A stretch of DNA of 64,000 nucleotides from Candidatus Omnitrophota bacterium (GTDB taxonomy: Bacteria; Omnitrophota; Gorgyraeia; Gygaellales; Profunditerraquicolaceae), in assembly GCA_041662125.1 (NCBI GenBank), contig JBAZTA010000003.1, forward strand, positions 264,962 through 328,961, in the 5' to 3' direction. This document shows, piece by piece, positions 1 through 64,000 of this stretch. Position 1 is the first letter of the stretch; the number at the start of each line of letters is the position of its first letter. The translations under genes and the position numbers were made by a program. Below the pieces are notes generated by a model. It did not search any database. It saw only the letters and a program-made list of their open reading frames with translations, and was not told the DNA's origin.

Positions 1-28
1 GGGATCTTGGCTGGTGTTATTCATACGC

Positions 29-466
29 CTATTTCCAGGTGTAAGGAATTCTCTTATCGGAAGGCTCTGTCCTTATGATTTCATCCGGGTCGTGAGGAAT
101 ATCTGCGCAGTTGGCGATCAATGAAGGAATTTCTGCTGTGCCTTTAAATCCATACCATAATAGCGCGGGTATCTTAACTAAACAATAATTATCTTCCCCA
201 ATTTCCAGCTCCATACAAACCCCTTGACTGGAAGACTGCGCCCGGTCATCGTATATAACCAAGGCGATCTTTCCTACGGGGACCGCGAAATATTGTGTCA
301 TTTTTAAATGTTTTTTCCAGGCTTTTACTGCACCGCTGTTCACGGTAGAAAAATATATTTCTCCGAATTTGCTAAAATAAGGTGAATCACAACGCATCAT
401 ACGCATGACCTTGCCGCGTTCATCCTGAAGAATTTTTAGTTTTTCTACCAAGACACCATTAACCAT
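29..466 (-). CDS. Small cupin-fold sugar-nucleotide 3,5-epimerase / 3,4-ketoisomerase-like protein (RmlC/FdtA superfamily)
   Basis: 145 aa. 'LQDERGKV' resembles the DxRG substrate-binding motif of the RmlC family. Size and beta-rich pattern resemble FdtA/RmlC-like cupins. Lies directly downstream of CDP-glucose 4,6-dehydratase. Confidence 0.5.
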   Translation of the reverse strand: MVNGVLVEKLKILQDERGKVMRMMRCDSPYFSKFGEIYFSTVNSGAVKAWKKHLKMTQYFAVPVGKIALVIYDDRAQSSSQGVCMELEIGEDNYCLVKIPALLWYGFKGTAEIPSLIANCADIPHDPDEIIRTEPSDKRIPYTWK

Positions 467-469
467 AGG

Positions 470-1600
470 TCACTCTTTTGCCCAGGGAAGATTAACTCTC
501 TTTGCCACAGACACATAAAATTCAATTTGTTTAATGGTAAACTCCAGCATATTGGCATTATTATTCTTGTGTTTATAATATTCTTCATACCATTCAGCTG
601 CCATCTTAATAGTATCGGAAAAAGGAAGCAGCGCGTACCAATCTAAGTATTTAAGAGCTTTATCACTGGAGACTTTTAAAAAAATGCATTCTTTCGTAAC
701 TGGCTGCTGCTTGGAATACTTCCAATTATTAGTGCCACTAAAATATTTTGAGAATGTTTTAATCAGCTCGCCTACTGATTTGCTCATCTTATAGTCAGGC
801 CCGAAATTAAAAGATTCACCGCTTAATTTATTAGATTCCGCGCATTTAGCTCCCAGCCATAAATAACCGCTCAAAGGCTCAAGGACATGCTGCCAGGGCC
901 TGGTCGCCTTAGGATTGCGGACATAGACTGTCTTATTCTGGCTCCATGCCCGAACACAATCAGGCACCAAACGGTCAGTTGCCCAATCACCTCCCCCGAT
1001 AACGTTACCAGCACGGGCGGTAACCATTCTACCCCGTTTATCAAGCCTGTTAAAAAAAGATGAGTGATACGCAAAACTCACCAGCTCAGCACACGCTTTT
1101 GACGCGCTATACGGGTCTTTTCCGCCAAGTACGTCGCTCTCACGGTACCCCCAACTCCATTCCATATTCTTATAACATTTATCACTGGTAATGATCACGG
1201 CAACCGCATCGGATACGTATTTACGCATACATTCCAAAACATTAACCGTCCCTAAAACATTAGTCTCAAATGTCAATTTTGGGTCAGTAAACGCCTTACT
1301 GACGATCGGCTGGGCGGCAAGGTGAAAAATAAAATCCGGTTTATACTGAATAAAGACCTTCCGCAACGCTTCAAAGTTCCTCACATCGCCGTTAATATGC
1401 TTAATATGCTTGTCAATAGAACAGACCGAAAATAAACACGGGTTTGATGGCAGGTAGGCTGAATATCCAATGACCTCTGCCCCTAATAACTTCAGCCAAA
1501 TCGAAAGCCATGACCCTTTAAAGCCGGTATCACCGGTAACTAAAACCCGTTTACCTTGATACGCATTCTTAAATATAGATTTGTTATTTTTTTTCTTCAT
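470..1600 (-). CDS. rfbG: CDP-glucose 4,6-dehydratase
   Basis: 376 aa. N-terminal 'GKRVLVTGDTGFKGSWLSIWL' Rossmann motif is typical of CDP-glucose 4,6-dehydratases. Extended SDR with YxxxK ('YSASKACAEL'). Confidence 0.8.
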   Translation of the reverse strand: MKKKNNKSIFKNAYQGKRVLVTGDTGFKGSWLSIWLKLLGAEVIGYSAYLPSNPCLFSVCSIDKHIKHINGDVRNFEALRKVFIQYKPDFIFHLAAQPIVSKAFTDPKLTFETNVLGTVNVLECMRKYVSDAVAVIITSDKCYKNMEWSWGYRESDVLGGKDPYSASKACAELVSFAYHSSFFNRLDKRGRMVTARAGNVIGGGDWATDRLVPDCVRAWSQNKTVYVRNPKATRPWQHVLEPLSGYLWLGAKCAESNKLSGESFNFGPDYKMSKSVGELIKTFSKYFSGTNNWKYSKQQPVTKECIFLKVSSDKALKYLDWYALLPFSDTIKMAAEWYEEYYKHKNNNANMLEFTIKQIEFYVSVAKRVNLPWAKE

Positions 1601-1648
1601 ATTTTAGCTCCTGAATGCATTATATCGAGTAACGACGAAACCGACAAG

Positions 1649-2779
1649 TCATTTTTTACTAAAGAAATCCTTGATTTTCTTTATAATAAACGCTTGGGTA
1701 TTATTCTTTATATCCGGATGAAGCGGGATGCTCAGCAATTCCTCGTAAATTTCTTCGGTTACCGGTAAATGCTTTCCCTTTGAACCAAAATATGTAAGCA
1801 GATGATTCGGATAATAATGCACGCCGCATTCTATACCGCAACCAAGCAAATAACTCCTTAAATCGTTTCTCTTTCCTTCACGTACCCGGATAGAAAATAT
1901 ATGCGGGACAATTTTCTCATAATCATCAGGAAATAACGTTAATTCTTTTATTGCCGATAATGCCTGAAAATACCGTTTTGCCAGTTTTTGACGGCTTGGT
2001 TTAAATTCATTTTCAAACCTTTTGAATTGCGCAATGCCTATTGCCGCAAATAGATTGCTCATATGATACCGGTACCCCTGGTGAAAAACATCAAACTTCC
2101 AGCTGCGCTCTCCAGAATACCTTTTTTCAGTATCGTTATGCACTCCTAAAAGTCGGGCATCCTTGATTATTCTGATAACTTTTGCATCTTTAGTTACTAT
2201 CGCCCCCCCCTCACCGCAGGTAATATTTTTTATACCATCAAAACTAAAACAAACCACATCTCCAAAAGAACCAACCAGCCTGCCTTTGTAAAAAGTTCCA
2301 AACGCGTGAGCCGCGTCTTCAACAACTCTCAAGCCATGTTTACGGGCAAACGCGTATACCTCATCCAGATTCCCTGTCCTGCTGGCATAATGGACAGGCA
2401 TGATTGCTTTAGTCTTCTTGGTTAATCGACCAGCCGCATCCTTAAGGTCAATAGTCACAGTTGCGGGGAGGATTTCGCAGGGAACAGGCCGCGCGCCTAC
2501 CGCGCTGATAGCCTGAAAACAAGCAACAAAGGTAAGCGACTGCACCAAAACTTCATCTCCGGGCCCGATACCAATGCCCATGAGCGCCAGATGCAATGCC
2601 GCAGTGCCCGAATTAACACAGATGACCTCTCTGCCGCCAAAATACTCACCGAGTGTTTTCTCAAACTCACAGACGAACTTCCCCATACCCAGGTAAGATC
2701 CATCGATAACCTTACCGAGTGCTTTTTTCTCAGCTCTGCCAACGACCGATTTCGAAAGCCGGATCATTTTATTTTTCAT
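1649..2779 (-). CDS. DegT/DnrJ/EryC1/StrS-family PLP-dependent sugar aminotransferase
   Basis: Typical N-terminus 'MIRLSKSVVGRAEKKALGKVIDGSYLGMGKFVCEFEKTL'. Active-site lysine context 'FSFDGIKNITCGEGGAIVT' has Lys rather than His, so aminotransferase rather than E1 dehydrase. Start set at the ATGA-coupled Met; the alternative ATG at 2767 is equally possible. Confidence 0.75.
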   Translation of the reverse strand: MKNKMIRLSKSVVGRAEKKALGKVIDGSYLGMGKFVCEFEKTLGEYFGGREVICVNSGTAALHLALMGIGIGPGDEVLVQSLTFVACFQAISAVGARPVPCEILPATVTIDLKDAAGRLTKKTKAIMPVHYASRTGNLDEVYAFARKHGLRVVEDAAHAFGTFYKGRLVGSFGDVVCFSFDGIKNITCGEGGAIVTKDAKVIRIIKDARLLGVHNDTEKRYSGERSWKFDVFHQGYRYHMSNLFAAIGIAQFKRFENEFKPSRQKLAKRYFQALSAIKELTLFPDDYEKIVPHIFSIRVREGKRNDLRSYLLGCGIECGVHYYPNHLLTYFGSKGKHLPVTEEIYEELLSIPLHPDIKNNTQAFIIKKIKDFFSKK

Positions 2780-4275
2780 CGTACTTTTGACCAATCCTTC
2801 CTGCTGATAAAATTAAATATCTTTTTAAGGAAATACCCTGGATCTTTCAATAATTTTGATATAACCACCGCAATAAAACCAAGAGGATCCTTTTTTAGGA
2901 AAGTAAGTAAAAGAAACCGCTGTCCCTCAGCAAGGATTTTCTTGAGTTTTGTGCCATCCATCACTTCAGTTGAAATAGAGAAACTCCTGATATAAAGGTC
3001 ATCAAGTGAAAAATCAGGCCGCAGGAACCCTTTCTCTTTACATAATTTAAAAAGTTCCGAACCGGGATATGGAGTGGCTATCGATATATGCGGAGTAAAA
3101 ACCCCCAGGCTCGCGGAAAAACGAAAACTTTCCCATATTTGCTCTTGCGTTTCGTACGGCATGCCAACGACCAGAAAAATCCCGATACGCAGCCCTATCT
3201 TTTTCGCATACCTTACCAAGGGCGAGACTTTTTTAAGGTCAAGCGGCTTTTTGATGATCGTATTAAGGACTTTCTGGCTCCCGGACTCAAGAGCGAAATT
3301 AAGAGAATGGCAACCGCTTTGCTTCATTTTATTAATAAGGCTTTCATTTAATGTCCACGCGGCGATTCCATTAGGAGTATCCCAAACCAATCCCAATTTA
3401 TCCCTGCACATCCCCTCAAAAATATTATATGCGCGAGAAGGATCCAGGGTAAGGTTATCATCTTCAAACATAATTTCTTCTATCCCGTATTGAGTTTTCA
3501 AAAAGCTCAGTTCACGCAAAACATTTTCCGGTGAACGCGTGCGAAAAGCGCGCCCCCATACCGCGTAGGCAGAACAGAAAGTGCACTGCGCGGGGCATCC
3601 GCGCGAAGTTATAACAGGCGCGAATCTTTTTTTTCGCCTTTCACCGTGAGAAGACTTTAATCCAAAATACTTCTCCATGCTCAAAAGATGCCAGGCAGGA
3701 AACGGCAGAGCGTCAAGGTCTTCAATGAACCTCTTTTTCGGTATTACCTTGACAACACCCTTATCTTTATATCCGACGCCATCAAGCGTTGAAAAATCTT
3801 GATTTCCCTCAATACATGCTATCAAATCAAGGAGAGTTCTCTCACCTTCCCCCAGAACGACATAATCAACAAACTCATCTGCAAGGACCAACTCGGGCAT
3901 CACCGTAGGATGAGCGCCTCCCGCAAGGGTTATGGTTGCCTGGTCAATTTTCTTAGCAATTTCATAAATTTTATGCGCGCATTTTCGCTGTTTCGTAAAT
4001 AAATTGTTAACGCCAACAATATCCGGCTTGTAGTCGCTGGTAATTGCTTCTATCGTCTCAAAAGGCAAACCGATACGGATTGAGTCTTCCGACACACTGA
4101 CTCTGGTATCCCAACCTTCAATCAAAGCATCAATTATCTTTACTTCAATCCCTTTTTTTTCAAGAACCGCGGCTAAATACCCGAGTCCTAAAGGCGGCAT
4201 AGGATTAATATCGATCCTGTCTTTAAAGGTAATCGCAGGAGGATTAAATAAAAGGACTTTTTTGATCTTTTTCAT
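2776..4275 (-). CDS. B12-binding-domain radical SAM enzyme (class B, putative methyltransferase/other radical tailoring)
   Basis: 499 aa. N-terminal cobalamin-binding-like domain followed by radical SAM CxxxCxxC 'CPAQCTFC'. Confidence 0.75.
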   Translation of the reverse strand: MKKIKKVLLFNPPAITFKDRIDINPMPPLGLGYLAAVLEKKGIEVKIIDALIEGWDTRVSVSEDSIRIGLPFETIEAITSDYKPDIVGVNNLFTKQRKCAHKIYEIAKKIDQATITLAGGAHPTVMPELVLADEFVDYVVLGEGERTLLDLIACIEGNQDFSTLDGVGYKDKGVVKVIPKKRFIEDLDALPFPAWHLLSMEKYFGLKSSHGERRKKRFAPVITSRGCPAQCTFCSAYAVWGRAFRTRSPENVLRELSFLKTQYGIEEIMFEDDNLTLDPSRAYNIFEGMCRDKLGLVWDTPNGIAAWTLNESLINKMKQSGCHSLNFALESGSQKVLNTIIKKPLDLKKVSPLVRYAKKIGLRIGIFLVVGMPYETQEQIWESFRFSASLGVFTPHISIATPYPGSELFKLCKEKGFLRPDFSLDDLYIRSFSISTEVMDGTKLKKILAEGQRFLLLTFLKKDPLGFIAVVISKLLKDPGYFLKKIFNFISRKDWSKVR

Positions 4276-5486
4276 AACAAATTATAGTATTTTTCAGCCA
4301 TAACCCCTGCTTGAAACATATGATTCAACCGATCATAACCCTTTTCAACCATAGTATTGGATAGAGTAGCATTATTCAATATTTGTTTCATGGCGCAAGC
4401 TAATTGTTGAGAATTATTTGGTTCAACAATTAACCCTGCATCACCTAATACTTCAGGAATACCGCCAACGTCAGAAGCGATTACAGGTTTTTTATAAAGC
4501 ATTGCTTCAAGTAAAACCATTCCAAAACTCTCATAATTAATTGAGGGAAAAACAAACACATCAAAGCATTCAATGTATTCCCAGGCAGCATCGAGATACC
4601 CGGTTAAAAAAACCTTTTTTTCAAGGCGAAGCTCTTGGATAAGTTTATTTAAAGTAATTGCGTGCGCAAAAGCATCACTTCCTATAATAACTAGTTTTGA
4701 GTGCGGAAATTCATCCTGAATTTGATAAAACGCCCTGATAAGATATTCGTGGCCTTTTCTTTCCTCATAATCGCCAATGCAACCAATAATTTTGCCTGCT
4801 CCATCTAATTTCAGCGTATTCCTTTTATCTCTCAGGGATAAATGAGCGGTTCTCTCAGTAATAATGCCATTATATATATACGTTATTTTCTGGGCAGTCA
4901 GAAACCTTGTTTCTTTAAGCTGCTTGGCGCAAGAAGAAGAAACACAAATAATTTGCGAACAAGAATGATCAATCCACGCATCTATAATTCGGTCAAAAAT
5001 TCTAAAAGGCCACTGAGAGATCGTAGCGTTGTTGTGGATAACAAGAAATATCTTTTTTATCCTCGCCAATCGAGCGGCAACCACAAAAGAAAGACTTAAT
5101 TCAGCTGCCGGATAGCCGCCATTATGAGAAAATACAACTTCGAATTTATCTTTTTTTAATTTAAAATAGAATATGATTATTGAATATAAAAAAATAGGAA
5201 ATTTTAATACACTCGCTATTTTTCGCAGCTTCCAGCAAAATTGAGAGAAGCCAGAGGTTGCCCCTCTCTTAAGACTTGTGAAATTAATATCGCTCGTAGC
5301 CAATACATGAATTTGTTTTACCTTCAGGCCCCCGGCATCATAGACATACTTTCCTTTATGGCCTTTATTAAGCCACACCTCACAATGATCATTTTTAGCC
5401 GGCCATGCCTTAATCAAATTTACTAAAACGGTATCTACTCCTCCTATTTCCCGGCTCGAATAAAAGAAAACGATTTTTTTAGCCAT
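4272..5486 (-). CDS. Glycosyltransferase family 4 (GT-B, retaining)
   Basis: 404 aa. C-terminal EX7E-type motif region 'FPSINYESFGMVLLEAMLYKKPVIASDVGGIPEVL'. Confidence 0.75.
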   Translation of the reverse strand: MAKKIVFFYSSREIGGVDTVLVNLIKAWPAKNDHCEVWLNKGHKGKYVYDAGGLKVKQIHVLATSDINFTSLKRGATSGFSQFCWKLRKIASVLKFPIFLYSIIIFYFKLKKDKFEVVFSHNGGYPAAELSLSFVVAARLARIKKIFLVIHNNATISQWPFRIFDRIIDAWIDHSCSQIICVSSSCAKQLKETRFLTAQKITYIYNGIITERTAHLSLRDKRNTLKLDGAGKIIGCIGDYEERKGHEYLIRAFYQIQDEFPHSKLVIIGSDAFAHAITLNKLIQELRLEKKVFLTGYLDAAWEYIECFDVFVFPSINYESFGMVLLEAMLYKKPVIASDVGGIPEVLGDAGLIVEPNNSQQLACAMKQILNNATLSNTMVEKGYDRLNHMFQAGVMAEKYYNLL

Positions 5487-5498
5487 CTATGCTTTATA

Positions 5499-6383
5499 TT
5501 AACAAACCAAACATTGCCAACCCCATTGCTTAAATTCTGGAACGCTAAAAGAAGATTCTAAAGAAGCAAGATAATTAGGCGCTCCCGGATTGAGCGCTTC
5601 AAGTGTTTTAAGAGGGATCAATTTCACGCCTTTTATTCCCCAGGATATATAGAAAATAGTATACCCGAATCCCTCTAAATACTTATGCACAGAATCTCCG
5701 GCTCCAACAAGATTTTCATAGACGATATTTTTAATCATCTTTTGCCGTAACAAATTCTGCGCACCTTCCAACACTCTTAACTCATGCCCCTCGACATCAA
5801 TCTTTACCAATGATACGCTCTGCTTTGAAACAATTTCATCTAAGGTAGTTGTCATGGCAGGAATCCCTTGAGATTGATCATCTGAAAGATACGATGTACC
5901 CCAACTTTTCAAAATGTCGTCTTCATTAAAAGAAACAAGGCGTTGTTCTTTTCTTGCATTACTGAGCGCAGCATTAAATATCGTTATTTTTCCTGCTTTT
6001 TTGTTTTGCTTGAACAATTGAACATTATCCTTCAATACACTAAATACAAATTGATGCGGCTCAAAAGCTAAAACAGTCCCGGTTGTCCCACAGCGGCTTG
6101 CCATAATACTCGTCATATACCCGACATTGGCTCCTACATCAATAACCAGATCTCCCGGTTTGATAAGCCTCCACAACACTTCGCTCACCTCTAATTCAAA
6201 AATACACCGGTACCATAACGATAGCCCAACCGCTTCCCGGACATCAACCTTAATTTCCATGCCCCAGGGTAAAGCAAGTTTTCGCATTCTTGCTTTTTTA
6301 CAGAATGTTCCGCGCAACAATCGAATAAACAGTTGTTGCGGCCTGAATACGTAATAAGGTTGAAAAGGATTTCGAATTTTCAT
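5499..6383 (-). CDS. FkbM-family SAM-dependent methyltransferase
   Basis: 294 aa. 'LVIDVGANVGYMTSIMA' is characteristic of FkbM-family MTases. Confidence 0.7.
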   Translation of the reverse strand: MKIRNPFQPYYVFRPQQLFIRLLRGTFCKKARMRKLALPWGMEIKVDVREAVGLSLWYRCIFELEVSEVLWRLIKPGDLVIDVGANVGYMTSIMASRCGTTGTVLAFEPHQFVFSVLKDNVQLFKQNKKAGKITIFNAALSNARKEQRLVSFNEDDILKSWGTSYLSDDQSQGIPAMTTTLDEIVSKQSVSLVKIDVEGHELRVLEGAQNLLRQKMIKNIVYENLVGAGDSVHKYLEGFGYTIFYISWGIKGVKLIPLKTLEALNPGAPNYLASLESSFSVPEFKQWGWQCLVC

Positions 6384-6407
6384 ATAAAAGCAATGTAAGT
6401 ATTGCGG

Positions 6408-7148
6408 TTATTTTTTCAACATAGCTTGCCTTACTCCATACCGTATATCAAGCAACAGCTCCCAGGCATAACGCAAGAATACAGTTACAAGCCTTTTAAG
6501 CTTTTGCGCGATAACCTGTTTTCTTGACATCTTATCAATTGGGTTTTGCGGCTCATCAGAAGTTTGCTGTTGAGGAATTACAAATTTACCGATGCTTTTC
6601 AACTTCTTCGCAACGATCCAGATCACAATATCCTCTCCGCGGGCAGGATCCTTAATAATATTTCCATAAACCGTACTGAACTTTAAATATATGACCTGAA
6701 AATTATTTGATTCCAGCGCACCTCGTATCGCTACAGGATTTAACACATGCAATCCGTGTCCGAAAAATCCGTTTACCGCTGTAACCAACACGTAAGCGCC
6801 GCCAACTTTTACCATACGCAAGCAATTCTCAATGCACTGCCTTGTGTCAAAAACATGTTCTAAACATCCTATATCGAAAACGACATTATATTTCTCATTT
6901 TCTTCTCGGGGAACAGGCAAATTCATATCATATTTTAAATCTGCCCTCTCATCAAAATAATCCAATGTCGAAATCTCAGATACTCCTTTTGCAACCAGCA
7001 ACTCCTTAACATCTTTGTATTCAAATTCATTGGAAGCACCACTTGCGTCAAAAACCTGATACCCAAACATCAAAAAAGGCCCTTTTAAAATTCCCGGGAT
7101 ACTGAATATTTCGTTACAAATAGGCATAAGAGCTTTTGATAACGCCAC
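6408..7148 (-). CDS. Hypothetical protein, methyltransferase-like with degenerate motif I
   Basis: 246 aa. 'VVFDIGCLEHVFD' resembles class-I MTase motif III, but no clear GxGxG. GTG start preceded by strong SD 'AGGAGGAG'. Confidence 0.35.
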   Translation of the reverse strand: MALSKALMPICNEIFSIPGILKGPFLMFGYQVFDASGASNEFEYKDVKELLVAKGVSEISTLDYFDERADLKYDMNLPVPREENEKYNVVFDIGCLEHVFDTRQCIENCLRMVKVGGAYVLVTAVNGFFGHGLHVLNPVAIRGALESNNFQVIYLKFSTVYGNIIKDPARGEDIVIWIVAKKLKSIGKFVIPQQQTSDEPQNPIDKMSRKQVIAQKLKRLVTVFLRYAWELLLDIRYGVRQAMLKK

Positions 7149-7217
7149 AGTTCTCCTCCTGAAATTATTCCAAAACTTTTGTTTCTTAACTCGAGAACGA
7201 TCCCTTGTAAAAACGGC

Positions 7218-8150
7218 TTAATTTTTTTTCATAATAAGTGAAAATAACGCCCCCCCGTAAGGAGAATTGTTTTTAATTTTCCTTGAGAAAAACTTATTAA
7301 TTCCGTTACTACTCTCATTGACCCAAGCTCCTAAATGTTTATAGGTATTTACCGAAATTATCTTAAAATCAGGGAAAAATCTTTCATGCAATTTAAAAGG
7401 GTCAAAACCTTCACCCTTTTCATCAGGATCATGAATATCGACAATTGCGTTTATATCCTTAATAGTCAAATCTTGCCCAACAAGCTTCTTTTCCTTAACA
7501 GCCCAATAAACCTTCTGATTAAAATCCTTTCCTGGCCCAAGCCGTTTACGGAACATCCCCAAAAATATAAGGATATTGCGCGCGATTCTCTTTAATACCA
7601 TCCTTACTTTCACTAAATTTTGGTAAACAAACAAAATAAACGACCTGTTTTGAGAATGTAGTTTATTTCTCTCATGCATTATTATAAAAAGACCTCCCTT
7701 AGTAACATGTTTCCCCAGCCCTGACAAAACTTGCGGGTAATCAGGGATATGATGCAAAACTGAATTCATCGTAATACAATCAACTTTTAAGTCCATCTTG
7801 GAAATTTCAAGCGCGTCGGCTTTTATAAATTCTTTCTTAATCTTATTCAGCGATGCTAAATGTTCTTGTGTAATCTTAAGCATTTTCTCAGATAGATCCG
7901 TACAAATTATCTTGTCGTTTTCTTTCAAATACCCGGATACAAGCATAGGAACAAATCCGGTTCCGGTGCCGATATCAAGGATAGTAAGTTGCTTATCACT
8001 TTTTAAAAAGGTTTGCCCGATCTGTTCCCAGGCGGATTTTTCATCTACATATATTTCCGGATGCCTTTGCACATAATATTGGGCTTCCAGATCATGATAG
8101 ATCTCGTTAACTTCCTTAACTTGAGCGTCGTCTAAAATTATTTTAGCCAT
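7218..8150 (-). CDS. Class I SAM-dependent methyltransferase
   Basis: 310 aa. Motif I 'ILDIGTGTGFVPMLVSGYL'. Confidence 0.75.
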   Translation of the reverse strand: MAKIILDDAQVKEVNEIYHDLEAQYYVQRHPEIYVDEKSAWEQIGQTFLKSDKQLTILDIGTGTGFVPMLVSGYLKENDKIICTDLSEKMLKITQEHLASLNKIKKEFIKADALEISKMDLKVDCITMNSVLHHIPDYPQVLSGLGKHVTKGGLFIIMHERNKLHSQNRSFILFVYQNLVKVRMVLKRIARNILIFLGMFRKRLGPGKDFNQKVYWAVKEKKLVGQDLTIKDINAIVDIHDPDEKGEGFDPFKLHERFFPDFKIISVNTYKHLGAWVNESSNGINKFFSRKIKNNSPYGGALFSLIMKKN

Positions 8151-8181
8151 TATTCAACCCACTAAATCCACGTATCCCGTT

Positions 8182-9318
8182 TTAAGATTCTCTTAATGCC
8201 TGGACAACAATATCTTTTGAAAAACGATTTTCGCTTTCTTTCGAAGTAAGACAACTATACTTATATTTATCATACAAAACCGCATTAACAGCAGGGACCT
8301 GCAATGTTTTAATGCATTCTTCTGAGTCAATATTATACGCCTTTGACCCTAGTGACTTTGAAAGAAATTCCAGGGTCCTGAAGTTGGCCTTTCTCTTAAC
8401 CCGATATTCCTGAGTATAAACAAATATGATCGGTTTACGGTAAAGCACGGCGTATGAAGTAGATGTACTTGACTGCGAAATAACAAATCGGGAATCTTTG
8501 ACCAACTCGCATGTCTTTCCTTCATAACTTAAGCGACCCTTAAAAATATTTTTTTCATACGTAATGCCGGGATGCGCAGCAATGACAACCTTTACTTTAA
8601 AGCTTTTTTCGATAACACTAAAAAAATTATTCAATGATTCATAAAACTTTATAAAATCAAGTTGCTGCATGTTCAAAAGCGACACATCATCATTATACAC
8701 AGGCCCTTCATCTAAAAAAACACAATATTCACCGGCAACGACCCGTTGCGACATATTTTTAGTCAGTTGATAATAATCATAATCCTGATAATTAATATTG
8801 ACTACATGGAAATGATCCTTGAAAGCATCGCCGGTCAAGCGGCCGGCAACAAACACAAGGTCATATTTTCTTATTAAACCTGCCCTTTTGCATACATTCG
8901 CGATGAGGTTTAAAAAAGTTTGGAAAAAAACTGCCGGCCTGATCTTATCGATTATTTTCGTAGTCAAATCCTCTCTCGCATACGCCACCCAGGGAAAATA
9001 AACAGTCTTACACCTTAAACGCGTCATAAGTAAATAGAGAGATATGACCTGCCATCCAAAGTATACCTGCAAAACAAATACGGTACTTTTTAAATCCTCG
9101 TTCTTTAAACGCACTTTCAACTCGTCAAAAGAGTTAATTTCTTTGACATATTCCCGGGATAACGTGTTCTTAAAATGACGGCCTTTAAAATAAATACCTT
9201 TTAAATCCCAATACTCAACAGGTATGCCCGCATCAAGCACATCCTGAATTAACAGGTATCTTTCGATCTGGGGTGTTAAAGCAAAGATTGTGATATAAAT
9301 AACCTTTTTATGAGCCAT
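8182..9318 (-). CDS. Hypothetical GT-B-like transferase (TagF/KpsS/sialyltransferase-like pattern)
   Basis: 378 aa, no canonical motifs. C-terminal half 'KVKVVIAAHPGITYEK...FVISQSSTSTSYAVLYRKPIIFV' resembles the TagF/Capsule_synth family pattern. Confidence 0.3.
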   Translation of the reverse strand: MAHKKVIYITIFALTPQIERYLLIQDVLDAGIPVEYWDLKGIYFKGRHFKNTLSREYVKEINSFDELKVRLKNEDLKSTVFVLQVYFGWQVISLYLLMTRLRCKTVYFPWVAYAREDLTTKIIDKIRPAVFFQTFLNLIANVCKRAGLIRKYDLVFVAGRLTGDAFKDHFHVVNINYQDYDYYQLTKNMSQRVVAGEYCVFLDEGPVYNDDVSLLNMQQLDFIKFYESLNNFFSVIEKSFKVKVVIAAHPGITYEKNIFKGRLSYEGKTCELVKDSRFVISQSSTSTSYAVLYRKPIIFVYTQEYRVKRKANFRTLEFLSKSLGSKAYNIDSEECIKTLQVPAVNAVLYDKYKYSCLTSKESENRFSKDIVVQALRES

Positions 9319-9348
9319 TATGATTATGTGTTTTTTTCATAAAGAACC

Positions 9349-10737
9349 CTACGTTTGCCTAAAACCTCGAAAATCCCTGTTCTTTTTTAAATAGAGATTT
9401 TCAGCCTCTAAGATCATAGCCTTGCATTTTTTACTATAATAGTTTTTCAATAACACCGAATTAGCTTCAAGCAAACAACGATGAAAGTCATCAGCAGAAA
9501 GTTCGGTAAAATTTACGGTTAAAAGATCAGAATTAATATGTTTGTTTTCATAAAAATCCTCGCAATCTCTCAATAAACCTTTTCGGATCGCATAGTAATA
9601 CAGCGGAGACCCGGGATACGGAGTTACCGGCCGGATCGTGCGCATCTGTGAACAATCGTCATATTTCAGCAAGAATTCAACCCCTTTAAACAATGTTTCT
9701 TTGTTTTCTCCGATGTTTCCGAAAATAATGTTATAGCCTGGGCTTATTCCGGCTTTCAAAGTCGCTTCTATCCCCTTGATGATCTGTTGCGTCGTTAATG
9801 ATTTATTCATATTTTTGAGTATCCGGTTATCCATGGCTTCTATGCCATAATTAATAAAAACGCAACCGGATCTTTTCATCAGTTTCAAAACTTCTGGCAG
9901 GGCAAAATTGAGCCTGCCGCAACAAGACCATTTAATATGTAATTTGTTTTTAAGAAAATCGTTGCACAGGCTGGTTATTCGTGCGATCGAAGTCATCAAA
10001 AGTTCGTCAGTGAAAACAATATACTGTATACCGTAATCTTTCTTTAACAGCTTTATTTCTTCAATAATGCCGGCACTGGAGCGGATGCGCAGGCCTTCAT
10101 CCATCCGATAACAAAAATTACATTTAAAATTACACCCTCTGCCGGAAAGAACCGGCATCGCAAAATCACTATTCAATGCGTGAGGCATTCTTAAAAGCCT
10201 ATAATGGTCAATGGGAAACAGATTAAAAGCAGGAAATGGTATGCTGTCAATATTTTCTATAAGGGCACGCCTGGGGTTAATCACAACTTTCTGACCTTCC
10301 CTAAACGCTATTCCCAAAACATTCGAAAACGATGTTTTGTTCTTCAAAGCATTCAGCAATTCAATAACAGTGATCTCGCCTTCCCCCATCACCACAGCAT
10401 CCGCTTGTGTTTTTAAAAGAAAATATTCCGGTTCAGGGGTCGGCCCATGGCCGCCGATAACAAAAAAAGGCCGTTTACGAAGCTCGCGTATTACACGCGA
10501 TATCTTTAACAACTTTCTATATTGATAATACCCCGCGATCACACTAACCCCAACAACATCAAAATGATTCTTTTTCAAATATTCCTTAAGATGCTCTTCC
10601 GGATAATGGGATATGTCCTGATTATAAATTTCTACCTCATGCCCGTTTTGAGATAAAACCGCAGCAATATATGCAAGTCCTTGCGGGAAGAAATGAATAT
10701 AGGCTCCGTTATCATAAATAACCAATAAAATTTTCAT
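9349..10737 (-). CDS. B12-binding-domain radical SAM enzyme (class B)
   Basis: 462 aa. N-terminal B12-binding-like domain and radical SAM 'GCNFKCNFCY'. Paralogous architecture to 2776..4275. Confidence 0.75.
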   Translation of the reverse strand: MKILLVIYDNGAYIHFFPQGLAYIAAVLSQNGHEVEIYNQDISHYPEEHLKEYLKKNHFDVVGVSVIAGYYQYRKLLKISRVIRELRKRPFFVIGGHGPTPEPEYFLLKTQADAVVMGEGEITVIELLNALKNKTSFSNVLGIAFREGQKVVINPRRALIENIDSIPFPAFNLFPIDHYRLLRMPHALNSDFAMPVLSGRGCNFKCNFCYRMDEGLRIRSSAGIIEEIKLLKKDYGIQYIVFTDELLMTSIARITSLCNDFLKNKLHIKWSCCGRLNFALPEVLKLMKRSGCVFINYGIEAMDNRILKNMNKSLTTQQIIKGIEATLKAGISPGYNIIFGNIGENKETLFKGVEFLLKYDDCSQMRTIRPVTPYPGSPLYYYAIRKGLLRDCEDFYENKHINSDLLTVNFTELSADDFHRCLLEANSVLLKNYYSKKCKAMILEAENLYLKKNRDFRGFRQT

Positions 10738-10747
10738 AAAATATCCC

Positions 10748-12259
10748 TTAATGTATCGCAGGTTGCTTTAGAAATAATCTTTTTATATCCTGCCTATCTA
10801 ATTCACTCAAACTGGCATAATATAAACTTAACGAAACGCAATAGATAACAGACATCTCAATAAGTACTGCAAATATGTTCTGAGGGTACCAATACTTCAG
10901 CATAACGGCAGAAGCTAAATACACAAACACATATATCAGCAGATTACCGCGAATTGACCTTTTAAAGTACTCAACAAACTTAATTTTCAGATTTATGAGT
11001 GATATTCGCAGAGTAAAAGGGAAACCTATCAATATCATTGAAACTGTCAAGCCGGCTGCAGGCGCGATGATCCCCAATCTTTTTATAAAAGTAAGGGTCA
11101 AAACTATATTTGCGGCTACAACTCCCAATTGAATAAAAAGAGGTTTTTTCACAACTCCCTTAGCAGAAAGCATACTGCTTGCTAACTCCAAGGTCCCGTT
11201 AAAAAGCCAGAATACTATAATGATCTTTGCGGGCAGGATACTTTCGCGAAAAGTATCCCCCATCCAGTATATAATAAACGGCTCGGCAAAGACAAAGAGC
11301 ATAAGAATGACCGGTAAAAAGGCCGCAGACATATACTTGGTCCCTTTAAAGACAAGCTGCCGTTGTAATTCATGTTCTCCCCTTCCTTCCATTTCAGACG
11401 CTATTGTCCATGGCGGCGCACCGATCGTAGAATTAATTACCCTTAAGTACGATTGAATATTATAGGCAACCGCATAGGTAGATACCGCAGAAAGCGAGAT
11501 ATAATATCCAATAATGAGGTTATGGATTTGAAATAAAAAACTACTAAGCAATGCGCTGACAAAACAAAAAAAACTGAAATTAAATATGAATTTGAAAGTT
11601 TTAAGTTCTGTATAGGGGAAAGTTATCCTAAAATCATACCTTTTCTTGACAATACAATACAAAACCGTACTCCCCAATATGGTTAAAACCTGATTCACGA
11701 TGAATAATTGAACTATCCCGCACCCTGACATCAAGAGGGCATACGTACATATACCATTTAAAATTTGAACGGATATATTAACCGAAGCATCTAAATCCCA
11801 TAAATTTAATCCCTGGATGAAACCGCGGAATGTATTGATCGGCCAAACCAGCAATGCTGACAAAGCTGCTACTATAAAGAGGTCTCGAGCAACAGCAATA
11901 TTCGCAGGCAGAACTTTAAAGAATTTGACAAAGAATACTGAGAAAAAAAACAATAATAACGATACCGTGATGCCTATCAGCACATAAAAGGTGAACGATG
12001 CATTAACGATCTTATTGACACTCTCGTTGTCCTTTTTTCCGTTATACTCGGAAACATACTTAGTCAATGCCGACATTACGCCAAGATCTAAAAGCCCGAA
12101 ATATCCGGTAACAGTCATGGCAACCAAGTAAACTCCGTAAATTTCTTTTCCGACATATTTAACTATAAAAGGAAAAAGAAAGAAAGAGATCGCAACGCTG
12201 GCGATTCGGTTTGCCGCTAAAAAACTGATATTTTTTCCGATGAGGCGTATTTTCGACAT
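10748..12259 (-). CDS. Polysaccharide biosynthesis protein / Wzx-like oligosaccharide flippase (MOP superfamily)
   Basis: 503 aa, about 12-14 predicted TM helices, typical Wzx/MATE-like topology. No soluble domains. Confidence 0.6.
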   Translation of the reverse strand: MSKIRLIGKNISFLAANRIASVAISFFLFPFIVKYVGKEIYGVYLVAMTVTGYFGLLDLGVMSALTKYVSEYNGKKDNESVNKIVNASFTFYVLIGITVSLLLFFFSVFFVKFFKVLPANIAVARDLFIVAALSALLVWPINTFRGFIQGLNLWDLDASVNISVQILNGICTYALLMSGCGIVQLFIVNQVLTILGSTVLYCIVKKRYDFRITFPYTELKTFKFIFNFSFFCFVSALLSSFLFQIHNLIIGYYISLSAVSTYAVAYNIQSYLRVINSTIGAPPWTIASEMEGRGEHELQRQLVFKGTKYMSAAFLPVILMLFVFAEPFIIYWMGDTFRESILPAKIIIVFWLFNGTLELASSMLSAKGVVKKPLFIQLGVVAANIVLTLTFIKRLGIIAPAAGLTVSMILIGFPFTLRISLINLKIKFVEYFKRSIRGNLLIYVFVYLASAVMLKYWYPQNIFAVLIEMSVIYCVSLSLYYASLSELDRQDIKRLFLKQPAIH

Positions 12260-12282
12260 ATACGGGTAAACGTCTTTTAAGA

Positions 12283-13302
12283 TTATTGGTCAGCTCGATT
12301 AGCAGCTTTATTAGACAGAGAAATATTATGAGCGCATATCCGACACATAGGACTGAGATAATAATTCCCTGACTTGTGCTGACCGCGAAGCTCTTGTATC
12401 TTAGGGCAATTCCAGAGATCTTTCAAACTCGCAGTATTAACGTTGCCTATAGTAATATTGCCTGCTACATCAGTGGCACAAACACAAACCGTGCCATCGG
12501 TCATGACAACCAAACGTTGAAAAGGCTGTTTACAGCAATACTCATGGAGCGGAACATTGAACGGATTGTTTTTCTGAATTGACCCGAATTCCTGGCAGTA
12601 AGAAATAGTAATTTCATCTACCCTTTTATGCCAATACTCATAGAACTCTCTTGTCTCATGCCTGTTTATGCCGGATTCAGTATACTGCAATCGAATGAAC
12701 GGTTTTCTTGATTTTCCCCGTATATCGATCAAGTTTTTAATATTCTCAATGACCGCATCATAATCGGCGCCAATTCTGATCTTTTCATACGTCTGCTTGG
12801 TAAATCCATCGATTGAAATAATAAGTTGATCCAGCTTTGCTTCTACAATTTCACGGCCTATATTTTGATTCATCAGCGTCGCGTTCGTTAACGAGGTAAC
12901 TTCCAAAATACCTTTAGATTTCGCATAACGCACCATATCCATAAAGTTTTTATTCAGCATAGGCTCACCCCGCCAGCTTAATTTCAAAGCGGGGATCCTA
13001 TATTTTGCGCATTCATCGGCAATTTTTTTAAAAGTATCCATCGCCATAAGGGGAACTTTCGTAGTCTTTGCTACGGGGAGCGTTTCATCACTCTGAAAAC
13101 ACATAGAACACCGCAGGTTGCAAACATTGGAAGCTTCTGCGATGACATCCAAAGGGTATTTTCCAACTTTAAATTTACCCGGGTAAGCGTTAAAACGATA
13201 ACGATAGATATAAAATTGAGGATTGAATCCCCCTTTTTTGTAGAGGTTAGCTACCTTTGTAAAGAAACCTGCTTTAATCTTCCAGTTTTTCTTAAGTTTC
13301 AT
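12283..13302 (-). CDS. Radical SAM / SPASM-domain protein (paralog A)
   Basis: 339 aa. 'CNLRCSMCFQ' radical SAM motif. C-terminal cysteine-rich SPASM-like region 'CCKQPFQRLVVMTDGTVCVCATD...CRICAHN'. Confidence 0.75.
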   Translation of the reverse strand: MKLKKNWKIKAGFFTKVANLYKKGGFNPQFYIYRYRFNAYPGKFKVGKYPLDVIAEASNVCNLRCSMCFQSDETLPVAKTTKVPLMAMDTFKKIADECAKYRIPALKLSWRGEPMLNKNFMDMVRYAKSKGILEVTSLTNATLMNQNIGREIVEAKLDQLIISIDGFTKQTYEKIRIGADYDAVIENIKNLIDIRGKSRKPFIRLQYTESGINRHETREFYEYWHKRVDEITISYCQEFGSIQKNNPFNVPLHEYCCKQPFQRLVVMTDGTVCVCATDVAGNITIGNVNTASLKDLWNCPKIQELRGQHKSGNYYLSPMCRICAHNISLSNKAANRADQ

Positions 13303-14300
13303 TGCGTATCTCTTTTTGAATCAAAAGAATCGGGACAATCAGCGCATAGATGCATTTTTTTGAAACCTCCCTGCCGGTGAAGCTTTCTTACCTTCTGCAT
13401 TATTTCTCCCGTCCAGATATCGGGAACCGTTTGAGTCAAAACATCGCCGATAACATACCCCTTTTTCATATCCCGAGGACAAAGCGTTGCAGTACCATCA
13501 CTCAATATGGTCAGCCGCCGCCATAATTCCGCGCAACAAAAATTATCATCCTGTTTATAATTTTCCCTATGATAAAGCCTTTCTTCTCCCGTTTTACAGT
13601 CAAGATAACGTAAGATCGCTATACGGTTTAGTTTACCCGCCCAATAAGCTATAAACTTGTTTTTCTCGGATGGGTCATCTTCATCCATTTCAATAAAATT
13701 CGCCTTAATATGCAGCCTTGACTTAGGGTTCTGGTTACGCTGCCTGATCAAATCTTCAACCGCTTGCATGACCTTTTCAAATCTTGCCCCGATTCGTATT
13801 TTTTCGTATCTTTCTTTATCGGCGCTATCCAGAGAAATAATAAGCCTGTCAAGGCCGGATTCGATAAGTTTACGGTTAAAATCATGCCCCAGGAGAGTGC
13901 CATTGGTATGCATGTTCACATCAATAACTCCCTTTTCTTTCGCATATCTGATTACTTCAAAAAGTTGCGGGTACAGGGTCGGTTCTCCTAACCCGGTCAA
14001 ATTAAAAGCGCATAATCCATGCGTGCACGCTTGGTCTAATATTTTTTTTACCAAATTAAGATCCATATATCCTTTACCGGGGATATATGCCTGCCGGGGA
14101 CACATAGGGCATTTTAAGTTACAGACGTCAACCGCAAAAAGGTCTATCTGCAACGGAACCTTATCAACGATCCCGGCTTGCGGATACTGGTCCCATTTCC
14201 TTCGGTATTCGATCCACTTTTTATCATGGAATACCAAACCCGTTTTTTTGTCCGTGCCTAAAACCTCCGGAGAAATACTTTTTACCTTAACCCGTATCAT
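13299..14300 (-). CDS. Radical SAM / SPASM-domain protein (paralog B)
   Basis: 333 aa. 'CNLKCPMCPR'. C-terminal 'CCAELWRRLTILSDGTATLCPRD...CADCPD'. Shares 'YEKIRIGA', 'RYAK.KGV', 'DRLIISLD' with paralog A. ATGA overlap with paralog A. Confidence 0.75.
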   Translation of the reverse strand: MIRVKVKSISPEVLGTDKKTGLVFHDKKWIEYRRKWDQYPQAGIVDKVPLQIDLFAVDVCNLKCPMCPRQAYIPGKGYMDLNLVKKILDQACTHGLCAFNLTGLGEPTLYPQLFEVIRYAKEKGVIDVNMHTNGTLLGHDFNRKLIESGLDRLIISLDSADKERYEKIRIGARFEKVMQAVEDLIRQRNQNPKSRLHIKANFIEMDEDDPSEKNKFIAYWAGKLNRIAILRYLDCKTGEERLYHRENYKQDDNFCCAELWRRLTILSDGTATLCPRDMKKGYVIGDVLTQTVPDIWTGEIMQKVRKLHRQGGFKKMHLCADCPDSFDSKRDTQ

Positions 14301-14312
14301 GTATTAAACACC

Positions 14313-15374
14313 TCAAGGATTTAACGGCGAGCCTTCAATCATGTTCCACCCTAATGGTGTCCCTTTTTTTATATCCTTACGCGCTTTTTTTCCCAGGACC
14401 CTTTCCCAATAACGGGGATGTAAACCGTGCCCGGGCCTTATAGAGCGGATATTATCTTTCGAAAATTTTTCACCTTTAAAGATATCTTTCACTACAAAAA
14501 CAGACCTGCGAAAGACTCGATTTTCTTTTTGTTTTTCCGTGAGTTCATATGAAACCTTTCCTAAAGCTTTTTCTGCGGTTCGTATATCAGAGACCATTGT
14601 CCTGAATTCTGCCGGTTCAGTCGAGAATGAGCAGTCGGGGCCGGGATCTTTTCGGGAAAGCGTAAGATGCTTCTCTATGATACATGCACCCAGGGCTATT
14701 GAGGCTACGGCAACAGCACTGCCTAAGGAGTGGTCGGAAAGCCCAACAGGAAAGCCGTATACTTTTGAAAGATCAGGAATCGTATTCAAATTCATTTCTT
14801 TAGATGGTGCAGGATACGCGCTGGTACACTTAAGCAAAGCTATTTTCCTGTTTCCCTCATTAAGGACAGTTTGAACTGCCTCATCTATTTCTGGCCTAGA
14901 GGCCATGCCGGTTGAGATGATGATAGGCTTTCCGGTTGCAGCGACCTTCTTTAAAAAAGGAATATCTACCAGCTCAAATGAAGCGACCTTATATGCGGGC
15001 ACTTTCATTTTTTCCAAATAATCAACCGATGTAAAATCAAAAGGGGTTGAGAAAAAGTCAAGCCCAAGGCTGTCACAGGCCTTCTTTAATCGGGGATGCC
15101 ATTGCCAGGGCGTAAACGCTTCTTGATAAAGCCGGTAAAGATTTTTTCCCGCCCAAACTGTCCCTTTAATCTTAAAATATTTGTTTTCACAATCGATAGT
15201 CATAGTATCCGGAGTATATGTCTGGATCTTTACCGCATCCGCGCCCGAATCGGCAGCGGCCTTTATAATACGGAGGGCTTTATTAAAACTCATAGCATGA
15301 TTCGCTGACATCTCAGCAATGATATATACCGGCTTCCCTGGGCCTATAGTTTTCTTATTGATCTTTATGTTCAT
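14313..15374 (-). CDS. pseI: Pseudaminic acid synthase (NeuB/PseI family nonulosonate synthase)
   Basis: 'IIAEMSANHAMSFNKALRIIKAAADSGADAVKIQTY' NeuB-family TIM barrel. C-terminal SAF-like domain. Start trimmed to 'MNIKINKK' with an upstream SD-like AAAGG. Confidence 0.8.
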   Translation of the reverse strand: MNIKINKKTIGPGKPVYIIAEMSANHAMSFNKALRIIKAAADSGADAVKIQTYTPDTMTIDCENKYFKIKGTVWAGKNLYRLYQEAFTPWQWHPRLKKACDSLGLDFFSTPFDFTSVDYLEKMKVPAYKVASFELVDIPFLKKVAATGKPIIISTGMASRPEIDEAVQTVLNEGNRKIALLKCTSAYPAPSKEMNLNTIPDLSKVYGFPVGLSDHSLGSAVAVASIALGACIIEKHLTLSRKDPGPDCSFSTEPAEFRTMVSDIRTAEKALGKVSYELTEKQKENRVFRRSVFVVKDIFKGEKFSKDNIRSIRPGHGLHPRYWERVLGKKARKDIKKGTPLGWNMIEGSPLNP

Positions 15375-15390
15375 GAATTTTAACCTTTCA

Positions 15391-16089
15391 TCACCCAAAA
15401 ATACGCAGAGCCATAAATGCTTCGGCAAATAAATAGCCTGATTCTGAACCTCTAACCTTCGCCAGTGCCCTTAAAACTTCAGGCGACCGAGGATGAGGAT
15501 CCAGGCGCGCTTCACCTTTGTAAGTTTGCATTGAATTGATCTTTGCAGTAAGATCTGCTTCGGAAACCTCAACATAGACGTTTGGTTCCCATTGCGCTGG
15601 ACGCAGGTACCCGGTGCTGCTGGGGACTTCACCGCATAAAACAGAGATATGCGCATCGGCCGCCGGCCGCGCAGCAACAACGACCGCATTATGGCAATAT
15701 TGATGGTCAATATTCGTACAATAGCGATGATGGGTCAAGATCAAGTCGGGTTTTACGCGGGCAATAATTGCCTCCATCCAATGGACTATTTCTAACAATG
15801 AACTTTTATCCATTTCATTATCAGCGAATTTCCCAAGATAAATATGTTCCTTTGAAACACCTAAGACAGCACAAGCCTTCTGGCAATCTTTTCTTAATGC
15901 GGAGAGTGCGGCTTTCCTTGATTTTAATGATGCTGCGTTTCGACGGCCATGAATGCCTGTCGCGGGGATCGCGACATGAACCTCTGCGCCAAGACGGGTC
16001 AGTTTTTTGATAGTCGCACCTGCCGCTAATGTCTCATCGTCGGGATGCGCGAAAAGTGTCAAAATGGTAGAATAGTCCTTCAGGATCAT
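15391..16089 (-). CDS. PIG-L/LmbE-family N-acetylglucosaminyl deacetylase
   Basis: 232 aa. 'FAHPDDE' zinc-binding motif of the LmbE/PIG-L family. Confidence 0.75.
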   Translation of the reverse strand: MILKDYSTILTLFAHPDDETLAAGATIKKLTRLGAEVHVAIPATGIHGRRNAASLKSRKAALSALRKDCQKACAVLGVSKEHIYLGKFADNEMDKSSLLEIVHWMEAIIARVKPDLILTHHRYCTNIDHQYCHNAVVVAARPAADAHISVLCGEVPSSTGYLRPAQWEPNVYVEVSEADLTAKINSMQTYKGEARLDPHPRSPEVLRALAKVRGSESGYLFAEAFMALRIFG

Positions 16090-16787
16090 TTCCCTCTCCT
16101 TGATTTAGATTGAGTGATTTTAGCTCGGGCATAAAGCGCGCCTTCGCGCATTACAGGGTGAGAAAATTCATACCGTAAACCACCCTGTTCAATAAATGCC
16201 TTTGGATATTCGTCTGCGTCCAGCATGCGGATATGATCGTAGATCTTTCCCAAGGTTTTATGCTTGAGCGCTATCTTACTTTGATCAGGCCGGCGCCGTA
16301 AAAACATTACCGCTTTACCCTGCTGAGCAACTGGCTTTGGTTCCTGCATGATTATTTCCTTGATCATTTTCGCGATGATCTTTGAAGAACGGATATAAAT
16401 ATCCTGGGCCCTTCCTCGCAATGAAAGCTGCCGTTTAAAATAAACCGGCCCGGCATCTAAGACGCCGGTCATTCTTAATGCCGATATTTTAGTGTTTGTA
16501 AACCCGCGGACGATCAAATTCTGTAGAGGGCTGCCCCCCCGCCCAAACGGGACATCTGTCTCGTGAAAACAAACACATTCATAAGAATTCACGATCGAAG
16601 ATGGCACTCGCTTGCTCCAGTGGGGGAAAAAAATATAACGCGGTTTAAAGCGTTTTATTCTTTCAAGTGTTAAATCTTTTGCAGCGGTAATGAGATGCCA
16701 ATTACCTGGATATTTGCTAATACTATTCCTGTAAGCTTTAATATTCCACGGACGTATTGTTGCAATAATATATACTTTTTTACTCAT
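16086..16787 (-). CDS. Formyltransferase-family protein (putative sugar N-formyltransferase)
   Basis: 233 aa. 'HETDVPFGRGGSPLQN' matches the H-x-S/T-x-L-P-x-x-R-G formyl transferase motif. Lacks the Fmt C-terminal tRNA-binding domain. Confidence 0.65.
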   Translation of the reverse strand: MSKKVYIIATIRPWNIKAYRNSISKYPGNWHLITAAKDLTLERIKRFKPRYIFFPHWSKRVPSSIVNSYECVCFHETDVPFGRGGSPLQNLIVRGFTNTKISALRMTGVLDAGPVYFKRQLSLRGRAQDIYIRSSKIIAKMIKEIIMQEPKPVAQQGKAVMFLRRRPDQSKIALKHKTLGKIYDHIRMLDADEYPKAFIEQGGLRYEFSHPVMREGALYARAKITQSKSRRGK

Positions 16788-16799
16788 GGCATCATATTT

Positions 16800-17519
16800 C
16801 TATTGCTGTTTTTGTAAAGGCACATCATAGTCTAGGCGCCCGGAACGTATGATCGCAAGGCTTTTTGGCCCTTCATTGAAAAGAAGATCAATTGCCGACA
16901 TATGCGATATAAAACCTTCAAACATTTGCTTATATACCGGATGCTCATATCGATGATATACCAGGGTTATCCCTTCTTGAGCAAAGACATTATCTTGTTC
17001 TATATAGTCAGCTGCACGTACGGGAGAAAGATATATGTCAGCCTCCAGATAATGACAAATATTTGTCAACAACTTAACCTTTTCGCCGGAAACTGGGATT
17101 TCGGATGCTCTCATAAGCTTTGTTTTGACTCCAAGCTGTTTTTTTAAGAAATTGATCGTGGCTACGTTTAATGTTAAAAGATACTCCCATGATTGATCAT
17201 AGAGCGCTTTCAACTCATCACAATACTGTTTCCAGTACTCAGCACGTTTATAATACTGTTCAATGGTCCCCCAGTGTTTCCTGCACCACGGTGAAGAATT
17301 GCCGGTCTTTACCTCGTTCATTTTCTGTCCCAAGTTTTGAATAACCGGAACGGTTAACCATTTCGACTGATTTTCTGCCGTCTTAATTCTATTGCGTTGC
17401 TGCCACGCCTGTTTTTCGAACTGAACCGTATCCAATAGTACGAACACATCCGCCGTATCCATGAGGTCAAAATACCCTATCCAGGGCAGATATGTCGGCT
17501 GCATGATTACCGCTATCAT
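16800..17519 (-). CDS. WbqC-family protein (function unknown, O-antigen/nonulosonate clusters)
   Basis: 239 aa. N-terminus 'MQPTYLPWIGYFDLM' is the hallmark of the WbqC-like family. Confidence 0.6.
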   Translation of the reverse strand: MIAVIMQPTYLPWIGYFDLMDTADVFVLLDTVQFEKQAWQQRNRIKTAENQSKWLTVPVIQNLGQKMNEVKTGNSSPWCRKHWGTIEQYYKRAEYWKQYCDELKALYDQSWEYLLTLNVATINFLKKQLGVKTKLMRASEIPVSGEKVKLLTNICHYLEADIYLSPVRAADYIEQDNVFAQEGITLVYHRYEHPVYKQMFEGFISHMSAIDLLFNEGPKSLAIIRSGRLDYDVPLQKQQ

Positions 17520-18559
17520 CTGCGCGCCTCTCTCTTAAGATATGCCAGTAATCTTGAAGCAATACGCACAGTGCCGTTGGACGCAATAAGGTTTTTCCCT
17601 TTATAAGCCATATTTTTTCTCATAGGATAATTTTCTAATAACTCTTCTGCGGCATGTACTATTCTTTCGTCTGAAACATCGCTATGCATTCCCAGGCTTA
17701 CAACAGCACCTGCCGTATCAAAAATCCTCGCCTCTTTCTCCTGTTGCTCGTTTTGTGAAACAACCAGCGCAGGGACACCTAAACAACATGCTTCATACAA
17801 TAACGTACCTGCGCTCAGAAACGCAACGTCCGCTTGAGATAGCGCATCAGCAATGTGAGCTATATTACGGCTTATTATAAATCGGGCATCATTCTTCAGA
17901 ATTGAAGTAATTTTACCAACCTGCGCAACTGCAGCGCCAAGAATGACATGAAACTTGATCGAATGTTTAAGTTTTTTCAACAGAGGCACTACACGTAACA
18001 TTAAATTGCCGGAGTCGCTACCGCCAAAACAGACAAGGACCTTTTTGACTTTCGCGGATATTTTATTTTTTTTAAACGCCAGAGCCGCGAAATCAGGATG
18101 CATGATAATGTAGTCACGCCCGGTTAGATATTTATCTGACGGTATGCCTGGCGTTTTAGGTAAGCCAAGGAGATTAGGGCGAATCAGGTAATCCTGGCCG
18201 TTAAGACCGGGGCCTTCATCGTCAATACAAACGGTCATTCCTGATAATCCTTTTATATGTTTTGCTTCTTTTTGATCAATAGTAAGCAAATCGGCTATTG
18301 CCATATCAAAACGAGCTTCCTTTGGAGAATTCCGCCGGACATAGATATCGTAATCTATATCAGGGATAAACTTCCTGACAACATCTTTATTATTGGTCTC
18401 AATGGTAAAATGGCATTTCGTTAAATTTAAAAAACCCAACATCAATGACCGGCAACGGGACAGATGCCCCAACCCGGTTTTTTTATCAGCATCAACTCTG
18501 AAATATACAGAAACAACCCCTTGAGTGATATGCCCTTTCTTTTTTGTATCATTCACCAT
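17516..18559 (-). CDS. pseG: UDP-2,4-diacetamido-2,4,6-trideoxy-beta-L-altropyranose hydrolase (PseG/SpsG family)
   Basis: 347 aa. 'VYFRVDADKKTGLGHLSRCRSL' matches the GxGHxxRC motif of the PseG family. GT-B-like fold. Confidence 0.75.
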   Translation of the reverse strand: MVNDTKKKGHITQGVVSVYFRVDADKKTGLGHLSRCRSLMLGFLNLTKCHFTIETNNKDVVRKFIPDIDYDIYVRRNSPKEARFDMAIADLLTIDQKEAKHIKGLSGMTVCIDDEGPGLNGQDYLIRPNLLGLPKTPGIPSDKYLTGRDYIIMHPDFAALAFKKNKISAKVKKVLVCFGGSDSGNLMLRVVPLLKKLKHSIKFHVILGAAVAQVGKITSILKNDARFIISRNIAHIADALSQADVAFLSAGTLLYEACCLGVPALVVSQNEQQEKEARIFDTAGAVVSLGMHSDVSDERIVHAAEELLENYPMRKNMAYKGKNLIASNGTVRIASRLLAYLKREARR

Positions 18560-18568
18560 TTTATGGAC

Positions 18569-19342
18569 TCATTGAGCGCTTTTTTTTAAAAAAGACCTGT
18601 CTTTTTCCTTTGATTTCATCAATCCTTCATTCCTCAAAAAACCCTGATTTAATACAGAGAGCCCCGGATTCTTTTCAAGAAGCGCCAAAATATCGTTCAT
18701 ACCAAAACATGGATTGAGTGGATACAACTTTTCATATATGGTTTTTACAAATTCAAAATCTTCTGGTTCATCAACAGTCCAGCGTAAAGCGGAAAGATCC
18801 TTATTCGATGCAAGATTTACTATTTTAAAACGTTTGGGTTGTCCTTCAAAAAAAAGCGAGATGTGTTCTAATTGAGATGGCAATAAAGCCTCACTATGAG
18901 CCTCCTGAAGAGCTTTAAAAGCAAATATCTCTGCATCAAGACCATCGGGATATGTTGGCGGCATACAATTAGTGCCATAATCGCCTTTTTTATTCAGATA
19001 AATGCGCACCAACGCGTCAATAACGCTCATGTCGATCAAAGGGCAGTCTCCGGTAAGGCGGACGATGTGATCGGGTTTAAACTTGAGCGCTGCCTGATAA
19101 AACCGGTCAAGGACATTTTCCAGATTTCCGCAAAAAACGCTCACTTTAAGGCGTTTCCCTAAATCAACAATCTGTCTGTCCTCGGAAGAAGTACTCGTGA
19201 GAACAACTACGCGGTCAATTGTTTCGCAAAGTTTAACACGCTCAATTTCTAATTCTAACATCGGCCTTCCCAAGATCGGTTTGAGGACTTTATTAGGAAA
19301 ACGCTTTGATGACATTCTGGCTTGAATAAATGCTGCTATCAT
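18569..19342 (-). CDS. pseF: Acylneuraminate/pseudaminate cytidylyltransferase-family protein (PseF/SpsF-like)
   Basis: 257 aa. 'IQARMSSKRFPNKVLKPILGRPML' matches the CMP-NeuAc synthetase family N-terminus. Confidence 0.65.
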   Translation of the reverse strand: MIAAFIQARMSSKRFPNKVLKPILGRPMLELEIERVKLCETIDRVVVLTSTSSEDRQIVDLGKRLKVSVFCGNLENVLDRFYQAALKFKPDHIVRLTGDCPLIDMSVIDALVRIYLNKKGDYGTNCMPPTYPDGLDAEIFAFKALQEAHSEALLPSQLEHISLFFEGQPKRFKIVNLASNKDLSALRWTVDEPEDFEFVKTIYEKLYPLNPCFGMNDILALLEKNPGLSVLNQGFLRNEGLMKSKEKDRSFLKKSAQ

Positions 19343-19345
19343 TAC

Positions 19346-20248
19346 TTACCTCATCCAAAGGGTAGGGTTTAAAATCTTTTCATCTACTTGATCAAAATAC
19401 TGCGAGACTAAAGGGAGTAAATTGCGTGCCGGTTTTCTTCCCCAGCTTCCCAGATTCTCCTCTAGCTGTTCAGGTGTTTCTACCCCGATAACCAGTTTTG
19501 CCGTAGGAAATCTTTCTTTTAGATATCCCAATGCTAATTCATGTTTCGTGACATTAAGCTGTTGGGCAAGTGATTTTATTTTTTCAAGCACCGGCTTGGC
19601 AAAAGACATTTGCCCAGAAAGCTCGTTTGGATCCATAAGAATAAGACCCTGAAGAAAAACACTCCGGATATATATCTGCCGGCCCGCTTTCTCTGCCAGT
19701 TCAAAAACTCTCTGCTTCTCAAATCTGCTGTCCAGGATATTAGCAGGTAGTTGCACCATATCAAACCCGTTAATAAGCAACGCTTCTAAAGCTCTTTTGG
19801 GAGAATAAACCGAAACACCTACCTTTTTGATCTTTCCGGACTTAACAAAACTATGCAAAATCTCACCAAGGCCGTTTGGCAACTGACTCAAAAGGTCTTC
19901 TTTATGAAGCATCAATCCATACAAAGATGAAACCCCTAATCTTTCTAAAGACCTATTCAAGGCTTCAGACATGATCTGAGGATCGCAATGGTTGAGTTCA
20001 GGATTGATTTTACTGATAACTTGTGCCTCGTGCGAAATGCTCAGTTGAGAAAATGCCGTTCCCAGCATTTTCTCGCTTCCTCCATAGTCTTGTGCGGTAT
20101 CAAACTCTCTAATCCCATTTTCCCAAGCTGTCCGTATTATTTCAGTCACCCTCGCCTGGTCAGGTTGACCAGTTTTGTTGGCTACACCATACAAAAGTCC
20201 AAACTGTACGGTCCCTAACACAAAGGGATGAAAGTTTCCTGGATTCAT
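19346..20248 (-). CDS. Aldo/keto reductase
   Basis: 300 aa. 'EFDTAQDYGGSEKMLG' AKR signature region. Confidence 0.7.
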   Translation of the reverse strand: MNPGNFHPFVLGTVQFGLLYGVANKTGQPDQARVTEIIRTAWENGIREFDTAQDYGGSEKMLGTAFSQLSISHEAQVISKINPELNHCDPQIMSEALNRSLERLGVSSLYGLMLHKEDLLSQLPNGLGEILHSFVKSGKIKKVGVSVYSPKRALEALLINGFDMVQLPANILDSRFEKQRVFELAEKAGRQIYIRSVFLQGLILMDPNELSGQMSFAKPVLEKIKSLAQQLNVTKHELALGYLKERFPTAKLVIGVETPEQLEENLGSWGRKPARNLLPLVSQYFDQVDEKILNPTLWMR

Positions 20249-20263
20249 AATAAAGAATAATGC

Positions 20264-21580
20264 TTACGTCAGGCGTTTAAAGCCGGCAGTTGACGGTTTT
20301 CCTCTTAATTGAAGCTCAACATCCCCTGTTCTCAAAGCTTTTGAAATATGGGCAAATGTCTCATCGACTGCAATAAGATACCGCTTCACGTGAGACGGCT
20401 GATGTGCGTACATGGAATAAAACGATGTAGACGCCAAAAATCCTCTTTCGAGCATTAATTGTACAAATAACGCCTTTAAAACTAACGTAAAGTCGTATTC
20501 GAACATAAAATGGCTAAGCGGGGCAATCCCGGCAACATGGATCTTTATCCCATGTTTTTCAGCCAGCATCTTCCAGCCTTCCTGGACCTGCTTTCCTACC
20601 AATACCAGATGCTTTCCTACGTCGCATACCTGATGTTTCTTTATGGTCGCCAATGCAGCAGTAGGCCCAATGCGTTCTGTCCACATAGTACTGCTGATAA
20701 ATGTCTTTTGCGCAGCATCCATAAAGCGTTCTTTGCCTATAATCGCAGCTATTGGATAGCCATTGCCTAAAGCTTTTGAGAATACGGCTATATCTGGCTC
20801 AATATCATAAACTAAGTGTGCTCCGCCTGAATTCAGTCGAAACCCGGCAGAAATCTCATCTATCACAAAAACAGCTTTTGTCTTGTCTGCAAGAGAACGA
20901 ACCTCTTTAAAAAACCCCGGTTCAGGCTCATCATCCCGTATGGGCTCCATAACAATAGCAGCCAGATCTTTTCCATGCTGAGCTATAATAGTATTAAGCT
21001 CATCAATATGATTATATCGAAAAGGAATTGCTGTCCCGGTTAAACCTTTCGGGACTCCGCGTGGATCCAATCCTGATAAAAGATGCTCACCTAATGAATC
21101 TTTAGTTCCTAAATTCGCCGAAAGATACCAATCATGCCACCCATGATACCCGCAAAAAGCCACGACATCTTTACCCGTATACGCCCGGGCGATCCTAACA
21201 GCTATAGCCATTGATTCTCCACCAGTGCGGGCATAGCGCACTTTATCTGCCCACGGATGAATCTGACACAGCAAATCAGCAAGTTCAACTTCTTCCGGGC
21301 AATTTAAAGAAGAGCTCGATCCTTTTTTTATCGCTTTACACACAGCTTCATCAACATCATCATCGGCGTAGCCAAGCACATTTGCACCAATGCCGCTGAT
21401 GCTCATGTCAATATACTTATTCCCATCTAAATCCCAAACGTGCGCTCCTTTTGCCTTACTATAATAGCCGGGCCATACTCCGAGTGAAAACTGATCAGGC
21501 CGTTTTGAAAGAAGCTGGGTCATACCGGGTATACGCTGCTTTGCGCGCTGCTGCATTAATTGGCTTTTGCTGGTATTCAT
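20264..21580 (-). CDS. Class III (GSA-aminomutase-like) PLP-dependent aminotransferase
   Basis: 438 aa. 'GAHVWDLDGNKYIDMSISGIGANVLGY' is typical of the class III aminotransferase N-terminal region. No heme-pathway context. Confidence 0.7.
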   Translation of the reverse strand: MNTSKSQLMQQRAKQRIPGMTQLLSKRPDQFSLGVWPGYYSKAKGAHVWDLDGNKYIDMSISGIGANVLGYADDDVDEAVCKAIKKGSSSSLNCPEEVELADLLCQIHPWADKVRYARTGGESMAIAVRIARAYTGKDVVAFCGYHGWHDWYLSANLGTKDSLGEHLLSGLDPRGVPKGLTGTAIPFRYNHIDELNTIIAQHGKDLAAIVMEPIRDDEPEPGFFKEVRSLADKTKAVFVIDEISAGFRLNSGGAHLVYDIEPDIAVFSKALGNGYPIAAIIGKERFMDAAQKTFISSTMWTERIGPTAALATIKKHQVCDVGKHLVLVGKQVQEGWKMLAEKHGIKIHVAGIAPLSHFMFEYDFTLVLKALFVQLMLERGFLASTSFYSMYAHQPSHVKRYLIAVDETFAHISKALRTGDVELQLRGKPSTAGFKRLT

Positions 21581-21597
21581 AATTAACTCCGGGTATT

Positions 21598-22635
21598 TTA
21601 AAGCATACGATCTTTGATCACAGGCCCCTTGGGCAGAAATTCCACACGAGTTCTCATAGCTGTTTCCAAATATTCAGCTGGAGTATAGAGGCGCTCGCCT
21701 ATAAGATTACTCTTGTATTCTATTGGTTTGATGCCATCTTTACGAAAGAGAGAACAACGCAGAGAACCATTTTTACACGCCACATAGACGCCATTTTCAA
21801 AAAGGCGGTAAATAATACCGTATTGAAACGGGTGGAATGTTCCATCAAAAGTAACTGAAGTGGCGCTACGAACTCTGACCTGCTTTCCCATGAGAAACGT
21901 GCTTGCGCCCTTGTAGGGACGGCCAAATGCCTGAGCAAACCGCTCAATTTCTTGGCCAGACCACTTCCAATCAATAAAACCATGTACATCAGTAAGCAGC
22001 CGGGGCATATAAATACTCATATGCTCAGACTGTCCATTACGCTGCAACGGCTTTTTTAATTTTATATCTTGCAGGAGGCTTTTAAATACCCCGTACTCAT
22101 GGATTGATTTTTCATTAAGATAGTCTTCTGGGTATTGGCAACTTACCGGATATTCGAACTCTTTAAGAGCAAGTATATCTCCGTTATCGATCCCCTCATC
22201 AACCAAGTGCCATACTGCATAGCCGACGCGATTACCCTGCATGATCATCCAAGAATAACCTCCACCGCCTCTCTGCTGAGGAAGACGGGAGGAGTGGCCA
22301 TTAATTATCCTGTGGCCAAATCGTTCAATAATATCTTTGCTAAAGATATACGGAGAACCGCTTGAGATGCCGATAGTTTGATCAGTAATAAATTTAAAAA
22401 GGCCGGGGCATTTCTGAAGTGATTCGGCAAAAAAACATTTAATTTTCAGACGCTTAAGAAAAACTTCCCACGTCTCTCCCGTATGAGCAAGCATCTCTGC
22501 CTGACGAGGCCCTGTCAAAACGAGGATCTCATCAAAATGTTTTCCCATAATTATTCGGGACAGAGTTTGACTTGCCCCAAAGAGGACTGCTCGCGAGATA
22601 GTGCCGAAATCGAAATTGCGTTCTCTCATAATCAT
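21598..22635 (-). CDS. Formyltransferase-family protein with C-terminal extension (putative sugar N-formyl/acyl transferase)
   Basis: 345 aa. 'IINGHSSRLPQQRGGGGYSW' formyl transferase catalytic motif. C-terminal about 120 aa of unknown function. Confidence 0.6.
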   Translation of the reverse strand: MIMRERNFDFGTISRAVLFGASQTLSRIIMGKHFDEILVLTGPRQAEMLAHTGETWEVFLKRLKIKCFFAESLQKCPGLFKFITDQTIGISSGSPYIFSKDIIERFGHRIINGHSSRLPQQRGGGGYSWMIMQGNRVGYAVWHLVDEGIDNGDILALKEFEYPVSCQYPEDYLNEKSIHEYGVFKSLLQDIKLKKPLQRNGQSEHMSIYMPRLLTDVHGFIDWKWSGQEIERFAQAFGRPYKGASTFLMGKQVRVRSATSVTFDGTFHPFQYGIIYRLFENGVYVACKNGSLRCSLFRKDGIKPIEYKSNLIGERLYTPAEYLETAMRTRVEFLPKGPVIKDRML

Positions 22636-22667
22636 ACCTCAAATTTTAAATTAAAATTATTAAATAC

Positions 22668-23825
22668 CTATAGTAGTTTAAGGACCGCTAAAATAACCCG
22701 GGCAACATCATTATCTGTCATCGCGGGAAAAAGAGGCAAAGACAAACATTCTTTATAATACTTTTCAGCCTCGGGAAAATCCTTCCTGGAAAAATGAAAA
22801 TTCTTTTCATAAAAAGGTTGGCGGTACACAGGGATATAATGCACCTGGGTGCCGACACCTTCCCAAGTGAGCTTCTCAATAAACTCCTTCCGTGACAACT
22901 TTAGCTTCGCAAAATCGATACGCACGACATATAAATGGTACGCGCACAATGCATCATCCGTAGTAACCGGACGCAGGCAGGAATGTTTTTTGAACGCGGC
23001 ATTATAGAGTGAAACAATATGCCGGCGCCGGGCAATAAAACTCTCGATCTTCCTTAATTGGCTTATCCCCAGGGCAGCTTGAATATCCGTCAAACGATAA
23101 TTAAACCCCAGTTGGCGCATCTCATAGTACCAGGGCCCGGGGCTATTTTTTATTAAAAGAGGGCTTCTCGTAACTCCGTGCGACCGCAGGCAACAAAGAA
23201 AGTCATACAATTTTTTATTATTCGTCATGACCGCCCCCCCCTCACCGGTCGTAATCGTTTTAACCGGATGAAAAGAAAAAATAGTCATGTCTGAATATTT
23301 ACCATTACCGACTCGACTGCCGTCAAGATAGCGGCTGCCGATCGCATGAGCGGCATCTTCGATCACAAAACAATTCTTACGTTTGGCAAAAGCGGATATT
23401 TCTTTCATCAGAGCAGGACGTCCTGCAAAATGGACAGGGATAATGACCTTGGTATCCTTTCGAATAACGCCTTCCAGGGCCCCCAATGATACATTCACCG
23501 TTTCTGCATCGATATCCGCAAACAAGGGAATAATACCGTTATACACCAAAGCATTCACCGACGCCAAAAAAGTGATCGGCGATGTAACACCAGTCGCCCC
23601 CTTCTTCAGGCCAAGTGCAGCTACTGCCAAATGAAGGGCGGCTGTGCCGCTGGAGACAGCAACACAATACTTCGCGCCAGTATATGCGCACAACGCGCGT
23701 TCAAATTCAAAAACACGCGGGCCTTGCGTTAAAAATTGACTTTTAAGAACCTTCACTATTGATAGGACATCATCATCATCGATCAGTTGTCTTCCATAGG
23801 GCAGGCAGGAACGAATGCGTTTCAT
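22668..23825 (-). CDS. pseC: UDP-4-amino-4,6-dideoxy-N-acetyl-beta-L-altrosamine transaminase (DegT family)
   Basis: 'LPYGRQLIDDDDVLSIVKVLKSQFLTQGPRVFEFE' and Lys motif 'FSFHPVKTITTGEGGAVMT'. Immediately follows pseB. Alternative upstream Met at 23840. Confidence 0.8.
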   Translation of the reverse strand: MKRIRSCLPYGRQLIDDDDVLSIVKVLKSQFLTQGPRVFEFERALCAYTGAKYCVAVSSGTAALHLAVAALGLKKGATGVTSPITFLASVNALVYNGIIPLFADIDAETVNVSLGALEGVIRKDTKVIIPVHFAGRPALMKEISAFAKRKNCFVIEDAAHAIGSRYLDGSRVGNGKYSDMTIFSFHPVKTITTGEGGAVMTNNKKLYDFLCCLRSHGVTRSPLLIKNSPGPWYYEMRQLGFNYRLTDIQAALGISQLRKIESFIARRRHIVSLYNAAFKKHSCLRPVTTDDALCAYHLYVVRIDFAKLKLSRKEFIEKLTWEGVGTQVHYIPVYRQPFYEKNFHFSRKDFPEAEKYYKECLSLPLFPAMTDNDVARVILAVLKLL

Positions 23826-23826
23826 A

Positions 23827-24828
23827 TCAGTGTGCCTCATTTTTTAGATTTTTAACCATATCGGCAAGCTCATCAAGGCTGAGGCGCTCCCGATTCAAGT
23901 CACTGCGGTACTCAAAACCACCCGGTAAAGGTTTTCCGCGTTTATATTTCGAAAAGGCTTCATCTAAATACAAAAACTGCGGCAACACAACATAATATTC
24001 CTTAAGATCAAAAGCTATGCGCGCCTCGTCTTCAGAAATCAATGTTTCATGGATCTTTTCACCAGGACGGATACCGATCGGTTTTAATCGGCACTCCGGC
24101 TCAATAGCCTTTGCTAAATCCACTACCCGCATAGACGGGATCTTAGGAATAAAAATCTCACCGCCAACAGATTCGTCCAATGCTTTGAGCACCAAATCAA
24201 CGCCTTGATCAAGTGTTATCCAAAAACGCGTCATTCGTTCATCGGTAATTGGAAATTCTTTAATACCCCGATTCTTGAGCTCTAGGAAAAAAGGGATCAC
24301 ACTTCCCCTGGACCCGACAACATTTCCATAACGCACGACTGAAAATTTTACCCGGGCGCCGCCATACGCATTCGCCGCGACAAAGAGCTTCTCAGCAACA
24401 AGTTTGGTAGCGCCATAAAGATTAGCCGGGCTAACGGCCTTATCCGTTGACAAAGCGATAACTTTCTTAACTCCAGCGTCAATGGCCACATCAACGATAT
24501 TATTAGCGCCATCGACATTGGTTCTGACCGCTTCAGTGGGATTGTATTCCAAGGCAGGTACCTGTTTCAAAGCAGCAGCATGAATAATATAGTCAACTCC
24601 TTCAAAAGCGCGGTGCATACGATTTTTATCGCGGATATCTCCGATAAAATAACGCATAGATGGATACTGTTTATCCGAGAAAATCTTTTCCATCTCATGC
24701 TGTTTATATTCATCACGGCTGAAAATGATCAGTTTTGCCGGTTTATACCGTTTGAGCACTATTTCTGTGAATTTATGCCCAAAAGACCCTGTTCCCCCAG
24801 TAATTAAAATAGTCTTATTATTTAACAT
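23827..24828 (-). CDS. pseB: UDP-N-acetylglucosamine 4,6-dehydratase (inverting), PseB/FlaA1 family
   Basis: 333 aa. 'MLNNKTILITGGTGSFGHKFTEIVL' PseB/CapD-like N-terminus. Strong SD 'AAGAAGGGG' upstream. Confidence 0.85.
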   Translation of the reverse strand: MLNNKTILITGGTGSFGHKFTEIVLKRYKPAKLIIFSRDEYKQHEMEKIFSDKQYPSMRYFIGDIRDKNRMHRAFEGVDYIIHAAALKQVPALEYNPTEAVRTNVDGANNIVDVAIDAGVKKVIALSTDKAVSPANLYGATKLVAEKLFVAANAYGGARVKFSVVRYGNVVGSRGSVIPFFLELKNRGIKEFPITDERMTRFWITLDQGVDLVLKALDESVGGEIFIPKIPSMRVVDLAKAIEPECRLKPIGIRPGEKIHETLISEDEARIAFDLKEYYVVLPQFLYLDEAFSKYKRGKPLPGGFEYRSDLNRERLSLDELADMVKNLKNEAH

Positions 24829-24848
24829 AAACCCCTTCTTTTTTAGAT

Positions 24849-24866
24849 TTACTCAAAATTGAGTAA
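24849..24866. promoter_or_regulatory. Perfect 18-bp palindrome TTACTCAA-AA-TTGAGTAA in the pseB leader (candidate operator)
   Basis: Read directly: 8-bp arms are exact reverse complements. Located about 20-40 nt upstream of the pseB ATG and downstream of a TATAAT overlapping the upstream stop. Confidence 0.35.
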
Positions 24867-24916
24867 TACAAACTTAACCTCGCCCCGATTTATGGTTTAA
24901 TTATATCATATCTTCT

Positions 24917-26362
24917 CTATTCCTTGATCTCAGGCTTACCTAAACCTTTTTTTTCAAAAACAAAATAGAGAATAATGCCCAAGAAAATAGGCAAAATCTG
25001 CATGCGGTAACGGCAAACGGTACCCAAATTATAACCGACAAACCCATAAGCAATTGACCAAACCACAATTAAAGAAATTGCCCATATGAAAAAGGGGGTA
25101 AATAATTCACGCCAGCGAACCTTAAAAACAGCAATAATAAATAAAATCAGTAAGACAGTGTCTTCAAGGCCAGCCATGAGCCCGAAAATATTTTTAACCT
25201 CTCCCGGCAAAGGCCTGAATAAAACCGTAAATACCCCGCGAGGGACAAAAAGAGCCAAATCTTTGAGTCCTCGGTATTTAATCTTTACAGTCACCCCTGA
25301 ATTTTCATCAATTGCAGTCTCATACGCCGGCTTATTTTCACCCACAGGATCCTTAGGATCACGAGCCAAAGCGTTATCACCGGAATCTGCTTTTTTAAAC
25401 ATTTTACCATCAGGTTTTGCTTCAAGCAGACTACCCCCGATTGAAAATGTTGTGAATCTTTTATTAGCAAAAATTGAAAGATCCTTGAACGATTTAAGAT
25501 AAAATATCTTCGTGACCCCATGAGTTGAAAACACCAATATTATGATTGAAGAAACAAAAACTAACACATAACCTATTTTTTTAAAACTATTTCTATTCAA
25601 ACACATCATACGGACTACCATTAACAAAACGGGCAAGCCTAAAATAATTCCCAGCCATAAGCGGATATATACCGAAGTGATCAACCCCAAAATTATAAAC
25701 ACGGAAGAAGAAAACGATTCAGTTCTTATTAACTTGACGACGCCATAGCTATAGACGGCTATGGCGATAAGGAGAATCGGTTCTTTGCCGATAACAGAAG
25801 ACCAAAAAAGTATCGATGGGAATAATGCAAAGACGTATAAAAGGCGCACGATATCTCTTCGCAAAAACTCAGCCGCAGCAAGATAAAAAACATAGCAGGC
25901 AAAAAGGCCGATCATTCCAAAACTTGCCTTTATAGCATGAAACGAGTCAAGGAAACTGTTACGCAGGACCTGAATAAGTAATATCACCGGATTGGATGGC
26001 CCCAGGACCTCCATCCTTCTCCATTCGCGGATATGATGCGTAGCAGCGTTAAAATACCCATATGAATCAACCTGATAATGGTGCTCGTAAAAAAGCATCA
26101 AACCAAGCATGACAAAACACTTCACCATCCAAATATAGCCGAGAGCTTTCTTATGAGCTGATGGCACAGGCCAAAAATATATCGTAACTCCCAAAAAAGC
26201 CGCCCATGCTACCCCGATCACATAATCTAAACGGATATTCTTTTGCGGTATACGTTTACCCAAAATCTCAACCAGCTTTAAAAAATGCGGCAGCGTATAA
26301 ACAAAAACTAAAAACCCGACCACTATTAACAAAATTAAAAAAAGATTATTCTTTTTCAACAC
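24917..26362 (-). CDS. Polytopic membrane protein with large soluble loop (possible Wzy-like polymerase/ligase or membrane glycosyl/acyl transferase)
   Basis: About 480 aa with at least 10 hydrophobic segments and a roughly 130-aa hydrophilic loop. No ATG near the 5' end, so GTG/TTG start at about 26362/26359 was inferred just after the upstream stop. Confidence 0.35.
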   Translation of the reverse strand: MLKKNNLFLILLIVVGFLVFVYTLPHFLKLVEILGKRIPQKNIRLDYVIGVAWAAFLGVTIYFWPVPSAHKKALGYIWMVKCFVMLGLMLFYEHHYQVDSYGYFNAATHHIREWRRMEVLGPSNPVILLIQVLRNSFLDSFHAIKASFGMIGLFACYVFYLAAAEFLRRDIVRLLYVFALFPSILFWSSVIGKEPILLIAIAVYSYGVVKLIRTESFSSSVFIILGLITSVYIRLWLGIILGLPVLLMVVRMMCLNRNSFKKIGYVLVFVSSIIILVFSTHGVTKIFYLKSFKDLSIFANKRFTTFSIGGSLLEAKPDGKMFKKADSGDNALARDPKDPVGENKPAYETAIDENSGVTVKIKYRGLKDLALFVPRGVFTVLFRPLPGEVKNIFGLMAGLEDTVLLILFIIAVFKVRWRELFTPFFIWAISLIVVWSIAYGFVGYNLGTVCRYRMQILPIFLGIILYFVFEKKGLGKPEIKE

Positions 26363-26372
26363 AACACCTTTT

Positions 26373-27413
26373 TTAGTTGTCCTTGCATAAAAAATGCCAA
26401 TATGGCAGTGTATCAGAAATAACCACACTTTTAAATGAATCCTGCAACGCGGCAATATCTTTCTTACTAAACCGTTGTTCTATACGCGTAAAAAACCGGT
26501 CATAAACATCTTGACGGATCCGCGCAAGCGTTTTTCCTCTATAGCCTTCATACAGCGGGACAGAACAACGCAAATTCATTTTATGCAACAAAGCTCCGAG
26601 TGAAATTAACGGAAGATACACGGTAATTGCGACAACACTGGTAAATACTGACCGGAAAAATTCATTTCTAACATGCGATACCGCTAAACGGACCATGGTT
26701 ACCAGGGAAAGTAAAACTTGGAAAAATCTCGGCCGGTTATCAAGTGAATAATACAAATATATCAAAAGAGCAGGTGAATAACTTTTAAGTTTTCTGACGG
26801 TTGCCAAAGCGTTAACCGGCATATGGTGCAAAACACCAAGACAAAACAGGAAATCAGCGAACGGGGTTGCAAAGGGGAGACAATTGATATCAGCCATAAA
26901 AAAAATAGCATTATCGCGGCGGCGCAGGTTCCTGCGGGCCACAAAGATCGCTTCTGAAAAATCAACAAGCACCAATTCACGGCAGGCATCCCCAAGGAAA
27001 TAACTCCAGCGGCCGATACCGCAACCTAAATCGCAGACACGCGCATGCTTCAAATCGTCAATATTGACGAGGTCAAAATATTGTGAAAACTCTTCTCTAT
27101 GCTCAGGTAAAATATCGGGAAACTGCTGCCATTCTGACCCAAAGGTAAATTGGATATCTTCCGCGAAATCAGCTGAAACAGCAGTTTTTTTAATACTGCC
27201 GGCCAGCCTTTTTTGAAGCGCAGGCGGATATTGATCAGGCTCAAGCAAGATAATAACATCATCAACAATCGGATACCTGCGATTGTTGACAATAAGTAAA
27301 TCACCTTTAAGCTCGATATTGCGGGTTCCAAAAATATCTTTCAGGCTAGCGATCTTATTGTCATAAAATAGAGTTTTTCCGGGCTTTACACTATTTTGTT
27401 TAAGCTCGTTCAT
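26373..27413 (-). CDS. Class I SAM-dependent methyltransferase with hydrophobic C-terminal extension
   Basis: 346 aa. Motif I 'VCDLGCGIGRWSYFL'. C-terminal about 100 aa hydrophobic. Confidence 0.65.
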   Translation of the reverse strand: MNELKQNSVKPGKTLFYDNKIASLKDIFGTRNIELKGDLLIVNNRRYPIVDDVIILLEPDQYPPALQKRLAGSIKKTAVSADFAEDIQFTFGSEWQQFPDILPEHREEFSQYFDLVNIDDLKHARVCDLGCGIGRWSYFLGDACRELVLVDFSEAIFVARRNLRRRDNAIFFMADINCLPFATPFADFLFCLGVLHHMPVNALATVRKLKSYSPALLIYLYYSLDNRPRFFQVLLSLVTMVRLAVSHVRNEFFRSVFTSVVAITVYLPLISLGALLHKMNLRCSVPLYEGYRGKTLARIRQDVYDRFFTRIEQRFSKKDIAALQDSFKSVVISDTLPYWHFLCKDN

Positions 27414-28329
27414 GCAATTCCTTTATGGTGCGTTTAATGCCATCTCTCAGAGAAAGCGACGGCGACCAATGAATAAGGTTTTTTAAGTGAGTTACGTCAG
27501 CATAGCTTTGCGGTTGAGCAGGTTCATCACTGCGCATAGGCCGGGCGCCAAATTTTAACTTCTCTCTATCGCCACCAAGCAACTTCCAAAAAAGCAAAAC
27601 AAAATCTTTAACTTTAATAACAGTGCCGCGGCCTAAGTTGACTACGGTTGATCCTTCTACAGAATTGCTTATCTTCAGGAGGCCTTCTCCTGCTTCTGAA
27701 ACATGGATATAATCACGATAGTGTTCACAGGGGCTTAATTGCACATCCTTATTCAGAAGAAACGACTGATATAATTCATTGATGAGAGATCCTGGCCTCT
27801 GCCCTGCTCCGTACACATAAAACGTCCTCACATGAACATATGTTTTTCCATACGCAGAAGCACTTTTTAATCCAAACTTTGCAACTTCAATCTTGGCCTT
27901 TGCGTAATTAGTAAGGCGTCCTTGAGGGAGAGAATCTTCGCACAAAAGGCCGGTGCGTGAACCATACTCATTCATGGAACCGATGAACACAAATTTCTTC
28001 AGGCCAAGCCGGAAGAGCGTTTCTATCAAGGTCTTTGACGCCTGAAGATTCTCACCTAAATGCATAGCAGATTCGGGCAAAGCCATATCTCCCCAGCCCG
28101 AATGGATAAAACAATCCGGCAGGCCAATTCGTTCAACCTTTGATTTAATATCACGCTCGCTTAAATAATCAAGGGTGTGACACAAAAATTCTTTCGCTGG
28201 CGCCTCACTCTTTCCCGGGAGCTGATTTGAAAAACAACTGACTTCTCTACCGGCATTTTTAAGCAGGCGAGCCAAAACACTGCCGATGAAACCTCGAGAA
28301 CCGGTTAACCAAATTTTATGTATTGGCAT
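27400..28329 (-). CDS. NAD(P)-dependent epimerase/dehydratase-family (SDR) sugar-nucleotide reductase/epimerase
   Basis: 'IWLTGSRGFIGSVLARLL' Rossmann motif. 'YAKAKIEV' YxxxK. Confidence 0.7.
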   Translation of the reverse strand: MPIHKIWLTGSRGFIGSVLARLLKNAGREVSCFSNQLPGKSEAPAKEFLCHTLDYLSERDIKSKVERIGLPDCFIHSGWGDMALPESAMHLGENLQASKTLIETLFRLGLKKFVFIGSMNEYGSRTGLLCEDSLPQGRLTNYAKAKIEVAKFGLKSASAYGKTYVHVRTFYVYGAGQRPGSLINELYQSFLLNKDVQLSPCEHYRDYIHVSEAGEGLLKISNSVEGSTVVNLGRGTVIKVKDFVLLFWKLLGGDREKLKFGARPMRSDEPAQPQSYADVTHLKNLIHWSPSLSLRDGIKRTIKELHERA

Positions 28330-28341
28330 ATCTTTTGTGCT

Positions 28342-29280
28342 TCACCCCAGCCCTAACTGACGCATCACCTTCGGATGGTCGATTTCAAACTGATCGGCAT
28401 GAGGACGTAAACACGCATCATCTTTTGTGCGAGTCACTAGTACGACATTACCAGGATTGATTACCTGTTGGGCCTCAACCGCCAGATGCAGCCAGGAACC
28501 GTTCACACTTTTTGAATCATCAAGCACCAGAAGTTTCTTGGTACGCCGGACGTTGTTTAAAATCGTACTCCAATTGACCGGAAGCATGGCATTGACAGAA
28601 AAAAGCGTTGCGTCAAGACCATGTTTTTTTAGGTCATGGTAAAGCAAGAGCCCCTGCGGAAAGGAAAAGTTAAAACAGGCAATCGTCAGGCCACTGCCAT
28701 GGGAATATTGGAATATTTCGGCGTTTTCATCACAGGAAACACCCTCAGTTGTTTCCAAAACCTCCTGGCGGCATAGGCGCTGACTGATACCGATAATACG
28801 AAAACCGGGAGCAATGAGATGTTTACTCAAAATGAATTCCGCGTCAGCTTTATTCGTGATCGCATACCCGGGAATACGGGCAATGGAACAAAAATCAGCA
28901 AAATTATTCAAAGAGGATTGCGGCCCTTCATAGCCGCTATCAACAACGACATTGACTATAGTAAAAGAACTTCGAGCCTTCCTGCCCCTGACCAAGTTAT
29001 AGGTATTCACAAGCTGGTCGATACCCAGGAGCAGGAAATCCTGCTGTTTCATGAAAAATATTGATGAAACCCCGTTCAGCATTAAACCAAACCCCGTCCC
29101 CACAAGGGTATTTTCGCAATTAGGGGTATTCAAAACAAACTGGCCGTCTTGATTTTTGAGGCCTTTGGTCAGGCCTCCGATACAGCTTCCGGCGGCGATA
29201 TTTTGCCCAAACATGACTAATGGCTTAATTTCAGAAACTCGCTGCCGGATCAATCCATTGATGTGCGTAATATAATTCAT
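28342..29280 (-). CDS. Thiamin-diphosphate-dependent E1 component beta-subunit-like protein (transketolase-like Pyr/C-terminal domains)
   Basis: 312 aa. N-terminal region aligns in pattern with pyruvate/acetoin dehydrogenase E1-beta ('...FGQNIAAGSCIGGLTKGL...NTPNCENTLVGTGFGLMLNG'). ATGA-coupled to the E1-alpha-like gene. Confidence 0.65.
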   Translation of the reverse strand: MNYITHINGLIRQRVSEIKPLVMFGQNIAAGSCIGGLTKGLKNQDGQFVLNTPNCENTLVGTGFGLMLNGVSSIFFMKQQDFLLLGIDQLVNTYNLVRGRKARSSFTIVNVVVDSGYEGPQSSLNNFADFCSIARIPGYAITNKADAEFILSKHLIAPGFRIIGISQRLCRQEVLETTEGVSCDENAEIFQYSHGSGLTIACFNFSFPQGLLLYHDLKKHGLDATLFSVNAMLPVNWSTILNNVRRTKKLLVLDDSKSVNGSWLHLAVEAQQVINPGNVVLVTRTKDDACLRPHADQFEIDHPKVMRQLGLG

Positions 29281-30206
29281 CCAAGCTCCTTGCGTACGTC
29301 CGCCAGGACGTTTTTCGCCAGCGTCTTTAGAAAATCATTTTCAAAATGTTTAGTCAAAACATATACGGGATCTCCCTCTGTCTCCTCAATGACCGGCCAA
29401 TCAGATAATTCTACCGTGGGAGCTGCCCCCGCATGATAATTAATATATTTTCCTTCAGGATACTCATCGGTCTTCATACGCCAGTCACCAAGGGTGCGAA
29501 GGGAAACTTCAATGATTACCGGAGTTTTTTCAGCCAGTGCTTTTGCGCGCGCTTTCTCCAGCAGCGGGATATATTCAAAAACGTCATTTCCTTTAATTAA
29601 TTCATATGGTATTTTAAAAGCAGAGGCAAAACGATCGAGCGCTATATCGCATCTGCGCTCATGGATCTCTGTTGCCAAGGACCAATTATTGTTCTCGACA
29701 ATAATCAATGCCGCAGTAGCATATGTCTTCATCATCAGTAAGCTCTCTTGGAAAACCCCTTCTTCAATAGCCCCATCACCGATGACAACGATAGCCACAC
29801 CTTTTGTTTTCTTAACGGTGTTTCCTAAGGCTACACCGGTAGCAACAGCCATTTGGTTCCCCAGGATACTTGAGGTATACAAAACTCTTTTCTCCTCATT
29901 GTAAAGGTTCATGCATCCCAATTGGCCGCCAGCCTCTCCTGAATCAAGGCATAAGTATTCAGCGATCTTTTGTTTTAATGAAGGGCTGAGCGCCAAATTA
30001 TAATGGATATTCCGGTGCGTCAATAATAACCAGTCGTTTTCTTTCATTATAGAAGCCAGCGCTACCGCTATAGCCTCATGCCCTAATGCCAAGTGAACCG
30101 GGATTTTAAATTGTTTTTGTTTATTTCCCTGGTTTACCAGCATCTGGCAGAACCGAAGACGCAAGACTTCCCGAGCATTTTTTTTATTATCTTTTTTAGT
30201 AGGCAT
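29277..30206 (-). CDS. Thiamin-diphosphate-dependent E1 component alpha-subunit-like protein
   Basis: 309 aa. 'GHEAIAVALASI' (GQEA-like). ThDP-binding 'GDGAIEEGVFQESL...ENNNWS'. Confidence 0.7.
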   Translation of the reverse strand: MPTKKDNKKNAREVLRLRFCQMLVNQGNKQKQFKIPVHLALGHEAIAVALASIMKENDWLLLTHRNIHYNLALSPSLKQKIAEYLCLDSGEAGGQLGCMNLYNEEKRVLYTSSILGNQMAVATGVALGNTVKKTKGVAIVVIGDGAIEEGVFQESLLMMKTYATAALIIVENNNWSLATEIHERRCDIALDRFASAFKIPYELIKGNDVFEYIPLLEKARAKALAEKTPVIIEVSLRTLGDWRMKTDEYPEGKYINYHAGAAPTVELSDWPVIEETEGDPVYVLTKHFENDFLKTLAKNVLADVRKELG

Positions 30207-30213
30207 AGGTTTT

Positions 30214-31110
30214 TTATTTTTTATTACGTTTTAACCCTAAAAAATCGCTCACTGATTGAAGGCCAACCGTAAGCCCAATTGAAGGAGAAAACTTAAGCAG
30301 GCGTTTTGCTTTTTCATCGCTGACAATCCGCACGCTTACCTGTTGCGGAGTTTTTTCTACAACACGGGGGTTGCGAGCAAGCAACTTTTTTGCTGTTTCG
30401 ATACAATCACCAAGGCTAACTAGTTCCTGCCCCTGAACATTAATGATCTCAAAGCCCTTCAGGCCGATCGAAGCGATTACCGCAGCCGCAATATCCGTTA
30501 CATGAATAAAACGCCGCCCTGTTTTCAGAGATCCGACTGACACCTCATCTTGAGTCGCAACCGTATTTAAAAGTGATTCGACAGCTGACCAGTTATCTTT
30601 TCGCGGCCCATAGACAATACCAAAACGTAATATCGTAACCGGGCAGAATCCACGCAGATACTTCTGGCGAAGGTTAGCTTCGCTGACTAACTTCGAGAGA
30701 GCGTATTCAGAGCTCAAACGCGCGATATCAATCACATCATCTTCTTTTTTTGCCACACCATCTTCAAAACGGTCATAGACCCATTCAGAAGAAGCAAAAA
30801 TAAATTGTTTAGCTCCTTTTGCCTTTGCCGCATCCATAAGATTAAGCGTGCCCATGACATTAACATCAAAACAGGTATACGCCTTATCCTTACAATCCGC
30901 GTCGCGCGATATTGCTGCTAAATGCACTACAGCATCAACGCCCTCAGGTATGTTTTCCGCGATTTTTCCCGAACGGATATCCGCGACAGAACATCCTGCT
31001 TGAGCTGTATCAACTAAATCTACTCCAACGATCTCAATACCTTGAGCGCGCGCAAGACGTAAAACTTCTTTCCCGATAAAACTTCCACAACCAGTTACAA
31101 AGATTTTCAT
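30214..31110 (-). CDS. NAD-dependent epimerase/dehydratase-family protein
   Basis: 298 aa. 'IFVTGCGSFIGKEVLRLA'. 'YALSKLVSE' YxxxK. Confidence 0.7.
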   Translation of the reverse strand: MKIFVTGCGSFIGKEVLRLARAQGIEIVGVDLVDTAQAGCSVADIRSGKIAENIPEGVDAVVHLAAISRDADCKDKAYTCFDVNVMGTLNLMDAAKAKGAKQFIFASSEWVYDRFEDGVAKKEDDVIDIARLSSEYALSKLVSEANLRQKYLRGFCPVTILRFGIVYGPRKDNWSAVESLLNTVATQDEVSVGSLKTGRRFIHVTDIAAAVIASIGLKGFEIINVQGQELVSLGDCIETAKKLLARNPRVVEKTPQQVSVRIVSDEKAKRLLKFSPSIGLTVGLQSVSDFLGLKRNKK

Positions 31111-31139
31111 TCCAAACTCCCCTTTTCAATAAGACAAGC

Positions 31140-32231
31140 CTACTTTTTAACGCTTTCAAATAATCGATCCCACTGCAAAAGATACTGTTCTTGGCTATAC
31201 TCGGTTTCTGCGATTTTAAGGCCGGCAAGGCCTGCAGCCTTTCTTGCATCCGCGCCAAGGATCAACTTTTCCAATTTTTCATACCAGTCCTGGTTATTCT
31301 TGCAATATAACGGCATCCCGATTTTCTCCATGATGCGCGTGTACGTTGGTATAGCAGAAACAACGCAGGGCATACCCATTCTCCAGAAAAACAATAATTT
31401 GTTTTCCGGTTTACCGCGCATAAGCGGATCAGCGGTGTCCAGAGGAATAACAGCAATATCGCATCCGGTTATCAGGCGGGAAACGTCTTGCTTATTCCAC
31501 TGATAGAGATACACCAAAGAATCATTACCGCTTACCGTATTGGCATGATACTCTGAGCCAAAAATGCGCTGCAGCTGTTTAACCATGGAGACCTTTTTAA
31601 AACGATTCATGTATCGGCCATATTCCAGGTCGGTAATGACATATAAAGACAACGGGTATTTCGCCTTGAGTTGTATCAATACATCTTTTATCCCCGCCAA
31701 TGCTGCCGCATTCTCAGGCCGGCCTTCCCAAACAAGTTTTATCTTTTCCGGTTGCGCGTAATCATTTTTAACGCGGCTTGCGATCTTTTGATGGAATTCC
31801 AAGATAACATGGACATTCCGGCAATATTCCTGAATATCGTGCTTCTGTTCGAGAGTAGAACACATAACCGCGTCGGCGCGCCTGCACATGTCTTTAATGG
31901 CATCAGCGTAATTCAGCCGTAACGACCGGTGTTCTCCGACGCAGAATTTGGCAAAACCCCGCAAAGCTCCTTTGAGGTCAAAGCCGGATACCGCTAAATA
32001 GGAATCTACAAGCATATAAATAAGCTTGGTTTTTCTCCTTGGGAAACGGTTCCAAAAGCTTAAATCGACCTGAGGAGTCAAGACCACAATATCATATTCT
32101 TTATTCGGGTCAGCTATTTCAAATGGAATATTTCGTTTACGCGCGTAATAAACGAAATTCCTCAAGTCAAAAGGATGTAACGATGGGCTTCTGAATGGCA
32201 CATAACCAATGCTAAAACCGGATAAATCCAT
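31140..32231 (-). CDS. Hypothetical protein, possible GT-B-fold glycosyltransferase
   Basis: About 363 aa. C-terminal 'CDIAVIPLDTADPLMRGKPENKLLFFWRMGMPCVVSAIP' resembles the GT1/GT4 donor-binding region. Start uncertain; the ORF-track Met at 32309 would overlap hddA by 50 nt. Confidence 0.35.
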   Translation of the reverse strand: MDLSGFSIGYVPFRSPSLHPFDLRNFVYYARKRNIPFEIADPNKEYDIVVLTPQVDLSFWNRFPRRKTKLIYMLVDSYLAVSGFDLKGALRGFAKFCVGEHRSLRLNYADAIKDMCRRADAVMCSTLEQKHDIQEYCRNVHVILEFHQKIASRVKNDYAQPEKIKLVWEGRPENAAALAGIKDVLIQLKAKYPLSLYVITDLEYGRYMNRFKKVSMVKQLQRIFGSEYHANTVSGNDSLVYLYQWNKQDVSRLITGCDIAVIPLDTADPLMRGKPENKLLFFWRMGMPCVVSAIPTYTRIMEKIGMPLYCKNNQDWYEKLEKLILGADARKAAGLAGLKIAETEYSQEQYLLQWDRLFESVKK

Positions 32232-32259
32232 AGGTATTTTATCGCAGCAAGACTGCGCT

Positions 32260-33252
32260 TTAAACCGCCGATTGATCGTAATAGGTGATCCGCGTTCCTG
32301 CGTTCTCAAATTTAAAAGGAAGGCGATAGAGATTATTCAGGGCATGCGCAACTGCCGGCTGTTTTTTCGGTTCTACAAAAAACAGCAGAAATCCGCCTCC
32401 GCCTGCTCCAAGCAGTTTACCTCCCAGCGCCCCTGCCGATAAAGCACGGTTATAATACCCATCGATTTCCGAAGAAGAAATTTCATCGGTTATACTCTTT
32501 TTTAAAAGCCACCCTTTATGCAATAAACGCCCAAATTCGCGTATATCAGCGCCGCTGGAAAGGATCTCACGCAAAGGAGCGACTAAATCCCTCATTGCAA
32601 CAAGCACATGCCGCTTCTCTTGGGTCTTGGTGTTTTGAACAGATAAAATATCGTGCGCATCGCGCTTTATCGCGGTATAAAACAACATCAGATGATTTTC
32701 AATAGTTTCTTTTATTTCAGGGCGGTAAAAAACCGGGTCGACCGAAACAGTGCCGTCAGTATGAAAGGTAAAGACATTAAGGCTCCCATACGCGGCAGCG
32801 TAATGGTCTTGCTTGCCGATAGTGCGCTTCAAAACATCGATCTCAAGGCGTGAAGCCATTCCGGCTAAGACGCCTTTGGTTACCATTTTCCCTTTTAATG
32901 CAAAAAGCGCATGCAAGAGTCCTACGGCGAAAGAACTCGAAGACCCTAAGCCGGTATTAGCAGGTATATCGGCAAACGTGGAAACTTCAAGCGGAATATC
33001 TAAATCCATCATCTTCAAGGCTTCACGTACGATCGGATGTTCGATATCTTCAATCTTATCCTTAAACTCGACCTTACTCCAATTGATACGGAACTTATAT
33101 TCTGAAATAGCAGTCTGGCGTTTTACCGCCACATAAATATACTTATCAATACCGGTGCTGATGACCTGCCCTTCTTCTTTTAAATAAAACTCCGGCAAAT
33201 CGGTGCCACCGCCGGCAAAACTGATTCGAAAAGGAGTCCTTGATAGTATCAT
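32260..33252 (-). CDS. hddA: D-glycero-alpha-D-manno-heptose 7-phosphate kinase (GHMP kinase, HddA type)
   Basis: 330 aa. N-terminus 'MILSRTPFRISFAGGGTDLPEFY' matches the HddA/fucokinase-type GHMP kinases. ATP-binding 'NTGLGSSSSF'. Confidence 0.75.
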   Translation of the reverse strand: MILSRTPFRISFAGGGTDLPEFYLKEEGQVISTGIDKYIYVAVKRQTAISEYKFRINWSKVEFKDKIEDIEHPIVREALKMMDLDIPLEVSTFADIPANTGLGSSSSFAVGLLHALFALKGKMVTKGVLAGMASRLEIDVLKRTIGKQDHYAAAYGSLNVFTFHTDGTVSVDPVFYRPEIKETIENHLMLFYTAIKRDAHDILSVQNTKTQEKRHVLVAMRDLVAPLREILSSGADIREFGRLLHKGWLLKKSITDEISSSEIDGYYNRALSAGALGGKLLGAGGGGFLLFFVEPKKQPAVAHALNNLYRLPFKFENAGTRITYYDQSAV

Positions 33253-34469
33253 GCGCTCACCAAATTATCAAATGCTTCAGATACATTTTTAAATACATAC
33301 CGCGGCCTTTCATCCGGTTGGAGTTTTTTTAATTCATCGACTGGCCCCGTATAAACACAGGCGCATCCGGCCTGATACGCTGCCTGGCAGTCCCGGGAAT
33401 CATCTCCAATAAAAAAAGTTTTATCTAACCGAAAGAGCCATTTACGGGAGGCCTCAAAGAAAAGCCCTGGTTGGGGCTTACGGCAAAAACATTTCTCTTC
33501 CCAGTGGTGCGGGCAAACAAAAATATCTATAATAGGGATCCCTTGATCTTCAAGAGCCCGCTTCATTCGTTTATGAATATCATCAACTGCTTCCCGCGTT
33601 ACCAACCCTCGGGCTATGCCTGCCTGGTTAGAAATGACAATAAACGAATAACCGGCTAAACTGAGCTTTTTCATTCCTTCGACATTTTCCCGCATGAATG
33701 AAAAAGCATCCCATGAAGACACATATTCACCGCGCAAAGCCTTATTATTTATGACTCCATCACGGTCAATCAGCAGGATTTTCTTTGGGCATAAATACTT
33801 TTGGGCCACCTTCAAACGATCCATGTCTGAGATACTGTAATACGCATCCAAAACGAGCATCCCAGCCACTTCTCCCGCCGATACCAACTTGTTTATTATA
33901 TCAGAAAAACTTACCTTTGAACAAGTATAATATTTGAATATTTTCTTACTGACAACCATATACCCCAGCTCAACCAAATCCAATCCTTGAGCCTGGCGGG
34001 ACGTATCATAAGCTTCTACAATCCCGCATTCTCCCAATCGAATATTGCCGTTTTCTTTAGGCGTAACTATAAAACTAAGCAGCTTTTTGTGCTGATTGTA
34101 AAACGATACGCTTTTTTTTAAGCTAAAGACGAGGAAATTATCACTATACAAAAGTAAAAAATGTTCCTGGAGCATATCCCGGGCTTCAAAAAGCCTTCTG
34201 CCGGTCTCCCATTCTGCCGGCCCATGAGAATAGAGTATCCTCAATCCCAGTTTTTCTCCATCTCCGAAATAATTACGGATCTGCTCTCCCAAATACCCTG
34301 TCATCAAAAGAATTTCGCTAATACCGTTATCTTTAAGCTGCTCCAGAAGATACTGTAAAAAAGGAACGCCGTTAATCATGACCATCGGCTTAGGCATCGT
34401 GTCTGTTATCGGGCGTAACCGTACCCCTAATCCGCCGCAAAATATAGCCGCCTGCTTAGGAGAAACCAT
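33249..34469 (-). CDS. Bifunctional heptose-1-phosphate nucleotidyltransferase (HddC-like) / D,D-heptose 1,7-bisphosphate phosphatase (GmhB-like HAD) fusion
   Basis: 406 aa. N-terminal 'AAIFCGGLGVRLRPITDTMPKPMVMINGVPFLQYL' sugar-1-P nucleotidyltransferase. C-terminal 'ILLIDRDGVINN' HAD motif I. Confidence 0.7.
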   Translation of the reverse strand: MVSPKQAAIFCGGLGVRLRPITDTMPKPMVMINGVPFLQYLLEQLKDNGISEILLMTGYLGEQIRNYFGDGEKLGLRILYSHGPAEWETGRRLFEARDMLQEHFLLLYSDNFLVFSLKKSVSFYNQHKKLLSFIVTPKENGNIRLGECGIVEAYDTSRQAQGLDLVELGYMVVSKKIFKYYTCSKVSFSDIINKLVSAGEVAGMLVLDAYYSISDMDRLKVAQKYLCPKKILLIDRDGVINNKALRGEYVSSWDAFSFMRENVEGMKKLSLAGYSFIVISNQAGIARGLVTREAVDDIHKRMKRALEDQGIPIIDIFVCPHHWEEKCFCRKPQPGLFFEASRKWLFRLDKTFFIGDDSRDCQAAYQAGCACVYTGPVDELKKLQPDERPRYVFKNVSEAFDNLVSA

Positions 34470-35343
34470 GTTTTTTCCTTAATTCCTTGATTGTTTCTTT
34501 AATACCTTTTTCAAGCGGCATCAAAGGTTTCCAACTTGTTTTACCGCGCAAGCGTGAAACATCCGCCCAAAACCCGTCTTTACCATTACCATTTGTTTTC
34601 TCCGGTAATTCACCTTTGTAGCCTGCGGCCTGGGCAACATACTGGCAAACTCGGACAACCGGCGTTTGGACGCCTGAACCTATATTAAAAACACCGTTTA
34701 TGCCTTCAGCCTCAATCAAAGCCTTTATTGCCAGAGCTACATCAGAAACATGAATAAAATCACACACAGTGTTTGGATTCTTAACTACCGGTTCCTTCCC
34801 TTTTGCAAAAGCCGCATAACATAGGGGTATCAATGAAGTTTCTCTTTGTCCGGGGCCATAAACAAAAAACATCCTTCCCCAGATAAAATTAACATTCCGC
34901 TGACGTGATAAACTCTCCCCTACCATTCTTACACTTGTTTTAAAAGAAGCAAAGAGGCTTACTTCCTCAGGAATTTGATCCTCTTTTACAGGGCCGTTGA
35001 GATTTCCATACTCCCAACACGTACCCGCCGAGAAAATCTTTTTACACCCGTTTAAGGTGAGGTATTCAAACAACAAAGCGCTTATAGTAAAGTTTTCCAA
35101 ACAGCGTGCGAAAGAATAGTCAGGCAACCCTTTCCAGGCCAAATGACAACAAGCTTCAGGAGCAAAATCCAAAACAGATTTTCCCCAAGCCGAGATATCG
35201 GCCAAATCCGCCTTAAGAGAGGTGACTTTTCTATTGGGGATAGAGACTTCATTTGTGTCCAGCAAAAGCAGTTCATGGCGTGATAAAAGAGGGACAAGGT
35301 GTTTTCCGATAAATCCCGTTGCTCCCGTGATTAAAATACGCAT
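34456..35343 (-). CDS. NAD-dependent epimerase/dehydratase-family reductase (RmlD/GDP-fucose-synthase-like)
   Basis: 295 aa. 'ILITGATGFIGKHLVPLL'. Paralogous to 41669..42580 ('LAW...GTCxEYG'). Confidence 0.65.
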   Translation of the reverse strand: MRILITGATGFIGKHLVPLLSRHELLLLDTNEVSIPNRKVTSLKADLADISAWGKSVLDFAPEACCHLAWKGLPDYSFARCLENFTISALLFEYLTLNGCKKIFSAGTCWEYGNLNGPVKEDQIPEEVSLFASFKTSVRMVGESLSRQRNVNFIWGRMFFVYGPGQRETSLIPLCYAAFAKGKEPVVKNPNTVCDFIHVSDVALAIKALIEAEGINGVFNIGSGVQTPVVRVCQYVAQAAGYKGELPEKTNGNGKDGFWADVSRLRGKTSWKPLMPLEKGIKETIKELRKKHGFS

Positions 35344-35354
35344 AGATTATTCTC

Positions 35355-35915
35355 TTAAAAAGTATTTTTCGCTTTCGAAACTATCTGTGGGTCAAAATCA
35401 GGATAACTGCGGTCTTTTTCAGAAATAACACGGGGTTCCACAGGCCATGTAAACTTGAACATAGGATCATTATAACGCAATCCTTTATAGGCTTCTGGAA
35501 CATAATATTCAGACATGTAATACAAAATCGAGGTATCGTCTTTAAGCGTTAGATAACCATTCGCGCAGCCTGCAGGAAGGTGCAGGCTCACAGGCTCCTC
35601 TGCATTCAGCTCAACCGATATCCATTTTAGAAAGGTAGCCGAATCTGGCCTTAGGTCGACAATAATATCATAGATAGCGCCGGAAATGCAGAGCATGGTT
35701 TTATGCTCAGAATAGGGTTTAAGCTGATAATGCATGCCCCGCAAGGTATGCGACTTGCTGTTCTGGGAAACATTGGTCTGCAGGATCCTTGCTTCCAATC
35801 CGTTGCTCTCAAATTCTTTCTTGCAGAAATGCCTGAAGAACATACCCCGGCTATCTTTAAACGGCTCTGCTTCGATAAGAAAAACTCCCGGGATTTTTTG
35901 TTTATAAAATTTCAT
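35355..35915 (-). CDS. NDP-4-keto-6-deoxy-sugar 3,5-epimerase (RmlC family cupin)
   Basis: 186 aa. 'GVFLIEAEPFKDSRGMFFRHF' RmlC signature region. Confidence 0.75.
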   Translation of the reverse strand: MKFYKQKIPGVFLIEAEPFKDSRGMFFRHFCKKEFESNGLEARILQTNVSQNSKSHTLRGMHYQLKPYSEHKTMLCISGAIYDIIVDLRPDSATFLKWISVELNAEEPVSLHLPAGCANGYLTLKDDTSILYYMSEYYVPEAYKGLRYNDPMFKFTWPVEPRVISEKDRSYPDFDPQIVSKAKNTF

Positions 35916-35917
35916 AT

Positions 35918-37165
35918 TTAGAGTGAAATAGTGTACGGCTCATGAGGCAACGGTATAATGATCTTACCGTGAAAATGATACTTGTTCTTTAACAGTGCTA
36001 AAATTTCAGATTTAAAGTTCCATGCCAACAAAACAATTGTATCGGGCTTTAAAGCAAAGGCTTCTTGCGGGGAGACGATCAGAATATTTGTCCCTGCCGT
36101 ATAGGTATTATGCTTCAAGGGGTTCTGGTCAGCGATACAAACCAAATATTCATTATTGATCGCGCAATAATTAAGCAGTGTTGAGCTGCGTGCTGAAGCG
36201 CCATATCCAATGATAGTTTTTCCTGTTTTGAATTCTGCATCCAGCAATTTGGTTAATTTCTTACGATGTGCCAAGCAATCGCGCGCAAACGCCTTCCACA
36301 GTGTCAATGTATTTAACCCTATTTCTTTCTCACAGAGGATCTTTTGTTTCAAACCCTTTGAATGGGCTTTTTTCTTGTCGTCATGGGTAAAATAGACCAC
36401 CAAAGAACCGCCGCTGATCGGACTTTTCATGAGGTCATAAACCGCTAAACCATGCTGCCTGAGCAAAAACATAATGCTCTTGAGCGAAAAATAGAACAAA
36501 TGTTCATGATAAATAGAATCATACTGCAGGCCGTTTACAATCTCTTGAGCATAATGAAACTCTATCGCACCAACCCCCTCGCAGCCCAGGCAGCATTTTA
36601 TCCCTGCAATAACTTCATGGATTAAAGCAACATGAGGGATAACATTACGGGCAAAAACAAAATCTGCCGCGCCTTGGGTTGCAACAATCTTATGAGCGAC
36701 CGTTTCATTAAAGAATTCTGCCTGCGTCGGTATGCCCTGCTTTCGAGCAAGAGATGCGATATTCTCGGCAGGATCTATACCTTGAACCTTACAACCCTGT
36801 TCCCGGAATGCTTTTAAGAAGGTACCGTCATTACTGGCAATTTCCACAACAAAAGGTTTGTGTGATTTTAAGTGTTTTTTCGCCGCTTGGAAGAAAATAC
36901 CTGCATACTCCTTTGCAGTGGCAGATGTGCCGGTCACCCAAACATAGTGTTTAAACAAGAGCTCTGGATTAACGGTCTGGGTCAACTGAATAGTAGTACA
37001 ATGAGCGCATCGGCAAAGCGCAAGCGCAAATTTTGGCAGTTCTCTAGAAAGGTTCTTGCGAAGGGTGTTCGCAGGAGGCTGCGCGCCTAAATCAAGAAAT
37101 GTTTTGATCAAACCACTTTTACAGATACGGCAGCGCGTGATCGATTCCGATAACTTTTTTGGCAT
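35918..37165 (-). CDS. NDP-hexose C-methyltransferase (TylC3/NovU-type, zinc-ribbon + class I MTase + C-terminal domain)
   Basis: N-terminal 'CRICKSGLIKTFLDLGAQPPAN' matches the CxxC...LDLG.QP.AN start of the C-methyltransferase family. Start trimmed to 'MPKKLSE' to avoid overlap. Confidence 0.65.
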   Translation of the reverse strand: MPKKLSESITRCRICKSGLIKTFLDLGAQPPANTLRKNLSRELPKFALALCRCAHCTTIQLTQTVNPELLFKHYVWVTGTSATAKEYAGIFFQAAKKHLKSHKPFVVEIASNDGTFLKAFREQGCKVQGIDPAENIASLARKQGIPTQAEFFNETVAHKIVATQGAADFVFARNVIPHVALIHEVIAGIKCCLGCEGVGAIEFHYAQEIVNGLQYDSIYHEHLFYFSLKSIMFLLRQHGLAVYDLMKSPISGGSLVVYFTHDDKKKAHSKGLKQKILCEKEIGLNTLTLWKAFARDCLAHRKKLTKLLDAEFKTGKTIIGYGASARSSTLLNYCAINNEYLVCIADQNPLKHNTYTAGTNILIVSPQEAFALKPDTIVLLAWNFKSEILALLKNKYHFHGKIIIPLPHEPYTISL

Positions 37166-37169
37166 GCTT

Positions 37170-38222
37170 TTAGGCTTCTTCCTGATCTTCAATGCTATAT
37201 CGCAGCTCGTTATCAAGCTGGCGCGACTGAAGCATATACTCCAGCTGTTTTAAACGGTTAGTCATTCTACCCCTGAATTGATCTTCATTGAATTTAACTT
37301 TCTTGAAAAACTCAACCAGCTCTTCTCCGCCTCTGATTAAATCCCATTCAGGCTTAAAATAATCTTTCAAAACTGTCAATATCTTCTTAAAACTGACACG
37401 GTATGTCCGGGAATCTTTCCCGTGCTCGCCGGTAAAAATAAGTTTACTCCCCTTTACGGCCTTCTGCGCTGCTTCCCCAAGGTCTCTGACCGTAAAATTG
37501 CCGTTAGGGATACCGACATTAAATGATTGATTCGCAACCAGGTCTTTTGGCGCTTCTAACCCCGCGATAAAAGCACTTGAAACATCCCTGATATGCACCA
37601 CCGGCCTCCAGGGTGTTCCGTCGCTTTTAATCTCAATCTTACCCGTCGTGTAAGCACACCCTACCAGGCTGTTATAAACAATATCGCAGCGCAGCCGCGG
37701 GCTTGCCCCAAAGACAGTTGATGGACGAAAAGCAACAACTACAAAATCCCGGGTTCCCAGCTCCCGCAGCTTCAATTCAGCAAGCCATTTTGTTTTCGCA
37801 TAGACCGTAATAGGATTCTTTTCACTTGTATCTTCATCCAGCTCGCCTTCTACATTTGAGACCCCATACATACTCTGGGATGATGAATATATAAAGCGTT
37901 TAACTCCCGCCTTTTTTGCTAAAGCAGCTAAGGAAACCGTCGCATGAAAATTTATTTCTTCAGTCAAACGCGGTTCCAACGCGCCTAAGGGGTCGTTAGA
38001 AAGCCCGGCTAAATGGATAACAGCATCAAAACCTTCAACATCCCCCAACACAATATCCCGAATATCTTTCCTGATCATGGTATATGCATGCTTTGCCGGA
38101 AACAGGCTGTTTTGGGCGTAATAATCAACATCATACCCAACAATGTCGTAGCCCTTCTCGATCAACATTCCTGTTAATACACTCCCAATATATCCTCGGT
38201 CACCCGTAACCAGAATTTTCAC
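37170..38222 (-). CDS. NAD-dependent epimerase/dehydratase-family protein (GalE/WcaG-like)
   Basis: 350 aa. GTG start with SD 'GAGGT'. 'ILVTGDRGYIGSVLTGML'. 'YAKTKWLAE'. Paralog of 53447..54454. Confidence 0.7.
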   Translation of the reverse strand: MKILVTGDRGYIGSVLTGMLIEKGYDIVGYDVDYYAQNSLFPAKHAYTMIRKDIRDIVLGDVEGFDAVIHLAGLSNDPLGALEPRLTEEINFHATVSLAALAKKAGVKRFIYSSSQSMYGVSNVEGELDEDTSEKNPITVYAKTKWLAELKLRELGTRDFVVVAFRPSTVFGASPRLRCDIVYNSLVGCAYTTGKIEIKSDGTPWRPVVHIRDVSSAFIAGLEAPKDLVANQSFNVGIPNGNFTVRDLGEAAQKAVKGSKLIFTGEHGKDSRTYRVSFKKILTVLKDYFKPEWDLIRGGEELVEFFKKVKFNEDQFRGRMTNRLKQLEYMLQSRQLDNELRYSIEDQEEA

Positions 38223-38278
38223 GTAATTACCTCGATTTGCTAAAAATCTTTTAACGCTTTCTTTAGTACAAGAATAAA

Positions 38279-38307
38279 ATTATATACCTGCCTTCCGGTA
38301 AAGTCAA
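38279..38307 (-). promoter_or_regulatory. Near-consensus sigma70-type promoter TTGACT-N17-TATAAT (minus strand)
   Basis: Read from the reverse complement of the 129-bp gap: 'ggTTGACTttaccggaaggcaggtaTATAATttt'. The -10 element sits about 57 nt upstream of the GTG of the epimerase at 38222. Confidence 0.5.
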
Positions 38308-38351
38308 CCCCGTTTCAAATATTGGCAGAATGATTTTTCAAGAAAATATTT

Positions 38352-39506
38352 TTATACTGATTCTTTTACGTTTTGCTTATTGATCCAGTCGGCGAATTCT
38401 TTTATATTCGAAATATCTTTCAAAAGGATCGCCCCCTGCCAGAGGCTTTGCACTTTAGACTTCTTTGCGCCTGCCAAGAGAAGAAATAAGCGCTGCCAAC
38501 TCTGCGTATCAAAAAATATCGTCAATACGCACAACCAGTCAAAAAAAGACAATTTTCCCATCCAGCGGATAATATCACCCCCAGAAGCAGCCCGGGAACG
38601 ATACTGCAGATACCAGGAATAAACCTGCCGACGCACGTAATTTGCCCGGCTGATCTCAACAGCACTCAAAAGCTCAGGATAATTAGTCTTGAGAAGTTGC
38701 AGCCACACATACATGCAATTATTAAGCTCAATCCCCGCAAGCCTGCCTTTGAAATCAGAATTTATCCCTAAATATTTCTTGCCTTCATCCTGTTTGTCGC
38801 TATACACGTAATGGCCAAAGGATTTAGGAGAAACCCCGACTACCAGCATTTTTTCAGGAAGAAATACCCAGGAATTAACGGTCAACAATAAAGAATTTAA
38901 CGCGTAATGGTCAGGAAATGGCGGTTGAAAAGCCCCACCCTTGATCGTATTCATTGCTTTGCGCGACATTAATGTCGTCTGCATATTCAGAGGGATACGA
39001 TTACGGAAAGAGAACATGTCACGGACAATTGAAAGCCTTTTTTCCGTTAAAATTAATCCTTCTCTTGTGAAATCCGGCCCAAAATTAAAAAAAGGATCTT
39101 TATAAAAACTATTGGCGTTTCCGCTAATTGAATGAGGCGCTACATAACTATACGCGTTATAGGTGACACAGTCAGGATCATGATACGCATGTAAGACTTC
39201 TGCCATGCGGGAAAAATATCCCGGAAGCAGGCAATCATCATCACCCATCATCAATACATAATCGCCGCGGCTCGACTGGAGCGCACGATTCCAATTCTCG
39301 GTCACACACACCGGTTCTTCTAACGTCACCACTTTCAGGCGCTTATCAGAGATAAAAGAATGAATAACTTTTTTAGTTTCATCGGTATTGGCATTATCAG
39401 AAACGACTAACTCCATATCCTGGTACGGCTCATCTAAGATAGAATGCATGCAATGCGAGAGGAAACGCCCTCCGTTACGAGTAGGCAGCAGCACAGAAAA
39501 TTTCAC
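38352..39506 (-). CDS. Glycosyltransferase family 2
   Basis: 384 aa. 'SVLLPTRNGGRFLSHCMHSIL' and 'VVSDNANTDETKKV' (DxD region) of the GT2 family. Confidence 0.75.
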   Translation of the reverse strand: MKFSVLLPTRNGGRFLSHCMHSILDEPYQDMELVVSDNANTDETKKVIHSFISDKRLKVVTLEEPVCVTENWNRALQSSRGDYVLMMGDDDCLLPGYFSRMAEVLHAYHDPDCVTYNAYSYVAPHSISGNANSFYKDPFFNFGPDFTREGLILTEKRLSIVRDMFSFRNRIPLNMQTTLMSRKAMNTIKGGAFQPPFPDHYALNSLLLTVNSWVFLPEKMLVVGVSPKSFGHYVYSDKQDEGKKYLGINSDFKGRLAGIELNNCMYVWLQLLKTNYPELLSAVEISRANYVRRQVYSWYLQYRSRAASGGDIIRWMGKLSFFDWLCVLTIFFDTQSWQRLFLLLAGAKKSKVQSLWQGAILLKDISNIKEFADWINKQNVKESV

Positions 39507-40756
39507 TTCTTATTCTCCTTATCTTTAAGATTCAGATATATTTCTTCAACATAACCGCTCCTGACCCATGAAGCATTTCTCCCAAGGCGTTTAAAACCCC
39601 CTACCTGAGCAACAACTTCAGGCACCCATACCTGCGGTTTTCCATGCACGATACTATAAGCTTCATGATTATAACTGAAAAATATGCCGCGCAGGCGCTT
39701 TTTCGCAAACGAGATATACGCGCTTACGATTTCTTCCGACATCTCCGGCATGCTGTTTTCATTCACCAACACATCGATATCCTGCTTTATTGCCGGCTCA
39801 AAAGCAACATTCGGCAGGATAGATATACAAGCGCTTGATTGGTCAATTTCTCCGTATAACTTCACCTGCCTTACGGTGAACGCCTGCGATAAAAAATATC
39901 CCTGCAACACGTTTATTAACGGCAAATCAATAATAGTATACGTTCTGATCTTAAGGTCCTTAAGTTTCAACAACCAATACGCTAATCCTCCAAAACCAGC
40001 GCCAATTTCCAGCAGATTGAGCTCATTGCCTGCTGTAACATTCAAATGATCCCGGGCAGCCTGACTGATACGCAGTGCGACATAAAGATGTTCAGGATGT
40101 TCCATAGTTATTAACGAACTATTCGCTTTAACGCCGTAGGGACTGCCTATATCAGGGAATCCTATTGAGATGCCCAAACAGGCTTCGATTTGAGAGACAA
40201 CTGCTGTAATCCCGTCCTTTAAACCATACGCTCTAAGCCCTTGTTGAGTAGATTCAGCGCGTACCAAACCCAAGTATTCCGCCAATGAAACCACATTGTC
40301 TTGATATTTCAATGACCAGATTTTACTTCCTATCCGGCTCTTGGAATGTTCCACTAAACTCCCCGAAGCTAAACCATACACAAAATCCTCCCGGAACATC
40401 CTGGATAAAAGCAAAGCTAATTCGTGCGCGTTTCCTCTCTCAACAACAGTCATAAGCTTCCCGGAATAACGCTTAAGGCCTTCTGACCAGATCAGGCTCG
40501 TATTGTTTTCTGGCGTTGATCTCTCAGCGGTAGCTTTACGATACGCGGCGATCAAACGTTCACATAAAACCACGTCTTCTTGAGATACCTCTTTAGCCTT
40601 ATTGTATATGATTTTCAACGTAGGGACCTTTTTTAAATTAAAAACCCAAAGATAGTGCTTCAAATATTTAAGCAGATCATAATTTATAAGCGAAACCCCC
40701 ATCGCCCGGGAGAGCCTGCTGTTGAGGATTTTTTTTATACTGTTCTTTAAAAACAT
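39503..40756 (-). CDS. Putative SAM-dependent (sugar O-)methyltransferase, large LIC12133-like type
   Basis: 417 aa. Motif I 'LLEIGAGFGGLAYWLL' in the C-terminal half. Long N-terminal domain of unknown function. Confidence 0.45.
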   Translation of the reverse strand: MFLKNSIKKILNSRLSRAMGVSLINYDLLKYLKHYLWVFNLKKVPTLKIIYNKAKEVSQEDVVLCERLIAAYRKATAERSTPENNTSLIWSEGLKRYSGKLMTVVERGNAHELALLLSRMFREDFVYGLASGSLVEHSKSRIGSKIWSLKYQDNVVSLAEYLGLVRAESTQQGLRAYGLKDGITAVVSQIEACLGISIGFPDIGSPYGVKANSSLITMEHPEHLYVALRISQAARDHLNVTAGNELNLLEIGAGFGGLAYWLLKLKDLKIRTYTIIDLPLINVLQGYFLSQAFTVRQVKLYGEIDQSSACISILPNVAFEPAIKQDIDVLVNENSMPEMSEEIVSAYISFAKKRLRGIFFSYNHEAYSIVHGKPQVWVPEVVAQVGGFKRLGRNASWVRSGYVEEIYLNLKDKENKK

Positions 40757-40770
40757 TTTTGTATCTCTGA

Positions 40771-41658
40771 TTAAGGTTTGATTTTTTGAAAAACAACCGT
40801 ATAGGCGCTGCTTTTACCTTTCAGGCGGTCAAACACATTCATGGGCAGGGCAACAAGATACCCCAAACAAAAAGCTAACTTCTGAAACAAACGGCTGGAG
40901 CATCGATTCATCAGATACCGCTGCCAGCCAAATCTATTCCAACTTCGTGCGCCTTTATCATTAAAACTAACCAGCATCGGTTCTAATCCTAAAGGCTTCA
41001 TGTGTTTTATCAAAAGCTCAAGCGGGATCAAACAAAGGTGCCGAGGCGCATCCACATGAGGCCAGCATGCTCCCTGAAACCGGAATTGCGCTGCAGCAGG
41101 ATTCGGCGTTGCTATTAAAAAGACCCCTTTATCATTAAGCTTTTGCGCTGCCTTGGAAATAAATTCCCACGGAAACGGCAAATGTTCGATCACATGCCAT
41201 AAGGCGATCACATCATAGTTTTTTGCCGAGTCAAGGGCTGTATGCGGCGAATTACTTTGTACGGTTTTAACGCCAATGGTGTTACGTAAAAACTCGCAGC
41301 ACTTCTTTTCCTTCTCAATTACTTCCACATCAAAACCTGCAGTTTTTGCCTGATACGCGAAAATTCCAAATCCCGGGCCAACTTCAAGCAGGCGTCCGGT
41401 TTTGACAAAAGCAGTGACCATTGCAAGCTGATACGCCTCTTTACGGGCGACTGATCTTACTTTTTCTACTGTCGGCGGACAATAATACTCATCCCCATAA
41501 TACGCATCAAGGTCAACAGGGATATTTGACAAAAAGATCAATTGGCACTCAAAACACAACCGATAGTCAAAAATTTCGCCGGAAACTTTCCTGTTCACAT
41601 CTTTGGTTTTAAACACGATGCCAGAATCTTTTTTACAGCGGGGACAGGTTTCCTGCAT
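40771..41658 (-). CDS. Class I SAM-dependent methyltransferase with N-terminal zinc-ribbon
   Basis: 'CPRCKK...CFECQ' and motif I 'LLEVGPGFGIFAYQA'. Start uncertain; the track Met at 41724 overlaps the upstream gene by 56 nt. Confidence 0.6.
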   Translation of the reverse strand: MQETCPRCKKDSGIVFKTKDVNRKVSGEIFDYRLCFECQLIFLSNIPVDLDAYYGDEYYCPPTVEKVRSVARKEAYQLAMVTAFVKTGRLLEVGPGFGIFAYQAKTAGFDVEVIEKEKKCCEFLRNTIGVKTVQSNSPHTALDSAKNYDVIALWHVIEHLPFPWEFISKAAQKLNDKGVFLIATPNPAAAQFRFQGACWPHVDAPRHLCLIPLELLIKHMKPLGLEPMLVSFNDKGARSWNRFGWQRYLMNRCSSRLFQKLAFCLGYLVALPMNVFDRLKGKSSAYTVVFQKIKP

Positions 41659-41668
41659 AAACTTTATT

Positions 41669-42580
41669 TTATCCTTTCGGCACCGTAAGCTTCCACCAGG
41701 CAATGGTCTTATCAAGGGCTTCATTCATACTGAATTTAGGTGACCAATTGACTTGGTCTTTTAATCTCTTAACAGAGGCGATCAAAACCGATGGCTCATC
41801 AGGTGAAACCTTAAGTAACCCAAATTTCACTAAAGCAGGCCGGCCGACCTTTCCGGCAATAAGGCCAATGATATCTTTTATTGAAACAGCTTCACCTGAG
41901 CCGATATTAACTGCCCCTTCGATAGTGCTTTCCAGGATGGATACAAACGCTCCAGCGACATCTTCGACGTATAAAAAATCGCGTTTTTGGCTGCCTGACG
42001 AACAAGCCACCTCTTTACCCTGCAAAAGAGAACAAATAACCGACGGCACTAACCGGGCGGGATGTTCTCCCGGCCCGTAAACGAAAAAAATCCTTCCCCA
42101 GGCCCAGCTCAAATGAGTTTCCAGAGAAAATTCTTCCAACTTCCGACGAAACTCATTTTTACACCTACCATATACAGTCGCTGGCGCTAAAGGAGTCGCT
42201 GTCTCATCGCAGCATTCTTTTGTCCAATCATACTCAGCGCAGGTACCCGCCGCAACAACGCGTATTCCACCGTACTTTTGAAAAGTACGGGCTAAAAACA
42301 GGCTTGCCTGGACCCAATCATAATTCTCTTGAGCAGTCCAATATTTTTTATGCTCTGTATACCAGGCTAAATGCAATAAATGAGTCGGTTTTACCTTCTG
42401 CATCAACGCTTCTATATCAGAAGTGTTAAGTAAATCCGCCTGGTGCCATACAATCTCATTCTTTGGAGATTGATCATTGAGAAGCGAAACAGCATGGACT
42501 TCATAGCCTTTTTCAATAAGTAATGGTAACAGGTGTCTTCCAATAAAACCTTGAGATCCGGTAACCAGGATTTTCTTCAT
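41669..42580 (-). CDS. NAD-dependent epimerase/dehydratase-family reductase
   Basis: 303 aa. 'ILVTGSQGFIGRHLLPLL'. Paralog of 34456..35343. Confidence 0.65.
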   Translation of the reverse strand: MKKILVTGSQGFIGRHLLPLLIEKGYEVHAVSLLNDQSPKNEIVWHQADLLNTSDIEALMQKVKPTHLLHLAWYTEHKKYWTAQENYDWVQASLFLARTFQKYGGIRVVAAGTCAEYDWTKECCDETATPLAPATVYGRCKNEFRRKLEEFSLETHLSWAWGRIFFVYGPGEHPARLVPSVICSLLQGKEVACSSGSQKRDFLYVEDVAGAFVSILESTIEGAVNIGSGEAVSIKDIIGLIAGKVGRPALVKFGLLKVSPDEPSVLIASVKRLKDQVNWSPKFSMNEALDKTIAWWKLTVPKG

Positions 42581-42615
42581 ATTCTTTTAAAGCGGCACGC
42601 GCCTGTGATCACGTA

Positions 42616-45270
42616 TCAATCGGCGTCATCGTTTAACAAAAAAGCATATTTTCTTAAAAAATCCCTGCCGATCCTTGATAGCGAACCATATGAATAATGC
42701 GTAGGATTCATCAACGCTTTAAAACGGCTCTGCAGCAGTTCATCTTCTTTTCCATAGGTAAGCAAACCGTCTTTTTTATCTAACATTTCCAAGGCCAATT
42801 CACGGATATCAGCCGGAGTATTTTCGTGAGGGCTGGCCCCGGCCCGGACAAATAAATGGTCAAACAAAAAATGGCCAAGGGGTGATTGAAGAACCTCTTT
42901 GAAACGTAAATAGCGTTTTTCTTTTTCTGACCATATAAGTTTCGGGATTCCGATATCATCGGCCCCGTACGGCAGGGATCCGCAGAGATGCGCGTAATTA
43001 GCGATTGCCGCAGAAACACCAAAAATACTGGCAACGTGGTATAAACCGGAATCACTTCCCAGAAAAAATTTACAACTGGCGCAAAGAAAAACATCAAGCT
43101 GTTGGCTTTTATTTTTTGAATGCGCATAATCGATAACATGTTCCTGGTAAGGCAGCGGCTTCATGGTCGCATCACCCATACGCACAACCCATCCTCCCCT
43201 CTTCACAATAGCCTCAACCGCTAAAAGATAATTATTGATATCGGCGTTACGCAGCGACTGGTTAACCTGGCCAAGATACCCATCTTCCCGGCAATGCAGG
43301 CAGACAAACCATGCACCCTGCGGCATACCTTGTTCCTCAAGAAAGGCCTGCCCGCGTTTACGGTCAGTTTCGCTTAATTTCAGAAGCGGCGGACGGCTAG
43401 CGAATTTCTTTTGAATTTCAGGAAAATACGCTGCCCCTTCAGAAAAAGCAAAACGATACGTTGCATACCCGGTCAGTTGATTACGGGCCAGCGGCTCCAA
43501 TAACGAACAAAGCCAGGCAGAACGAATAATGCGAAGATATTTTTCCCAATATCCTAAAAGATGAGCGTTAGAAACCTTACCAGGATGCGCAAGAAGGATC
43601 GTATTGTATTGAGGCCTCATACCCAGTATACCCTCTTTCAGATAACCATCGATCTCAATACAAAGATGCCCAATCGCCCGCTCAGACAAATAAATAAATC
43701 TTACATTAAACAGCCTGCAGATCGGATAGCAAACGATACCTGCAGCCTGACAAAATACTTTATAAATAATCTGCTGCGCGGCTTTTCCCACACAATATAA
43801 AATCCCTTTTTCTTTTAATCTACGGATAAAATATTCATTCCGCAGCGATAATTCCAGCTGTTCAAGGTTATCCTTATGCCACAACCTTCGGCAGCGCTGC
43901 CAGGTCAATACGACAAAAGGAAAAACAAGCAGATTAACTGCTAAAAAACTCCAGGACATCCCCTCTACCCCATAACGACGCCCTAAAACAACCGTGCAGA
44001 AACCGGTAACAATACCAAAAGTTAATGATATCCATAAAAGCGGTTCTCTCTTATGCGCTCTTAAATAGGCGGAAAGCGGCAAGGTCAATGTTGAGATACC
44101 TTGTGCAGCCAGAAAAACAGCTACAGGTAACGGAGATAAAATACGCGATGAGAATGGGTGGCCCGCCTGGTAAAGCATAAATACCAAGAACCACACCATT
44201 ACAGAAACACCCGCGGTTATAACCGTAAAGATCCTCGTTGTCCTCCAAAAAAGCTCATCAAGTTTTTTATAATCTTTTCGGGCGATCAAAATCCCGAATT
44301 GGGGGACCCGGGGAGATAACCACGCTGCCGCGATACCGGCAATAGCGCCGATAACACTCCAGGTCATGCCAAATTGTCCAGCAATAACCGGCCCGTGATA
44401 CCGAAAAAGTATTGGAGTAAAAAGAGAAAAAACAAAATATCCGCTGATCCAACTCAGCGCTATCCTCCATTGCATAGGAAGGATCTCTTTGCGCCAGTCA
44501 ATACGGCATGCGGATGGCTTGGTAAAAAGAAGTGTTTTAATAAATCCGCTGTATCGATATTTAAAGAATATAACGGAACATATAATAATTGAAGCGACAG
44601 AAAGCGAAGCTGCCCACAATCGCGCGCCGGCAAGTATAGCGATCCAAACAGTTAAACTTGAAACTATTCCCTGCAGGAACCGGTATGTGTAAACCGAGGC
44701 AACTTGATTACAGCCCTCCAAGATTGACCACAGAGGGATGAAACAAACAATAATGCCGGTAAGAAAACACAGCGTAAACCAAGGTAATGGCCAATCCACA
44801 CTGGAAATTGCTGAATGCGAGAAAAAAACATATCCTCCCAGGCCTAAACCAAAAGCAATGATACATCCGCCAACCAGATACCAGCGGCTCGTAATATGCG
44901 CTAAACTGATTAACCGTGATAAAGCAGCACTATCTCCCGTAATACCCCGGTCTTTATCTAAACGTAATTTCGACCACTCGTGACTGGCGAATTGGATAAT
45001 AACGGTCCCCAGCCCTAATTCCACAAAAATTTGCAACGCTAACAAACTGCTGAAAGTATAATAATATCCCTGGTATTCAGGAGAAAAGCGAAGCGTTATT
45101 AATAACGCCGTCAACGGACCGGCAATAATACTCCACCCTCTGCTTAAAATTCCAAAAAAAACAGGGCGGTCAACCTCAAACTTTGACAAAAGATTGATTA
45201 TCCGGTCTTTAAACAAAACTGCGATCGATTTCTTTTTATAGAGGGCCGATTCCATCAGTTTAGATTTCAT
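42616..45270 (-). CDS. Fusion protein: N-terminal Wzx/MOP-like polytopic membrane domain + C-terminal soluble transferase-like domain
   Basis: 884 aa. Residues about 1-480 contain at least 12 hydrophobic helices. Residues about 480-884 are hydrophilic with conserved Cys/His and no canonical motif ('...GAWFVCLHCREDGYLG...FLGSDSGLYHV...'). Confidence 0.5.
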   Translation of the reverse strand: MKSKLMESALYKKKSIAVLFKDRIINLLSKFEVDRPVFFGILSRGWSIIAGPLTALLITLRFSPEYQGYYYTFSSLLALQIFVELGLGTVIIQFASHEWSKLRLDKDRGITGDSAALSRLISLAHITSRWYLVGGCIIAFGLGLGGYVFFSHSAISSVDWPLPWFTLCFLTGIIVCFIPLWSILEGCNQVASVYTYRFLQGIVSSLTVWIAILAGARLWAASLSVASIIICSVIFFKYRYSGFIKTLLFTKPSACRIDWRKEILPMQWRIALSWISGYFVFSLFTPILFRYHGPVIAGQFGMTWSVIGAIAGIAAAWLSPRVPQFGILIARKDYKKLDELFWRTTRIFTVITAGVSVMVWFLVFMLYQAGHPFSSRILSPLPVAVFLAAQGISTLTLPLSAYLRAHKREPLLWISLTFGIVTGFCTVVLGRRYGVEGMSWSFLAVNLLVFPFVVLTWQRCRRLWHKDNLEQLELSLRNEYFIRRLKEKGILYCVGKAAQQIIYKVFCQAAGIVCYPICRLFNVRFIYLSERAIGHLCIEIDGYLKEGILGMRPQYNTILLAHPGKVSNAHLLGYWEKYLRIIRSAWLCSLLEPLARNQLTGYATYRFAFSEGAAYFPEIQKKFASRPPLLKLSETDRKRGQAFLEEQGMPQGAWFVCLHCREDGYLGQVNQSLRNADINNYLLAVEAIVKRGGWVVRMGDATMKPLPYQEHVIDYAHSKNKSQQLDVFLCASCKFFLGSDSGLYHVASIFGVSAAIANYAHLCGSLPYGADDIGIPKLIWSEKEKRYLRFKEVLQSPLGHFLFDHLFVRAGASPHENTPADIRELALEMLDKKDGLLTYGKEDELLQSRFKALMNPTHYSYGSLSRIGRDFLRKYAFLLNDDAD

Positions 45271-46303
45271 TCATTCTAACCAGTACGCGCCCGGCGGCTG
45301 TATGCTCCATGAATCTCAGAGCTTCATTAATATCTTCTAACTCGTAAACGCGGCAAATCAATTTCCCCAGGTTAAGTTTACCTGCAATGGCGAATTTTGC
45401 GAACTTCGGGATATCCCTGTCCGGCTGTGTTTCTCCTCCCCAGCTACCAATGATCCGTTTACCTTTAATAAAATCAAACGGGTCTATGTGGATCTTTTGG
45501 CCTTCACTGAGATTACCAGCAATAACACATAAGCCTCCCTTATCCTTCACTGATTTAAAAGCAAATTCCATCGATTCTTTTTTTCCCGCACATTCAAACG
45601 AAAAGTCAGCTCCGCGAGGCAAAATTAAGCCGAGAGCTGCCAAAACATCTTCTTTTTGAGCATGTATGGTATGCGTGGCGCCAAAAGATCTTGCCAAAGT
45701 AAGCCGCTCATCAGAAATATCAACTGCAATAATAATTTCAGCTTCATTCAAGCAGGCAGCCAGAAGGGCGCTTAAGCCGATCCCCCCCATCCCAAAAATA
45801 ACCACACTGCTTCCTTTTTTAACCTGAGCAGTATTTATTACAATGCCGGCGCCTGTAGGGATCGCACAACCCAACAATGCTGCTTGGTCAAGGGCCAGCT
45901 CATTTGGTATTTTGACTAAGCGGTTTTCAGAAACAACCGCTTTGGTCAAAAACGTAGAGATCGCGCCGGAATTGATCAGCCTTCCGTCAAGCGCCTTATA
46001 CGCAGCCGAGGGAATATCTAACCCATTGCCTTTGATCCAGGTCAAAACAACGCGGTCTTTCGGCTTAACCTTAGTTACGCCCTCTCCAATAGCTTCGACT
46101 ACCCCGGAACCTTCATGCCCCAAGGTATGCGGAAGAAACTTATCTTCTCCTTTTAAACCATGGATCTCATTTAACTGGGAATGACAGATCCCGCTGTAAG
46201 CGACATTGACAAGCACCTGGCCGTGTTTGAGAGGCGGAACATTAAGTTTTTCAAGAATCAAAGGCCTGTTTATTTGAGTTAATACTGCCGCGGTAGTTTC
46301 CAT
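45260..46303 (-). CDS. Zinc-dependent medium-chain alcohol/polyol dehydrogenase
   Basis: 'GICHSQLNEIHG' and 'GHEGSGVVEAIGEGV' Zn-ADH signatures. 'GMGGIGLSAL' Rossmann. Start trimmed to 'METTAAVL' with SD AGGAG. Confidence 0.7.
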   Translation of the reverse strand: METTAAVLTQINRPLILEKLNVPPLKHGQVLVNVAYSGICHSQLNEIHGLKGEDKFLPHTLGHEGSGVVEAIGEGVTKVKPKDRVVLTWIKGNGLDIPSAAYKALDGRLINSGAISTFLTKAVVSENRLVKIPNELALDQAALLGCAIPTGAGIVINTAQVKKGSSVVIFGMGGIGLSALLAACLNEAEIIIAVDISDERLTLARSFGATHTIHAQKEDVLAALGLILPRGADFSFECAGKKESMEFAFKSVKDKGGLCVIAGNLSEGQKIHIDPFDFIKGKRIIGSWGGETQPDRDIPKFAKFAIAGKLNLGKLICRVYELEDINEALRFMEHTAAGRVLVRMNEI

Positions 46304-46334
46304 AGAGTATTCTCCTGCATAAATTAGAGAGTGT

Positions 46335-47006
46335 TTAATCAGCAATAAACCACCAGTAATCACCGTTAAAACCTACTTCTGAAAACAGCTTTTTCCAATC
46401 ATCAACATGCATCATCGTCTCGGCAGTAAGCACCCATTTAAAAAGATTCTCACGTTCCAGGTCATTGCGCCAGGCATCAACAGTAATATAGCTGTGGCCG
46501 CGCGAAACCCGTTCTATTTCACGCAGAGAATTTTTAAGGCGTTCAAGCGGAAGGTTATGTATCGAATTTATGGAAATAACCAGGTCAAAACTTTTATCGG
46601 GAAAGGGCAGTATTTCAGCGCTTGCTATCTTAAGATATGGTTTAACATCTTCCAGGGCATTTTCAATCGCGTAGCGGCTGACATCGACACCGGCGATTGC
46701 AGCTTTCGGCAACGCTACTTTAAAATCATAAAGGAGGAAGCCTTTCGCGCATCCAATATCCAAGACCGCGGCATTATCGGGTAAATGATAATATTCTATC
46801 AAGCGTTTCACGACCAGTTTCCAACGTCCGTCATACTTGTAACCGCCGTACCCGCACTTTCTATCACCGTCAAAAAAATCTTTACCGAACTCTTTAGCGA
46901 GTTTAATAATATCCTTTGTTTTCTCTTGCGCGCGCCGATCATAATCTCGCGCGGTCTTTGGATGTGAATCTAATAAATTGATCTCTTTTCCCATATTCAG
47001 TATCAA
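46335..47006 (-). CDS. Class I SAM-dependent methyltransferase
   Basis: 223 aa. 'VLDIGCAKGFLLYDF'. Confidence 0.7.
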   Translation of the reverse strand: MILNMGKEINLLDSHPKTARDYDRRAQEKTKDIIKLAKEFGKDFFDGDRKCGYGGYKYDGRWKLVVKRLIEYYHLPDNAAVLDIGCAKGFLLYDFKVALPKAAIAGVDVSRYAIENALEDVKPYLKIASAEILPFPDKSFDLVISINSIHNLPLERLKNSLREIERVSRGHSYITVDAWRNDLERENLFKWVLTAETMMHVDDWKKLFSEVGFNGDYWWFIAD

Positions 47007-47027
47007 CGCCTCCCTATCGTTTATCCA

Positions 47028-48812
47028 TTATGTATTAACAGACGATTCGTGGGAGGCAACGATCATAGCTTCCCTGAACTCCCCACGATCCAAAAGCGGT
47101 TCAGAATCTTCTAACGCCCTGCCAAACTTCACTTGAGGCAATACCTTTTCATCAGTATGGATCTCAACATTACAAAAGGCCGGACAGTCTGTTTCAAGGG
47201 TATCGACTATTCCGGCGTTGAGATCCTTTTGAGCAGTGATCTGAGTTGTTTTATAACCATAAGCTTTCGCTACTTTAATAAAATCAGGAAATGCTAAGCC
47301 ACTTTCTACTGTAGAAGCAACATATCGGCTGGAAAACCATTGATCCTGCGTCTGTTTGATCATGCTGTACCCATGATTATTGATCAAGAATATCTTTATC
47401 GGTAGATCATGCCGTATAACAGTAGCAAGCTCCTGGATATTCATCTGTAAGCCCCCGTCACCGGTAACACATATTATACGTTTTTTCCCCAGTGCAAAAC
47501 AAGCCCCGATACTGGCCGGCAAAGCATACCCCATAGGAGTATTATTGAAAGCGCTGAAAAGCTTTTGTTTTTTCTTAAACTCAAAGCCTTGCGACATCCA
47601 CGCCACACTACAGCCGGTATCGAGAAATACAACATCACCTTCTTTAAGTTTTTCTGAGAGTCGTTTAACAAACACATAAGGATTAACTTTCTTTTCTTTC
47701 AACGCCTGCTGGCTGCACACCGGATATTTCTTCTTCCACAGGCCGATCTTTTTTACCCAGTCATGAATATCTTCCGGCACTGCCTGTTGAATTCTTTTAT
47801 GCATAGCCAAAAGGAATTCTTTGGCATCTTGATTGATCAAGAGTTCAACATCAAGGCCTAAAACTTTAAATTTCTTGAGTTCATGGATATCAACATCAAC
47901 AACGATCTTCTTGGCTTCCCGCGCGAATGTTGACAACGGAGAACCGGCTTCACGGGTATCCAGGCGTGCTCCGATAGAAAGGACCAGGTCAGCGTTTTGA
48001 ACAGCAAAGTTGCCATAGCGGCTCCCGTGTGTCCCAAAAGATCCGACTAAGAAAGGATGATGTTCAGGAAATAAATAACGCATAGCCCAGGTAGGAACAA
48101 CCGGGACCCTTACATCTTCGACAAAACGCAACGCTTCTTTTTCCGCGTTGGCAAGATAAACGCCCCACCCCAGAATTATAACAGGCCGTTCTGCTTTATG
48201 GAGCATACCGGCACAGGCATCGATCTGTTTTTGAAAAGCTGCAGTAGCAGTTCTTATTTTCGGAGGGATAAAAGATACTAAGCTATCCGGATCGATTTCC
48301 TGCCTTTGCAGGTTATCGGGAACATCGACCAAAACCGGCCCCGGCCTGCCGGACTTGGCAAGATATACGGCTTTTTCAAGTTCATAACGGATACGTTTAG
48401 CATCACGCACTTTAACCGCATATTTAGTGACCGGTTTAAAGATTTCAACCACATCAGTCTCCTGAAAGCCCAACTGCCGTATCCCTAAATTCCCTTTACA
48501 ACGAAAAGTCGCGACCTGGCCGGTTATAAAAAGCGTAGGAATAGAATCATAATACGAACAACAGACGCCCGTGAGCATATTCGTTGCTCCCGGCCCACTA
48601 GTCGAAATAGCGGCTCCCAAGTTCCCCGTAGCCCGGGAATATCCATCAGCAGCCATAGCGCACGCCTGTTCATGCTGCATGCATATATAGTCGATCCCTT
48701 TGGCCTTGGCAATTGAATCGATCAGATGAGCGGCAGCTCCGCCGGTTACGGCAAAAACATGCCTCATGCCCTGTTTCTTTAAAAAATATGCTATATAGTC
48801 AGACAGCTTCAT
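47028..48812 (-). CDS. Thiamin-diphosphate enzyme of the acetolactate-synthase-large-subunit family (YerE-like branched-sugar synthase candidate)
   Basis: 594 aa. N-terminal 'HVFAVTGGAAAHLIDSI...GPGATNMLTGV' Pyr domain. C-terminal ThDP motif 'GDGGLQMNIQELATV'. No ilvN/ilvC neighbours. Confidence 0.65.
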   Translation of the reverse strand: MKLSDYIAYFLKKQGMRHVFAVTGGAAAHLIDSIAKAKGIDYICMQHEQACAMAADGYSRATGNLGAAISTSGPGATNMLTGVCCSYYDSIPTLFITGQVATFRCKGNLGIRQLGFQETDVVEIFKPVTKYAVKVRDAKRIRYELEKAVYLAKSGRPGPVLVDVPDNLQRQEIDPDSLVSFIPPKIRTATAAFQKQIDACAGMLHKAERPVIILGWGVYLANAEKEALRFVEDVRVPVVPTWAMRYLFPEHHPFLVGSFGTHGSRYGNFAVQNADLVLSIGARLDTREAGSPLSTFAREAKKIVVDVDIHELKKFKVLGLDVELLINQDAKEFLLAMHKRIQQAVPEDIHDWVKKIGLWKKKYPVCSQQALKEKKVNPYVFVKRLSEKLKEGDVVFLDTGCSVAWMSQGFEFKKKQKLFSAFNNTPMGYALPASIGACFALGKKRIICVTGDGGLQMNIQELATVIRHDLPIKIFLINNHGYSMIKQTQDQWFSSRYVASTVESGLAFPDFIKVAKAYGYKTTQITAQKDLNAGIVDTLETDCPAFCNVEIHTDEKVLPQVKFGRALEDSEPLLDRGEFREAMIVASHESSVNT

Positions 48813-49510
48813 CGTTTAATTGCATTATTACGCATACCTGCTCCTAGCGCCCAAATATAATGACACATCGGGGCATAACCGGTATGCACAACTTCATCAT
48901 TCATGCCGAACATAAAAACATTTTTACAATATTTCTCAATAAGGTTCTTCAAAGCGCTCATACTTTTTAAATTTATATGTTGGACTTGGCTGCGGGGAGT
49001 TGCGTACGCAGAAGCAGTAATATTCGGTGTTCCCACGATCAATACGCCATCCGGATTCAAACATCGCACGAGGTTACGCATAAATGCTTTTTCTTTTCGA
49101 GGTTCAAGATGCTCGATCACATCGATCATAAATATGGCATCAACTTTTAAGCGTGGCGAATTTTTATTAAGATCCACGTGCACATACTCTACATTCTTTA
49201 AATGAGCGAGCCTCTGGCGATTGCCGTCTAAGAGGCGCATATCCCAATCAGCCGCGTAAACCTTTTTGACTGCCGCAGATATGATCGAGAGCCCAAAACC
49301 ATCTCCTGAGCCGATCTCCATGACCGTATCTTTACCTTCAAGCATCTTCGCGCAAAATTTATAGCGCGCAAGCACAAAACTCATATGTTTAGGGTCGTGC
49401 ACCAGGCTGTATGATGTCCAAGGCCCAAGCGTGATCTCAGGAGTGTTAAATTGATACTCAGTCCCTTCTGTATACGCCTGTTCTGCTGATTGTATTGATC
49501 TCTTCTTCAT
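48809..49510 (-). CDS. Class I SAM-dependent methyltransferase
   Basis: 233 aa. 'VMEIGSGDGFGLSIIS'. Confidence 0.7.
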   Translation of the reverse strand: MKKRSIQSAEQAYTEGTEYQFNTPEITLGPWTSYSLVHDPKHMSFVLARYKFCAKMLEGKDTVMEIGSGDGFGLSIISAAVKKVYAADWDMRLLDGNRQRLAHLKNVEYVHVDLNKNSPRLKVDAIFMIDVIEHLEPRKEKAFMRNLVRCLNPDGVLIVGTPNITASAYATPRSQVQHINLKSMSALKNLIEKYCKNVFMFGMNDEVVHTGYAPMCHYIWALGAGMRNNAIKR

Positions 49511-49540
49511 ATAAGCCCCTCTTTTGGTAAAGAAATACTC

Positions 49541-50359
49541 TTAAGAATTCTTAAACCGCCTTAACTTAAATTTATTTGGGTCACGCCGTAATTGTTGGAT
49601 CAACGTTTTCCCGCCATTCCTCCAGGCGTCATGCACTACAGAAATATTGCGCCCGCCCATCACAGCCCTGCCTTGTTTTATGCACCAATTAATACACTCG
49701 AAAATATCATCATGAGAAGTCCCCGGGTCAGCCGAACTTAAGAAGTTAATTGTCCGCCCGTAACTTTTACCTGCAGCCTTAGGGTTCTTTAACGTCTGAT
49801 TCAATATCTTAGTCCTGACCCATCCCGGGCCCACAATAAAAACATTTAAACCGGTGTTTTCGTCATCTAAAAGTTCACAGGCTTTCATTAAGAATATCTT
49901 GGAAGCGCAATAGGCGGAATAATGCGTCATCGCACTATTGGTGCCGCCTCCGGTGAAAAAAACAACATGAGCAGTTGCCCTTTTTTTACGGTACTGGTAG
50001 ATACTGTGCAAAAAACGCAGCTGTCCCAGGCAATTGACAGTAACTGATTTCTCCCAGGCATCAAAATCAGTTTTAAAGAAATCGCCAACCGGCTCAAGCG
50101 TGCCGGCACATGATATAAAAATATCCCACCCCTTTTGTAAACGCCCATAAGCGGCAGCGGCCATTTTTATATCCGCCTGAGAAGATATGTCGCATCGAAA
50201 AAGTTTTAAGTTTTTGCCCATGGACAAATCTGCGACAGAAGATTTCCTGCGGTATGTGCCAGCGACATAAAAATTCTCATGCGCCAGATAGCGCTTCGCT
50301 AATTCTTTGCCGATATCGCTTCCAACGCCAAGAATGAAAATATTTTTTTTCTCCATCAA
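49541..50359 (-). CDS. Short-chain dehydrogenase/reductase (classical SDR)
   Basis: 272 aa. 'IFILGVGSDIGKELAKRY' TGxxxGxG-like. 'YCASK' YxxxK. Confidence 0.65.
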   Translation of the reverse strand: MMEKKNIFILGVGSDIGKELAKRYLAHENFYVAGTYRRKSSVADLSMGKNLKLFRCDISSQADIKMAAAAYGRLQKGWDIFISCAGTLEPVGDFFKTDFDAWEKSVTVNCLGQLRFLHSIYQYRKKRATAHVVFFTGGGTNSAMTHYSAYCASKIFLMKACELLDDENTGLNVFIVGPGWVRTKILNQTLKNPKAAGKSYGRTINFLSSADPGTSHDDIFECINWCIKQGRAVMGGRNISVVHDAWRNGGKTLIQQLRRDPNKFKLRRFKNS

Positions 50360-50380
50360 AAACGGTTTTTAGTTTAACTG

Positions 50381-51379
50381 CTATGGTTTATGGATATACT
50401 CTAACGGCTCTTTTATAATATCATTCCAGCTGCCCGTTACCCAATTTACGACTTCTTCGAGGCCATCGTTTAAGGCGATAGTTGGCCTCCAGCCAAGCTC
50501 TTTCCTGGCCTTACTCGAATCAATAACATAGGCGGCATCCTGGCCAAGGCGCTCCTCAACAGATTTTGCCGCTTTTTCAAACGGAACCTTTAATTTTTCA
50601 CACATAGTCTTAACCACATCGCTAACCGCCACCCCTTCATCAGGTGAAAGATGATAGATTTCGCCGGTTTTTCCTTTTTCCATAGCCAAAAGCTCTCCGC
50701 GCGATATATCGCGGATATGGATATATGATTTAACGGCTTTACCGCCGCCATGCAATTCTATCAGCCTGCCTGATTTTATATAAATAGCGGAACGCGGGAT
50801 AATTTTAAATAACTGCTGATGCGCCCCGTAAACGTTGGTGGACCGGATCATGACCAGTGGAAACTTAAAATTCTTTACAAAAGTAAATAATGAAAGGTCA
50901 CCCGCTGCTTTTGAGGCGGCATATGGGGTACTCGGGTTAAGGGGTGCATCTTCCTTAATTGTCCCGCTGCAGGTCCCGTAAACTTCCGGAGAAGAGATAT
51001 GGACATACTTCTTAAGGAAGGAACAGTTTTTAAGGAAATCAGCCAACTCAGTGATAGCAACAGCATTGGTTTGAAACCATTGACCTGGATTTTTCCAGCT
51101 GGGAGCAACTTCACTTTGAGCTGCGAAATTAACCACATACTCAGGCTCAAAATCCGCTAGAGTCTTACGCACGCCGGCCATATCTTTATTGAGATCAAGC
51201 TGCATAAATCTAAAGTCAGGCTGCGCATGCCTTTTATACGCCAGGAACAACGCGCTTTTCTCAGGGGAACGGCTGATACCGACGACCGAATATTGTTTTT
51301 TTTCCAATAACAAGTCGACAAAATCGCTTCCTGAGAATGAATTACTGCCTATCACGACTACTTTAACTTTATTCGCCAT
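50381..51379 (-). CDS. NDP-sugar 4,6-dehydratase-like extended SDR (RmlB/GMD family)
   Basis: 332 aa. 'VVVIGSNSFSGSDFVDLLL'. 'ISSPEVYG'. 'YAASKAAGDL'. 'STNVYGAHQ' parallels the RmlB 'SNNYGPYQ'. Confidence 0.6.
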   Translation of the reverse strand: MANKVKVVVIGSNSFSGSDFVDLLLEKKQYSVVGISRSPEKSALFLAYKRHAQPDFRFMQLDLNKDMAGVRKTLADFEPEYVVNFAAQSEVAPSWKNPGQWFQTNAVAITELADFLKNCSFLKKYVHISSPEVYGTCSGTIKEDAPLNPSTPYAASKAAGDLSLFTFVKNFKFPLVMIRSTNVYGAHQQLFKIIPRSAIYIKSGRLIELHGGGKAVKSYIHIRDISRGELLAMEKGKTGEIYHLSPDEGVAVSDVVKTMCEKLKVPFEKAAKSVEERLGQDAAYVIDSSKARKELGWRPTIALNDGLEEVVNWVTGSWNDIIKEPLEYIHKP

Positions 51380-51390
51380 GCTCTCTCCTC

Positions 51391-52455
51391 TTAAAAAGGG
51401 CCGGTAAAATTCTTATCCGGCACATCAAGGGGCGTTTCAGGATCAATACCCAGCGCTGATTCTGTCAGTTGAGACTTATTCAAAAGGCAGCGCACTTCAT
51501 TAACGATATCGATGGTCCGCGGATAATAATGGTTAGCCAATGCCCAGCTCGTTGGCGTAGGCACGTCAGGAAAAGCCAGGCGGCGCGGCGCTGCCTTAAG
51601 AGCAGCAAAACTCTTTTCTGACGCCAAAGCAATAATCTCAGCAGAAACGCCAAAACTTTTCCATGCCCCATCTACGACCAATAACCGTCCGGTCTTCTCC
51701 AGAGAGGCCGCTATCGCCTCTTCGTCAAGCGGCTTTATGGTCCGCAGATCAACTATTTCGATATCAATGCCATCTTCAGAGAGTAAACGAGCGGCTTTCA
51801 TCACTTCTAACGTCGTGTAGGATGAAGTCACCACCGTCACATCGCGGCCTATCTTCATAATACGCGCTTTTCCGATAGGAACCGTAAACATCTCTTTCGG
51901 GACATCGCCGAATGTTCCATGGAGCCAACGATGTTCAATATAGATTACCGGATTATCATCCTGGATAGCTGATATTAACAATCCTTTAGCATCCGAAGGA
52001 GTCGTGGGCATAACTACTTTAAGCCCGGGGATGTGCGCAAAAAGCGCTTGCAAGCTTTGAGAATGCTGCGGCCCCTGGCCCCATCCTCTGCCGACAAGCA
52101 GGCGTATCACTAAAGGCACGCTCATTTTTGAACCAAACATGTAATGCCATTTCGCGGCATTATTGATTATCTGGTCCAAAGATAAAAGCATAAAATCGAT
52201 CCGCTGGTGCGTCATGATCGGACGCATACCAACCAACGCAGAACCGATAGCTATACCAGTCATTGCGTTTTCTGCTACCGGCATATCTAAGACGCGCACT
52301 CGGCCAAACTTTTCCTGCAGGCCTAAGGTCGTCCCAAAAACACCTTTAGGGTCGGGAACACCTAATCCAATAATATAAACAGACGCATCAGACTCCATAC
52401 ATTGCGTAGTTGCTTCAAGCACTGCATTCGCGTATGTTATTTCTCTCGCCATCAA
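51391..52455 (-). CDS. Thiamin-diphosphate-dependent E1 beta-subunit-like protein (second copy)
   Basis: 354 aa. 'VYIIGLGVPDPKGVFGTTLGLQEKFG..RVLDMPVAENAMTGIAIG' is a typical E1-beta N-terminus. Confidence 0.7.
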   Translation of the reverse strand: MMAREITYANAVLEATTQCMESDASVYIIGLGVPDPKGVFGTTLGLQEKFGRVRVLDMPVAENAMTGIAIGSALVGMRPIMTHQRIDFMLLSLDQIINNAAKWHYMFGSKMSVPLVIRLLVGRGWGQGPQHSQSLQALFAHIPGLKVVMPTTPSDAKGLLISAIQDDNPVIYIEHRWLHGTFGDVPKEMFTVPIGKARIMKIGRDVTVVTSSYTTLEVMKAARLLSEDGIDIEIVDLRTIKPLDEEAIAASLEKTGRLLVVDGAWKSFGVSAEIIALASEKSFAALKAAPRRLAFPDVPTPTSWALANHYYPRTIDIVNEVRCLLNKSQLTESALGIDPETPLDVPDKNFTGPF

Positions 52456-52470
52456 ATATATTCCTCTTGG

Positions 52471-53436
52471 TTACGCATAAACACCGGTAAAAGCTTCACC
52501 CGGCTTCGGGAACGGGCTTTTTTGGGCAAAGCTAACGGCTTCATTGATCTCTAATTGGATACCAGTTTTATATTCATTAATGATCTTAGCAGTGATACTC
52601 CCCTTATGAAGCAACTTTCTCTGGTAGGTTTCCAGCGGACAACGCTTACACCAGCGGGAAAATTCAATTTCTGTCCGATAACCCAGTTCATTATCAAAGT
52701 TTGGGCCACAATGTTCCCTGAAACGATAGGTATCAAACTGCAAATAATACGGGCCCCTGAGGCTACGCGCGTACATAACAGCTTTTTTTGCAGCTTTAAA
52801 AACATATTCGACATCATTGCCGTCACCTTCTTCACCCTCAACACCAAAACCACGCGCAATCGAAAGATTATTACGTTTTTTAGGCTGACGCACGGAAAGC
52901 GGAGAATATACCGAAAAATAGTTATTTTCACAGACAAAGATCACAGGAAGTTTCTTAAGCGCGGCAAAATTCAAGCTTTCCGCGAACACCCCTTCTTCAG
53001 TAGCAGCATCGCCGAAAAATGCAACGCTGATAGAATGCTCTTTTTTCATCTGTATCCCAAAAGCGACACCCGCGGCAACAGGAATAATACCTGCGACAAT
53101 AGGAGTAGACCCCAGTATTCCGGCATCAAGATCAACCAAATGCATGGAACCGCCCTTGCCGCCTGAACACCCATTCTCTTTACCGTAAATCTCAGAGAAC
53201 ATAGCCTTAAGGCTTCCTCCCTTAGCAAGGTAATGGCCATGAGAACGATGATTGCTTAACACATAATCTTTTTTCAACAGATTCGCGCAGAGGCCAGCGG
53301 CAACTGCTTCCTGGCCGATACACAGATGCACCGGGCAGCGCATCTGCCACTGAGTATACACTCTGGCAATTGCCTCTTCAACCATGCGGATACGCAGCAT
53401 TTGGTAATACAAAGAAAGGGCGCTATCTTTTCTCAT
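52471..53436 (-). CDS. Thiamin-diphosphate-dependent E1 alpha-subunit-like protein (second copy)
   Basis: 321 aa. 'GQEAVAAGL'. ThDP motif 'FFGDAATEEGVFAESLN...CENNYFS'. Confidence 0.7.
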   Translation of the reverse strand: MRKDSALSLYYQMLRIRMVEEAIARVYTQWQMRCPVHLCIGQEAVAAGLCANLLKKDYVLSNHRSHGHYLAKGGSLKAMFSEIYGKENGCSGGKGGSMHLVDLDAGILGSTPIVAGIIPVAAGVAFGIQMKKEHSISVAFFGDAATEEGVFAESLNFAALKKLPVIFVCENNYFSVYSPLSVRQPKKRNNLSIARGFGVEGEEGDGNDVEYVFKAAKKAVMYARSLRGPYYLQFDTYRFREHCGPNFDNELGYRTEIEFSRWCKRCPLETYQRKLLHKGSITAKIINEYKTGIQLEINEAVSFAQKSPFPKPGEAFTGVYA

Positions 53437-53446
53437 GAGTGATTAA

Positions 53447-54454
53447 TTATTTTAGTTTTATTGCCTGCATCGTCTTGATATTATAGTATCGCTTATCAAC
53501 GAGGGGATTCGGTATTTTTCCTGCCTTAAAGGCACTGCAGAGATCTTCTACTGCTTCCTGGACTGATCTTTTAGCAACAAACCCAAGCTCTTTTTTTATC
53601 TTTTCAGAGGATACATGGTAGGAACGGTTATCGTCGCTCGGGGTGACCTCGATCTTTAAATCTTTTTTCCCAAGCGTTTTTGATACTACCCGATAGACGA
53701 CATCGGCGATCTCTTTCATCTTCATATTATGGTATCCGGCATTAAATATCTTTCCGTTAATCTGCTCGTCACTATACTCAAGAGTTAAAACATAGAGGTC
53801 AGTCATATCTTCAATATGAATATTAGGCCGCTTCTGTTCTCCTCCATAAACCGGAATATTGCCAAGATTTACTGCTTTATTGGTAAGGATATTGACAGAC
53901 AGGTCAAGGCGCAGCCGCGGCGAATATCCGCAGACCGTTGCCGGGCGCAGGATCAATACCACAAAACCTTTTGTTCGCTCTTTTAAAAGGTAATCTTCAC
54001 AGAGAGCTTTATATTTCGAATAATCAGTCAAAGGCTGGAGCGGCAAGTCCTCAGTGACATTATCTTCTTCTTTGATCCCGTAAACGCTGGAACTTGAAGC
54101 ATAAATAAATCGTTTGACCCCTGCTTTTTTAGAAAGATCCACAAGCGTAACAAAAGCGTCATAATTGATCGATTTGCCGAGCGCCGGGTCTAATTCATAA
54201 CTGGGGTCATTGGAAATACAGGCAAGATGGATCACCGCGTCAATATTTACGAGTTCCCGCTTTAATAGATCTTTATCCCGGATATCTCCTTTAACCTGTT
54301 TGAGCTGCGGATGTCCCTTTACCGAGTCCAAAACATCATCCCCGTAAATATACAGGTCAAGGACACTGACGGAATATCCTTTTTTAAGCAGTTTCGGCAC
54401 TAATACGGCACCCACATAACCGGCTCCTCCGGTAACTAAAATATTCTTAAGCAT
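53447..54454 (-). CDS. NAD-dependent epimerase/dehydratase-family protein
   Basis: 335 aa. 'ILVTGGAGYVGAVLVPKLL'. 'YSKYKALCE'. Paralog of 37170..38222. Confidence 0.7.
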   Translation of the reverse strand: MLKNILVTGGAGYVGAVLVPKLLKKGYSVSVLDLYIYGDDVLDSVKGHPQLKQVKGDIRDKDLLKRELVNIDAVIHLACISNDPSYELDPALGKSINYDAFVTLVDLSKKAGVKRFIYASSSSVYGIKEEDNVTEDLPLQPLTDYSKYKALCEDYLLKERTKGFVVLILRPATVCGYSPRLRLDLSVNILTNKAVNLGNIPVYGGEQKRPNIHIEDMTDLYVLTLEYSDEQINGKIFNAGYHNMKMKEIADVVYRVVSKTLGKKDLKIEVTPSDDNRSYHVSSEKIKKELGFVAKRSVQEAVEDLCSAFKAGKIPNPLVDKRYYNIKTMQAIKLK

Positions 54455-54460
54455 TGGCTT

Positions 54461-55039
54461 TTACTCCTTCTTAGTATCGGCAATACTATCCAGCACATAA
54501 TGTAATAGAGAATGATGCATGATCTCTACATGGCTATATGCCTTTGCAGGCACATAAAAATTCAGGTCACCTGATGCGCGCAGCGGGTTCTCAGGAAGGA
54601 ATCCCGAAAAACTCACTACCAAGACTCCTTTCCTTCTGGCCGCTCTCACCGCAGCTAAAATATTGGGAGATTTCCCTGAGCTGCTGATCGCAACCAGGAT
54701 ATCGCCCTTATCCGCGAAAAGCTCAAGCGGTTTTTCAAACACATGGTCATAACCAAAATCGTTTGAGATACAGGTCAAAAGCGACGAATCATTAAAAGCT
54801 ATACCGCGGATACCCGCGTGCTTGGAAAAATCAACCGCCATGTGGCTGGAAATAGCCGCGCTGGCTCCGTTACCGATAAAGATAAGTTTTTTATTCCTGA
54901 GAGCGCAAGCCATAAACAAATCGGCAATTTTCTCAAAGCCTTTTTGCGTAGTAATTACCTTGCCGGTTTTATCCGTAATTATAATATTGTGCGTCAGCCC
55001 CCGTAAAACTTCATAGTAAGACTCGATTTTCTTATGCAT
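54461..55039 (-). CDS. gmhA: Sedoheptulose-7-phosphate isomerase (SIS domain, GmhA)
   Basis: 192 aa. 'LIFIGNGASAAISSHMAVDF' SIS phosphosugar-binding motif. 'SSSGKSPN'. Confidence 0.8.
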   Translation of the reverse strand: MHKKIESYYEVLRGLTHNIIITDKTGKVITTQKGFEKIADLFMACALRNKKLIFIGNGASAAISSHMAVDFSKHAGIRGIAFNDSSLLTCISNDFGYDHVFEKPLELFADKGDILVAISSSGKSPNILAAVRAARRKGVLVVSFSGFLPENPLRASGDLNFYVPAKAYSHVEIMHHSLLHYVLDSIADTKKE

Positions 55040-55044
55040 ATGAT

Positions 55045-56571
55045 TTATTTTAGTATAGTGGTAATAAATTTCTTAAGATCGATCGGGTCAACCGGGTCAC
55101 GGTTACAAATGATCTGCACCGCCAGCGCCCCGACCGCGTTCCCGATAAAAACGACTAAATCCTGAGGCACCCCCAATGCTACTAACGGCGCGGTAAAAGC
55201 AAAAAAAGCATCTCCCGCTCCGATCGGATCAACGACACTGGTAGCCAAAGCAGGAGCATTTAAAAACTCCTTTTTGTTATTAATGCTCAAAGCCCCAAAA
55301 CTTCCTCTGGTAATGATCAAATTATCACAATGGATCTTACGGGAGACCTTTTTCATGATTCCACCCAGCTCACCAGCCTTATCGTGGGCAGCATAGCGGA
55401 TCTCCAGTTCATCCAATGCCGCGTAATCAACATTAGAATAGCGGGTAATAAAATTAAAGCCCATATTCGCGCCGTTAGTCTGAGTATTCACCGCCAGAAA
55501 CTTTGCCTTTTTGCAGATGGACCGCGCCAGGTTATCAGACAAGAAGCCGTGCCCGAAATCAGAAACAACGACTAAATCATAATCCGAGACCATATGTTTT
55601 AATTTCGCCTGTATCTTCTTTTCCACGTCGTTGGGAAGCGGGGAATCATTCAAATAGCATATTTCAAAAAGTTTTTGGTTAGCGTTCACGAAACGGCGTT
55701 TTACGATCGTCTTACTATCAGGCCTTTCGAAATTAACCAGTTTAACGTTGGCCTTCATTTTCTCGCTCAAAAACCCGGCAAACGCTTTATTGTCGTTGCC
55801 TGAGAGCGTAACCAGCGTCACATCTTTTGCCAATCCCGCGATATGATTGGAAACAGCAAGAGATCCTCCGGCGAACGATTCTTCAGAGGCATACTTATAA
55901 ACAACGACATTGCTCTTGCGCGACTTATCAAGAGCTTCACAATAATGGTATTGATCAATAATAGCTTCCCCGATGACCAGGACTTTGAGTTTCTTGATCT
56001 TTTCCAGCGTTTCAAATATATAATCAAGTGGATACTGAGCTGCTATCCCTTTTAAATAAGCCCTGGTTTCTTCAGGAAAAACCTGCATATGCTCATTGAT
56101 CAATTTTGAAGAGCTAAAGGTTATATCATGGGTAAAAGCGATCCTGCCTCCGACAGAAACAATCGCTTCCTCTTCTTCTGAGATCTTGCCGGTAACATCT
56201 TTGCTCTTATTAACATAATCCTGGCCTTTCACATAGACATGGGGTTTAAGCATTTTTATGCATTCTGTGGCTGTGGGAGCAGGATTAATAGCGACATAAT
56301 CAACCGTACTAAACGCTGCCAAGGTCTCAGCGCGCAGGTTCTCATTAAAGATAGGCCTTCCCGGGCCTTTTCTGACAAACGGGTCAGAGGTTACGGTAAC
56401 GATCAAAACATCGCCTTCTTTTTTCGCGGAAGCAAGGTGACGGATATGGCCCGGATGGATCAGGTCAAAAACACCGTGGCAATGGACAACCGTCTTATTT
56501 TGTTTCTTTAAACCGGCGATAATGGTTTTGAGTTCCTGCAATTTCTTGATCTTCTTGTATATCTTTTCCAT
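55045..56571 (-). CDS. Bifunctional heptose-1-phosphate nucleotidyltransferase / heptose-7-phosphate kinase (HldE-like, inverted domain order)
   Basis: 508 aa. N-terminal cytidylyltransferase-like 'HCHGVFDLIHPGHIRHL' (RfaE domain-II type). C-terminal PfkB carbohydrate-kinase motif 'DPIGAGDAFFA'. Confidence 0.7.
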   Translation of the reverse strand: MEKIYKKIKKLQELKTIIAGLKKQNKTVVHCHGVFDLIHPGHIRHLASAKKEGDVLIVTVTSDPFVRKGPGRPIFNENLRAETLAAFSTVDYVAINPAPTATECIKMLKPHVYVKGQDYVNKSKDVTGKISEEEEAIVSVGGRIAFTHDITFSSSKLINEHMQVFPEETRAYLKGIAAQYPLDYIFETLEKIKKLKVLVIGEAIIDQYHYCEALDKSRKSNVVVYKYASEESFAGGSLAVSNHIAGLAKDVTLVTLSGNDNKAFAGFLSEKMKANVKLVNFERPDSKTIVKRRFVNANQKLFEICYLNDSPLPNDVEKKIQAKLKHMVSDYDLVVVSDFGHGFLSDNLARSICKKAKFLAVNTQTNGANMGFNFITRYSNVDYAALDELEIRYAAHDKAGELGGIMKKVSRKIHCDNLIITRGSFGALSINNKKEFLNAPALATSVVDPIGAGDAFFAFTAPLVALGVPQDLVVFIGNAVGALAVQIICNRDPVDPIDLKKFITTILK

Positions 56572-56575
56572 AACC

Positions 56576-57574
56576 TTATTCCTTACTTAAGAAATGAAAC
56601 CAATCTTTGGTGGCTTCGTTAATGGATTCAGGCGTCCATACCGGCGCCCTTTTCCAATAATCAATATTTTTCAGTAAAATCGAGACGCCTTTTTCCAAAG
56701 AAACTTCAGGCGACCATTTAAGTTTTGCCCTGATCTTTGCAATATCAGCAAACGTGCAATCAGGTTCACCCGGCCTTTTGGGAATATACGTAACCGGCCC
56801 CGCTAAAAGCTCAACCAGCCGCTTGACGCTATAGGTATTGCCGCTGCCAACATTGAATATTTCATTCCTACAATCTGACTCTGCCGCAGCAAGAAACGCA
56901 GATGCAACGTCTCCGGCATACGTAAAATCACGGGTTTGCAAACCATCCCCTACCACCGTAAAAGGTTTACCCGCCAATTTCTGAGCGAGAAATACGCCAA
57001 AAACTGCTCCATAGGTTCCCGAAGTACGAGACCGCGGGCCATACACATTAAACAACCGTAACGATACAACCGGCAATTTATATACCTGGCCCCAATGCAA
57101 CGCAATCGACTCTCCTAAATATTTAGTAAGCGCGTAAGGATACTGCGGCCGGATATCCGCAGTCTCAGGGGTGGGAAACGTATCAGGGATGCCATAACAA
57201 GATGATGAAGCGGTATACACAAACTTTGTAAGCTTGGGGCAAACTTGCCGGACAACTTCCAGGACACTTATTGTCCCATCAACATTAGCACGGTGATACG
57301 TCAGCGGATTAACGATCGAAGGGACAATATCTGCCAAAGCAGCCAAATGGAACACACAAGAAACATCTTTAAAATACGGCTTTATTTTCTTCATATCGTT
57401 TACATCTGACTCTACCAGAGTCAGCGCCGGATTACCTTTCAAAAAGTCAAGGTTATCAGGCCTACCCGTTGAGAAATTATCAATGACGCAAACCCGGTAC
57501 CCTTTTTCCAGCAATACTTCAGTTACGTGGCTGCCGATAAACCCGGCGCCGCCGGTAACAACCGCATTTTTCAT
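56576..57574 (-). CDS. NAD-dependent epimerase/dehydratase (GalE/UXS-like extended SDR)
   Basis: 332 aa. 'AVVTGGAGFIGSHVTEVLL'. 'DNFSTGRPDNL'. 'YALTKYLGE'. Confidence 0.7.
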   Translation of the reverse strand: MKNAVVTGGAGFIGSHVTEVLLEKGYRVCVIDNFSTGRPDNLDFLKGNPALTLVESDVNDMKKIKPYFKDVSCVFHLAALADIVPSIVNPLTYHRANVDGTISVLEVVRQVCPKLTKFVYTASSSCYGIPDTFPTPETADIRPQYPYALTKYLGESIALHWGQVYKLPVVSLRLFNVYGPRSRTSGTYGAVFGVFLAQKLAGKPFTVVGDGLQTRDFTYAGDVASAFLAAAESDCRNEIFNVGSGNTYSVKRLVELLAGPVTYIPKRPGEPDCTFADIAKIRAKLKWSPEVSLEKGVSILLKNIDYWKRAPVWTPESINEATKDWFHFLSKE

Positions 57575-58821
57575 ACTTTCTCCAGCACTTCTTTTGAATG
57601 AATTTTTAATTGAGGAATAGCGGTCACAAATTCACCTCCCCATTCCCGGATAAACGACATTTGTTCCATGATCTCTTCTTTAATGTTCCAGGGCAAGATC
57701 AAGACATAATCAGGCTTGGTTTCTTTTATTTTCTCCGGATTTTCAATAGGGATATGGCTTCCGGGGAGAAAACTCCCTTGTTTATGCGGATTTTTATCTA
57801 CCGTATAGGGAATATCAGCCGTACCTATACCGCAATAATTTAAAAATGTGTTTCCTTTCGCAGGGGCACCGTATCCAACAATAGTCTTTCGCTGGCGTTT
57901 AAGACCGGCGAGAAAATCAATGGTGTCTTGTTTAATCCTTTGCACGTTATTTTGGAATGCTCTATACGCATGAATACTGCCAAAACCGCCAGCCAATTCT
58001 TTAGCCTTGAGAGCAGATACCCTGTTTGAAACTCCTTTTTCCTGATCAGAGGAATGGCGAGCATAGATCCGTAACGACCCTCCATGAGTCGGCAGCTCTT
58101 CGACGTCAAATATCGTTAGCGCCTGTCGCGTAAATATTTTTTCTACGGTAATAAAAGAAAGGTAGGAAAAATGCTCATGATAAATAGTATCAAATTGATT
58201 ACCCTGGACCAGCTGCATCAAATGTGGGAATTCCATCGTAATAACTCCCGCCGGCTTTAAAAGGATCTTCAGGCCTTTGACGAAATCATTGATATCCGGG
58301 ACATGCGCCAGGACATTATTGCCTACCAGCAGGTCGGCAGCAAACCCTTCCTCTTTTAACCGTTTGGCAGTGGCTTCGCTAAAAAAAATCACTTGCGTAG
58401 GAACGCCGCTGCGATTAGCAACTAAAGCGACATTAGCCGCCGGTTCGATCCCCAGGACAGGGATCCCCTTATCGATAAAATTCTTCAACAGGCAACCATC
58501 ATTGCTGGCTATTTCAACAACTCGCGAGGTCCCGGAAAGAGAAAACATGCTCGCCATTTGATCAGCGTAAGCTTTTGTGTGTTTAAGCCAGGTATCTGAA
58601 TAAGAAGAAAAATAAGCATAATCGCTGAAGATCTTCTCCGGGCTTTCATATTCAGGAAGCTGCACCAGGAAACAATCCCCGCAGACATAAACATCCAACG
58701 GGAAACGAAGCTCTTTACGCTGCACATCTTGCTTACGCAAAAAGGCATTTGATAACGCAGACTCCCCCAGAGAGACAAAAAGAGTTTCTAATCTGCTGCT
58801 ACAAAACCTGCACTGCATCAA
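57571..58821 (-). CDS. NDP-hexose C-methyltransferase (TylC3-type), second copy
   Basis: 416 aa. 'CRFCSSRLETLFVSLGESALSNAF' N-terminal zinc-ribbon/substrate region of the C-methyltransferase family. Confidence 0.65.
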   Translation of the reverse strand: MMQCRFCSSRLETLFVSLGESALSNAFLRKQDVQRKELRFPLDVYVCGDCFLVQLPEYESPEKIFSDYAYFSSYSDTWLKHTKAYADQMASMFSLSGTSRVVEIASNDGCLLKNFIDKGIPVLGIEPAANVALVANRSGVPTQVIFFSEATAKRLKEEGFAADLLVGNNVLAHVPDINDFVKGLKILLKPAGVITMEFPHLMQLVQGNQFDTIYHEHFSYLSFITVEKIFTRQALTIFDVEELPTHGGSLRIYARHSSDQEKGVSNRVSALKAKELAGGFGSIHAYRAFQNNVQRIKQDTIDFLAGLKRQRKTIVGYGAPAKGNTFLNYCGIGTADIPYTVDKNPHKQGSFLPGSHIPIENPEKIKETKPDYVLILPWNIKEEIMEQMSFIREWGGEFVTAIPQLKIHSKEVLEKV

Positions 58822-58836
58822 TATATAAAGTAGGAT

Positions 58837-59610
58837 TTATTTCCATATTTTCCAAGGCGCCTCATCAGATCTCCAGAGCCTATCTAACTCAACCTTGTCG
58901 CGCAACGTATCCATGCATTTCCAAAACCCGCCGTGCTTGTAAGCGTTAAGTTGTTTACGCGTCGATAATTGTTCCAAAGACTCTTTCTCCCAAATACTCT
59001 CATCATTCTTGATATAATCAAATACTCCCGGTTCCAATACAAAAAACCCGCCATTAACCCAGTCACCATCTCCTTGGGGCTTTTCCCGAAACGAAAGGAC
59101 ATTATGCTTATCATCTAAAGCCAGCGCTCCAAAACGGGCATACGGTTTGACCGCGGTAACGGTCGCGAGTTTTCCTTTCTTTTTATGAAACTCCACAAGT
59201 TTCTTTATGTTAACGTTGCTGACGCCGTCGCCGTAAGTCAACATGAACGTATTATCCGCGATGTAATTTTTGATACGTTTGATCCTGCCTCCTGTCATCG
59301 TATTTAAGCCCGTATCAATCAGCGTAACTTTCCATGGCTCTGCTTTTGACCCCAAAACTTTAATTTTATTCTTCTCTAAATCAATGGTCACATCGCTGGA
59401 ATGTAAAAAGATATTCGCGAAATATTCTTTGATCATAAACCCCTTATATCCAAGGCATATAATAAAATCGTTAAAACCATAACTTGAAAAAATCTTCATA
59501 ATGTGCCACAGGATCGGCTTCTCTCCAATTTCTACCATTGGCTTGGGCTTTAAATCGGTTTCTTCGCTTAAACGAGACCCGATCCCACCAGCTAAAATAA
59601 CCACTTTCAT
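58837..59610 (-). CDS. rfbF: Glucose-1-phosphate cytidylyltransferase
   Basis: 257 aa. 'VVILAGGIGSRLSEETDLKPKPMVEIGEKPILWHIM' is highly characteristic of the RfbF/DdhA family. Confidence 0.8.
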   Translation of the reverse strand: MKVVILAGGIGSRLSEETDLKPKPMVEIGEKPILWHIMKIFSSYGFNDFIICLGYKGFMIKEYFANIFLHSSDVTIDLEKNKIKVLGSKAEPWKVTLIDTGLNTMTGGRIKRIKNYIADNTFMLTYGDGVSNVNIKKLVEFHKKKGKLATVTAVKPYARFGALALDDKHNVLSFREKPQGDGDWVNGGFFVLEPGVFDYIKNDESIWEKESLEQLSTRKQLNAYKHGGFWKCMDTLRDKVELDRLWRSDEAPWKIWK

Positions 59611-59770
59611 TCTTATGCTCCTTTTAAGATCACAACCTTCTGCACCTCAAAAGATTACAACAAAATTCTCTCCACCGCTTTATATGCTTATTAAATGCAG
59701 CTTAATTTATGCAAGAAAATATCCCTTTTTTTGTTTAGAAACTAACGAGTTTCGAGACAAATATCGTTAT

Positions 59771-59798
59771 ATTATACCGCTCCAAGCAAACAAATCAA
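59771..59798 (-). promoter_or_regulatory. Candidate sigma70-type promoter TTGATT-N16-TATAAT (minus strand) upstream of rfbF
   Basis: Reverse complement of the gap reads 'cTTGATTtgtttgcttggagcggTATAATataac'. Located about 160 nt upstream of the rfbF start. A GAAACT-aacg-AGTTTC hairpin lies in the leader. Confidence 0.35.
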
Positions 59799-59811
59799 GC
59801 TTTTTAGATAT

Positions 59812-59970
59812 TTAGAACAAAGTATAAATAAACGGGGCAACGCTAGAAGACTCAAAGAAAATAATGAGGAATCCAAGCAATAACAACATGATAACAATAG
59901 GGGTAAGCCACCAGCGTTTCCTTACTTTTAAGAAATCCCACAATTCTTTAACTAACGCTATCTTTCCCAT
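59812..59970 (-). CDS. Small single-TM protein, SxtK/DUF5989-like (conserved carbamoyltransferase-associated ORF; absent from the ORF track)
   Basis: Hand-translated 52 aa: MGKIALVKELWDFLKVRKRWWLTPIVIMLLLLGFLIIFFESSSVAPFIYTLF. Conserved '...WxFLKxRKxWWLxPI...APFIYTLF' pattern. Confidence 0.6.
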   Translation of the reverse strand: MGKIALVKELWDFLKVRKRWWLTPIVIMLLLLGFLIIFFESSSVAPFIYTLF

Positions 59971-59981
59971 AAAAACTCCTT

Positions 59982-60383
59982 TTAATACTGTTTTTCAAAA
60001 TTTCCCTCTTCCCCATTTTCAGGATTACTCACCCAGTATGAAGATCCCGGTTTGGCTGTCTTTACATCCAGAAACTCTTTGCGCAGTGCCTTCATCACAA
60101 AACTAAGAGGAAACAATATACCATAAAAAATGCCAAAAAGTATGATCCGAATATTAAGCCAGCTAAGAACAGTACCAATCTTGACTGCCAGGAAATAATC
60201 AAAACGCATGTATCGGGGCAAGAAAACCGCGCAAATCAAAACAACAAGAGCGCAAACATTAAAACAAAAAGACAAAAGCATATTTCCTTGCAGAAATTTA
60301 AGTATACCCCACAATAACAGTAAAACGGCCGTTGATAGACCAAATCTCTTTACTTTAGAAAGTTCAATCCGGTTCAAATTCAT
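59982..60383 (-). CDS. SxtJ-like small membrane protein (carbamoyltransferase-associated)
   Basis: 133 aa, 3-4 TM segments. 'KRFGLSTAVLLLLWGIL'. Overlaps the carbamoyltransferase stop by 20 nt. Sits between the carbamoyltransferase and the SxtK-like ORF. Confidence 0.5.
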   Translation of the reverse strand: MNLNRIELSKVKRFGLSTAVLLLLWGILKFLQGNMLLSFCFNVCALVVLICAVFLPRYMRFDYFLAVKIGTVLSWLNIRIILFGIFYGILFPLSFVMKALRKEFLDVKTAKPGSSYWVSNPENGEEGNFEKQY

Positions 60384-62193
60384 TACTCTTTCCTCTCTTA
60401 TTCAAAGGTTTTTGCTGTTGAGCCTTATCTACCAGAAAACTACCCATCATAAGATAATCCATATCAGTGCGCATAAAACACTCATAGGCTTCTTGAGGTG
60501 AACAAACAATTGGCTCTCCCCGCACATTAAATGAAGTATTGATCACCATAGGGCAAGCCGTCAAAGAATAAAACTCGTTAATCAGATCGTAAAACAACCA
60601 ATTAGATTCTAACGTGACAGTTTGCAGGCGCGCCGAATAATCGACGTGAGTAACCGCCGGGATCTCTGATCTTTTAATCTTCAACTTATTTATTCCCGAG
60701 AGCCTGTTTTGCTCTTCACGGATAGGAAGGCGCAATCTTTCCTTAAGAGGGACCGTCATAAGCATATAGGGGCTATCGCCGTCAAAATCAAAGTAGTCCC
60801 TCGCTTTATCAGCTAATACCGCCGGCGCGAAAGGACGAAACGATTCCCTGAATTTGATCTTAACGTTAAGCATTGACTGCATGGTAAGGCTGCGAGGATC
60901 CGCTACAATAGACCGGTTGCCTAAAGCGCGCGGGCCAAATTCCATTCGCCCCTGAAACCAACCCAAAACTTTTTGCTCGGCAATGATCCGGGCAGCTACC
61001 TTTGCTTGCTGCACCCTTTCTATAGCCTCATAAACAACCCCCTGTTCTTTGAGGAAAACCTCGATCTTGGCATTACTGAACTCAGGCCCCAGTAACGACG
61101 AACGCATCGCGTCATGGACGCCATCAGCAAGCCTTTCTTTTCTTAAATACCCATACCATGCCGCAAACGCTGCCCCCAGAGCGCCTCCTGCGTCTGTCGC
61201 AGCAGGCTGCACCCATATTTTCTTAAAAGGGCCGTCTTTGGCGATCAAACCGTTAGCCACGCAATTTAAGGCGACACCTCCTGCCAGGCACAAATATTTC
61301 TGGCCTGTTTGTCTATAGACATGCCGCGCGATTTTAAGCATTATTTCTTCAGTCACGGCCTGTATTGAACGGGCAATATCCATATGGCGCTGTTCCAGAA
61401 CGTCTTTATCCGGCCTGCGGGGTTTTCCGCCGAATAAAACGTGGAATTTATTATTGGTCATGGTTAAACCAACACAATAATTAAAATATTTCATATTTAA
61501 CTGAAACGAGCCATCTTCTTTTATATCCACCAATTCTTTTTTAATTACGTCAACATAGGCTGGTTCTCCGTAAGGCGCTAACCCCATAAGCTTATATTCG
61601 CCGGAATTCACGCGAAACCCGACATAGTAAGTAAATGCTGAATAAAGCAGCCCTAACGAATGAGGGAATTTGATCTGTTCAACAAGCGATATACGATTCC
61701 CTTTTCCAATTCCAAAACTGGCAGTCACCCATTCACCCACCCCATCCATAGTTAAAATCGCTGCTTCCTCGAATGGGCTGGGATAAAAGGCGCTTGCCGC
61801 GTGAGATTCATGGTGGCCGTTAAACAATATCCGGGGATGGTGTGAAACTTTTTCTTCAATGAGGCTTTTTATGAATAGTTTTTGCTTAGCCCATACGGGC
61901 ATCGATTTTGAAAAAGAAAGAAAACCGCGGGGGGCATACTGAAAATACGTCGCAAGAAGCCTTTCAAATTTTATAAAAGGCTTTTCGTAAAAACTAATAT
62001 AGTTTATTTCTTGGGGACTGATACCTACTTCACGCAGGCAATAGGAGATCGCCTGTTCAGGAAAATCCGCGTCATGCTTTTTACGGGTAAACCGCTCTTC
62101 CTGGGCTGCGGCAATGATCACACCGTTTTTCAAGAGGGCGGCGGCAGAATCATGATAAAAGGCAGATATTCCCAGGATATAAATATCGCGCAT
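60364..62193 (-). CDS. O-carbamoyltransferase, NodU/CmcH family
   Basis: 'ILGISAFYHDSAAALLKNGVIIAAAQEERFTRKKHD' is the canonical N-terminus of the NodU/CmcH/TobZ family. About 609 aa. Start trimmed to 'MRDIYILG'. Confidence 0.8.
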   Translation of the reverse strand: MRDIYILGISAFYHDSAAALLKNGVIIAAAQEERFTRKKHDADFPEQAISYCLREVGISPQEINYISFYEKPFIKFERLLATYFQYAPRGFLSFSKSMPVWAKQKLFIKSLIEEKVSHHPRILFNGHHESHAASAFYPSPFEEAAILTMDGVGEWVTASFGIGKGNRISLVEQIKFPHSLGLLYSAFTYYVGFRVNSGEYKLMGLAPYGEPAYVDVIKKELVDIKEDGSFQLNMKYFNYCVGLTMTNNKFHVLFGGKPRRPDKDVLEQRHMDIARSIQAVTEEIMLKIARHVYRQTGQKYLCLAGGVALNCVANGLIAKDGPFKKIWVQPAATDAGGALGAAFAAWYGYLRKERLADGVHDAMRSSLLGPEFSNAKIEVFLKEQGVVYEAIERVQQAKVAARIIAEQKVLGWFQGRMEFGPRALGNRSIVADPRSLTMQSMLNVKIKFRESFRPFAPAVLADKARDYFDFDGDSPYMLMTVPLKERLRLPIREEQNRLSGINKLKIKRSEIPAVTHVDYSARLQTVTLESNWLFYDLINEFYSLTACPMVINTSFNVRGEPIVCSPQEAYECFMRTDMDYLMMGSFLVDKAQQQKPLNKRGKSNEFEPD

Positions 62194-62198
62194 AAGTT

Positions 62199-63296
62199 TT
62201 ACTTCTTTCGTTTCATACGCTCTTTCCAAGCGGCATAGATCTCTCGCACGGAATCTTCAAGGGTATAGGTATGCTTCCATGCAGGATACTGTTCTTTAAA
62301 CTTGGAAACATCACTGATCCACCAAATATGGTCACCTTGACGAGGTACAGCGGCATAGTGGCAGCTCATTTTATCCCCCGAAACCTTTTCGCAAAGCGCA
62401 CGTGCCTCCCGGATTGAAACATGAGCAAAGCGCCCGCCTCCGATGTTATAAACTTCGCCCTGCCGCGGTTTTTTATAAAACTGATAAAAGGCAGAAACCA
62501 GATCGTAGGCGTGTATAGTATCACGGACCTGTTTACCTTGGTAACCGTTGATCACGTAGGTGCGTTTTGAAATACAGCATTGAACCATATATGACAAAAA
62601 CCCATGCATTTTGACTCCGGACTGAGCAGGGCCACTCACACATCCAAGCCTAAAAACGCCTGTTTTAAGGCCGAAATATTTTCCATATTCCTGAGTCATC
62701 ATATCAGCTGAAAGCTTAGATACTCCCATTAAACTATGCATACATTGATCAACGGGCATTGTTTCATTAATGCCTTTATAATAGGCATGCCTTTTCGACA
62801 GGTCATAACGACTCTCTGATTCTTCAAAAGGCAGATCATTTGGCCTGTCGCCATAAACTTTATTGGTAGAAGTAAGGATAAATACTGCGCGGGGACAATG
62901 TCGCCTCAGCGCCTCTAGTATACCTACTGTCGAACGGGCATTAATATCAAAATCAACCAGCGGCGCTGATGCAGCCCAATCATGAGACGGTTGAGCTGCC
63001 GTGTGAACGACTAATTGTATAGAACTTTTATACTTCTTAAAAAGTGAATTGATCTTATTTTGGTCGCGGATATCAAACCAAGCCTGGCGGTACCGGGGAA
63101 GATCCTTCACAAGCATATCGCGGGTTTTGAGTATACTGCCGCCCTTGCCAAAAAAGGTTTGACGCATGTTATTATCGATCCCAATTACATCAAAGCCTTT
63201 TTCACAAAAAAAACGGGCTGTCTGGGAACCGATGAGCCCGCAAGAGCCAGTAACTATTACGATTGGCACGATTTCAAGTCTCCAGTCTCTGAGCAA
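62199..63296 (-). CDS. CDP-paratose/tyvelose 2-epimerase-family (RfbE-like) extended SDR
   Basis: 365 aa. 'STNKVYGD' and 'NGYQGKQVRDTIHAYDLV...YNIGGG' match RfbE signature stretches. Confidence 0.65.
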   Translation of the reverse strand: MLRDWRLEIVPIVIVTGSCGLIGSQTARFFCEKGFDVIGIDNNMRQTFFGKGGSILKTRDMLVKDLPRYRQAWFDIRDQNKINSLFKKYKSSIQLVVHTAAQPSHDWAASAPLVDFDINARSTVGILEALRRHCPRAVFILTSTNKVYGDRPNDLPFEESESRYDLSKRHAYYKGINETMPVDQCMHSLMGVSKLSADMMTQEYGKYFGLKTGVFRLGCVSGPAQSGVKMHGFLSYMVQCCISKRTYVINGYQGKQVRDTIHAYDLVSAFYQFYKKPRQGEVYNIGGGRFAHVSIREARALCEKVSGDKMSCHYAAVPRQGDHIWWISDVSKFKEQYPAWKHTYTLEDSVREIYAAWKERMKRKK

Positions 63297-63306
63297 ACCT
63301 GAAAAT

Positions 63307-64000
63307 TTAACGGTTCTTGTAAAAAGCTGAAATATCTTCGCGTTTACTCGATAACCACTCTTGATGCTTGCGGCACCAGATGATAGTCGAACGTAATCCG
63401 GCAGGCAAATTAACCCTGGCTTTCCAGGCGATCTGGCGTTTCAGTTTCGATGAATCAAGGCGATAACGTATATCGTGGCCAGGCCTGTCTTTGACAAATT
63501 CTATCCTGCTCTGAGGAAGCGTTAAAATCGATAAGATCATTTTTGCTACTTCAATATTTTGTTTTTCGATACCGCTTCCCAGATTATAAACTTCGCCAAC
63601 GGTACCTTTCTTCATAATAGTAAGGATACCCAAAGCGCAATCTTCAACATAAAGCCATTCACGGACGTTTTTACCGTCCGCGTAAAGCGGCATTTTCTCA
63701 TTATGGAATAATTTCATGACCGAAAGGGGGATAAATTTCTCCGGATACTGCCAGGGCCCATAATTATTGCTGGGCCGAATGATGATCGCAGGAAAACGAT
63801 AGGTGCGCACATATGATTTTATCAGCAGGTCGGCAGCTGCCTTGGAAGCCGCATAGGGGCTGCTCGGATTAAGGGGGTCATTTTCAACAAATTTACCGCG
63901 CGCAATATCGCCATAGACCTCATCAGTTGAAATATGCACAAAACGTTTTACCCCAAACATGCGGGAAACAGCCAAAAGGACTTCTGTCCCGAGAATATTT
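63307..64000 (-). CDS. rmlB: dTDP-glucose 4,6-dehydratase (partial; N-terminus beyond window edge)
   Basis: 'HISTDEVYGD', 'SPYAASKAAADLL', 'SNNYGPWQYPEKFIP' RmlB motifs. The reading frame stays open to position 64000 ('NILGTEVLLAVSRMFG...'), so the gene is 5'-truncated. Confidence 0.8.
   Translation of the reverse strand, partial: NILGTEVLLAVSRMFGVKRFVHISTDEVYGDIARGKFVENDPLNPSSPYAASKAAADLLIKSYVRTYRFPAIIIRPSNNYGPWQYPEKFIPLSVMKLFHNEKMPLYADGKNVREWLYVEDCALGILTIMKKGTVGEVYNLGSGIEKQNIEVAKMILSILTLPQSRIEFVKDRPGHDIRYRLDSSKLKRQIAWKARVNLPAGLRSTIIWCRKHQEWLSSKREDISAFYKNR

Follow-up and report, generated by a model that had tools for sequence, protein, structure and literature searches.

Nonulosonic acids cap flagellins, capsules and LPS and determine recognition by phages, antibodies and the immune system. 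Within a nonulosonate (NulO) block of a Candidatus Omnitrophota MAG, in a 64-kb stretch of DNA (the window), lie genes for a class-III aminotransferase (AT3) and an aldo/keto reductase (AKR). Both are outside the six-enzyme pseudaminic acid (Pse) pathway and yet, as the data below indicate, integral to the block. What do these two enzymes do to the sugar? The analysis indicates that AKR, AT3 and an adjacent SpsF-type cytidylyltransferase (CT) form a single cassette of the NulO pathway, biochemically uncharacterised and very widespread in bacteria and archaea, that most likely exchanges one hydroxyl of the sugar for an additional amino group.

Layout of the nonulosonate operon

The cassette genes all lie on the - strand (Table 1), in one tight operon with the order pseB-pseC-formyltransferase-AT3-AKR-CT-pseG-like-...-pseI. 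The 438-aa aminotransferase and the AKR read here by the initial annotation proved to be real open reading frames with exactly those boundaries and that strand, lying as it had described between the CT and pseG-like genes and the formyltransferase-like gene. From pseB through the radical-SAM genes, intergenic gaps range from -38 to +32 nt. AT3 follows the formyltransferase-like gene after 17 nt and AKR follows AT3 after 15 nt; only 3 nt separate the AKR stop from the CT start, the two domains being adjacent in the same operon and not fused. G+C stays at 0.41 to 0.44 across the operon without a break. A promoter and terminator scan of the 12- to 27.5-kb region was uninformative, with promoter-like sites at the shuffle expectation and terminator-like matches that were weak and mostly intragenic. 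An unrelated inserted operon is ruled out by the 3- to 17-nt gaps, the unchanged G+C and a 13-gene synteny between the window and a PVC-group MAG; synteny with pseB, pseC and pseI across phyla and natural gene fusions point the same way.

Table 1. Genes of the nonulosonate block, with positions in the window and supporting model scores
Feature	Position	Strand	Length	Evidence
PseB-like 4,6-dehydratase (Polysacc_synt_2)	23827..24828	-		PF02719, 331.8 bits
PseC aminotransferase (DegT family)	22668..23840	-		TIGR03588, 484 bits (cutoff 423.5)
Formyltransferase-like protein	21598..22635	-	345 aa	PF02911 and PF00551
AT3, class-III (fold-type I) PLP aminotransferase	20264..21580	-	438 aa	ATG start; Aminotran_3 (PF00202), 132.3 bits (cutoff 30.5)
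AKR, aldo/keto reductase	19346..20248	-	300 aa	ATG start; Aldo_ket_red (PF00248), 108.8 bits (cutoff 24)
CT, SpsF-type CTP_transf_3 cytidylyltransferase	18569..19342	-	257 aa	PF02348, 101 bits
PseG-like nucleotide-sugar hydrolase	17516..18559	-	347 aa	TIGR03590, 124 bits (below cutoff 153.6)
N-tailoring trio	15391..17519	-		Pfam matches
WbqC-like gene (trio)	16800-17519	-		Pfam
Short formyltransferase-like gene (trio)	16086-16787	-		Pfam
PIG-L deacetylase (trio)	15391-16089	-		Pfam
PseI pseudaminic acid synthase (NeuB family)	14313..15428	-		TIGR03586, 492 bits (cutoff 340)

PseC and PseI reach their equivalog cutoffs, and the gene first labelled pseG is indeed PseG-like, falling below the cutoff that would make it an equivalog. 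Canonical PseF was not found anywhere in the 64-kb window, nor was a GNAT-type PseH found among its scanned open reading frames. The longer formyltransferase-like protein carries an Asn-His-Asp type motif (INGHSSRLPQQRGG ... VDEGIDNGD) and may substitute for PseH at N7 or acylate the amine made by AT3; a homologue adjoins AT3 in loci L082, L039 and L066/67/70. The trio of WbqC, formyltransferase and PIG-L genes recurs in L082 and L002, and L082 also fuses the PseG-like and CT proteins in a single 597-aa gene. In Kuenenia, a comparable deacetylase and formyltransferase pair has been linked to a CMP-NulO with a free amine and an N-formyl group.

AT3 is a family apart from HemL

The initial description of AT3 as resembling GSA aminomutase was correct at the level of the fold. 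Its top NCBIfam models are HemL-like (PRK06209, 267 bits; GntE, 229 bits; TIGR00713 hemL, 202 bits), and its best PDB sequence matches are HemL structures (146 bits), with which it has the PLP lysine in common, as well as an Arg near the N terminus that lines up with Arg32 of HemL. Beyond the fold the resemblance fails. No NCBIfam model reaches its curated cutoff, all scores being far below; the hemL equivalog gives 201.7 bits against a cutoff of 527.3, and five further family members from related loci score 191 to 217 bits. AT3 has the PLP lysine motif AVFSKALGNGYP and the DE(I) motif; Lys269 in AVFSKALG, which binds PLP, and D241-E242, its Asp serving the pyridine nitrogen, are invariant across 25 homologues. 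Further features are an invariant Arg27, a GYHGWHDWYLS loop and a C-terminal GFKRL tail. However, the HemL C-terminal motif APSxFEAGF with Glu406 (Synechococcus GSAM numbering) is deleted: in the alignment with 2cfb, FLASTSF---YSMYAH of the query stands against YLAPSQFeagFTSLAH, "eag" being an insertion relative to the query. Lack of this motif agrees with AT3 being a genuine transaminase and not a mutase. Score, motif and a genomic context of glycan rather than tetrapyrrole synthesis rule out a HemL paralogue for haem synthesis. By its sequence, AT3 is a distinct nonulosonate-cluster family and not HemL. No curated NCBIfam model covers this family, and databases often label its members "glutamate-1-semialdehyde aminomutase." AlphaFold, given 25 close homologues, modelled AT3 poorly, with a mean pLDDT of 58.6.

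The PDB matches of AT3 also include a racemase (9wrf) and a 6′-epimerase/aminotransferase (9au3), and this class-III fold could serve a stereo-inversion with no net amination. AT3 would then be a PLP epimerase, or a deaminate/re-aminate shuttle at C5 or C7 after deacetylation, with AKR handling C8, and the product would be a new Pse or Leg stereoisomer comparable to the Aci or 8ePse series. The PIG-L deacetylase of the window's block suits this idea, and C7/C8 isomer-forming cassettes adjoining CTs are known; those cassettes, however, consist of two oxidoreductases and no aminotransferase, and a deacetylase stands beside AT3 in only 7 of the 80 loci surveyed below. We infer, moreover, that enolisation of an 8-keto intermediate can give C7 epimerisation without any aminotransferase. 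Stereo-inversion by AT3 is very unlikely on this evidence.

AKR and cytidylyltransferase complete the cassette

The catalytic tetrad of AKR is intact (Asp50/Tyr55/Lys80/His115), as read in the sequence and in alignments to AKR structures, and lies in the motifs FDTAQDY (Asp50, Tyr55), VISK (Lys80) and MLHKED (His115). AKR has 2669 homologues at E≤1e-10, the best of which share contigs with the best AT3 matches, and the best CT homologues lie on those same contigs. AKRs usually run in the reducing direction.

The label pseF, given at first to the gene downstream of AKR, did not hold up. It encodes a CTP_transf_3 protein of the family that the sources name SpsF, scoring 33 bits with the PseF model (TIGR03584; cutoff, 205.7 bits), compared with 280 bits for the true PseF of locus L072, and belongs to the AT3-AKR module. 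Among PDB entries it matches 6oew, a "cytidylyltransferase" (E=1e-39). This CT is the third cassette member and the presumed CMP-nonulosonate synthetase. The simpler view that it is just PseF is weakened by L072 and L055, which encode a canonical PseF together with an SpsF-like CT. In L063 and L010 the only CT paired with AT3 is PseF-like, and most AT3 loci are without a second CT for the final activation.

Synteny and gene fusions tie AT3 to sugar activation and redox chemistry

AT3 relatives, 55 to 80% identical from Omnitrophota to Bathyarchaeia and CPR bacteria, are encoded in at least 592 species-level genomes and almost always adjoin a NeuB-family synthase, a CT and an oxidoreductase, either an AKR or a Gfo/Idh/MocA protein (GFO). 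Synteny was counted in a sample of 80 species-level loci encoding an AT3 relative. An SpsF-like CT lies on the same strand within 3 kb of AT3 in 50 loci, and an AKR on the same strand within 1.5 kb in 32; a GFO is near AT3 in 15, and one or the other oxidoreductase in 46. Anywhere in the locus, an AKR, a GFO or a short-chain dehydrogenase (SDR) was present in 71 of the 80, and in the other 9 no oxidoreductase was found within ±10 kb of AT3. NeuB-family synthases are present in 59/80 loci, PseC in 46/80 and PseB, 47 to 72% identical and upstream of AT3, in 39/80. The genes typically run PseB-PseC-AKR-CT-AT3-PseG-PseI, and the AKR-CT-AT3 set is syntenic with pseB, pseC and pseI in many phyla. 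Culturable carriers of AT3 orthologues include Aeromonas hydrophila group IA and Pseudoalteromonas, the latter with locus L029.

Gene fusions were surveyed among the best 150 representatives of AT3 50% clusters, and 56 were found: CT-AT3 (39), GFO-AT3 (4), AKR-AT3 (3), NeuB-AT3 (1) and the 1026-aa GFO-CT-AT3 protein P0359 (1) are among the types. Pfam confirmed the architecture in 9 of 10 sampled proteins. CT-AT3 fusions, of which the Syntrophus protein P0117 is one, also occur in loci L008, L015, L019 and L081, and Amidohydro_2-AT3 fusions exist as well. The oxidoreductase partner is replaced non-orthologously, AKR for GFO or the reverse, while AT3 stays 55 to 60% identical.

A comparison of AT3 from Pse-type (40) and Leg-type (15) contexts yielded 1 specificity position, essentially none. 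As these sugars differ at C5, C7 and C8, this suggests a common, stereo-independent substrate as the better fit. One such substrate would be a small amino or keto acid that AT3 and AKR turn into a hydroxy- or amino-acyl unit (glyceroyl, hydroxybutyryl or alanyl) for N5 or N7. Such a supply of side chains would agree with the invariance of AT3, with the AMP-binding ligases near AT3 in L029 and L067 and with the N-tailoring genes of the window (PIG-L, WbqC and two formyltransferase-like genes). Minimal loci such as L078, L080 and L072, however, have neither ligases nor extra acyltransferases; the fusion partners of AT3 are CT, NeuB and sugar-type oxidoreductases, not ligases, ACPs or acyltransferases; and for the oxidoreductase families that partner AT3, chemistry at C8 of the sugar itself is on record. 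We regard side-chain supply as unlikely, and found no evidence for the 3-hydroxybutyryl-type or other acyl role that the initial annotation had offered as one option.

Known C8 chemistry on nonulosonates

Precedents for an oxidoreductase working beside a CT come from epimerases. In Acinetobacter baumannii prophages, EpaA, a fusion of CTP_transf_3 and Aldo_ket_red domains, and the SDR EpaB convert Pse5Ac7Ac to its 8-epimer (PMC12053666). The window resembles this system, as compared by shared Pfam domains, in its CT and AKR, which are fused in EpaA and adjacent here. It would also resemble it in acting on a product of the pseudaminic acid pathway by way of a ketone formed at a carbon that carries a hydroxyl, and EpaAB coexists with a canonical PseF as the CT does in L072 and L055. 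The second enzyme of the Epa pair is an SDR and the outcome is epimerisation, whereas no EpaB-type SDR was found in the window's block and a class-III aminotransferase takes that place. EpaB is 41.5% identical to AciE, an SDR whose swap with AciB alters the C8 configuration, so by elimination the AKR domain would be the oxidising partner. A fused CTP_transf_3-Aldo_ket_red protein has also been described in a Vibrio/Moritella Pse cluster, and a search of a phage collection for EpaA-like CT or AKR proteins returned nothing relevant.

The ElaABC system forms 8-epi-Leg from CMP-Leg5,7Ac2 with ElaB (a CT), ElaA (a GFO proposed to convert CMP-Leg to CMP-8-keto-Leg) and ElaC (an SDR that reduces the 8-keto group) (PMC13656337). 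It likewise pairs a CT with an oxidoreductase making a CMP-8-keto-nonulosonate, and the same order recurs as CT-GFO-AT3(-SDR) in L041, L052 and L071, with all three domains fused as GFO-CT-AT3 in P0359. The window differs in having an AKR, with no GFO found in its block, and an SpsF-type rather than LegF-type CT, and the aminotransferase replaces or supplements the SDR reductase.

Leg-type loci, which place AT3 among PtmF-like GFO, PtmA-like SDR and PtmE-like genes, could also be read as making precursors. AT3 and its oxidoreductase might produce a pool of amino-sugar phosphate (for example, GlcN-6-P from hexose phosphate), with the CT-like enzyme as an early nucleotidyltransferase. Such roles were reportedly once assigned, by Schoenhofen et al. 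in 2009, to PtmA, PtmF and PtmE of the Campylobacter Leg pathway, and a common precursor would account for the invariance of AT3. Against this, CTs of the SpsF and FlmC types come into play once the sugar has been made: Leg still accumulates in a Bacillus subtilis spsF mutant, and FlmC was placed last among the six enzymes of a synthetic operon sufficient for FlmG-dependent flagellin modification in E. coli. In addition, an early role would leave most loci with no other CT for final activation, C8 redox on CMP-Leg is the role now given to the PtmF-like ElaA and PtmA-like ElaC, and neither a mutase nor a kinase accompanies the cassette. A precursor role for the cassette seems highly improbable.

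Oxidation followed by transamination of an ulosonic acid has a parallel in the Kdo8N pathway of Shewanella, which, as Gattis et al. are said to have described in 2013, consists of the KdnB oxidase, the KdnA aminotransferase and KdsB. There, too, oxidation of a hydroxyl on a 2-keto-3-deoxy ulosonic acid yields a carbonyl that undergoes transamination, and a CTP_transf_3 enzyme activates the sugar with CMP; the match to the window is one of gene types only. The proteins belong to other families, the oxidase being an alcohol dehydrogenase of the iron type and the aminotransferase coming from another subfamily; the sugar has eight carbons, and the alcohol attacked is primary rather than secondary.

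The AKR-CT-AT3 arrangement itself is not new. Papers on the group I flagellin glycosylation islands of Aeromonas and on the Sg6/Sg12 LPS locus of Legionella pneumophila list these genes with no function proposed (PMC7874193, PMC3694923), and content and order are the same as here, pseB-pseC-AKR-"pseF"-class III aminotransferase-pseG-...-pseI. The window differs in coming from a Candidatus Omnitrophota MAG and in that the genes sit in a polysaccharide (Wzx) locus, not a flagellar one.

A proposed route to an 8-amino nonulosonate

The initial annotation had offered, as another option, that a keto intermediate is turned into an additional amino group, and the comparative evidence together with the EpaAB and ElaABC precedents makes this the best-fitting of its alternatives. 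In the route that we propose, PseB, PseC, an N-acyl or formyl transferase, the PseG-like hydrolase and PseI would build a pseudaminic-acid-type sugar, which the CT would activate to CMP-NulO. Just before or just after this activation, AKR would act as an NAD(P)+ dehydrogenase on a secondary hydroxyl, against the usual reducing direction of AKRs. The likeliest site is the C8-OH, because this is the methyl-ketone position used by the EpaAB and ElaABC epimerases. AT3 would then transaminate the ketone, drawing on an external amino donor, to give an 8-amino-8-deoxy (5,7,8-triamino) nonulosonate, possibly N-formylated next by the neighbouring formyltransferase-like enzyme; in minimal loci such as L078, with a single N-acetyltransferase, the new amine would remain free or be acetylated by that same enzyme. 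To oxidation by AKR and transamination by AT3 at C8 of the (CMP-)nonulosonate, as read from sequence comparison, we give slightly less than an even chance.

The same two reactions could take place at another hydroxyl. The C4-OH has the same configuration in Pse and Leg and would give a 4-amino-4-deoxy sugar; the near absence of Pse-versus-Leg specificity positions is easier to explain if AT3 reads the shared C1-C4/CMP end, and the fusion and synteny evidence fits equally well. Yet EpaAB and ElaABC, the two characterised systems related to the partner enzymes, act at C8, and the 8-keto-9-deoxy sugar is a methyl ketone, a typical substrate of class-III omega-transaminases, which commonly accept such ketones. 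C4 is a quite unlikely site, and C8 amination is the preferred reading.

Some observations run against C8 amination. The 9 loci without an oxidoreductase and the Amidohydro_2-AT3 fusions do not fit it, and L072 and L055 encode a canonical PseF besides the SpsF-like CT. A literature search turned up no nonulosonate whose backbone carries three amino groups, which is an absence of evidence only.

Implications

An AT3 family that is repeatedly fused to a CMP-activating enzyme and still lacks an assigned reaction leaves an obvious hole in the map of the pathway. For annotation, genes labelled "hemL-like" or "aryl-alcohol dehydrogenase-like" that lie in such loci are to be read as pathway members. 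C8 epimerisation is a small change that already alters capsule typing and virulence in Acinetobacter. A third amino group would create a new class of sugars with a different charge, possibly zwitterionic, and supply catalysts for making modified sialic-acid analogues chemo-enzymatically. It may also explain unassigned odd-mass flagellin glycans such as that of Aeromonas hydrophila AH-1, whose nominal mass is odd and so points to an odd number of nitrogens. In the portion of the AH-1 report consulted, the 403-Da mass is of low resolution, the authors' formula contains no nitrogen and the strain subgroup is not given; an acetamidino or amino-acyl group would have the same parity, and we keep this mass as a weak hint.

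Our broader proposal, held a little more tentatively than the reaction at C8 itself, is that AKR (or GFO)-CT-AT3 makes undescribed bacterial and archaeal sugars, the 5,7,8-triamino-3,5,7,8,9-pentadeoxy-nonulosonic acids (8-amino-8-deoxy Pse and Leg). They would be formed at the CMP-sugar stage or adjacent to it, passing through the 8-keto intermediate of the Epa, Ela and Aci epimerases. If this is true, 8-keto-CMP-nonulosonate would be a general branching hub, and triamino-NulO chemistry would be present in hundreds of species from more than 20 phylum-level groups.

AT3 and AKR lie within a predicted nonulosonic acid operon

The initial annotation placed a class-III aminotransferase (AT3) and an aldo/keto reductase (AKR) in a nonulosonic acid (NulO) gene block. 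An exact database match assigns the window to a Candidatus Omnitrophota MAG. Both open reading frames (ORFs) are real and lie on the minus strand between genes of the pseudaminic acid (Pse) pathway. Because intergenic spacing along the block runs from -38 to +32 nt and G+C stays level, the genes from the PseB-like gene to Wzx are predicted to form a single operon. No canonical PseF was found anywhere in the 64-kb window, and no GNAT-type PseH was found among its scanned ORFs.

Operon genes in transcription order (PseB-like to Wzx), followed by other features of the window
Feature	Coordinates	Strand	Remarks
PseB-like	23827-24828	-	
PseC	22668-23840	-	exceeds equivalog cutoff
Formyltransferase-like	21598-22635	-	Asn-His-Asp motifs intact
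AT3, class-III aminotransferase	20264-21580	-	438 aa; PF00202, 132 bits
AKR, aldo/keto reductase	19346-20248	-	300 aa; PF00248, 109 bits
CTP_transf_3 cytidylyltransferase (CT)	18569-19342	-	
PseG-like	17516-18559	-	
WbqC-like	16800-17519	-	
Short formyltransferase-like	16086-16787	-	Formyl_trans_C_2
PIG-L deacetylase	15391-16089	-	
PseI	14313-15428	-	exceeds its cutoff
Two radical-SAM/SPASM genes	12283-13302, 13299-14300	-	directly after pseI
Wzx flippase	10748-12259	-	
B12-binding radical-SAM enzyme	9349-10737	-	
B12-binding radical-SAM enzyme	2776-4275	-	
Second DegT aminotransferase	1649-2794	-	
E1-type TPP enzyme	29277-30206	-	
GHMP kinase + NTP-transferase/HAD pair	32260-34469	-	
dTDP-sugar 3,5-epimerase	35355-35915	-	
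Sugar C-methyltransferase	35918-37216	-	
ORF without Pfam match	24917-26455	-	
ORF without Pfam match	8182-9318	-	
ORF without Pfam match	31140-32309	-	
ORF without Pfam match	28342-29280	-	

AT3 is not a glutamate-1-semialdehyde aminomutase

The description of AT3 as GSA-aminomutase-like holds at the level of fold only: it scored 202 on the hemL equivalog model (cutoff, 527), and the HemL C-terminal FEAGF motif containing Glu406 is deleted. No NCBIfam model reached its cutoff for AT3 or for five relatives. Against PDB sequences, AT3 matched HemL (146 bits), aminoglycoside C-6' aminotransferases (136), FumI (129) and the mycosubtilin AMT domain (127). Since these scores are nearly equal, AT3 is assigned on sequence grounds to a distinct branch of HemL-like aminotransferases. 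Databases name members of the family (P0002, P0006, P0008 and others) glutamate-1-semialdehyde 2,1-aminomutase at JGI and, generically, aminotransferase class III-fold at NCBI; the HemL label is very likely wrong throughout the family.

The PLP lysine of AT3 is present (AVFSK269ALGNGYP) and, like the Asp241-Glu242 motif, is invariant across 25 homologues, and the catalytic tetrad of AKR is complete (Asp50/Tyr55/Lys80/His115). Both enzymes look catalytically competent.

AT3 is widespread and linked to NulO genes

When one genome was scanned per species, AT3 relatives turned up at 592 loci. The best 80, which are 55-80% identical to AT3, come from Firmicutes, Proteobacteria, Nitrospirota, Chloroflexi, Planctomycetota, Verrucomicrobiota, Bacteroidota, Spirochaetota, Elusimicrobiota, Zixibacteria, several CPR lineages and, among archaea, Bathyarchaeia, Methanoperedens, Methanomicrobiales and Thaumarchaeota. 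In their alignment, 112 of 438 positions are at least 95% identical.

Window proteins were mapped onto these 80 loci. An SpsF-like CT lies within 3 kb of AT3 on the same strand in 50 and any CT within 3 kb in 55. AKR lies within 1.5 kb in 32, a Gfo/Idh/MocA oxidoreductase (GFO) within 3 kb in 15, and one or the other within 3 kb in 46; AKR, GFO or a short-chain dehydrogenase (SDR) occurs somewhere in 71. A NeuB-family synthase is present in 59 loci, PseC in 46 and PseB in 39. The order PseB-PseC-AKR-CT-AT3-PseG-PseI recurs (L078, L080, L072, L036, L053 and others), and L082, from a PVC-group MAG, has 13 genes syntenic with the window, with its CT and PseG-like protein joined in one 597-aa gene. 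The best database matches of AT3, AKR and CT share contigs and are ranked almost identically. The AT3-AKR pair is thus no accident of the window's genome.

AT3 also occurs beyond Pse contexts. The Pseudoalteromonas module lies in a flagellin glycosylation island (FliD-Maf-AT3-GNAT-CT-NeuB...GFO, AKR, PseC). Nitrospirota-type loci (L041, L052, L071) carry a LegF-like CT, a GFO protein of ~328 aa, AT3 and then an SDR, and in alphaproteobacterial loci AT3 stands beside a formyltransferase-like gene in a legionaminic-type (Leg) cluster with PtmE, NeuB, CT and LegG. AT3 is constant, with AKR in some contexts and GFO in others, so the oxidoreductase partner is replaced non-orthologously. Two Leg-type loci contain further N-tailoring genes, formyltransferase-like and PIG-L genes in L041 (4558-6116) and HisH/HisF-type amidotransferase genes with a 461-aa ORF lacking a Pfam match in L067 (11336-15190); other N-tailoring functions thus accompany AT3.

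AT3 relatives are often fused to cytidylyltransferases and oxidoreductases

When 1.84 billion cluster representatives were searched exhaustively with HMMER, 1995 AT3 homologues reached E<=1e-30, and 56 of the best 150 are at least 520 aa long. Fusion domains were assigned by BLAST against proteins of the window and related loci, and ten proteins were checked with Pfam, which confirmed a partner domain in nine; the tenth (P0376) gave the aminotransferase domain only. These best 150 include 39 CT-AT3, four GFO-AT3 and three AKR-AT3 fusions, one GFO-CT-AT3 protein (P0359, 1026 aa), one NeuB-AT3 fusion and at least four with Amidohydro_2 (PF04909) N-terminal to AT3 (P0243, P0283, P0355, P0245). 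Among the best 80 genome loci, those of Syntrophus, Smithella and Anaerolinea carry CT-AT3 fusions, and PseC-AKR and PseI-CT fusions are also found. On the evidence of these fusions, AT3, oxidoreductase and CT behave as a single functional unit that would act late in the NulO pathway.

The adjacent cytidylyltransferase is SpsF-like

The CT gene, first read as pseF, does not encode PseF: its product reaches 33 bits against the PseF equivalog model, whose cutoff is 205.7. Source databases name it SpsF, and it matches a structural-genomics "cytidylyltransferase" (6oew, E=1e-39). SpsF-type and FlmC-type CTs are described as working once the sugar has been made. Both a canonical PseF and an SpsF-like CT are carried by L072 (Patescibacteria MAG) and L055 (Endomicrobiales MAG). 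In L072 they share one gene run (7622-9995), with PseF scoring 280 bits and the SpsF-like CT within the AKR-CT-AT3 triad; in L055 they are ~6 kb apart. Acinetobacter baumannii, with PsaF plus EpaA, offers a parallel.

Other features of the glycan region

All ORFs of at least 150 aa in the window (1-64000) are on the minus strand, and 36 of 36 scanned ORFs (470-38222) are compatible with one very large glycan-synthesis region, which also holds a GT4 glycosyltransferase and FkbM and other methyltransferases. Its two B12-binding radical-SAM enzymes, homologues of which lie near AT3 in 8 of 80 related loci, are possible C-methylases of the sugar. The radical-SAM/SPASM pair (12283-14300) has syntenic counterparts in L001, L002 and L082 that are 72-76% identical. 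SpsF-like CTs weakly match TIGR04321 (spiro-SPASM), whose N terminus is CT-like; together these matches hint at radical-SAM tailoring of CMP-nonulosonates. PIG-L, the short Formyl_trans_C_2 protein and the WbqC-like protein form a conserved trio (15391-17519) also found in L082 and L002. A comparable deacetylase-formyltransferase pair in Ca. Kuenenia is described as tied to CMP-nonulosonates that bear a single free amine and a single N-formyl group. Four ORFs of the region (312-512 aa) have no Pfam match and may be unrecognised nonulosonate transferases; large Pfam-less proteins flank the cassette elsewhere (584 aa in L081, 609 in L082, 520 in L029, 602 in L067).

The cassette resembles C8-tailoring systems

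The AT3-AKR gene arrangement is already on record, without a function, in several genera. The Legionella pneumophila Sg6/12 LPS locus encodes PseG, a "GSA aminomutase," a cytidylyltransferase, an "aryl-alcohol dehydrogenase-like" protein, DegT and CapD (PMC3694923), and in a Vibrio/Moritella Pse cluster one protein joins an SpsF-like CT to an AKR, and a dehydrogenase comes next (PMC7371886). In A. baumannii, EpaA (N-terminal CTP_transf_3, C-terminal Aldo_ket_red) and the SDR EpaB convert Pse5Ac7Ac to 8-epi-Pse5Ac7Ac, as reported from capsule NMR after complementation (PMC12053666). In the Ela system, the CT ElaB is accompanied by the Gfo/Idh/MocA enzyme ElaA, proposed to make CMP-8-keto-Leg, and the SDR ElaC, whose reduction of the ketone yields the 8-epimer (PMC13656337). 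EpaB and AciE share 41.5% identity (PMC12053666), and an AciE-for-AciB swap alters C8 configuration. The stereochemistry is therefore set by the SDR acting as reductase, and oxidation would be left to the AKR domain of EpaA. The window cassette has the same architecture as EpaAB and ElaABC, with a transaminase in place of the second oxidoreductase. Kdo8N synthesis (KdnB, KdnA, KdsB) follows the same oxidation-transamination logic.

AKR, AT3 and CT are very probably an integral tailoring unit of the NulO pathway. By analogy, the parsimonious, though tentative, reading is that CT would make the CMP-sugar or take over the modified sugar, AKR, which we infer to work oxidatively, would convert the C8 hydroxyl to a methyl ketone, and AT3 would aminate it to an 8-amino-8-deoxy nonulosonate, the new amine possibly being capped by the flanking formyltransferase-like enzyme. 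Of the functions initially suggested, an extra amino group built from a keto intermediate is thus best supported, given the shared EpaAB/ElaABC architecture; no support was found for an acyl decoration.

Several observations count against C8 amination. AT3 is indifferent to sugar type, with only one position that systematically separates 40 Pse-type from 15 Leg-type contexts; a true PseF stands beside the SpsF-like CT in two genomes; and no triamino nonulosonate appeared in the literature searched. Rival readings are that amination occurs at C4 instead, that AT3 and AKR supply a side chain, that they invert stereochemistry at an amino carbon, or that AT3 and the oxidoreductase supply a precursor. 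The Amidohydro_2-AT3 fusions do not fit any current model of the cassette, C8 amination included. The single Pse-like flagellin sugar of Aeromonas hydrophila AH-1 is reported at 403 Da, with some fragment ions 1 m/z unit off those of acetylated Pse (PMC4691044). This odd nominal mass means an odd nitrogen count and could reflect a third nitrogen; an acetamidino or amino-acyl group is equally compatible.

In the literature examined, the reaction of the cassette, its unity with an SpsF-type CT, its many fusions and its bacterial and archaeal breadth had not been described. As a class, the cassette is akin to the known C8-tailoring cassettes of nonulosonic acids.

Follow-up and report, generated by a model that had tools for sequence, protein, structure and literature searches.

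A divergent E1-like ThDP enzyme pair linked to heptose-activation genes: a candidate sugar-branching carboligase

Described carboligases and the layout of the locus

Actinomycete antibiotic clusters encode paired enzymes of the alphaKADH2 type, namely AviB1/AviB2 (avilamycin), AlmDI/AlmDII (aldgamycin), Pau11/Pau12, equivalent to Plm8/Plm9 (paulomycin), EvdU5/EvdS3, and KbDH-alpha/beta (kibdelomycin), which act on sugars derived from 6-deoxyhexoses or pentoses. Support for C2 branching is genetic for pau11 and avilamycin (PMC4425429; PMC4802897) and biochemical for KbDH-alpha/beta, which forms a C2 branch in vitro when supplied with pyruvate and ketone sugar analogues (PMC12247030). The preliminary description of the present locus invoked the AviB and AlmD type of E1 alpha/beta pair. 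This precedent, to which the Pau and KbDH pairs also belong, is real (PMC4425429, PMC4802897, PMC12247030), but was overstated in calling addition to NDP-4-keto sugars established: the routes proposed for avilamycin and paulomycin place addition of the C2 unit later than glycosyl transfer (PMC4425429), and branching is possible at C3 or C4 (PMC12247030). The YerE-like carboligases (YerE, ErwE, JanthE, and PpYerE) each consist of a single chain, belong to the decarboxylase (acetolactate-synthase) superfamily, and are well known from LPS clusters (PMC12247030). A third related system, the Campylobacter jejuni capsular heptose pathway, comprises the Cj1430 epimerase, the Cj1428 reductase, and the C4-dehydrogenase Cj1427, the function of which is documented (PMC10680097).

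The locus examined here lies in a 64-kb stretch of Omnitrophota DNA, referred to as the window, where four minus-strand ORFs encoding an SDR, an E1alpha-like protein, an E1beta-like protein, and a second SDR fill positions 27400-31110 exactly, as the preliminary description had reported (Table 1). As more than 1,100 homologues are known for each E1-like subunit, these four genes are real. The two central genes are translationally coupled, also as described earlier: at the junction, GGATGAATT, the TGA stop of alpha overlaps the ATG of beta, with an AAGGAG Shine-Dalgarno sequence upstream of the start, and 21 of the 35 related loci that could be scored have an identical 4-nt overlap. No lipoyl, 2-oxoacid_dh, or Pyr_redox domain indicative of E2 or E3 was detected in the 58 longest ORFs of the window (at least 150 aa, with two reverse-strand shadow ORFs left out), in agreement with the earlier reading, or in the Pfam-annotated related loci L001-L008.

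Table 1. Features of the locus and the adjoining cassette (window coordinates).
Feature	Position	Strand	Support
SAM methyltransferase, 346 aa	26373-27413	-	PF13649 + PF08241
Downstream extended SDR, 309 aa	27400-28329	-	PF01370 5e-27
E1beta-like (PYR domain + C-terminal domain) subunit, 312 aa	28342-29280	-	PRK09212, 1um9_B, fold
E1alpha/E1beta stop-start overlap ATGA	29277..29280	-	couples alpha and beta translation
E1alpha-like ThDP (PP-domain) subunit, 309 aa	29277-30206	-	PF00676 2.8e-30
Partner extended SDR, 298 aa	30214-31110	-	PF01370 8e-32
389-aa ORF between kinase and partner SDR	31140-32309	-	faint PF13692, E = 0.004
HddA-like GHMP sugar kinase (heptose-7-P kinase type)	32260-33252	-	PF00288 + PF08544; NF049969 2.4e-44, below cut-off
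HddC-like nucleotidyltransferase + GmhB-like heptose-1,7-bisphosphate phosphatase fusion	33249-34469	-	PF00483 + HAD; NF006506 1e-42; NF049965 1e-25
Extended SDR, 295 aa, putative C4-reductase of conserved cassette	34456-35343	-	PF01370 8e-32
RmlC-type 3,5-epimerase	35355-35915	-	PF00908 1.6e-56; TIGR01221 156.4 bits vs cut-off 155.75
NDP-sugar C-methyltransferase, TylC3-type architecture	35918-37216	-	PF08421 + PF08484
Cj1427-like extended SDR, 350 aa	37170-38222	-	best PDB 6vo6/6vo8, 2.6e-36

Like the alphaKADH2 systems, this module consists of adjacent, separate E1alpha- and E1beta-like genes in a sugar cluster, with keto-sugar-forming SDRs adjoining and no E2/E3. By analogy with these systems, we favour, at a probability of roughly 55%, the reading that the pair acts as an alphaKADH2-type (AviB/AlmD/KbDH) ThDP carboligase, transferring a C2 unit onto a keto sugar derived from a nucleotide-heptose. 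The two subunits are 309 and 312 aa long versus 325 aa for Pau11 and 345 aa for Pau12, and the likeness is drawn from descriptions of these enzymes.

A divergent E1-type pair with an intact ThDP site

Both subunits are related to those of the heterotetrameric E1 enzymes (PDH, BCKDH, and acetoin DH; PDB 1w85, 1um9, and 1ni4), with an alpha PP domain carrying GDG...NN and a beta PYR domain carrying the activating Glu and stacking Phe. They are far more divergent than the preliminary description implied. The Pfam match of alpha to PF00676 is partial (profile positions 6-222 of 300), its TIGR03182 score is 134.7 bits against a cut-off of 393.85, and its match to human PDH E1alpha in the PDB has an E-value of 1e-13. 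The assignment of beta to the E1beta type holds at the level of fold, with weak recognition by sequence: the protein has no Pfam match, scores 37.9 bits (9e-10) against NCBIfam PRK09212, for which the cut-off is 321, matches PDB 1um9_B at 1e-13, and is labelled 'hypothetical protein' by NCBI. Its AF2 model (pLDDT 94) retrieved E1beta chains as top Foldseek matches (TM ~0.8, 14-19% identity), followed by DXS and then split transketolase. By comparison, high similarity to PDH E1 is reported for the alphaKADH2 enzymes.

The ThDP machinery is, judging by residue conservation, intact and strongly constrained. The ThDP motif singled out earlier, GDGAIEEGVFQESL, is present at residues 143-156 of alpha, in which the GDG...ENN Mg/diphosphate site is intact, and 119 of 119 family alphas keep the His of HL, the Arg of HR, GDG, the second Asn of ENN, and the His of INYHAG. 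In beta, the Glu that activates ThDP (TPNCEN) and the stacking Phe are retained; they correspond to Glu59 and Phe85 and are invariant in 120/120 sequences. Dead enzymes usually lose cofactor-binding and activating residues, so that the invariance of the ThDP- and Mg-binding residues and the activating Glu in about 120 sequences per subunit leaves only a very slim chance that the pair is a catalytically dead scaffold or regulatory pair, despite its great divergence and the loss of a catalytic His.

That His is the residue directed at lipoate. The His of E1beta that donates a proton to lipoate is kept in all known E1s (Pei et al.), whereas beta has Ser at the His128 position (GPQSS versus canonical GPQHS). 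Among 120 relatives, 115 have Ser at the equivalent position, 2 have Ala, and 3 have His; in a set of 46 sequences reaching down to 32% identity, 45 have Ser or Ala there. In alpha, a family-specific TLGDW...GK.INYHAG motif takes the place of the canonical 'TYR..GHS' loop, and the invariant His of the motif may be the counterpart of the second catalytic His of that loop. In the Geobacillus stearothermophilus E1, His128beta has the further role of orienting pyruvate, and decarboxylation is poor in the H128A/N mutants (PMC2663715); the Ser therefore leaves the donor uncertain, and another 2-oxoacid or an acyloin could be used.

These features bear directly on whether the pair could be an ordinary catabolic E1 for pyruvate, acetoin, or a branched-chain 2-oxoacid, set in a sugar cluster incidentally and served by E2/E3 encoded elsewhere in the genome. 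JGI and NCBI label alpha as pyruvate/acetoin dehydrogenase or ThDP-dependent enzyme, and the E2/E3 search in the source genome covered the 64-kb window. Against this reading stand the Ser at the His128beta position, scores far under the curated E1 cut-offs, the lack of a Pfam match for beta, and the finding that a search with beta detected only 694 of 1.84 billion representatives. Sequence comparison thus indicates that the pair is neither an ordinary dehydrogenase E1 nor complex-bound.

Conserved linkage to heptose-activation and keto-sugar genes

The E1-like pair belongs to a small, isolated family of ~1,200 proteins (~100 clusters at 50% identity) from Omnitrophota, Nitrospirae, Desulfobacterota, Planctomycetes, Acidobacteria, CPR, Chloroflexi, Lentisphaerae, Proteobacteria, Thaumarchaeota, Methanosarcinales, and Asgard archaea; Magnetospirillum sp. 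SS-4 is one of the carriers. With this spread across bacteria and archaea, and with YerE-like enzymes in LPS clusters, the suggestion that such modules are very rare outside actinomycetes does not hold at the gene level. Gene context was counted by strict clustering and by tblastn over 46 non-redundant related loci from about a dozen phyla, in all of which E1alpha is present. Gene order recurs, and the pair almost always adjoins heptose-activation genes, a Cj1427-like C4-dehydrogenase, a C-methyltransferase, an RmlC-like epimerase, and the partner SDR. The earlier view of an E1-type ThDP enzyme without E2/E3 amid nucleotide-sugar genes is upheld, and conservation of the sugar association in 46 loci is much stronger evidence for it than the single window first considered. 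It also argues further against a catabolic E1, as the phyla are distant and include CPR bacteria, which have minimal metabolism; that explanation is close to refuted. B12-radical-SAM genes are often next after E1beta in the related loci.

The most tightly linked gene encodes the partner SDR, with an orthologue in 31/46 loci by strict clustering and up to 42/46 by tblastn (median 54% identity); it is the commonest gene immediately upstream of E1alpha and is absent from some loci, such as L027 and L045. The HddA-like kinase ranks second (36/46 by tblastn, 32 by strict clustering). Depending on the method, the putative C4-reductase SDR of the cassette is found in 32 (tblastn) or 22 (strict clustering) of the 46 loci, the epimerase in 26-35, the C-methyltransferase in 25-29, and the Cj1427-like SDR in 22-33 (median 60% identity); the HddC/GmhB-like fusion occurs in 27. 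This last SDR, taken in the preliminary description as a dehydratase yielding a 6-deoxyhexose acceptor, best matches PDB 6vo6, which we take to be C. jejuni Cj1427, a C4-dehydrogenase. It is a putative nucleotide-heptose C4-dehydrogenase that would supply a 4-keto intermediate, and the acceptor is likely to be heptose-derived rather than a classical 6-deoxyhexose. To this extent the proposed branched-sugar module is modified, its core of an E1-type ThDP pair without E2/E3 among sugar genes being retained.

SDRs do lie on both sides of the pair, as first noted, but the upstream one alone is conserved as a partner; the downstream SDR has an orthologue in 4/46 loci (L005, L011, L014, and L033). 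The partner SDR has a GxGxxG motif, YALSK, and an Asp at the end of beta2 (IVGVDL), the last of which suggests NAD binding, and its best solved relatives are of the C4-epimerase type (6zl6, 3e-18, and MoeE5); we propose that it makes or handles the keto sugar. The downstream SDR best matches MoeE5 (8e-22), with a weak match to GDP-fucose synthase, and its nearest paralogues in the window, at ~29% identity, are encoded at 41669-42580 and 34456-35343. It is a lineage-specific accessory, a paralogue of the putative C4-reductases of the cassette, and possibly a ketoreductase acting on the new branch. The methyltransferase gene overlapping it by 14 nt is common only to the closest relative, L005 (orthologue 59% identical), which is also alone in sharing the 389-aa ORF (62% identical), possibly a GT-B glycosyltransferase.

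The same linkage weighs on whether the pair instead works alone as a non-oxidative 2-oxoacid decarboxylase, which would either supply the aldehyde or acyl precursor of a non-carbohydrate decoration or decarboxylate a 2-oxoacid carried by the sugar, in both cases without forming a C-C bond on the sugar. An intact ThDP site combined with loss of the E2-directed His would suit such an enzyme, as would a cluster rich in methyltransferases, aminotransferases, and formyltransferase-like decoration genes. The tightest linkage, however, is to a keto-sugar-type SDR and heptose activation rather than to acyl- or aminotransferases, and a conserved acyl carrier, CoA-ligase, or aldehyde dehydrogenase was not found nearby, making this explanation improbable.

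Other putative ThDP enzymes are encoded in the window. The second E1 module alluded to earlier exists at 50381-54454 and belongs to a different, much more canonical E1 lineage; its E1 pair (51391-53436) lies directly downstream of a Cj1427-like SDR and, by size and domain scores, looks closer to alphaKADH2 than the first module does. The best solved relative of the protein encoded at 47028-48812 is the YerE-like carboligase JanthE (1e-107). With these genes in the same window, the cluster looks dedicated to C-branched sugars.

Proposed reaction and its place in surface-glycan synthesis

In the proposed pathway, GmhA, the HddA-like kinase, and the GmhB/HddC fusion would make the nucleotide-activated heptose, and the Cj1427-like SDR, the partner SDR, or both would introduce a ketone on the ring, most likely at C4. 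The two central genes would encode an alpha2beta2 ThDP enzyme descended from a 2-oxoacid-dehydrogenase E1 that no longer serves a lipoyl-E2/E3 complex. This enzyme would decarboxylate a small 2-oxoacid, most likely pyruvate, and, with the same chemistry as expected for alphaKADH2, the ThDP-bound acyl anion equivalent would add to the sugar ketone, leaving a tertiary alcohol that carries a two-carbon (acetyl) branch. In the present lineage, the downstream SDR may then reduce the branch carbonyl to a 1-hydroxyethyl group, which the adjacent methyltransferase could decorate. As the co-located C-methyltransferase, epimerase, and reductase presumably draw on the 4-keto intermediate as well, the pair may use another intermediate or position.

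An enzyme of the same class and pathway could also perform other carbon chemistry, transferring a hydroxyacetyl (transketolase-like) or longer acyl unit, using an acyloin donor, or attacking a carbon other than C4, such as C3 or a heptose side-chain carbonyl, to yield a chain-extended or differently branched higher sugar. The Ser-for-His128 replacement and remodelled alpha loop change the donor pocket, DXS and split transketolase are among the structural neighbours of beta, L050, a relative of the second-module cassette, carries a split transketolase, and the B12-radical-SAM genes hint at further carbon chemistry. ErwE-type enzymes, moreover, take C4-C6 hydroxy-oxoacids, and alphaKADH2 enzymes are not confined to C4, yet all alphaKADH2 examples so far make C2 branches from pyruvate (PMC12247030). 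An aldolase for a longer oxoacid donor is absent among the conserved neighbours and alpha matches E1_dh, not Transketolase_N; we hold this alternative to be possible, if rather unlikely.

The preferred reading, C2 transfer to a heptose-derived keto sugar, sets the pair apart from its closest counterparts. The alphaKADH2 examples come from actinomycete antibiotic clusters, whereas this module occurs in surface-glycan clusters of uncultivated bacteria and archaea, in association with heptose activation. It shares with the YerE-like carboligases the proposed reaction on a nucleotide-activated 4-keto sugar and the kind of locus, a non-actinomycete surface-glycan cluster (LPS branched-sugar pathways in their case), but as a split E1-type enzyme it belongs to a different ThDP superfamily. 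Taken together, our analysis suggests that the most likely role of the pair is to attach a small carbon branch to a sugar of the cell surface. The cassette follows the same logic as the C. jejuni pathway, in which GDP-heptose activation is followed by an SDR C4-dehydrogenase, an RmlC-type epimerase, and an SDR reductase; unlike in that pathway, which has neither a ThDP enzyme nor a C-methyltransferase, the keto-heptose would here be C-methylated and C-acylated besides.

The E1-type pair of module 1

Four ORFs fill the interval 27400-31110 (module 1), encoding in transcription order a partner SDR, an E1alpha-like protein, an E1beta-like protein and a downstream SDR. The motif GDGAIEEGVFQESL, which the preliminary description had assigned to ThDP, is found in the E1alpha-like protein, the alpha stop and beta start codons share an ATGA that is preceded by an AAGGAG Shine-Dalgarno sequence, and lipoyl, E2-catalytic and E3 domains were found in 0/58 of the longest ORFs of the window; together these results confirm the four-gene arrangement, the ATGA coupling and the absence of E2/E3 components that had been reported. 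The 4-nt overlap recurs in 21 of 35 scorable related loci, and no E2/E3 Pfam domains were found in the scanned window ORFs of ≥150 aa or in L001-L008, the related loci with Pfam annotation. The pair had also been described as flanked by SDRs on both sides. The upstream SDR does accompany the pair as a conserved partner, but true orthologues of the downstream SDR occur only in L005 (the closest relative), L011, L014 and L033, as the 30 tblastn matches to it are mostly paralogues (median identity 26.5%), and the two-sided symmetry is therefore lineage-specific. The E1beta-like protein had no matches in a Pfam search and is weakly recognisable by sequence, through PRK09212 and PDB 1um9_B; its NCBI label is 'hypothetical protein', so routine annotation misses these systems.

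Features of module 1 and of the module-2 cassette, in window positions
Feature	Position	Strand	Remarks
Partner extended SDR	30214-31110	minus	298 aa; Pfam and NCBIfam support; first in transcription order
E1alpha-like	29277-30206	minus	309 aa; PF00676 2.8e-30, only profile positions 6-222 of 300
E1beta-like	28342-29280	minus	312 aa; PRK09212 9e-10, PDB 1um9_B 1e-13
Downstream extended SDR	27400-28329	minus	309 aa; Pfam and NCBIfam support; last in transcription order
SDR of module-2 cassette	56576-57574	minus	
HldE-like	55045-56571	minus	reversed domain order: adenylyltransferase N-terminal, PfkB kinase C-terminal
GmhA	54461-55039	minus	upstream in module-2 cassette
Cj1427-like SDR of module 2	53447-54454	minus	directly upstream of module-2 pair
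Module-2 E1alpha	52471-53436	minus	canonical domains; keeps 'GHS'-type His
Module-2 E1beta	51391-52455	minus	canonical domains; keeps His128beta; 321.3 bits vs cut-off 321 (PRK09212)
dTDP-glucose-dehydratase-like SDR	50381-51379	minus	module-2 cassette
adh_short and methyltransferase	within 47028-57574	minus	module-2 cassette
ALS-type ThDP enzyme	47028-48812	minus	sole protein here with TPP_enzyme_N, _M, _C architecture (module 1 is split)

Residues were numbered by aligning the canonical pair of the window (module 2, a second SDR-E1alpha-E1beta set) to human E1 with HMMER. The alpha ThDP/Mg2+ motif GDG-X(25-30)-NN is present as GDGAIEEG...VENNN, and in 119/119 family members the HL His, the HR Arg, GDG and the second Asn of ENN show no variation. 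The equivalents of beta Glu59, which activates ThDP via N1', and of the stacking residue Phe85 are each kept in 120/120 members, the former being invariant down to 32% identity. As judged from these alignments, the family retains all residues predicted to bind and activate ThDP; that the pair is a dead scaffold we consider highly improbable.

The canonical alpha 'TYR..GHS' loop carries the second catalytic His, which is His271 in G. stearothermophilus and His263 in human E1. In the family this loop is swapped for TLGDW...GK.INYHAG, and the invariant His of INYHAG (His258; 119/119), a candidate equivalent of the canonical loop His, falls within one residue of its position in a MAFFT alignment. 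The beta-His128 column, which was read against the window's own canonical GPQHS and agrees with the HMMER alignment, contains Ser in 115, Ala in two and His in three of 120 members, module 1 having GPQSS (Ser122) in place of GPQHS; Ser or Ala is found in 45 of 46 diverse members, reaching down to 32% identity. In reductive acetylation of lipoate the proton comes from His128beta (Pei et al. 2008), a residue that has been called 'conserved in all known E1s' (PMC2663715). In the model E1 it also orients pyruvate, and H128A/N mutants decarboxylate poorly (PMC2663715); the donor used by the pair could therefore differ, which is the chief caveat to the reaction proposed below. A reading with another donor or a different regiochemistry we regard as rather unlikely.

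The proteins also fall below curated cut-offs, the E1alpha-like protein scoring 134.7 bits on TIGR03182 (cut-off 393.85) and the E1beta-like protein 37.9 bits on PRK09212 (cut-off 321), and of the cassette proteins none but RmlC reached an NCBIfam equivalog specific for E1, heptose or branching enzymes. An AF2 model of the E1beta-like protein, built with 46 family sequences, had a pLDDT of 94.1 and a pTM of 0.92, and the top 15 Foldseek matches were all E1beta chains (TM 0.75-0.83, identity 14-19%). The best of these were from branched-chain and pyruvate dehydrogenases, followed as fold neighbours by DXS and then split transketolase (6yaj), and the model thus indicates an E1beta fold with a PYR domain and a C-terminal domain. 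Module 1 shares GDG...NN, beta Glu59/Phe85 and the E1beta fold with complex E1s, but lacks beta-His128 and E2/E3 partners at the locus and falls short of the curated cut-offs. By these sequence features the pair is E1-derived, yet not a complex E1. A catabolic E1, which shares the ThDP site and fold, is accordingly hard to reconcile with the loss of beta-His128, the missed cut-offs and the zero E2/E3 domains in the scanned window ORFs and L001-L008, and we give it very little weight. A YerE-like architecture was rejected, since the pair is of split E1 type and not a single chain with TPP_enzyme_N, _M and _C, as was a split-gene transketolase, since the alpha protein matches E1_dh and transketolase models reach only E ~1e-5.

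Conserved gene context of the two modules

Gene context was counted over 46 non-redundant loci in two ways, by tblastn and by strict clustering. The tblastn count for the partner SDR is permissive, as it takes in paralogue cross-hits (e.g. L045 at 30%), while the strict counts are lower bounds because the heuristic ORF caller gave spurious antisense ORFs in the GC-rich loci L008 and L049.

Genes found with the module-1 family (number of 46 loci)
Gene	tblastn	Strict clustering	Median identity
E1alpha	46	39	
Partner SDR (30214-31110)	42	31	54%
HddA-like kinase	36	32	
RmlC-type epimerase	35	26	
Cj1427-like SDR (37170-38222)	33	22	60%
295-aa SDR	32	22	
C-methyltransferase	29	25	
HddC-GmhB fusion	27	15	
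GmhA	19	14	

The recurring order is Cj1427-like SDR, C-methyltransferase, RmlC, 295-aa SDR, HddA, [CmcI-type methyltransferase, adh_short], partner SDR, [methyltransferase, second RmlC-like], E1alpha, E1beta. This context is kept across phyla and points to heptose. The Cj1427-like SDR (350 aa) best matches PDB 6vo6/6vo8 (2.6e-36), the former of which we take to be C. jejuni Cj1427, and the best matches of the partner SDR are the C4-epimerase-type enzymes 6zl6 and MoeE5. Enzymes of the latter type work via a transient 4-keto intermediate. Both SDRs co-occur with the pair and, judging by these matches, are putative keto-sugar-generating enzymes.

Further genes accompany the pair in subsets of the loci. 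A CmcI-type methyltransferase (PF04989, ~245 aa) lies alongside it in 27/46 loci, often right after E1beta (e.g. L001 4153-4902, L003 4164-4886 and L045 11041-11778); it is missing from the window, which like L005 has a 346-aa methyltransferase and the downstream SDR instead. The window also contains B12-binding radical-SAM and paired SPASM radical-SAM genes (2776-4275, 9349-10737 and 12283-14300), 14-26 kb from the pair, and the same three gene types lie directly downstream of the E1beta-like gene in several distant relatives (L003, L009, L027, L036, L040 and L046). These may serve further C-methylation or rearrangement of a branched sugar.

The module-2 cassette (47028-57574) is heptose-linked and separately conserved in Schekmanbacteria, Syntrophales and other lineages; relatives in the first two and on a 1.6-Mb contig share the gene order, with no E2/E3 genes. 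We rejected the idea that modules 1 and 2 are paralogous SDR-E1alpha-E1beta trios, as identity is 30% for alpha and 25% for beta, and the module-2 upstream SDR is a paralogue of the Cj1427-like SDR (39%) rather than of the module-1 partner SDR (26%). Cassettes of the module-2 type include one more ThDP enzyme, which is of ALS type or a split transketolase; here it is the product of 47028-48812. Its best solved relative is JanthE (PDB 8rph, 1e-107), ahead of true AHAS (~1e-85), and it scores under every NCBIfam acetolactate synthase cut-off. JanthE is a YerE-like carboligase that accepts ketones, and this protein is probably a third sugar-branching enzyme of the cluster, judging by sequence; thus module 1, module 2 and the JanthE-like protein are three candidate sugar-branching ThDP systems in one glycan cluster.

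The 58 major ORFs all lie on the minus strand, separated by short gaps or overlapping, and every 2-kb bin has a negative GC skew; over its full 64 kb the window resembles a single glycan super-cluster with its genes in one direction. The gene running off the window end (SDR 63307-63975) had been suspected of truncation, which was rejected. A nonulosonic-acid (pseudaminic/legionaminic-like) gene set at 14313-24828 comprises a NeuB-type synthase, PIG-L deacetylase, formyltransferase-like proteins, WbqC, CMP-sugar cytidylyltransferase, aldo-keto reductase, class-III and DegT aminotransferases and a PseB/Polysacc_synt_2 dehydratase. Each heptose cassette has its own NDP-sugar C-methyltransferase (PF08421 and PF08484; 57571-58821 and 35918-37216), the two being paralogous; with ~10 further SAM methyltransferases and a carbamoyltransferase (60364-62229), they imply that the glycan is very heavily decorated. 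Four ORFs, 42616-45270 (884 aa), 24917-26455 (512 aa), 39503-40756 (417 aa) and 8182-9318 (378 aa), matched zero Pfam families even at E = 1. The 512-aa ORF is just downstream of the module-1 methyltransferase gene (26373-27413) and may encode a membrane polymerase or ligase, since in L005 the corresponding gene is a near neighbour of one for a Wzy_C protein.

Comparison with sugar-branching ThDP enzymes and proposed chemistry

Acyl branches are put on sugar ketones by three ThDP superfamilies (PMC12247030), namely YerE-like enzymes of the decarboxylase superfamily, which act in LPS, alphaKADH2 enzymes, which are E1alpha/beta-type pairs, and split transketolases, which are proposed only. The alphaKADH2 pairs serve the actinomycete antibiotics aldgamycin, kosinostatin, avilamycin, paulomycin and everninomicin, and include KbDH-alpha/beta of kibdelomycin, which couples pyruvate to ketone sugar analogues in vitro and is the one member so assayed; no experimental structure exists for these sugar-branching pairs (PMC12247030). 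The attachment of C2 units to NDP-4-keto sugars had been put forward as established, but for avilamycin and paulomycin addition is proposed to follow glycosyl transfer (PMC4425429), and among alphaKADH2 enzymes the branch can be at C3 or C4 (PMC12247030).

The functionally nearest known systems to module 1 are AviB, AlmD, Pau and KbDH, a comparison drawn on gene setting and proposed function: the E1alpha and E1beta genes are adjacent in a sugar cluster without E2/E3, a setting kept in 46 loci, and putative keto-sugar-generating enzymes are in the cluster. By size and domain scores module 2 is nearer than module 1 to these enzymes (Pau11 325 aa, Pau12 345 aa; PMC4425429). Some relatives of both modules have a PhyH-type non-haem-iron dioxygenase after the E1 pair (L001 9922-10665; L052 13548-14237). 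This recalls AviO2, a non-haem iron enzyme that reportedly works together with AviB1/AviB2 in avilamycin biosynthesis (PMC4425429). A literature search for E1 or transketolase links to heptose- or caryophyllose-type sugars led to caryophyllose and erwiniose, which use YerE-like enzymes and not E1 pairs.

The pair fits the logic of alphaKADH2 enzymes because its ThDP site is intact, the lipoate-directed His is lost, E2/E3 genes are absent nearby and putative keto-sugar-forming SDRs are tightly linked to it. We propose that on its ThDP a small 2-oxoacid, most likely pyruvate, would be decarboxylated, and that the acyl-anion equivalent so formed would attack a ketone of a nucleotide-heptose derivative, probably the one at C4. 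Processing of the branch would then fall, in this lineage, to the adjacent methyltransferase and to the downstream SDR, which is a paralogue of putative reductases of the cassette. We assign this reading a probability of about 0.55, and hold with good confidence the broader statement that the pair uses ThDP for carbon chemistry on a nucleotide sugar derived from heptose, independently of E2/E3. A stand-alone decarboxylase that makes a precursor for decoration is in our judgement an improbable alternative to acyl addition.

Distribution and significance of the module-1 family

About 1,200 homologues per subunit were found in a 90%-clustered collection. A phmmer search with beta against the full library detected just 694 among 1.84 billion representatives, with E ≤1e-30 for 102, which marks the family as small and set apart from ordinary E1beta. 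Loci were gathered by exact protein look-up (six) and from a GTDB genome scan with two beta-specific peptide patterns, which gave at least 41 species genomes. Bacterial carriers include members of Nitrospirae, Desulfobacteraceae, Planctomycetes, Acidobacteria, Saccharibacteria and other CPR, Chloroflexi, Lentisphaerae, Magnetococcales and Alphaproteobacteria, and archaeal carriers include members of Thaumarchaeota (Nitrosotalea, Nitrosopumilales), Methanosarcinales and Promethearchaeota; one carrier, Magnetospirillum sp. SS-4 (L027), is a cultured isolate, and its locus combines the pair with the kinase, C-methyltransferase, RmlC and radical-SAM genes. The near-confinement of such branching genes to actinomycetes, as initially supposed, is not borne out, as this gene family also occurs outside them. 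An in silico survey, as cited in PMC12247030, counted ~120 alphaKADH2 BGCs, which may or may not already include the module-1 family.

Module 1 is a divergent, unannotated E1-derived lineage with a link to the heptose pathway; its surface-glycan clusters are those of bacteria and archaea of which most are uncultivated. Tentatively, the results can be joined into a picture of an unrecognised, probably old E1-derived carboligase lineage without lipoyl-directed chemistry which, with a dedicated NAD-dependent SDR, would turn nucleotide-heptose into a C-branched nine-carbon sugar, also C- and O-methylated, and which would have entered, by horizontal transfer, surface-glycan synthesis in CPR, Omnitrophota, Nitrospirae, ammonia-oxidising Thaumarchaeota and Asgard archaea. 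To our knowledge, this class of sugar is undescribed in any glycan.

That a ThDP E1 pair can branch a sugar is already established as a general idea, and E1-type branching is currently known from actinomycete antibiotics (PMC12247030). The phyletic spread, heptose link and natural replacement of His128beta make the family worth experiments by specialists: the Ser would provide a test of which E1 residues serve decarboxylation and carboligation versus lipoate acylation, and the family would be a compact source of new carboligases that accept ketones, for use in chiral tertiary alcohol synthesis. The module-1 family would extend alphaKADH2 chemistry to heptose substrates, carry it into cell-surface glycans and bring it to lineages with essentially unstudied envelopes (CPR, Omnitrophota, Thaumarchaeota and Asgard archaea).

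Follow-up and report, generated by a model that had tools for sequence, protein, structure and literature searches.

Two putative enzyme sets for heptose activation, one with a reverse-order HldE-like protein, in a probable surface-glycan gene cluster of Candidatus Omnitrophota

The heptose nucleotidyltransferases (HENases) of Tang et al. 2024 are divided, as summarised in PMC11573728 and PMC11461863, into three classes: mono-domain; kinase/nucleotidyltransferase di-domain; isomerase/kinase/nucleotidyltransferase tri-domain. The nucleotide-binding motif of heptose nucleotidyltransferases is (F/L)XXGXSTT (PMC11573728). HddC has the motif EXEPLGTGGA, in which Glu80 reads the guanine base (PMC6981941), and the catalytic residues of the kinase WcbL are Arg13 and Asp163 (PMC4691232). 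Cj1427 oxidises NDP-heptose at C4; its tightly bound NADH is recycled by alpha-ketoglutarate (PMC10680097). AviB1/B2, Pau11/12 and YerE are ThDP enzymes that attach C2 units to sugars with a 4-keto group (PMC4753412).

The window (the whole stretch of Candidatus Omnitrophota DNA that was analysed, 64 kb) belongs to a gene cluster that holds two putative enzyme sets for heptose activation; what is seen directly are domains, domain order, family size, synteny, fusions and catalytic motifs. The window is rather likely to be part of a surface-glycan gene cluster of more than 64 kb, with two separately conserved cassettes that would each make and then tailor a nucleotide-activated heptose: cassette A, 32260-38222, and cassette B, about 50381-57574. 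The cluster genes are all on one strand, and every feature given below is on the minus strand. The four ORFs of the original prediction (a GHMP kinase, a nucleotidyltransferase-HAD fusion, a GmhA and an HldE-like protein) were found on that strand where they had been placed, with the peptides quoted for them. When all six frames of the window were searched, exactly one copy each of the SIS, HAD, GHMP kinase and CT-PfkB proteins was found; SIS and HAD being single, there is therefore no second GmhA or GmhB in the 64 kb, which settles for this window the earlier question of a second GmhB. Pfam/NCBIfam profile searches found neither a GT9 heptosyltransferase domain among the window ORFs nor an HldD-scoring protein in the window. 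All components of both routes score under the NCBIfam equivalog cut-offs.

The reverse-order HldE-like bifunctional enzyme (CT-PfkB; 508 aa, 55045..56571) was characterised by Pfam, NCBIfam, PDB phmmer, BLASTP, AF2 + Foldseek and family alignments. It includes the peptides 'HCHGVFDLIHPGHIRHL' and 'DPIGAGDAFFA'. Pfam places CTP_transf_like at 32-157, then PfkB at 196-486, and BLASTP against E. coli K-12 HldE (L089:10321-11754) gives the same order: residues 12-128 match HldE 326-442 (39% identity, E 4e-20) and residues 188-503 match HldE 4-312 (26% identity, E 9e-19). The HldC-like nucleotidyltransferase domain (residues ~26-160) carries HxGH as H39-P-G-H42 and the family motif ITFSSS at 150-155. 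The HldA-like PfkB domain (~188-505) carries GG at 235-236, DxxE at 387-390 and GAGD at 451-454. On sequence and fold comparison, the closest characterised relatives of both domains are the HldE domains. For the kinase domain, rfaE_dom_I (TIGR02198) gives 130 bits (E 1e-37, cut-off 345). For the CT domain, rfaE_dom_II (TIGR02199) gives 107.9 bits (E 4e-31, cut-off 181.5). The whole HldE model (NF008454) gives 187 bits, under its equivalog cut-off of 521 bits. By PDB phmmer, the best match of the PfkB domain is HldA and that of the CT domain is HldC (5x9q, 4e-13), with ethanolamine-P cytidylyltransferase close at 1e-12. The AF2 model (pLDDT 86) is best matched by Foldseek to HldA (4e84/4e8y; E 4e-21, TM 0.84); other kinases are at ~1e-15, so that HldA leads the other fold matches by ~5 orders of magnitude. 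The predicted HldE-like enzyme with swapped domains is thus upheld by HMM, PDB sequence and fold searches. Two outcomes had been named in advance as speaking against it; since HldA and HldC are nearest in all three kinds of search, neither was encountered. The PfkB domain is not nearest a generic ribokinase/fructokinase (other PfkB families, ≤36 bits), and the N-terminal domain is not nearest TagD, a glycerol-3-P cytidylyltransferase (34 bits).

CT-PfkB resembles HldE in its two domain families, each the best-scoring characterised relative, in the retained GG, GAGD and HxGH motifs and in its linkage to a GmhA-like isomerase gene. It differs in being nucleotidyltransferase-first, in its low identity to the E. 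coli kinase and nucleotidyltransferase and in its sub-equivalog scores. The sequence at 362-369 is 'NTQTNGAN', at the site of 'DPKG' in HldA/HldE. The (F/L)XXGXSTT motif is lacking: HDITFSSS stands against FEDGCSTT of E. coli. The family consensus at this site, T-x-[DE]-[IV]-[TV]-F-S-S-[ST], in which F152, S153 and S154 are invariant or nearly so, is TxDITFSSS in the window protein. CT-PfkB also sits in a tailoring cassette rather than among LPS-core genes, and its family is found in lineages without LPS. With the HENases it shares the combined activities, a tri-domain member (P0270, CT+PfkB+SIS) included; none of the three classes, as PMC11573728 and PMC11461863 summarise them, has the nucleotidyltransferase first, and in CT-PfkB the residue at position 5 of the STT motif is always Phe, whereas Arg at this place marks NTP promiscuity. 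The reversed order probably goes back to hldC-like and hldA-like genes that lay side by side and were fused independently. It probably makes no difference to the mechanism, since the steps catalysed by the two domains do not follow directly on each other.

The GmhA-like SIS isomerase (192 aa, 54461..55039; Pfam SIS_2, NCBIfam, PDB search, single copy) has its gene start 6 nt after the stop codon of CT-PfkB. Its PDB matches are to GmhA at 5e-24 vs DiaA at 7e-14, so the GmhA proposed at this place stands as the nearest family; its score against TIGR00441 (GmhA) is 91.8 bits, under the cut-off of 209. In the alignment with B. pseudomallei GmhA, two His are kept and three residues are changed: E68 to D, Q175 to E and D61 to I, in a numbering that we take to be that of Harmer 2010.

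Far from being a local oddity, the reversed enzyme belongs to a large family that has a conserved cassette. CT-PfkB relatives were found in at least 543 species genomes, all from MAGs, and the kinase clade forms 552 clusters at 50% identity. The family ranges from Omnitrophota, Margulisiibacteriota and Elusimicrobia to Chloroflexota and CPR; members are present in Chloroflexota/Dehalococcoidia and in MAGs of Gottesman-, Andersen- and Peribacteria. Among the retrieved loci, all 81 two-domain relatives are nucleotidyltransferase-first, and no canonical kinase-first HldE occurs in the 84 neighbourhoods examined. JGI annotates CT-PfkB proteins as 'rfaE bifunctional protein'. The conserved cassette includes a GalE-like SDR, CT-PfkB, SIS, a Cj1427-like SDR and a ThDP enzyme. 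The most constant neighbour is the GalE/WbpP-type extended SDR (332 aa, 56576..57574, with 'ASSSCYG' and YxxxK; Pfam, NCBIfam, PDB search), immediately upstream of CT-PfkB; an orthologue (420-680 bits) adjoins CT-PfkB in 67/80 genome loci (35/41 with full flanks). In 54/80 species-level loci (29/41 with full flanks) a SIS gene is no more than 6 kb away. Natural fusions are CT+PfkB+SIS (P0270, SIS 48% identical to that of the window), PfkB+SIS (P0299) and SIS+SDR335 (P0424); SIS domains of natural fusions are 48-61% identical to the window SIS. CT-PfkB is thus coupled to a GmhA-type isomerase by gene adjacency, linkage across loci and fusions, and the linkage and the three fusions suggest that kinase, nucleotidyltransferase and isomerase work together. 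An HAD phosphatase is absent within 6 kb in 77/80 loci; in L007, L008 and L042, however, the cassette itself contains a stand-alone GmhB-like HAD, which suggests that the route requires a 7-phosphatase.

Cassette A has an HddA/WcbL-type GHMP sugar-1-kinase (330 aa, 32260..33252; GHMP_kinases_N + GHMP_kinases_C in Pfam, NCBIfam, PDB) that includes the peptide 'RTPFRISFAGGGTD'. Its top PDB matches are WcbL, B. thetaiotaomicron HddA and C. jejuni HddA (~1e-37), the next family being fucokinase (3e-15); the earlier assignment as HddA-type agrees with this. R9 and D149 of this COG2605-type kinase align with WcbL R13 and D163. The HddA model NF049969 matches along almost its entire length with 152 bits, under its cut-off of 600 bits. 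The adjacent gene, which overlaps the kinase gene by 4 nt, encodes a nucleotidyltransferase-GmhB fusion (406 aa, 33249..34469; Pfam, NCBIfam, PDB, family alignment): sugar-1-phosphate nucleotidyltransferase, 1-228; GmhB-type HAD-IIIA phosphatase, 229-406; Pfam matches, NTP_transferase 8-140 and HAD/PNK3P 232-399. An identical (100%) protein is found in an Omnitrophota MAG. The HAD domain has DRDGVIN (as 'DRDGVINN'), SNQAG, RKP, GDDSRD (GDDxRD) and the Zn loop CPHHWEEKCFC, all present and conserved. It passes TIGR01656 (127.9 vs cut-off 84) and TIGR01662 (97 vs 44.6), is under the GmhB equivalog PRK08942 (145.7 bits, cut-off 178) and is nearest GmhB in the PDB search. The nucleotidyltransferase domain lacks EXEPLGTGGA: the aligned segment is SHGPAEWETGRR, with Gly at the Glu80 position, and the fusion family keeps YSHGP(V/A)EW(D/E)TG(R/K)R at this site. 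It scores 104.9 bits with MurU, above 90.5 with HddC NF049965 (cut-off 300). The fusion had been read as HddC-GmhB; this is retained for the HAD half and not for the other, where the absent motif and the nearer MurU lend no support to the use of GTP. For the naming of the donors as 'GDP' and 'ADP' there is likewise no support, since both HddC and HldE have signature motifs that are altered here. The cassette shares with the HddA/GmhB/HddC route a GHMP kinase that keeps the catalytic R and D, a GmhB-type phosphatase, a nucleotidyltransferase and the order in which these three would act; it differs in that phosphatase and transferase are one polypeptide, in the HddC-unlike transferase and in the isomerase gene, which lies 20 kb off, beside the CT-PfkB route.

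The tailoring genes of cassette A (34456..38222; Pfam/NCBIfam, synteny) encode SDR295 (34456-35343; Pfam/NCBIfam), which is without the canonical catalytic Tyr, an RmlC-like 3,5-epimerase (35355-35915; Pfam/NCBIfam), a TylC3-type C-methyltransferase (35918-37216; Pfam/NCBIfam) and the Cj1427-like SDR350 (37170-38222; PDB phmmer). This gene order recurs in Fibrobacteria, Nitrospinaceae and other contigs; the GHMP route is a conserved cassette too, with its own Cj1427-like paralogue. SDR350 matches Cj1427 at 2.6e-36 (next match 9e-22) and is 39% identical to its counterpart in cassette B, SDR335 (335 aa, 53447..54454; PDB phmmer, AF2 + Foldseek), a putative NDP-heptose C4 dehydrogenase of the beta route. 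The latter matches Cj1427 (6vo6/6vo8) at 1.2e-42 (next match 2e-25), and Foldseek of its AF2 model has Cj1427 on top, the identity of which is confirmed by the entry titles. It is present in 40/80 CT-PfkB loci and 73-91% identical across phyla. Similarity of the Cj1427 type extends to the segment 'ATVxGxSPRxRLDLxVN' (RPATVCGYSPRLRLDLSVN in the window protein, RLATVFGISPRMRLDLLVN in Cj1427).

The cassettes resemble the C. jejuni capsule pathway (Cj1427 (MlghA)/Cj1430/Cj1428) in that each has an SDR whose closest solved relative by far is Cj1427, a GDP-D-glycero-D-manno-heptose C4 dehydrogenase, and in that an RmlC-fold epimerase and another SDR are encoded in cassette A as well. The differences are several: the window SDRs are ~31-33% identical to Cj1427; a different nucleotide is expected, and in cassette B a different anomer too; the C-methyltransferase and ThDP enzymes are without Campylobacter counterpart; the epimerase is nearer true (dTDP-sugar) RmlC than the Campylobacter heptose epimerases, contrary to the role of Campylobacter-style heptose epimerase first suggested for it. 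The 6-deoxy heptoses also proposed are not indicated: each cassette has a homologue of the non-dehydrating C4 dehydrogenase Cj1427. C4 oxidation, then branching or epimerisation, appears more likely than 6-deoxygenation.

Cassette B also has a PDH-E1-like ThDP pair (51391..53436: alpha 52471-53436, beta 51391-52455; Pfam, NCBIfam, synteny) without E2 or E3. With 321.3 against 321, the beta subunit is barely at the cut-off of the PDH E1-beta subfamily. In 28/41 full-flank loci a ThDP enzyme lies ≤6 kb from CT-PfkB, be it E1 alpha/beta, split transketolase-like or YerE-like; three non-orthologous ThDP carboligase types recur beside the cassette. The pair is a candidate for a branching enzyme that would add two carbons to the 4-keto sugar. 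As with AviB1/AviB2 and Pau11/Pau12 (PDH-E1-like pairs) and YerE (an ALS-like flavoenzyme), the E1-like pairs without E2/E3, or the YerE-like enzymes, stand beside a C4-oxidising SDR; the known acceptors are 6-deoxy or 3,6-dideoxy hexoses or pentoses, whereas here synteny suggests a heptose.

What follows is inferred from family membership: the substrates, anomers and nucleotides of both cassettes, their common use of SIS and HAD, and the chemistry of branching. The single SIS would convert sedoheptulose-7-P to D-glycero-D-manno-heptose-7-P for both. In cassette A, the GHMP kinase would give the alpha-1,7-bisphosphate, the GmhB-type HAD domain would remove the 7-phosphate and the fused nucleotidyltransferase would give NDP-alpha-heptose, the nucleotide probably not being determined as in HddC; the Cj1427-like SDR would oxidise C4, and the C-methyltransferase, RmlC-like epimerase and further SDR would complete the sugar. 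In cassette B, the PfkB domain would give the beta-1,7-bisphosphate and a GmhB activity, which could be the cassette A HAD or an unlinked enzyme, would take off the 7-phosphate; the HldC-like domain would give NDP-beta-heptose, SDR335 the 4-keto intermediate, and the ThDP pair would add a two-carbon branch, with further SDRs to reduce or epimerise. Sharing of SIS and HAD is consistent with their single copies in the window. Both SIS subtypes are found with either route in other genomes, which counts for one isomerase product common to both routes. Against sharing, GmhB orthologues can be anomer-selective, and the only window HAD is fused to the alpha-route enzyme. Other points that weigh against the scheme as a whole are the sub-equivalog scores, the altered signature motifs (kinase, CT domain, fused nucleotidyltransferase and GmhA positions), the 77/80 CT-PfkB loci with no HAD phosphatase nearby, the RmlC-like protein being nearer dTDP-sugar RmlC, the missing canonical Tyr of SDR295 and the origin of all relatives from MAGs. 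It is a tentative reading, somewhat below even chances, that the reverse HldC-HldA fusion, SIS, the Cj1427-like SDR and the ThDP carboligase form a widespread undescribed pathway to a heptose C4-branched with two carbons or otherwise tailored on NDP-beta-heptose, for surface glycans, the enzyme being a fusion that arose independently and by convergence and has a nucleotide specificity of its own. If true, this would be the first tailoring route from a beta-anomeric (HldE-type) donor outside the LPS core and septacidin-type natural products.

That the substrate of both cassettes would be a heptose is suggested by the Cj1427 homologue in each, by a GHMP kinase nearest WcbL/HddA and by the GmhB motifs and Zn loop of the HAD. 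Homologues of GmhA, HddA, GmhB and HddC handle an octose in lincomycin biosynthesis, and the CT-PfkB/SIS cassette might likewise activate another ketose-phosphate-derived sugar (an octose or other higher-carbon or unusual aldose phosphate), the ThDP enzyme making an unusual ketose phosphate upstream of the isomerase and not adding a branch to the product. The SIS, kinase and CT scores well under the heptose equivalog cut-offs, NTQTNGAN in place of DPKG at the kinase sugar site, the split transketolase-like enzyme that replaces E1 alpha/beta in some cassettes and the usual absence of a nearby HAD phosphatase fit this proposal. It is nevertheless held unlikely: the closest characterised relatives (GmhA, HldA, HldC, Cj1427) are all heptose enzymes; the window ThDP pair is PDH-E1-like, a pyruvate-decarboxylating type, and acetyl branching therefore fits rather than transketolation; YerE-like enzymes, YerE being a known 4-keto-sugar branching enzyme, replace the pair elsewhere (PMC4753412). 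For the GHMP kinase and the fusion, a non-heptose sugar activated via a 1,x-bisphosphate, which would leave one heptose route or none, is less probable still. The MurU-like nucleotidyltransferase domain without the guanine-binding motif of HddC, the HddA score of 152 against 600 and the lack of an adjacent SIS gene in the window would suit it, but the kinase has three heptose-7-P kinases as its best structural relatives, the GmhB signature is complete in the HAD domain, L086 and L087 have a SIS gene within this cassette, and a Cj1427-like SDR stands at the cassette start.

Omnitrophota are expected to be diderm, and the reverse enzyme with SIS could be a housekeeping pathway that supplies ADP-heptose to the LPS inner core, located by chance in a glycan cluster in which only the GHMP route serves the polysaccharide. 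The absence of kinase-first HldE from the neighbourhoods and the JGI 'rfaE' label count for this. It is given an equally low probability, as the family occurs in Dehalococcoidia, Chloroflexota and CPR MAGs, lineages without LPS, tailoring SDRs and ThDP enzymes flank CT-PfkB almost always, and the window has neither GT9 nor HldD-scoring proteins. The occurrence in Chloroflexota/CPR and the lack of GT9 among the window ORFs suggest that the CT-PfkB cassette is distinct from the LPS-core pathway.

A second, divergent E1-like ThDP pair (28342..30206: alpha-like 29277-30206, beta-like 28342-29280; Pfam, phmmer) lies downstream of the alpha-route genes. Its beta-like subunit is without Pfam match and is homologous to E1 beta at 8e-12. 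A pair of this second type adjoins the alpha-route cassette and a SIS gene in the Nitrospinaceae locus L086, and adjoins CT-PfkB in L013.

Four heptose-activation genes had been predicted in two segments of the window (32260-34469 and 54461-56571). All were found there on the minus strand, with the quoted peptides and the corresponding Pfam domains: a GHMP kinase gene (32260-33252; GHMP_kinases_N and GHMP_kinases_C), a gene encoding a nucleotidyltransferase-HAD (NT-HAD) fusion (33249-34469; NTP_transferase, residues 8-140; HAD/PNK3P, residues 232-399), a SIS gene (54461-55039; SIS_2) and a gene encoding a 508-aa protein, CT-PfkB (55045-56571; CTP_transf_like, residues 32-157, then PfkB, residues 196-486). 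Gene packing is tight: the fusion gene and the GHMP kinase gene overlap by 4 nt, and the SIS gene starts 6 nt past the CT-PfkB stop. The whole 64-kb window is a single glycan cluster, all of it on the minus strand. It is most closely related to Candidatus Omnitrophota MAGs; one 395,841-bp Omnitrophota MAG contig encodes proteins 100% identical to the NT-HAD fusion and to SDR335, a 335-aa SDR encoded at 53447-54454 (P0121, P0391).

Residues 12-128 of CT-PfkB align with residues 326-442 of E. coli K-12 HldE (fetched as L089; BLASTP, 39% identity, E 4e-20) and residues 188-503 with residues 4-312 (26% identity, E 9e-19). This permuted alignment and the Pfam order bear out the proposed swap of domains relative to HldE. 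The top NCBIfam model is that of HldE (NF008454, 187 bits; equivalog cut-off, 521). The model rfaE_dom_I gives 130 bits (cut-off, 345) versus at most 36 for other PfkB families, and rfaE_dom_II gives 108 bits (cut-off, 181.5) versus 34 for glycerol-3-P cytidylyltransferase. The best PDB sequence matches are HldC (5x9q) and HldA (4e84). The AlphaFold model (pLDDT 86) matches the HldA fold (Foldseek, E 4e-21, TM 0.84); other kinases (pseudouridine kinase, ribokinase, PfkB and others) match it at E of about 1e-15. The NCBIfam, PDB sequence and fold comparisons thus place the two domains nearest to HldC and HldA, though all NCBIfam scores stay under the equivalog cut-offs; on these scores, a TagD-type glycerol-3-P cytidylyltransferase is rejected for the first domain and a generic ribokinase/fructokinase for the second. 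The SIS protein is nearest to GmhA (5e-24; DiaA, 7e-14).

The order PF01467 then PF00294 is found in all 120 best homologues of CT-PfkB. The same NT-first order holds for each of the 81 two-domain relatives in the fetched loci, near which no canonical HldE was found. With every species represented by one genome, relatives were found in at least 543 genomes, and the family extends to Omnitrophota, Margulisiibacteriota, WOR-1/Saganbacteria, Elusimicrobia, Rokubacteria, Bdellovibrionales, Brocadiales, Chloroflexota/Dehalococcoidia and CPR lineages (Gottesman-, Andersen- and Peribacteria); every homologue is MAG-derived, and the taxonomic labels of MAGs may carry binning errors. When only the kinase domain served as query, an exhaustive HMMER search (E up to 1e-30) gave 552 clusters at 50% identity, mostly NT-first proteins of about 500-520 aa, with some stand-alone kinases. 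In the family alignments, T-x-[DE]-[IV]-[TV]-F-S-S-[ST] replaces the (F/L)XXGXSTT motif of HldE, and 'NTQTNGAN' lies at the site of 'DPKG' in HldA/HldE; HxGH, GG, DxxE and GAGD are kept. Where heptose nucleotidyltransferase classes are set out in published summaries, only mono-domain, kinase/NT and isomerase/kinase/NT enzymes are given (PMC11573728, PMC11461863). No description of the NT-first architecture was found in the literature on reversed HldE, Omnitrophota heptose and HENase classes, nor was a characterised member of the family found in the literature. NT-first proteins are currently named 'PfkB family carbohydrate kinase' (NCBI) or 'rfaE bifunctional protein' (JGI). The reversed order probably reflects an independent gene fusion and has no mechanistic role, the two domains catalysing non-consecutive steps and also occurring split. 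Some relatives (P0063, P0076, P0091, P0098; 668-692 aa) carry two cytidylyltransferase domains ahead of PfkB (alignment A1), an arrangement reminiscent of the tandem-domain ethanolamine-P cytidylyltransferase; their second copy looks catalytically dead, since the second His of HxGH is lost (HPGI/HPGV).

Cassette A (32260-38222) includes the GHMP kinase and NT-HAD fusion genes. The kinase is nearest to the heptokinases WcbL, B. thetaiotaomicron HddA and C. jejuni HddA (about 1e-37), and the catalytic R13 and D163 of WcbL are kept as R9 and D149. The HAD domain of the fusion is nearest to GmhB structures (PDB) and carries the GmhB motif set (DRDGVIN, SNQAG, GDDSRD; zinc loop CPHHWEEKCFC). The fused nucleotidyltransferase is closer to MurU than to HddC and lacks EXEPLGTGGA, the guanine-reading motif of HddC (PMC6981941); the aligned segment, SHGPAEWETGRR, is conserved across the fusion family. 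GDP, the nucleotide named in the original prediction, is therefore not established for cassette A. A MurU/AmgK-type recycling role is rejected, an AmgK-type kinase being absent; it is further disfavoured by the translational coupling of the fusion to a heptokinase homologue and by its GmhB domain.

Fibrobacteria, Nitrospinaceae and other contigs share the gene order SDR, C-methyltransferase, RmlC-like, SDR, NT-HAD fusion, GHMP kinase. The Nitrospinaceae cassette (L086) further contains a SIS gene and an E1-like pair matching the second type in the window; another (L087) contains a SIS gene that shares 42% identity with that of the window. The first SDR of the cassette, SDR350 (37170-38222), resembles Cj1427, the GDP-D-glycero-D-manno-heptose C4 dehydrogenase of C. 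jejuni (2.6e-36; next match, 9e-22), and is a paralogue of SDR335 (39% identity). As SDR350 is Cj1427-like and lacks the dehydratase Asp/Glu pair ('SSSQSMYG'), a 6-deoxyheptose route of DdahA/GMD type is rejected. The RmlC-like protein of cassette A is closer to dTDP-sugar RmlC (1e-37) than to the C. jejuni heptose 3-epimerase (9e-16). Nothing in this cassette suggests the predicted 6-deoxy heptoses; the gene content points to C4 oxidation, then C-methylation, epimerisation and reduction. In SDR295, the second SDR (34456-35343), and its Fibrobacteria orthologue, F-A-S-F-K is found at the expected YxxxK (alignment A4); the canonical catalytic Tyr appears to be replaced by Phe in both.

Cassette B (about 50381-57574) surrounds CT-PfkB. 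ORFs were called in the fetched loci and searched with the window proteins, neighbours being genes within 6 kb of CT-PfkB; 80 species-level loci were counted, 41 of them with enough flank. A GalE-like SDR (56576-57574 in the window) has an orthologue near CT-PfkB in 67 of the 80 loci (35 of the 41 with enough flank), a SIS gene is found in 54 (29), a ThDP enzyme in 41 (28), an SDR335 orthologue in 40 (23), a HAD in 3 (1) and a GHMP kinase in 2 (2). The HAD (L007, L008, L042) is a stand-alone GmhB-type protein within the cassette. The ThDP enzymes are of three non-orthologous kinds: PDH-E1-like alpha/beta pair, split transketolase-like and ALS/YerE-like. Natural fusions join CT, PfkB and SIS (P0270; SIS domain 48% identical to the window SIS) or PfkB and SIS (P0299). 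A 529-aa protein (P0424) joins SIS (61% identical to the window's) to an SDR335 orthologue (77%) in the order of the adjacent window genes; being alone in its cluster, it may result from a read-through or a misassembly. The closest solved relative of SDR335 is Cj1427 (E 1.2e-42; next PDB entry, 2e-25), which is also the top Foldseek match of its AF2 model, entry titles confirming the identity. Across Omnitrophota, Margulisiibacteriota, Saganbacteria and Schekmanbacteria, the identity of SDR335 is 73-91%, versus 55-60% for the adjoining CT-PfkB in these groups, a pattern that suggests either exceptional constraint on SDR335 or its recent spread by horizontal transfer.

Taken together, the cassette neighbours, the fusions, the stand-alone GmhB-type HADs and the Cj1427 relationship are explained most economically if cassette B acts on a heptose through a 4-keto intermediate; a non-heptose substrate is unlikely. 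On 4-keto sugars, PDH-E1-like pairs (AviB1/B2, Pau11/12) and YerE install a two-carbon branch (PMC4753412), and by analogy cassette B may branch an NDP-heptose at C4. That it is instead a housekeeping supply for the LPS core is harder still to credit: the tailoring enzymes are constant neighbours, the NT-first family is present in LPS-less lineages and no GT9 domain was found among the window ORFs. Equally little weight is given to a non-heptose substrate for cassette A.

In function, the cassettes look like GmhA/HldE/GmhB on one side and GmhA/HddA/GmhB/HddC on the other; a counterpart of Campylobacter Cj1427 chemistry would come after activation in each. The window proteins miss the NCBIfam equivalog thresholds for HldE, HddA, HddC and GmhA. 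Neither the domain order nor the STT motif of HldE is present, nor is the guanine motif of HddC; the GmhB motifs, WcbL residues and Cj1427 relationship are found. A six-frame search of the 64-kb window gave one SIS, with cassette B, and one HAD, in the cassette A fusion, hence no second GmhB; the one HAD domain might serve both anomers, or an unlinked GmhB may lie elsewhere in the genome. In other genomes, each of the two SIS subtypes is found with either route; this favours a common isomerase product as the substrate of both kinases. The explanation judged rather probable is that of two parallel NDP-heptose cassettes: one isomerase product would feed a GHMP alpha-kinase in one route and a PfkB beta-kinase in the other, each continuing through Cj1427-type oxidation into tailoring chemistry.

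NDP-beta-heptoses are LPS-core precursors and potent ALPK1 agonists. If the two-cassette model is right, the NT-first proteins would be a fourth NDP-beta-heptose enzyme architecture, a large family with its own active-site motifs, and the beta-heptose donor would widely start a tailoring pathway (C4 oxidation, then ThDP-dependent branching) in uncultured phyla, LPS-less lineages included. Alpha- and beta-anomeric heptose activation may then run together in one organism from a single isomerase. The model would also correct the annotation of NT-first proteins, now either 'PfkB family carbohydrate kinase' or simply 'rfaE', and it gives glycobiologists a defined four-to-six-gene cassette to reconstitute.

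Other modules are found in the window. No Pfam match at E up to 1e-4 was obtained for six ORFs of 246-884 aa (42616-45270, 24917-26455, 39503-40756, 31140-32309, 8182-9318, 6408-7148), among them those for an 884-aa protein and for a 389-aa protein encoded immediately downstream of the GHMP kinase. A nonulosonic-acid module (14313-24828) encodes NeuB (14313-15428), a CMP-sugar synthetase (18569-19342), a PseB-like dehydratase (23827-24828), aminotransferases and formyltransferase-like, WbqC-like and PIG-L deacetylase proteins. Beside a Wzx flippase (10748-12259), the glycan cluster encodes radical SAM enzymes, two of them B12-binding and two of the SPASM type (2776-4275, 9349-10737, 12283-14300); SAM methyltransferases are numerous and dispersed over the window. 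A glucose-1-P cytidylyltransferase (TIGR02623, 427 bits; cut-off, 300), a second TylC3-type C-methyltransferase and an ALS/YerE-like ThDP enzyme (47028-48812, 57571-58821, 58837-59610) together suggest an extra CDP-hexose branched-sugar (yersiniose-like) route. Just upstream of the CDP-glucose genes, a carbamoyltransferase (60364-62229; Carbam_trans_N, 341 bits; Carbam_trans_C, 239 bits) hints at O-carbamoylated sugars.
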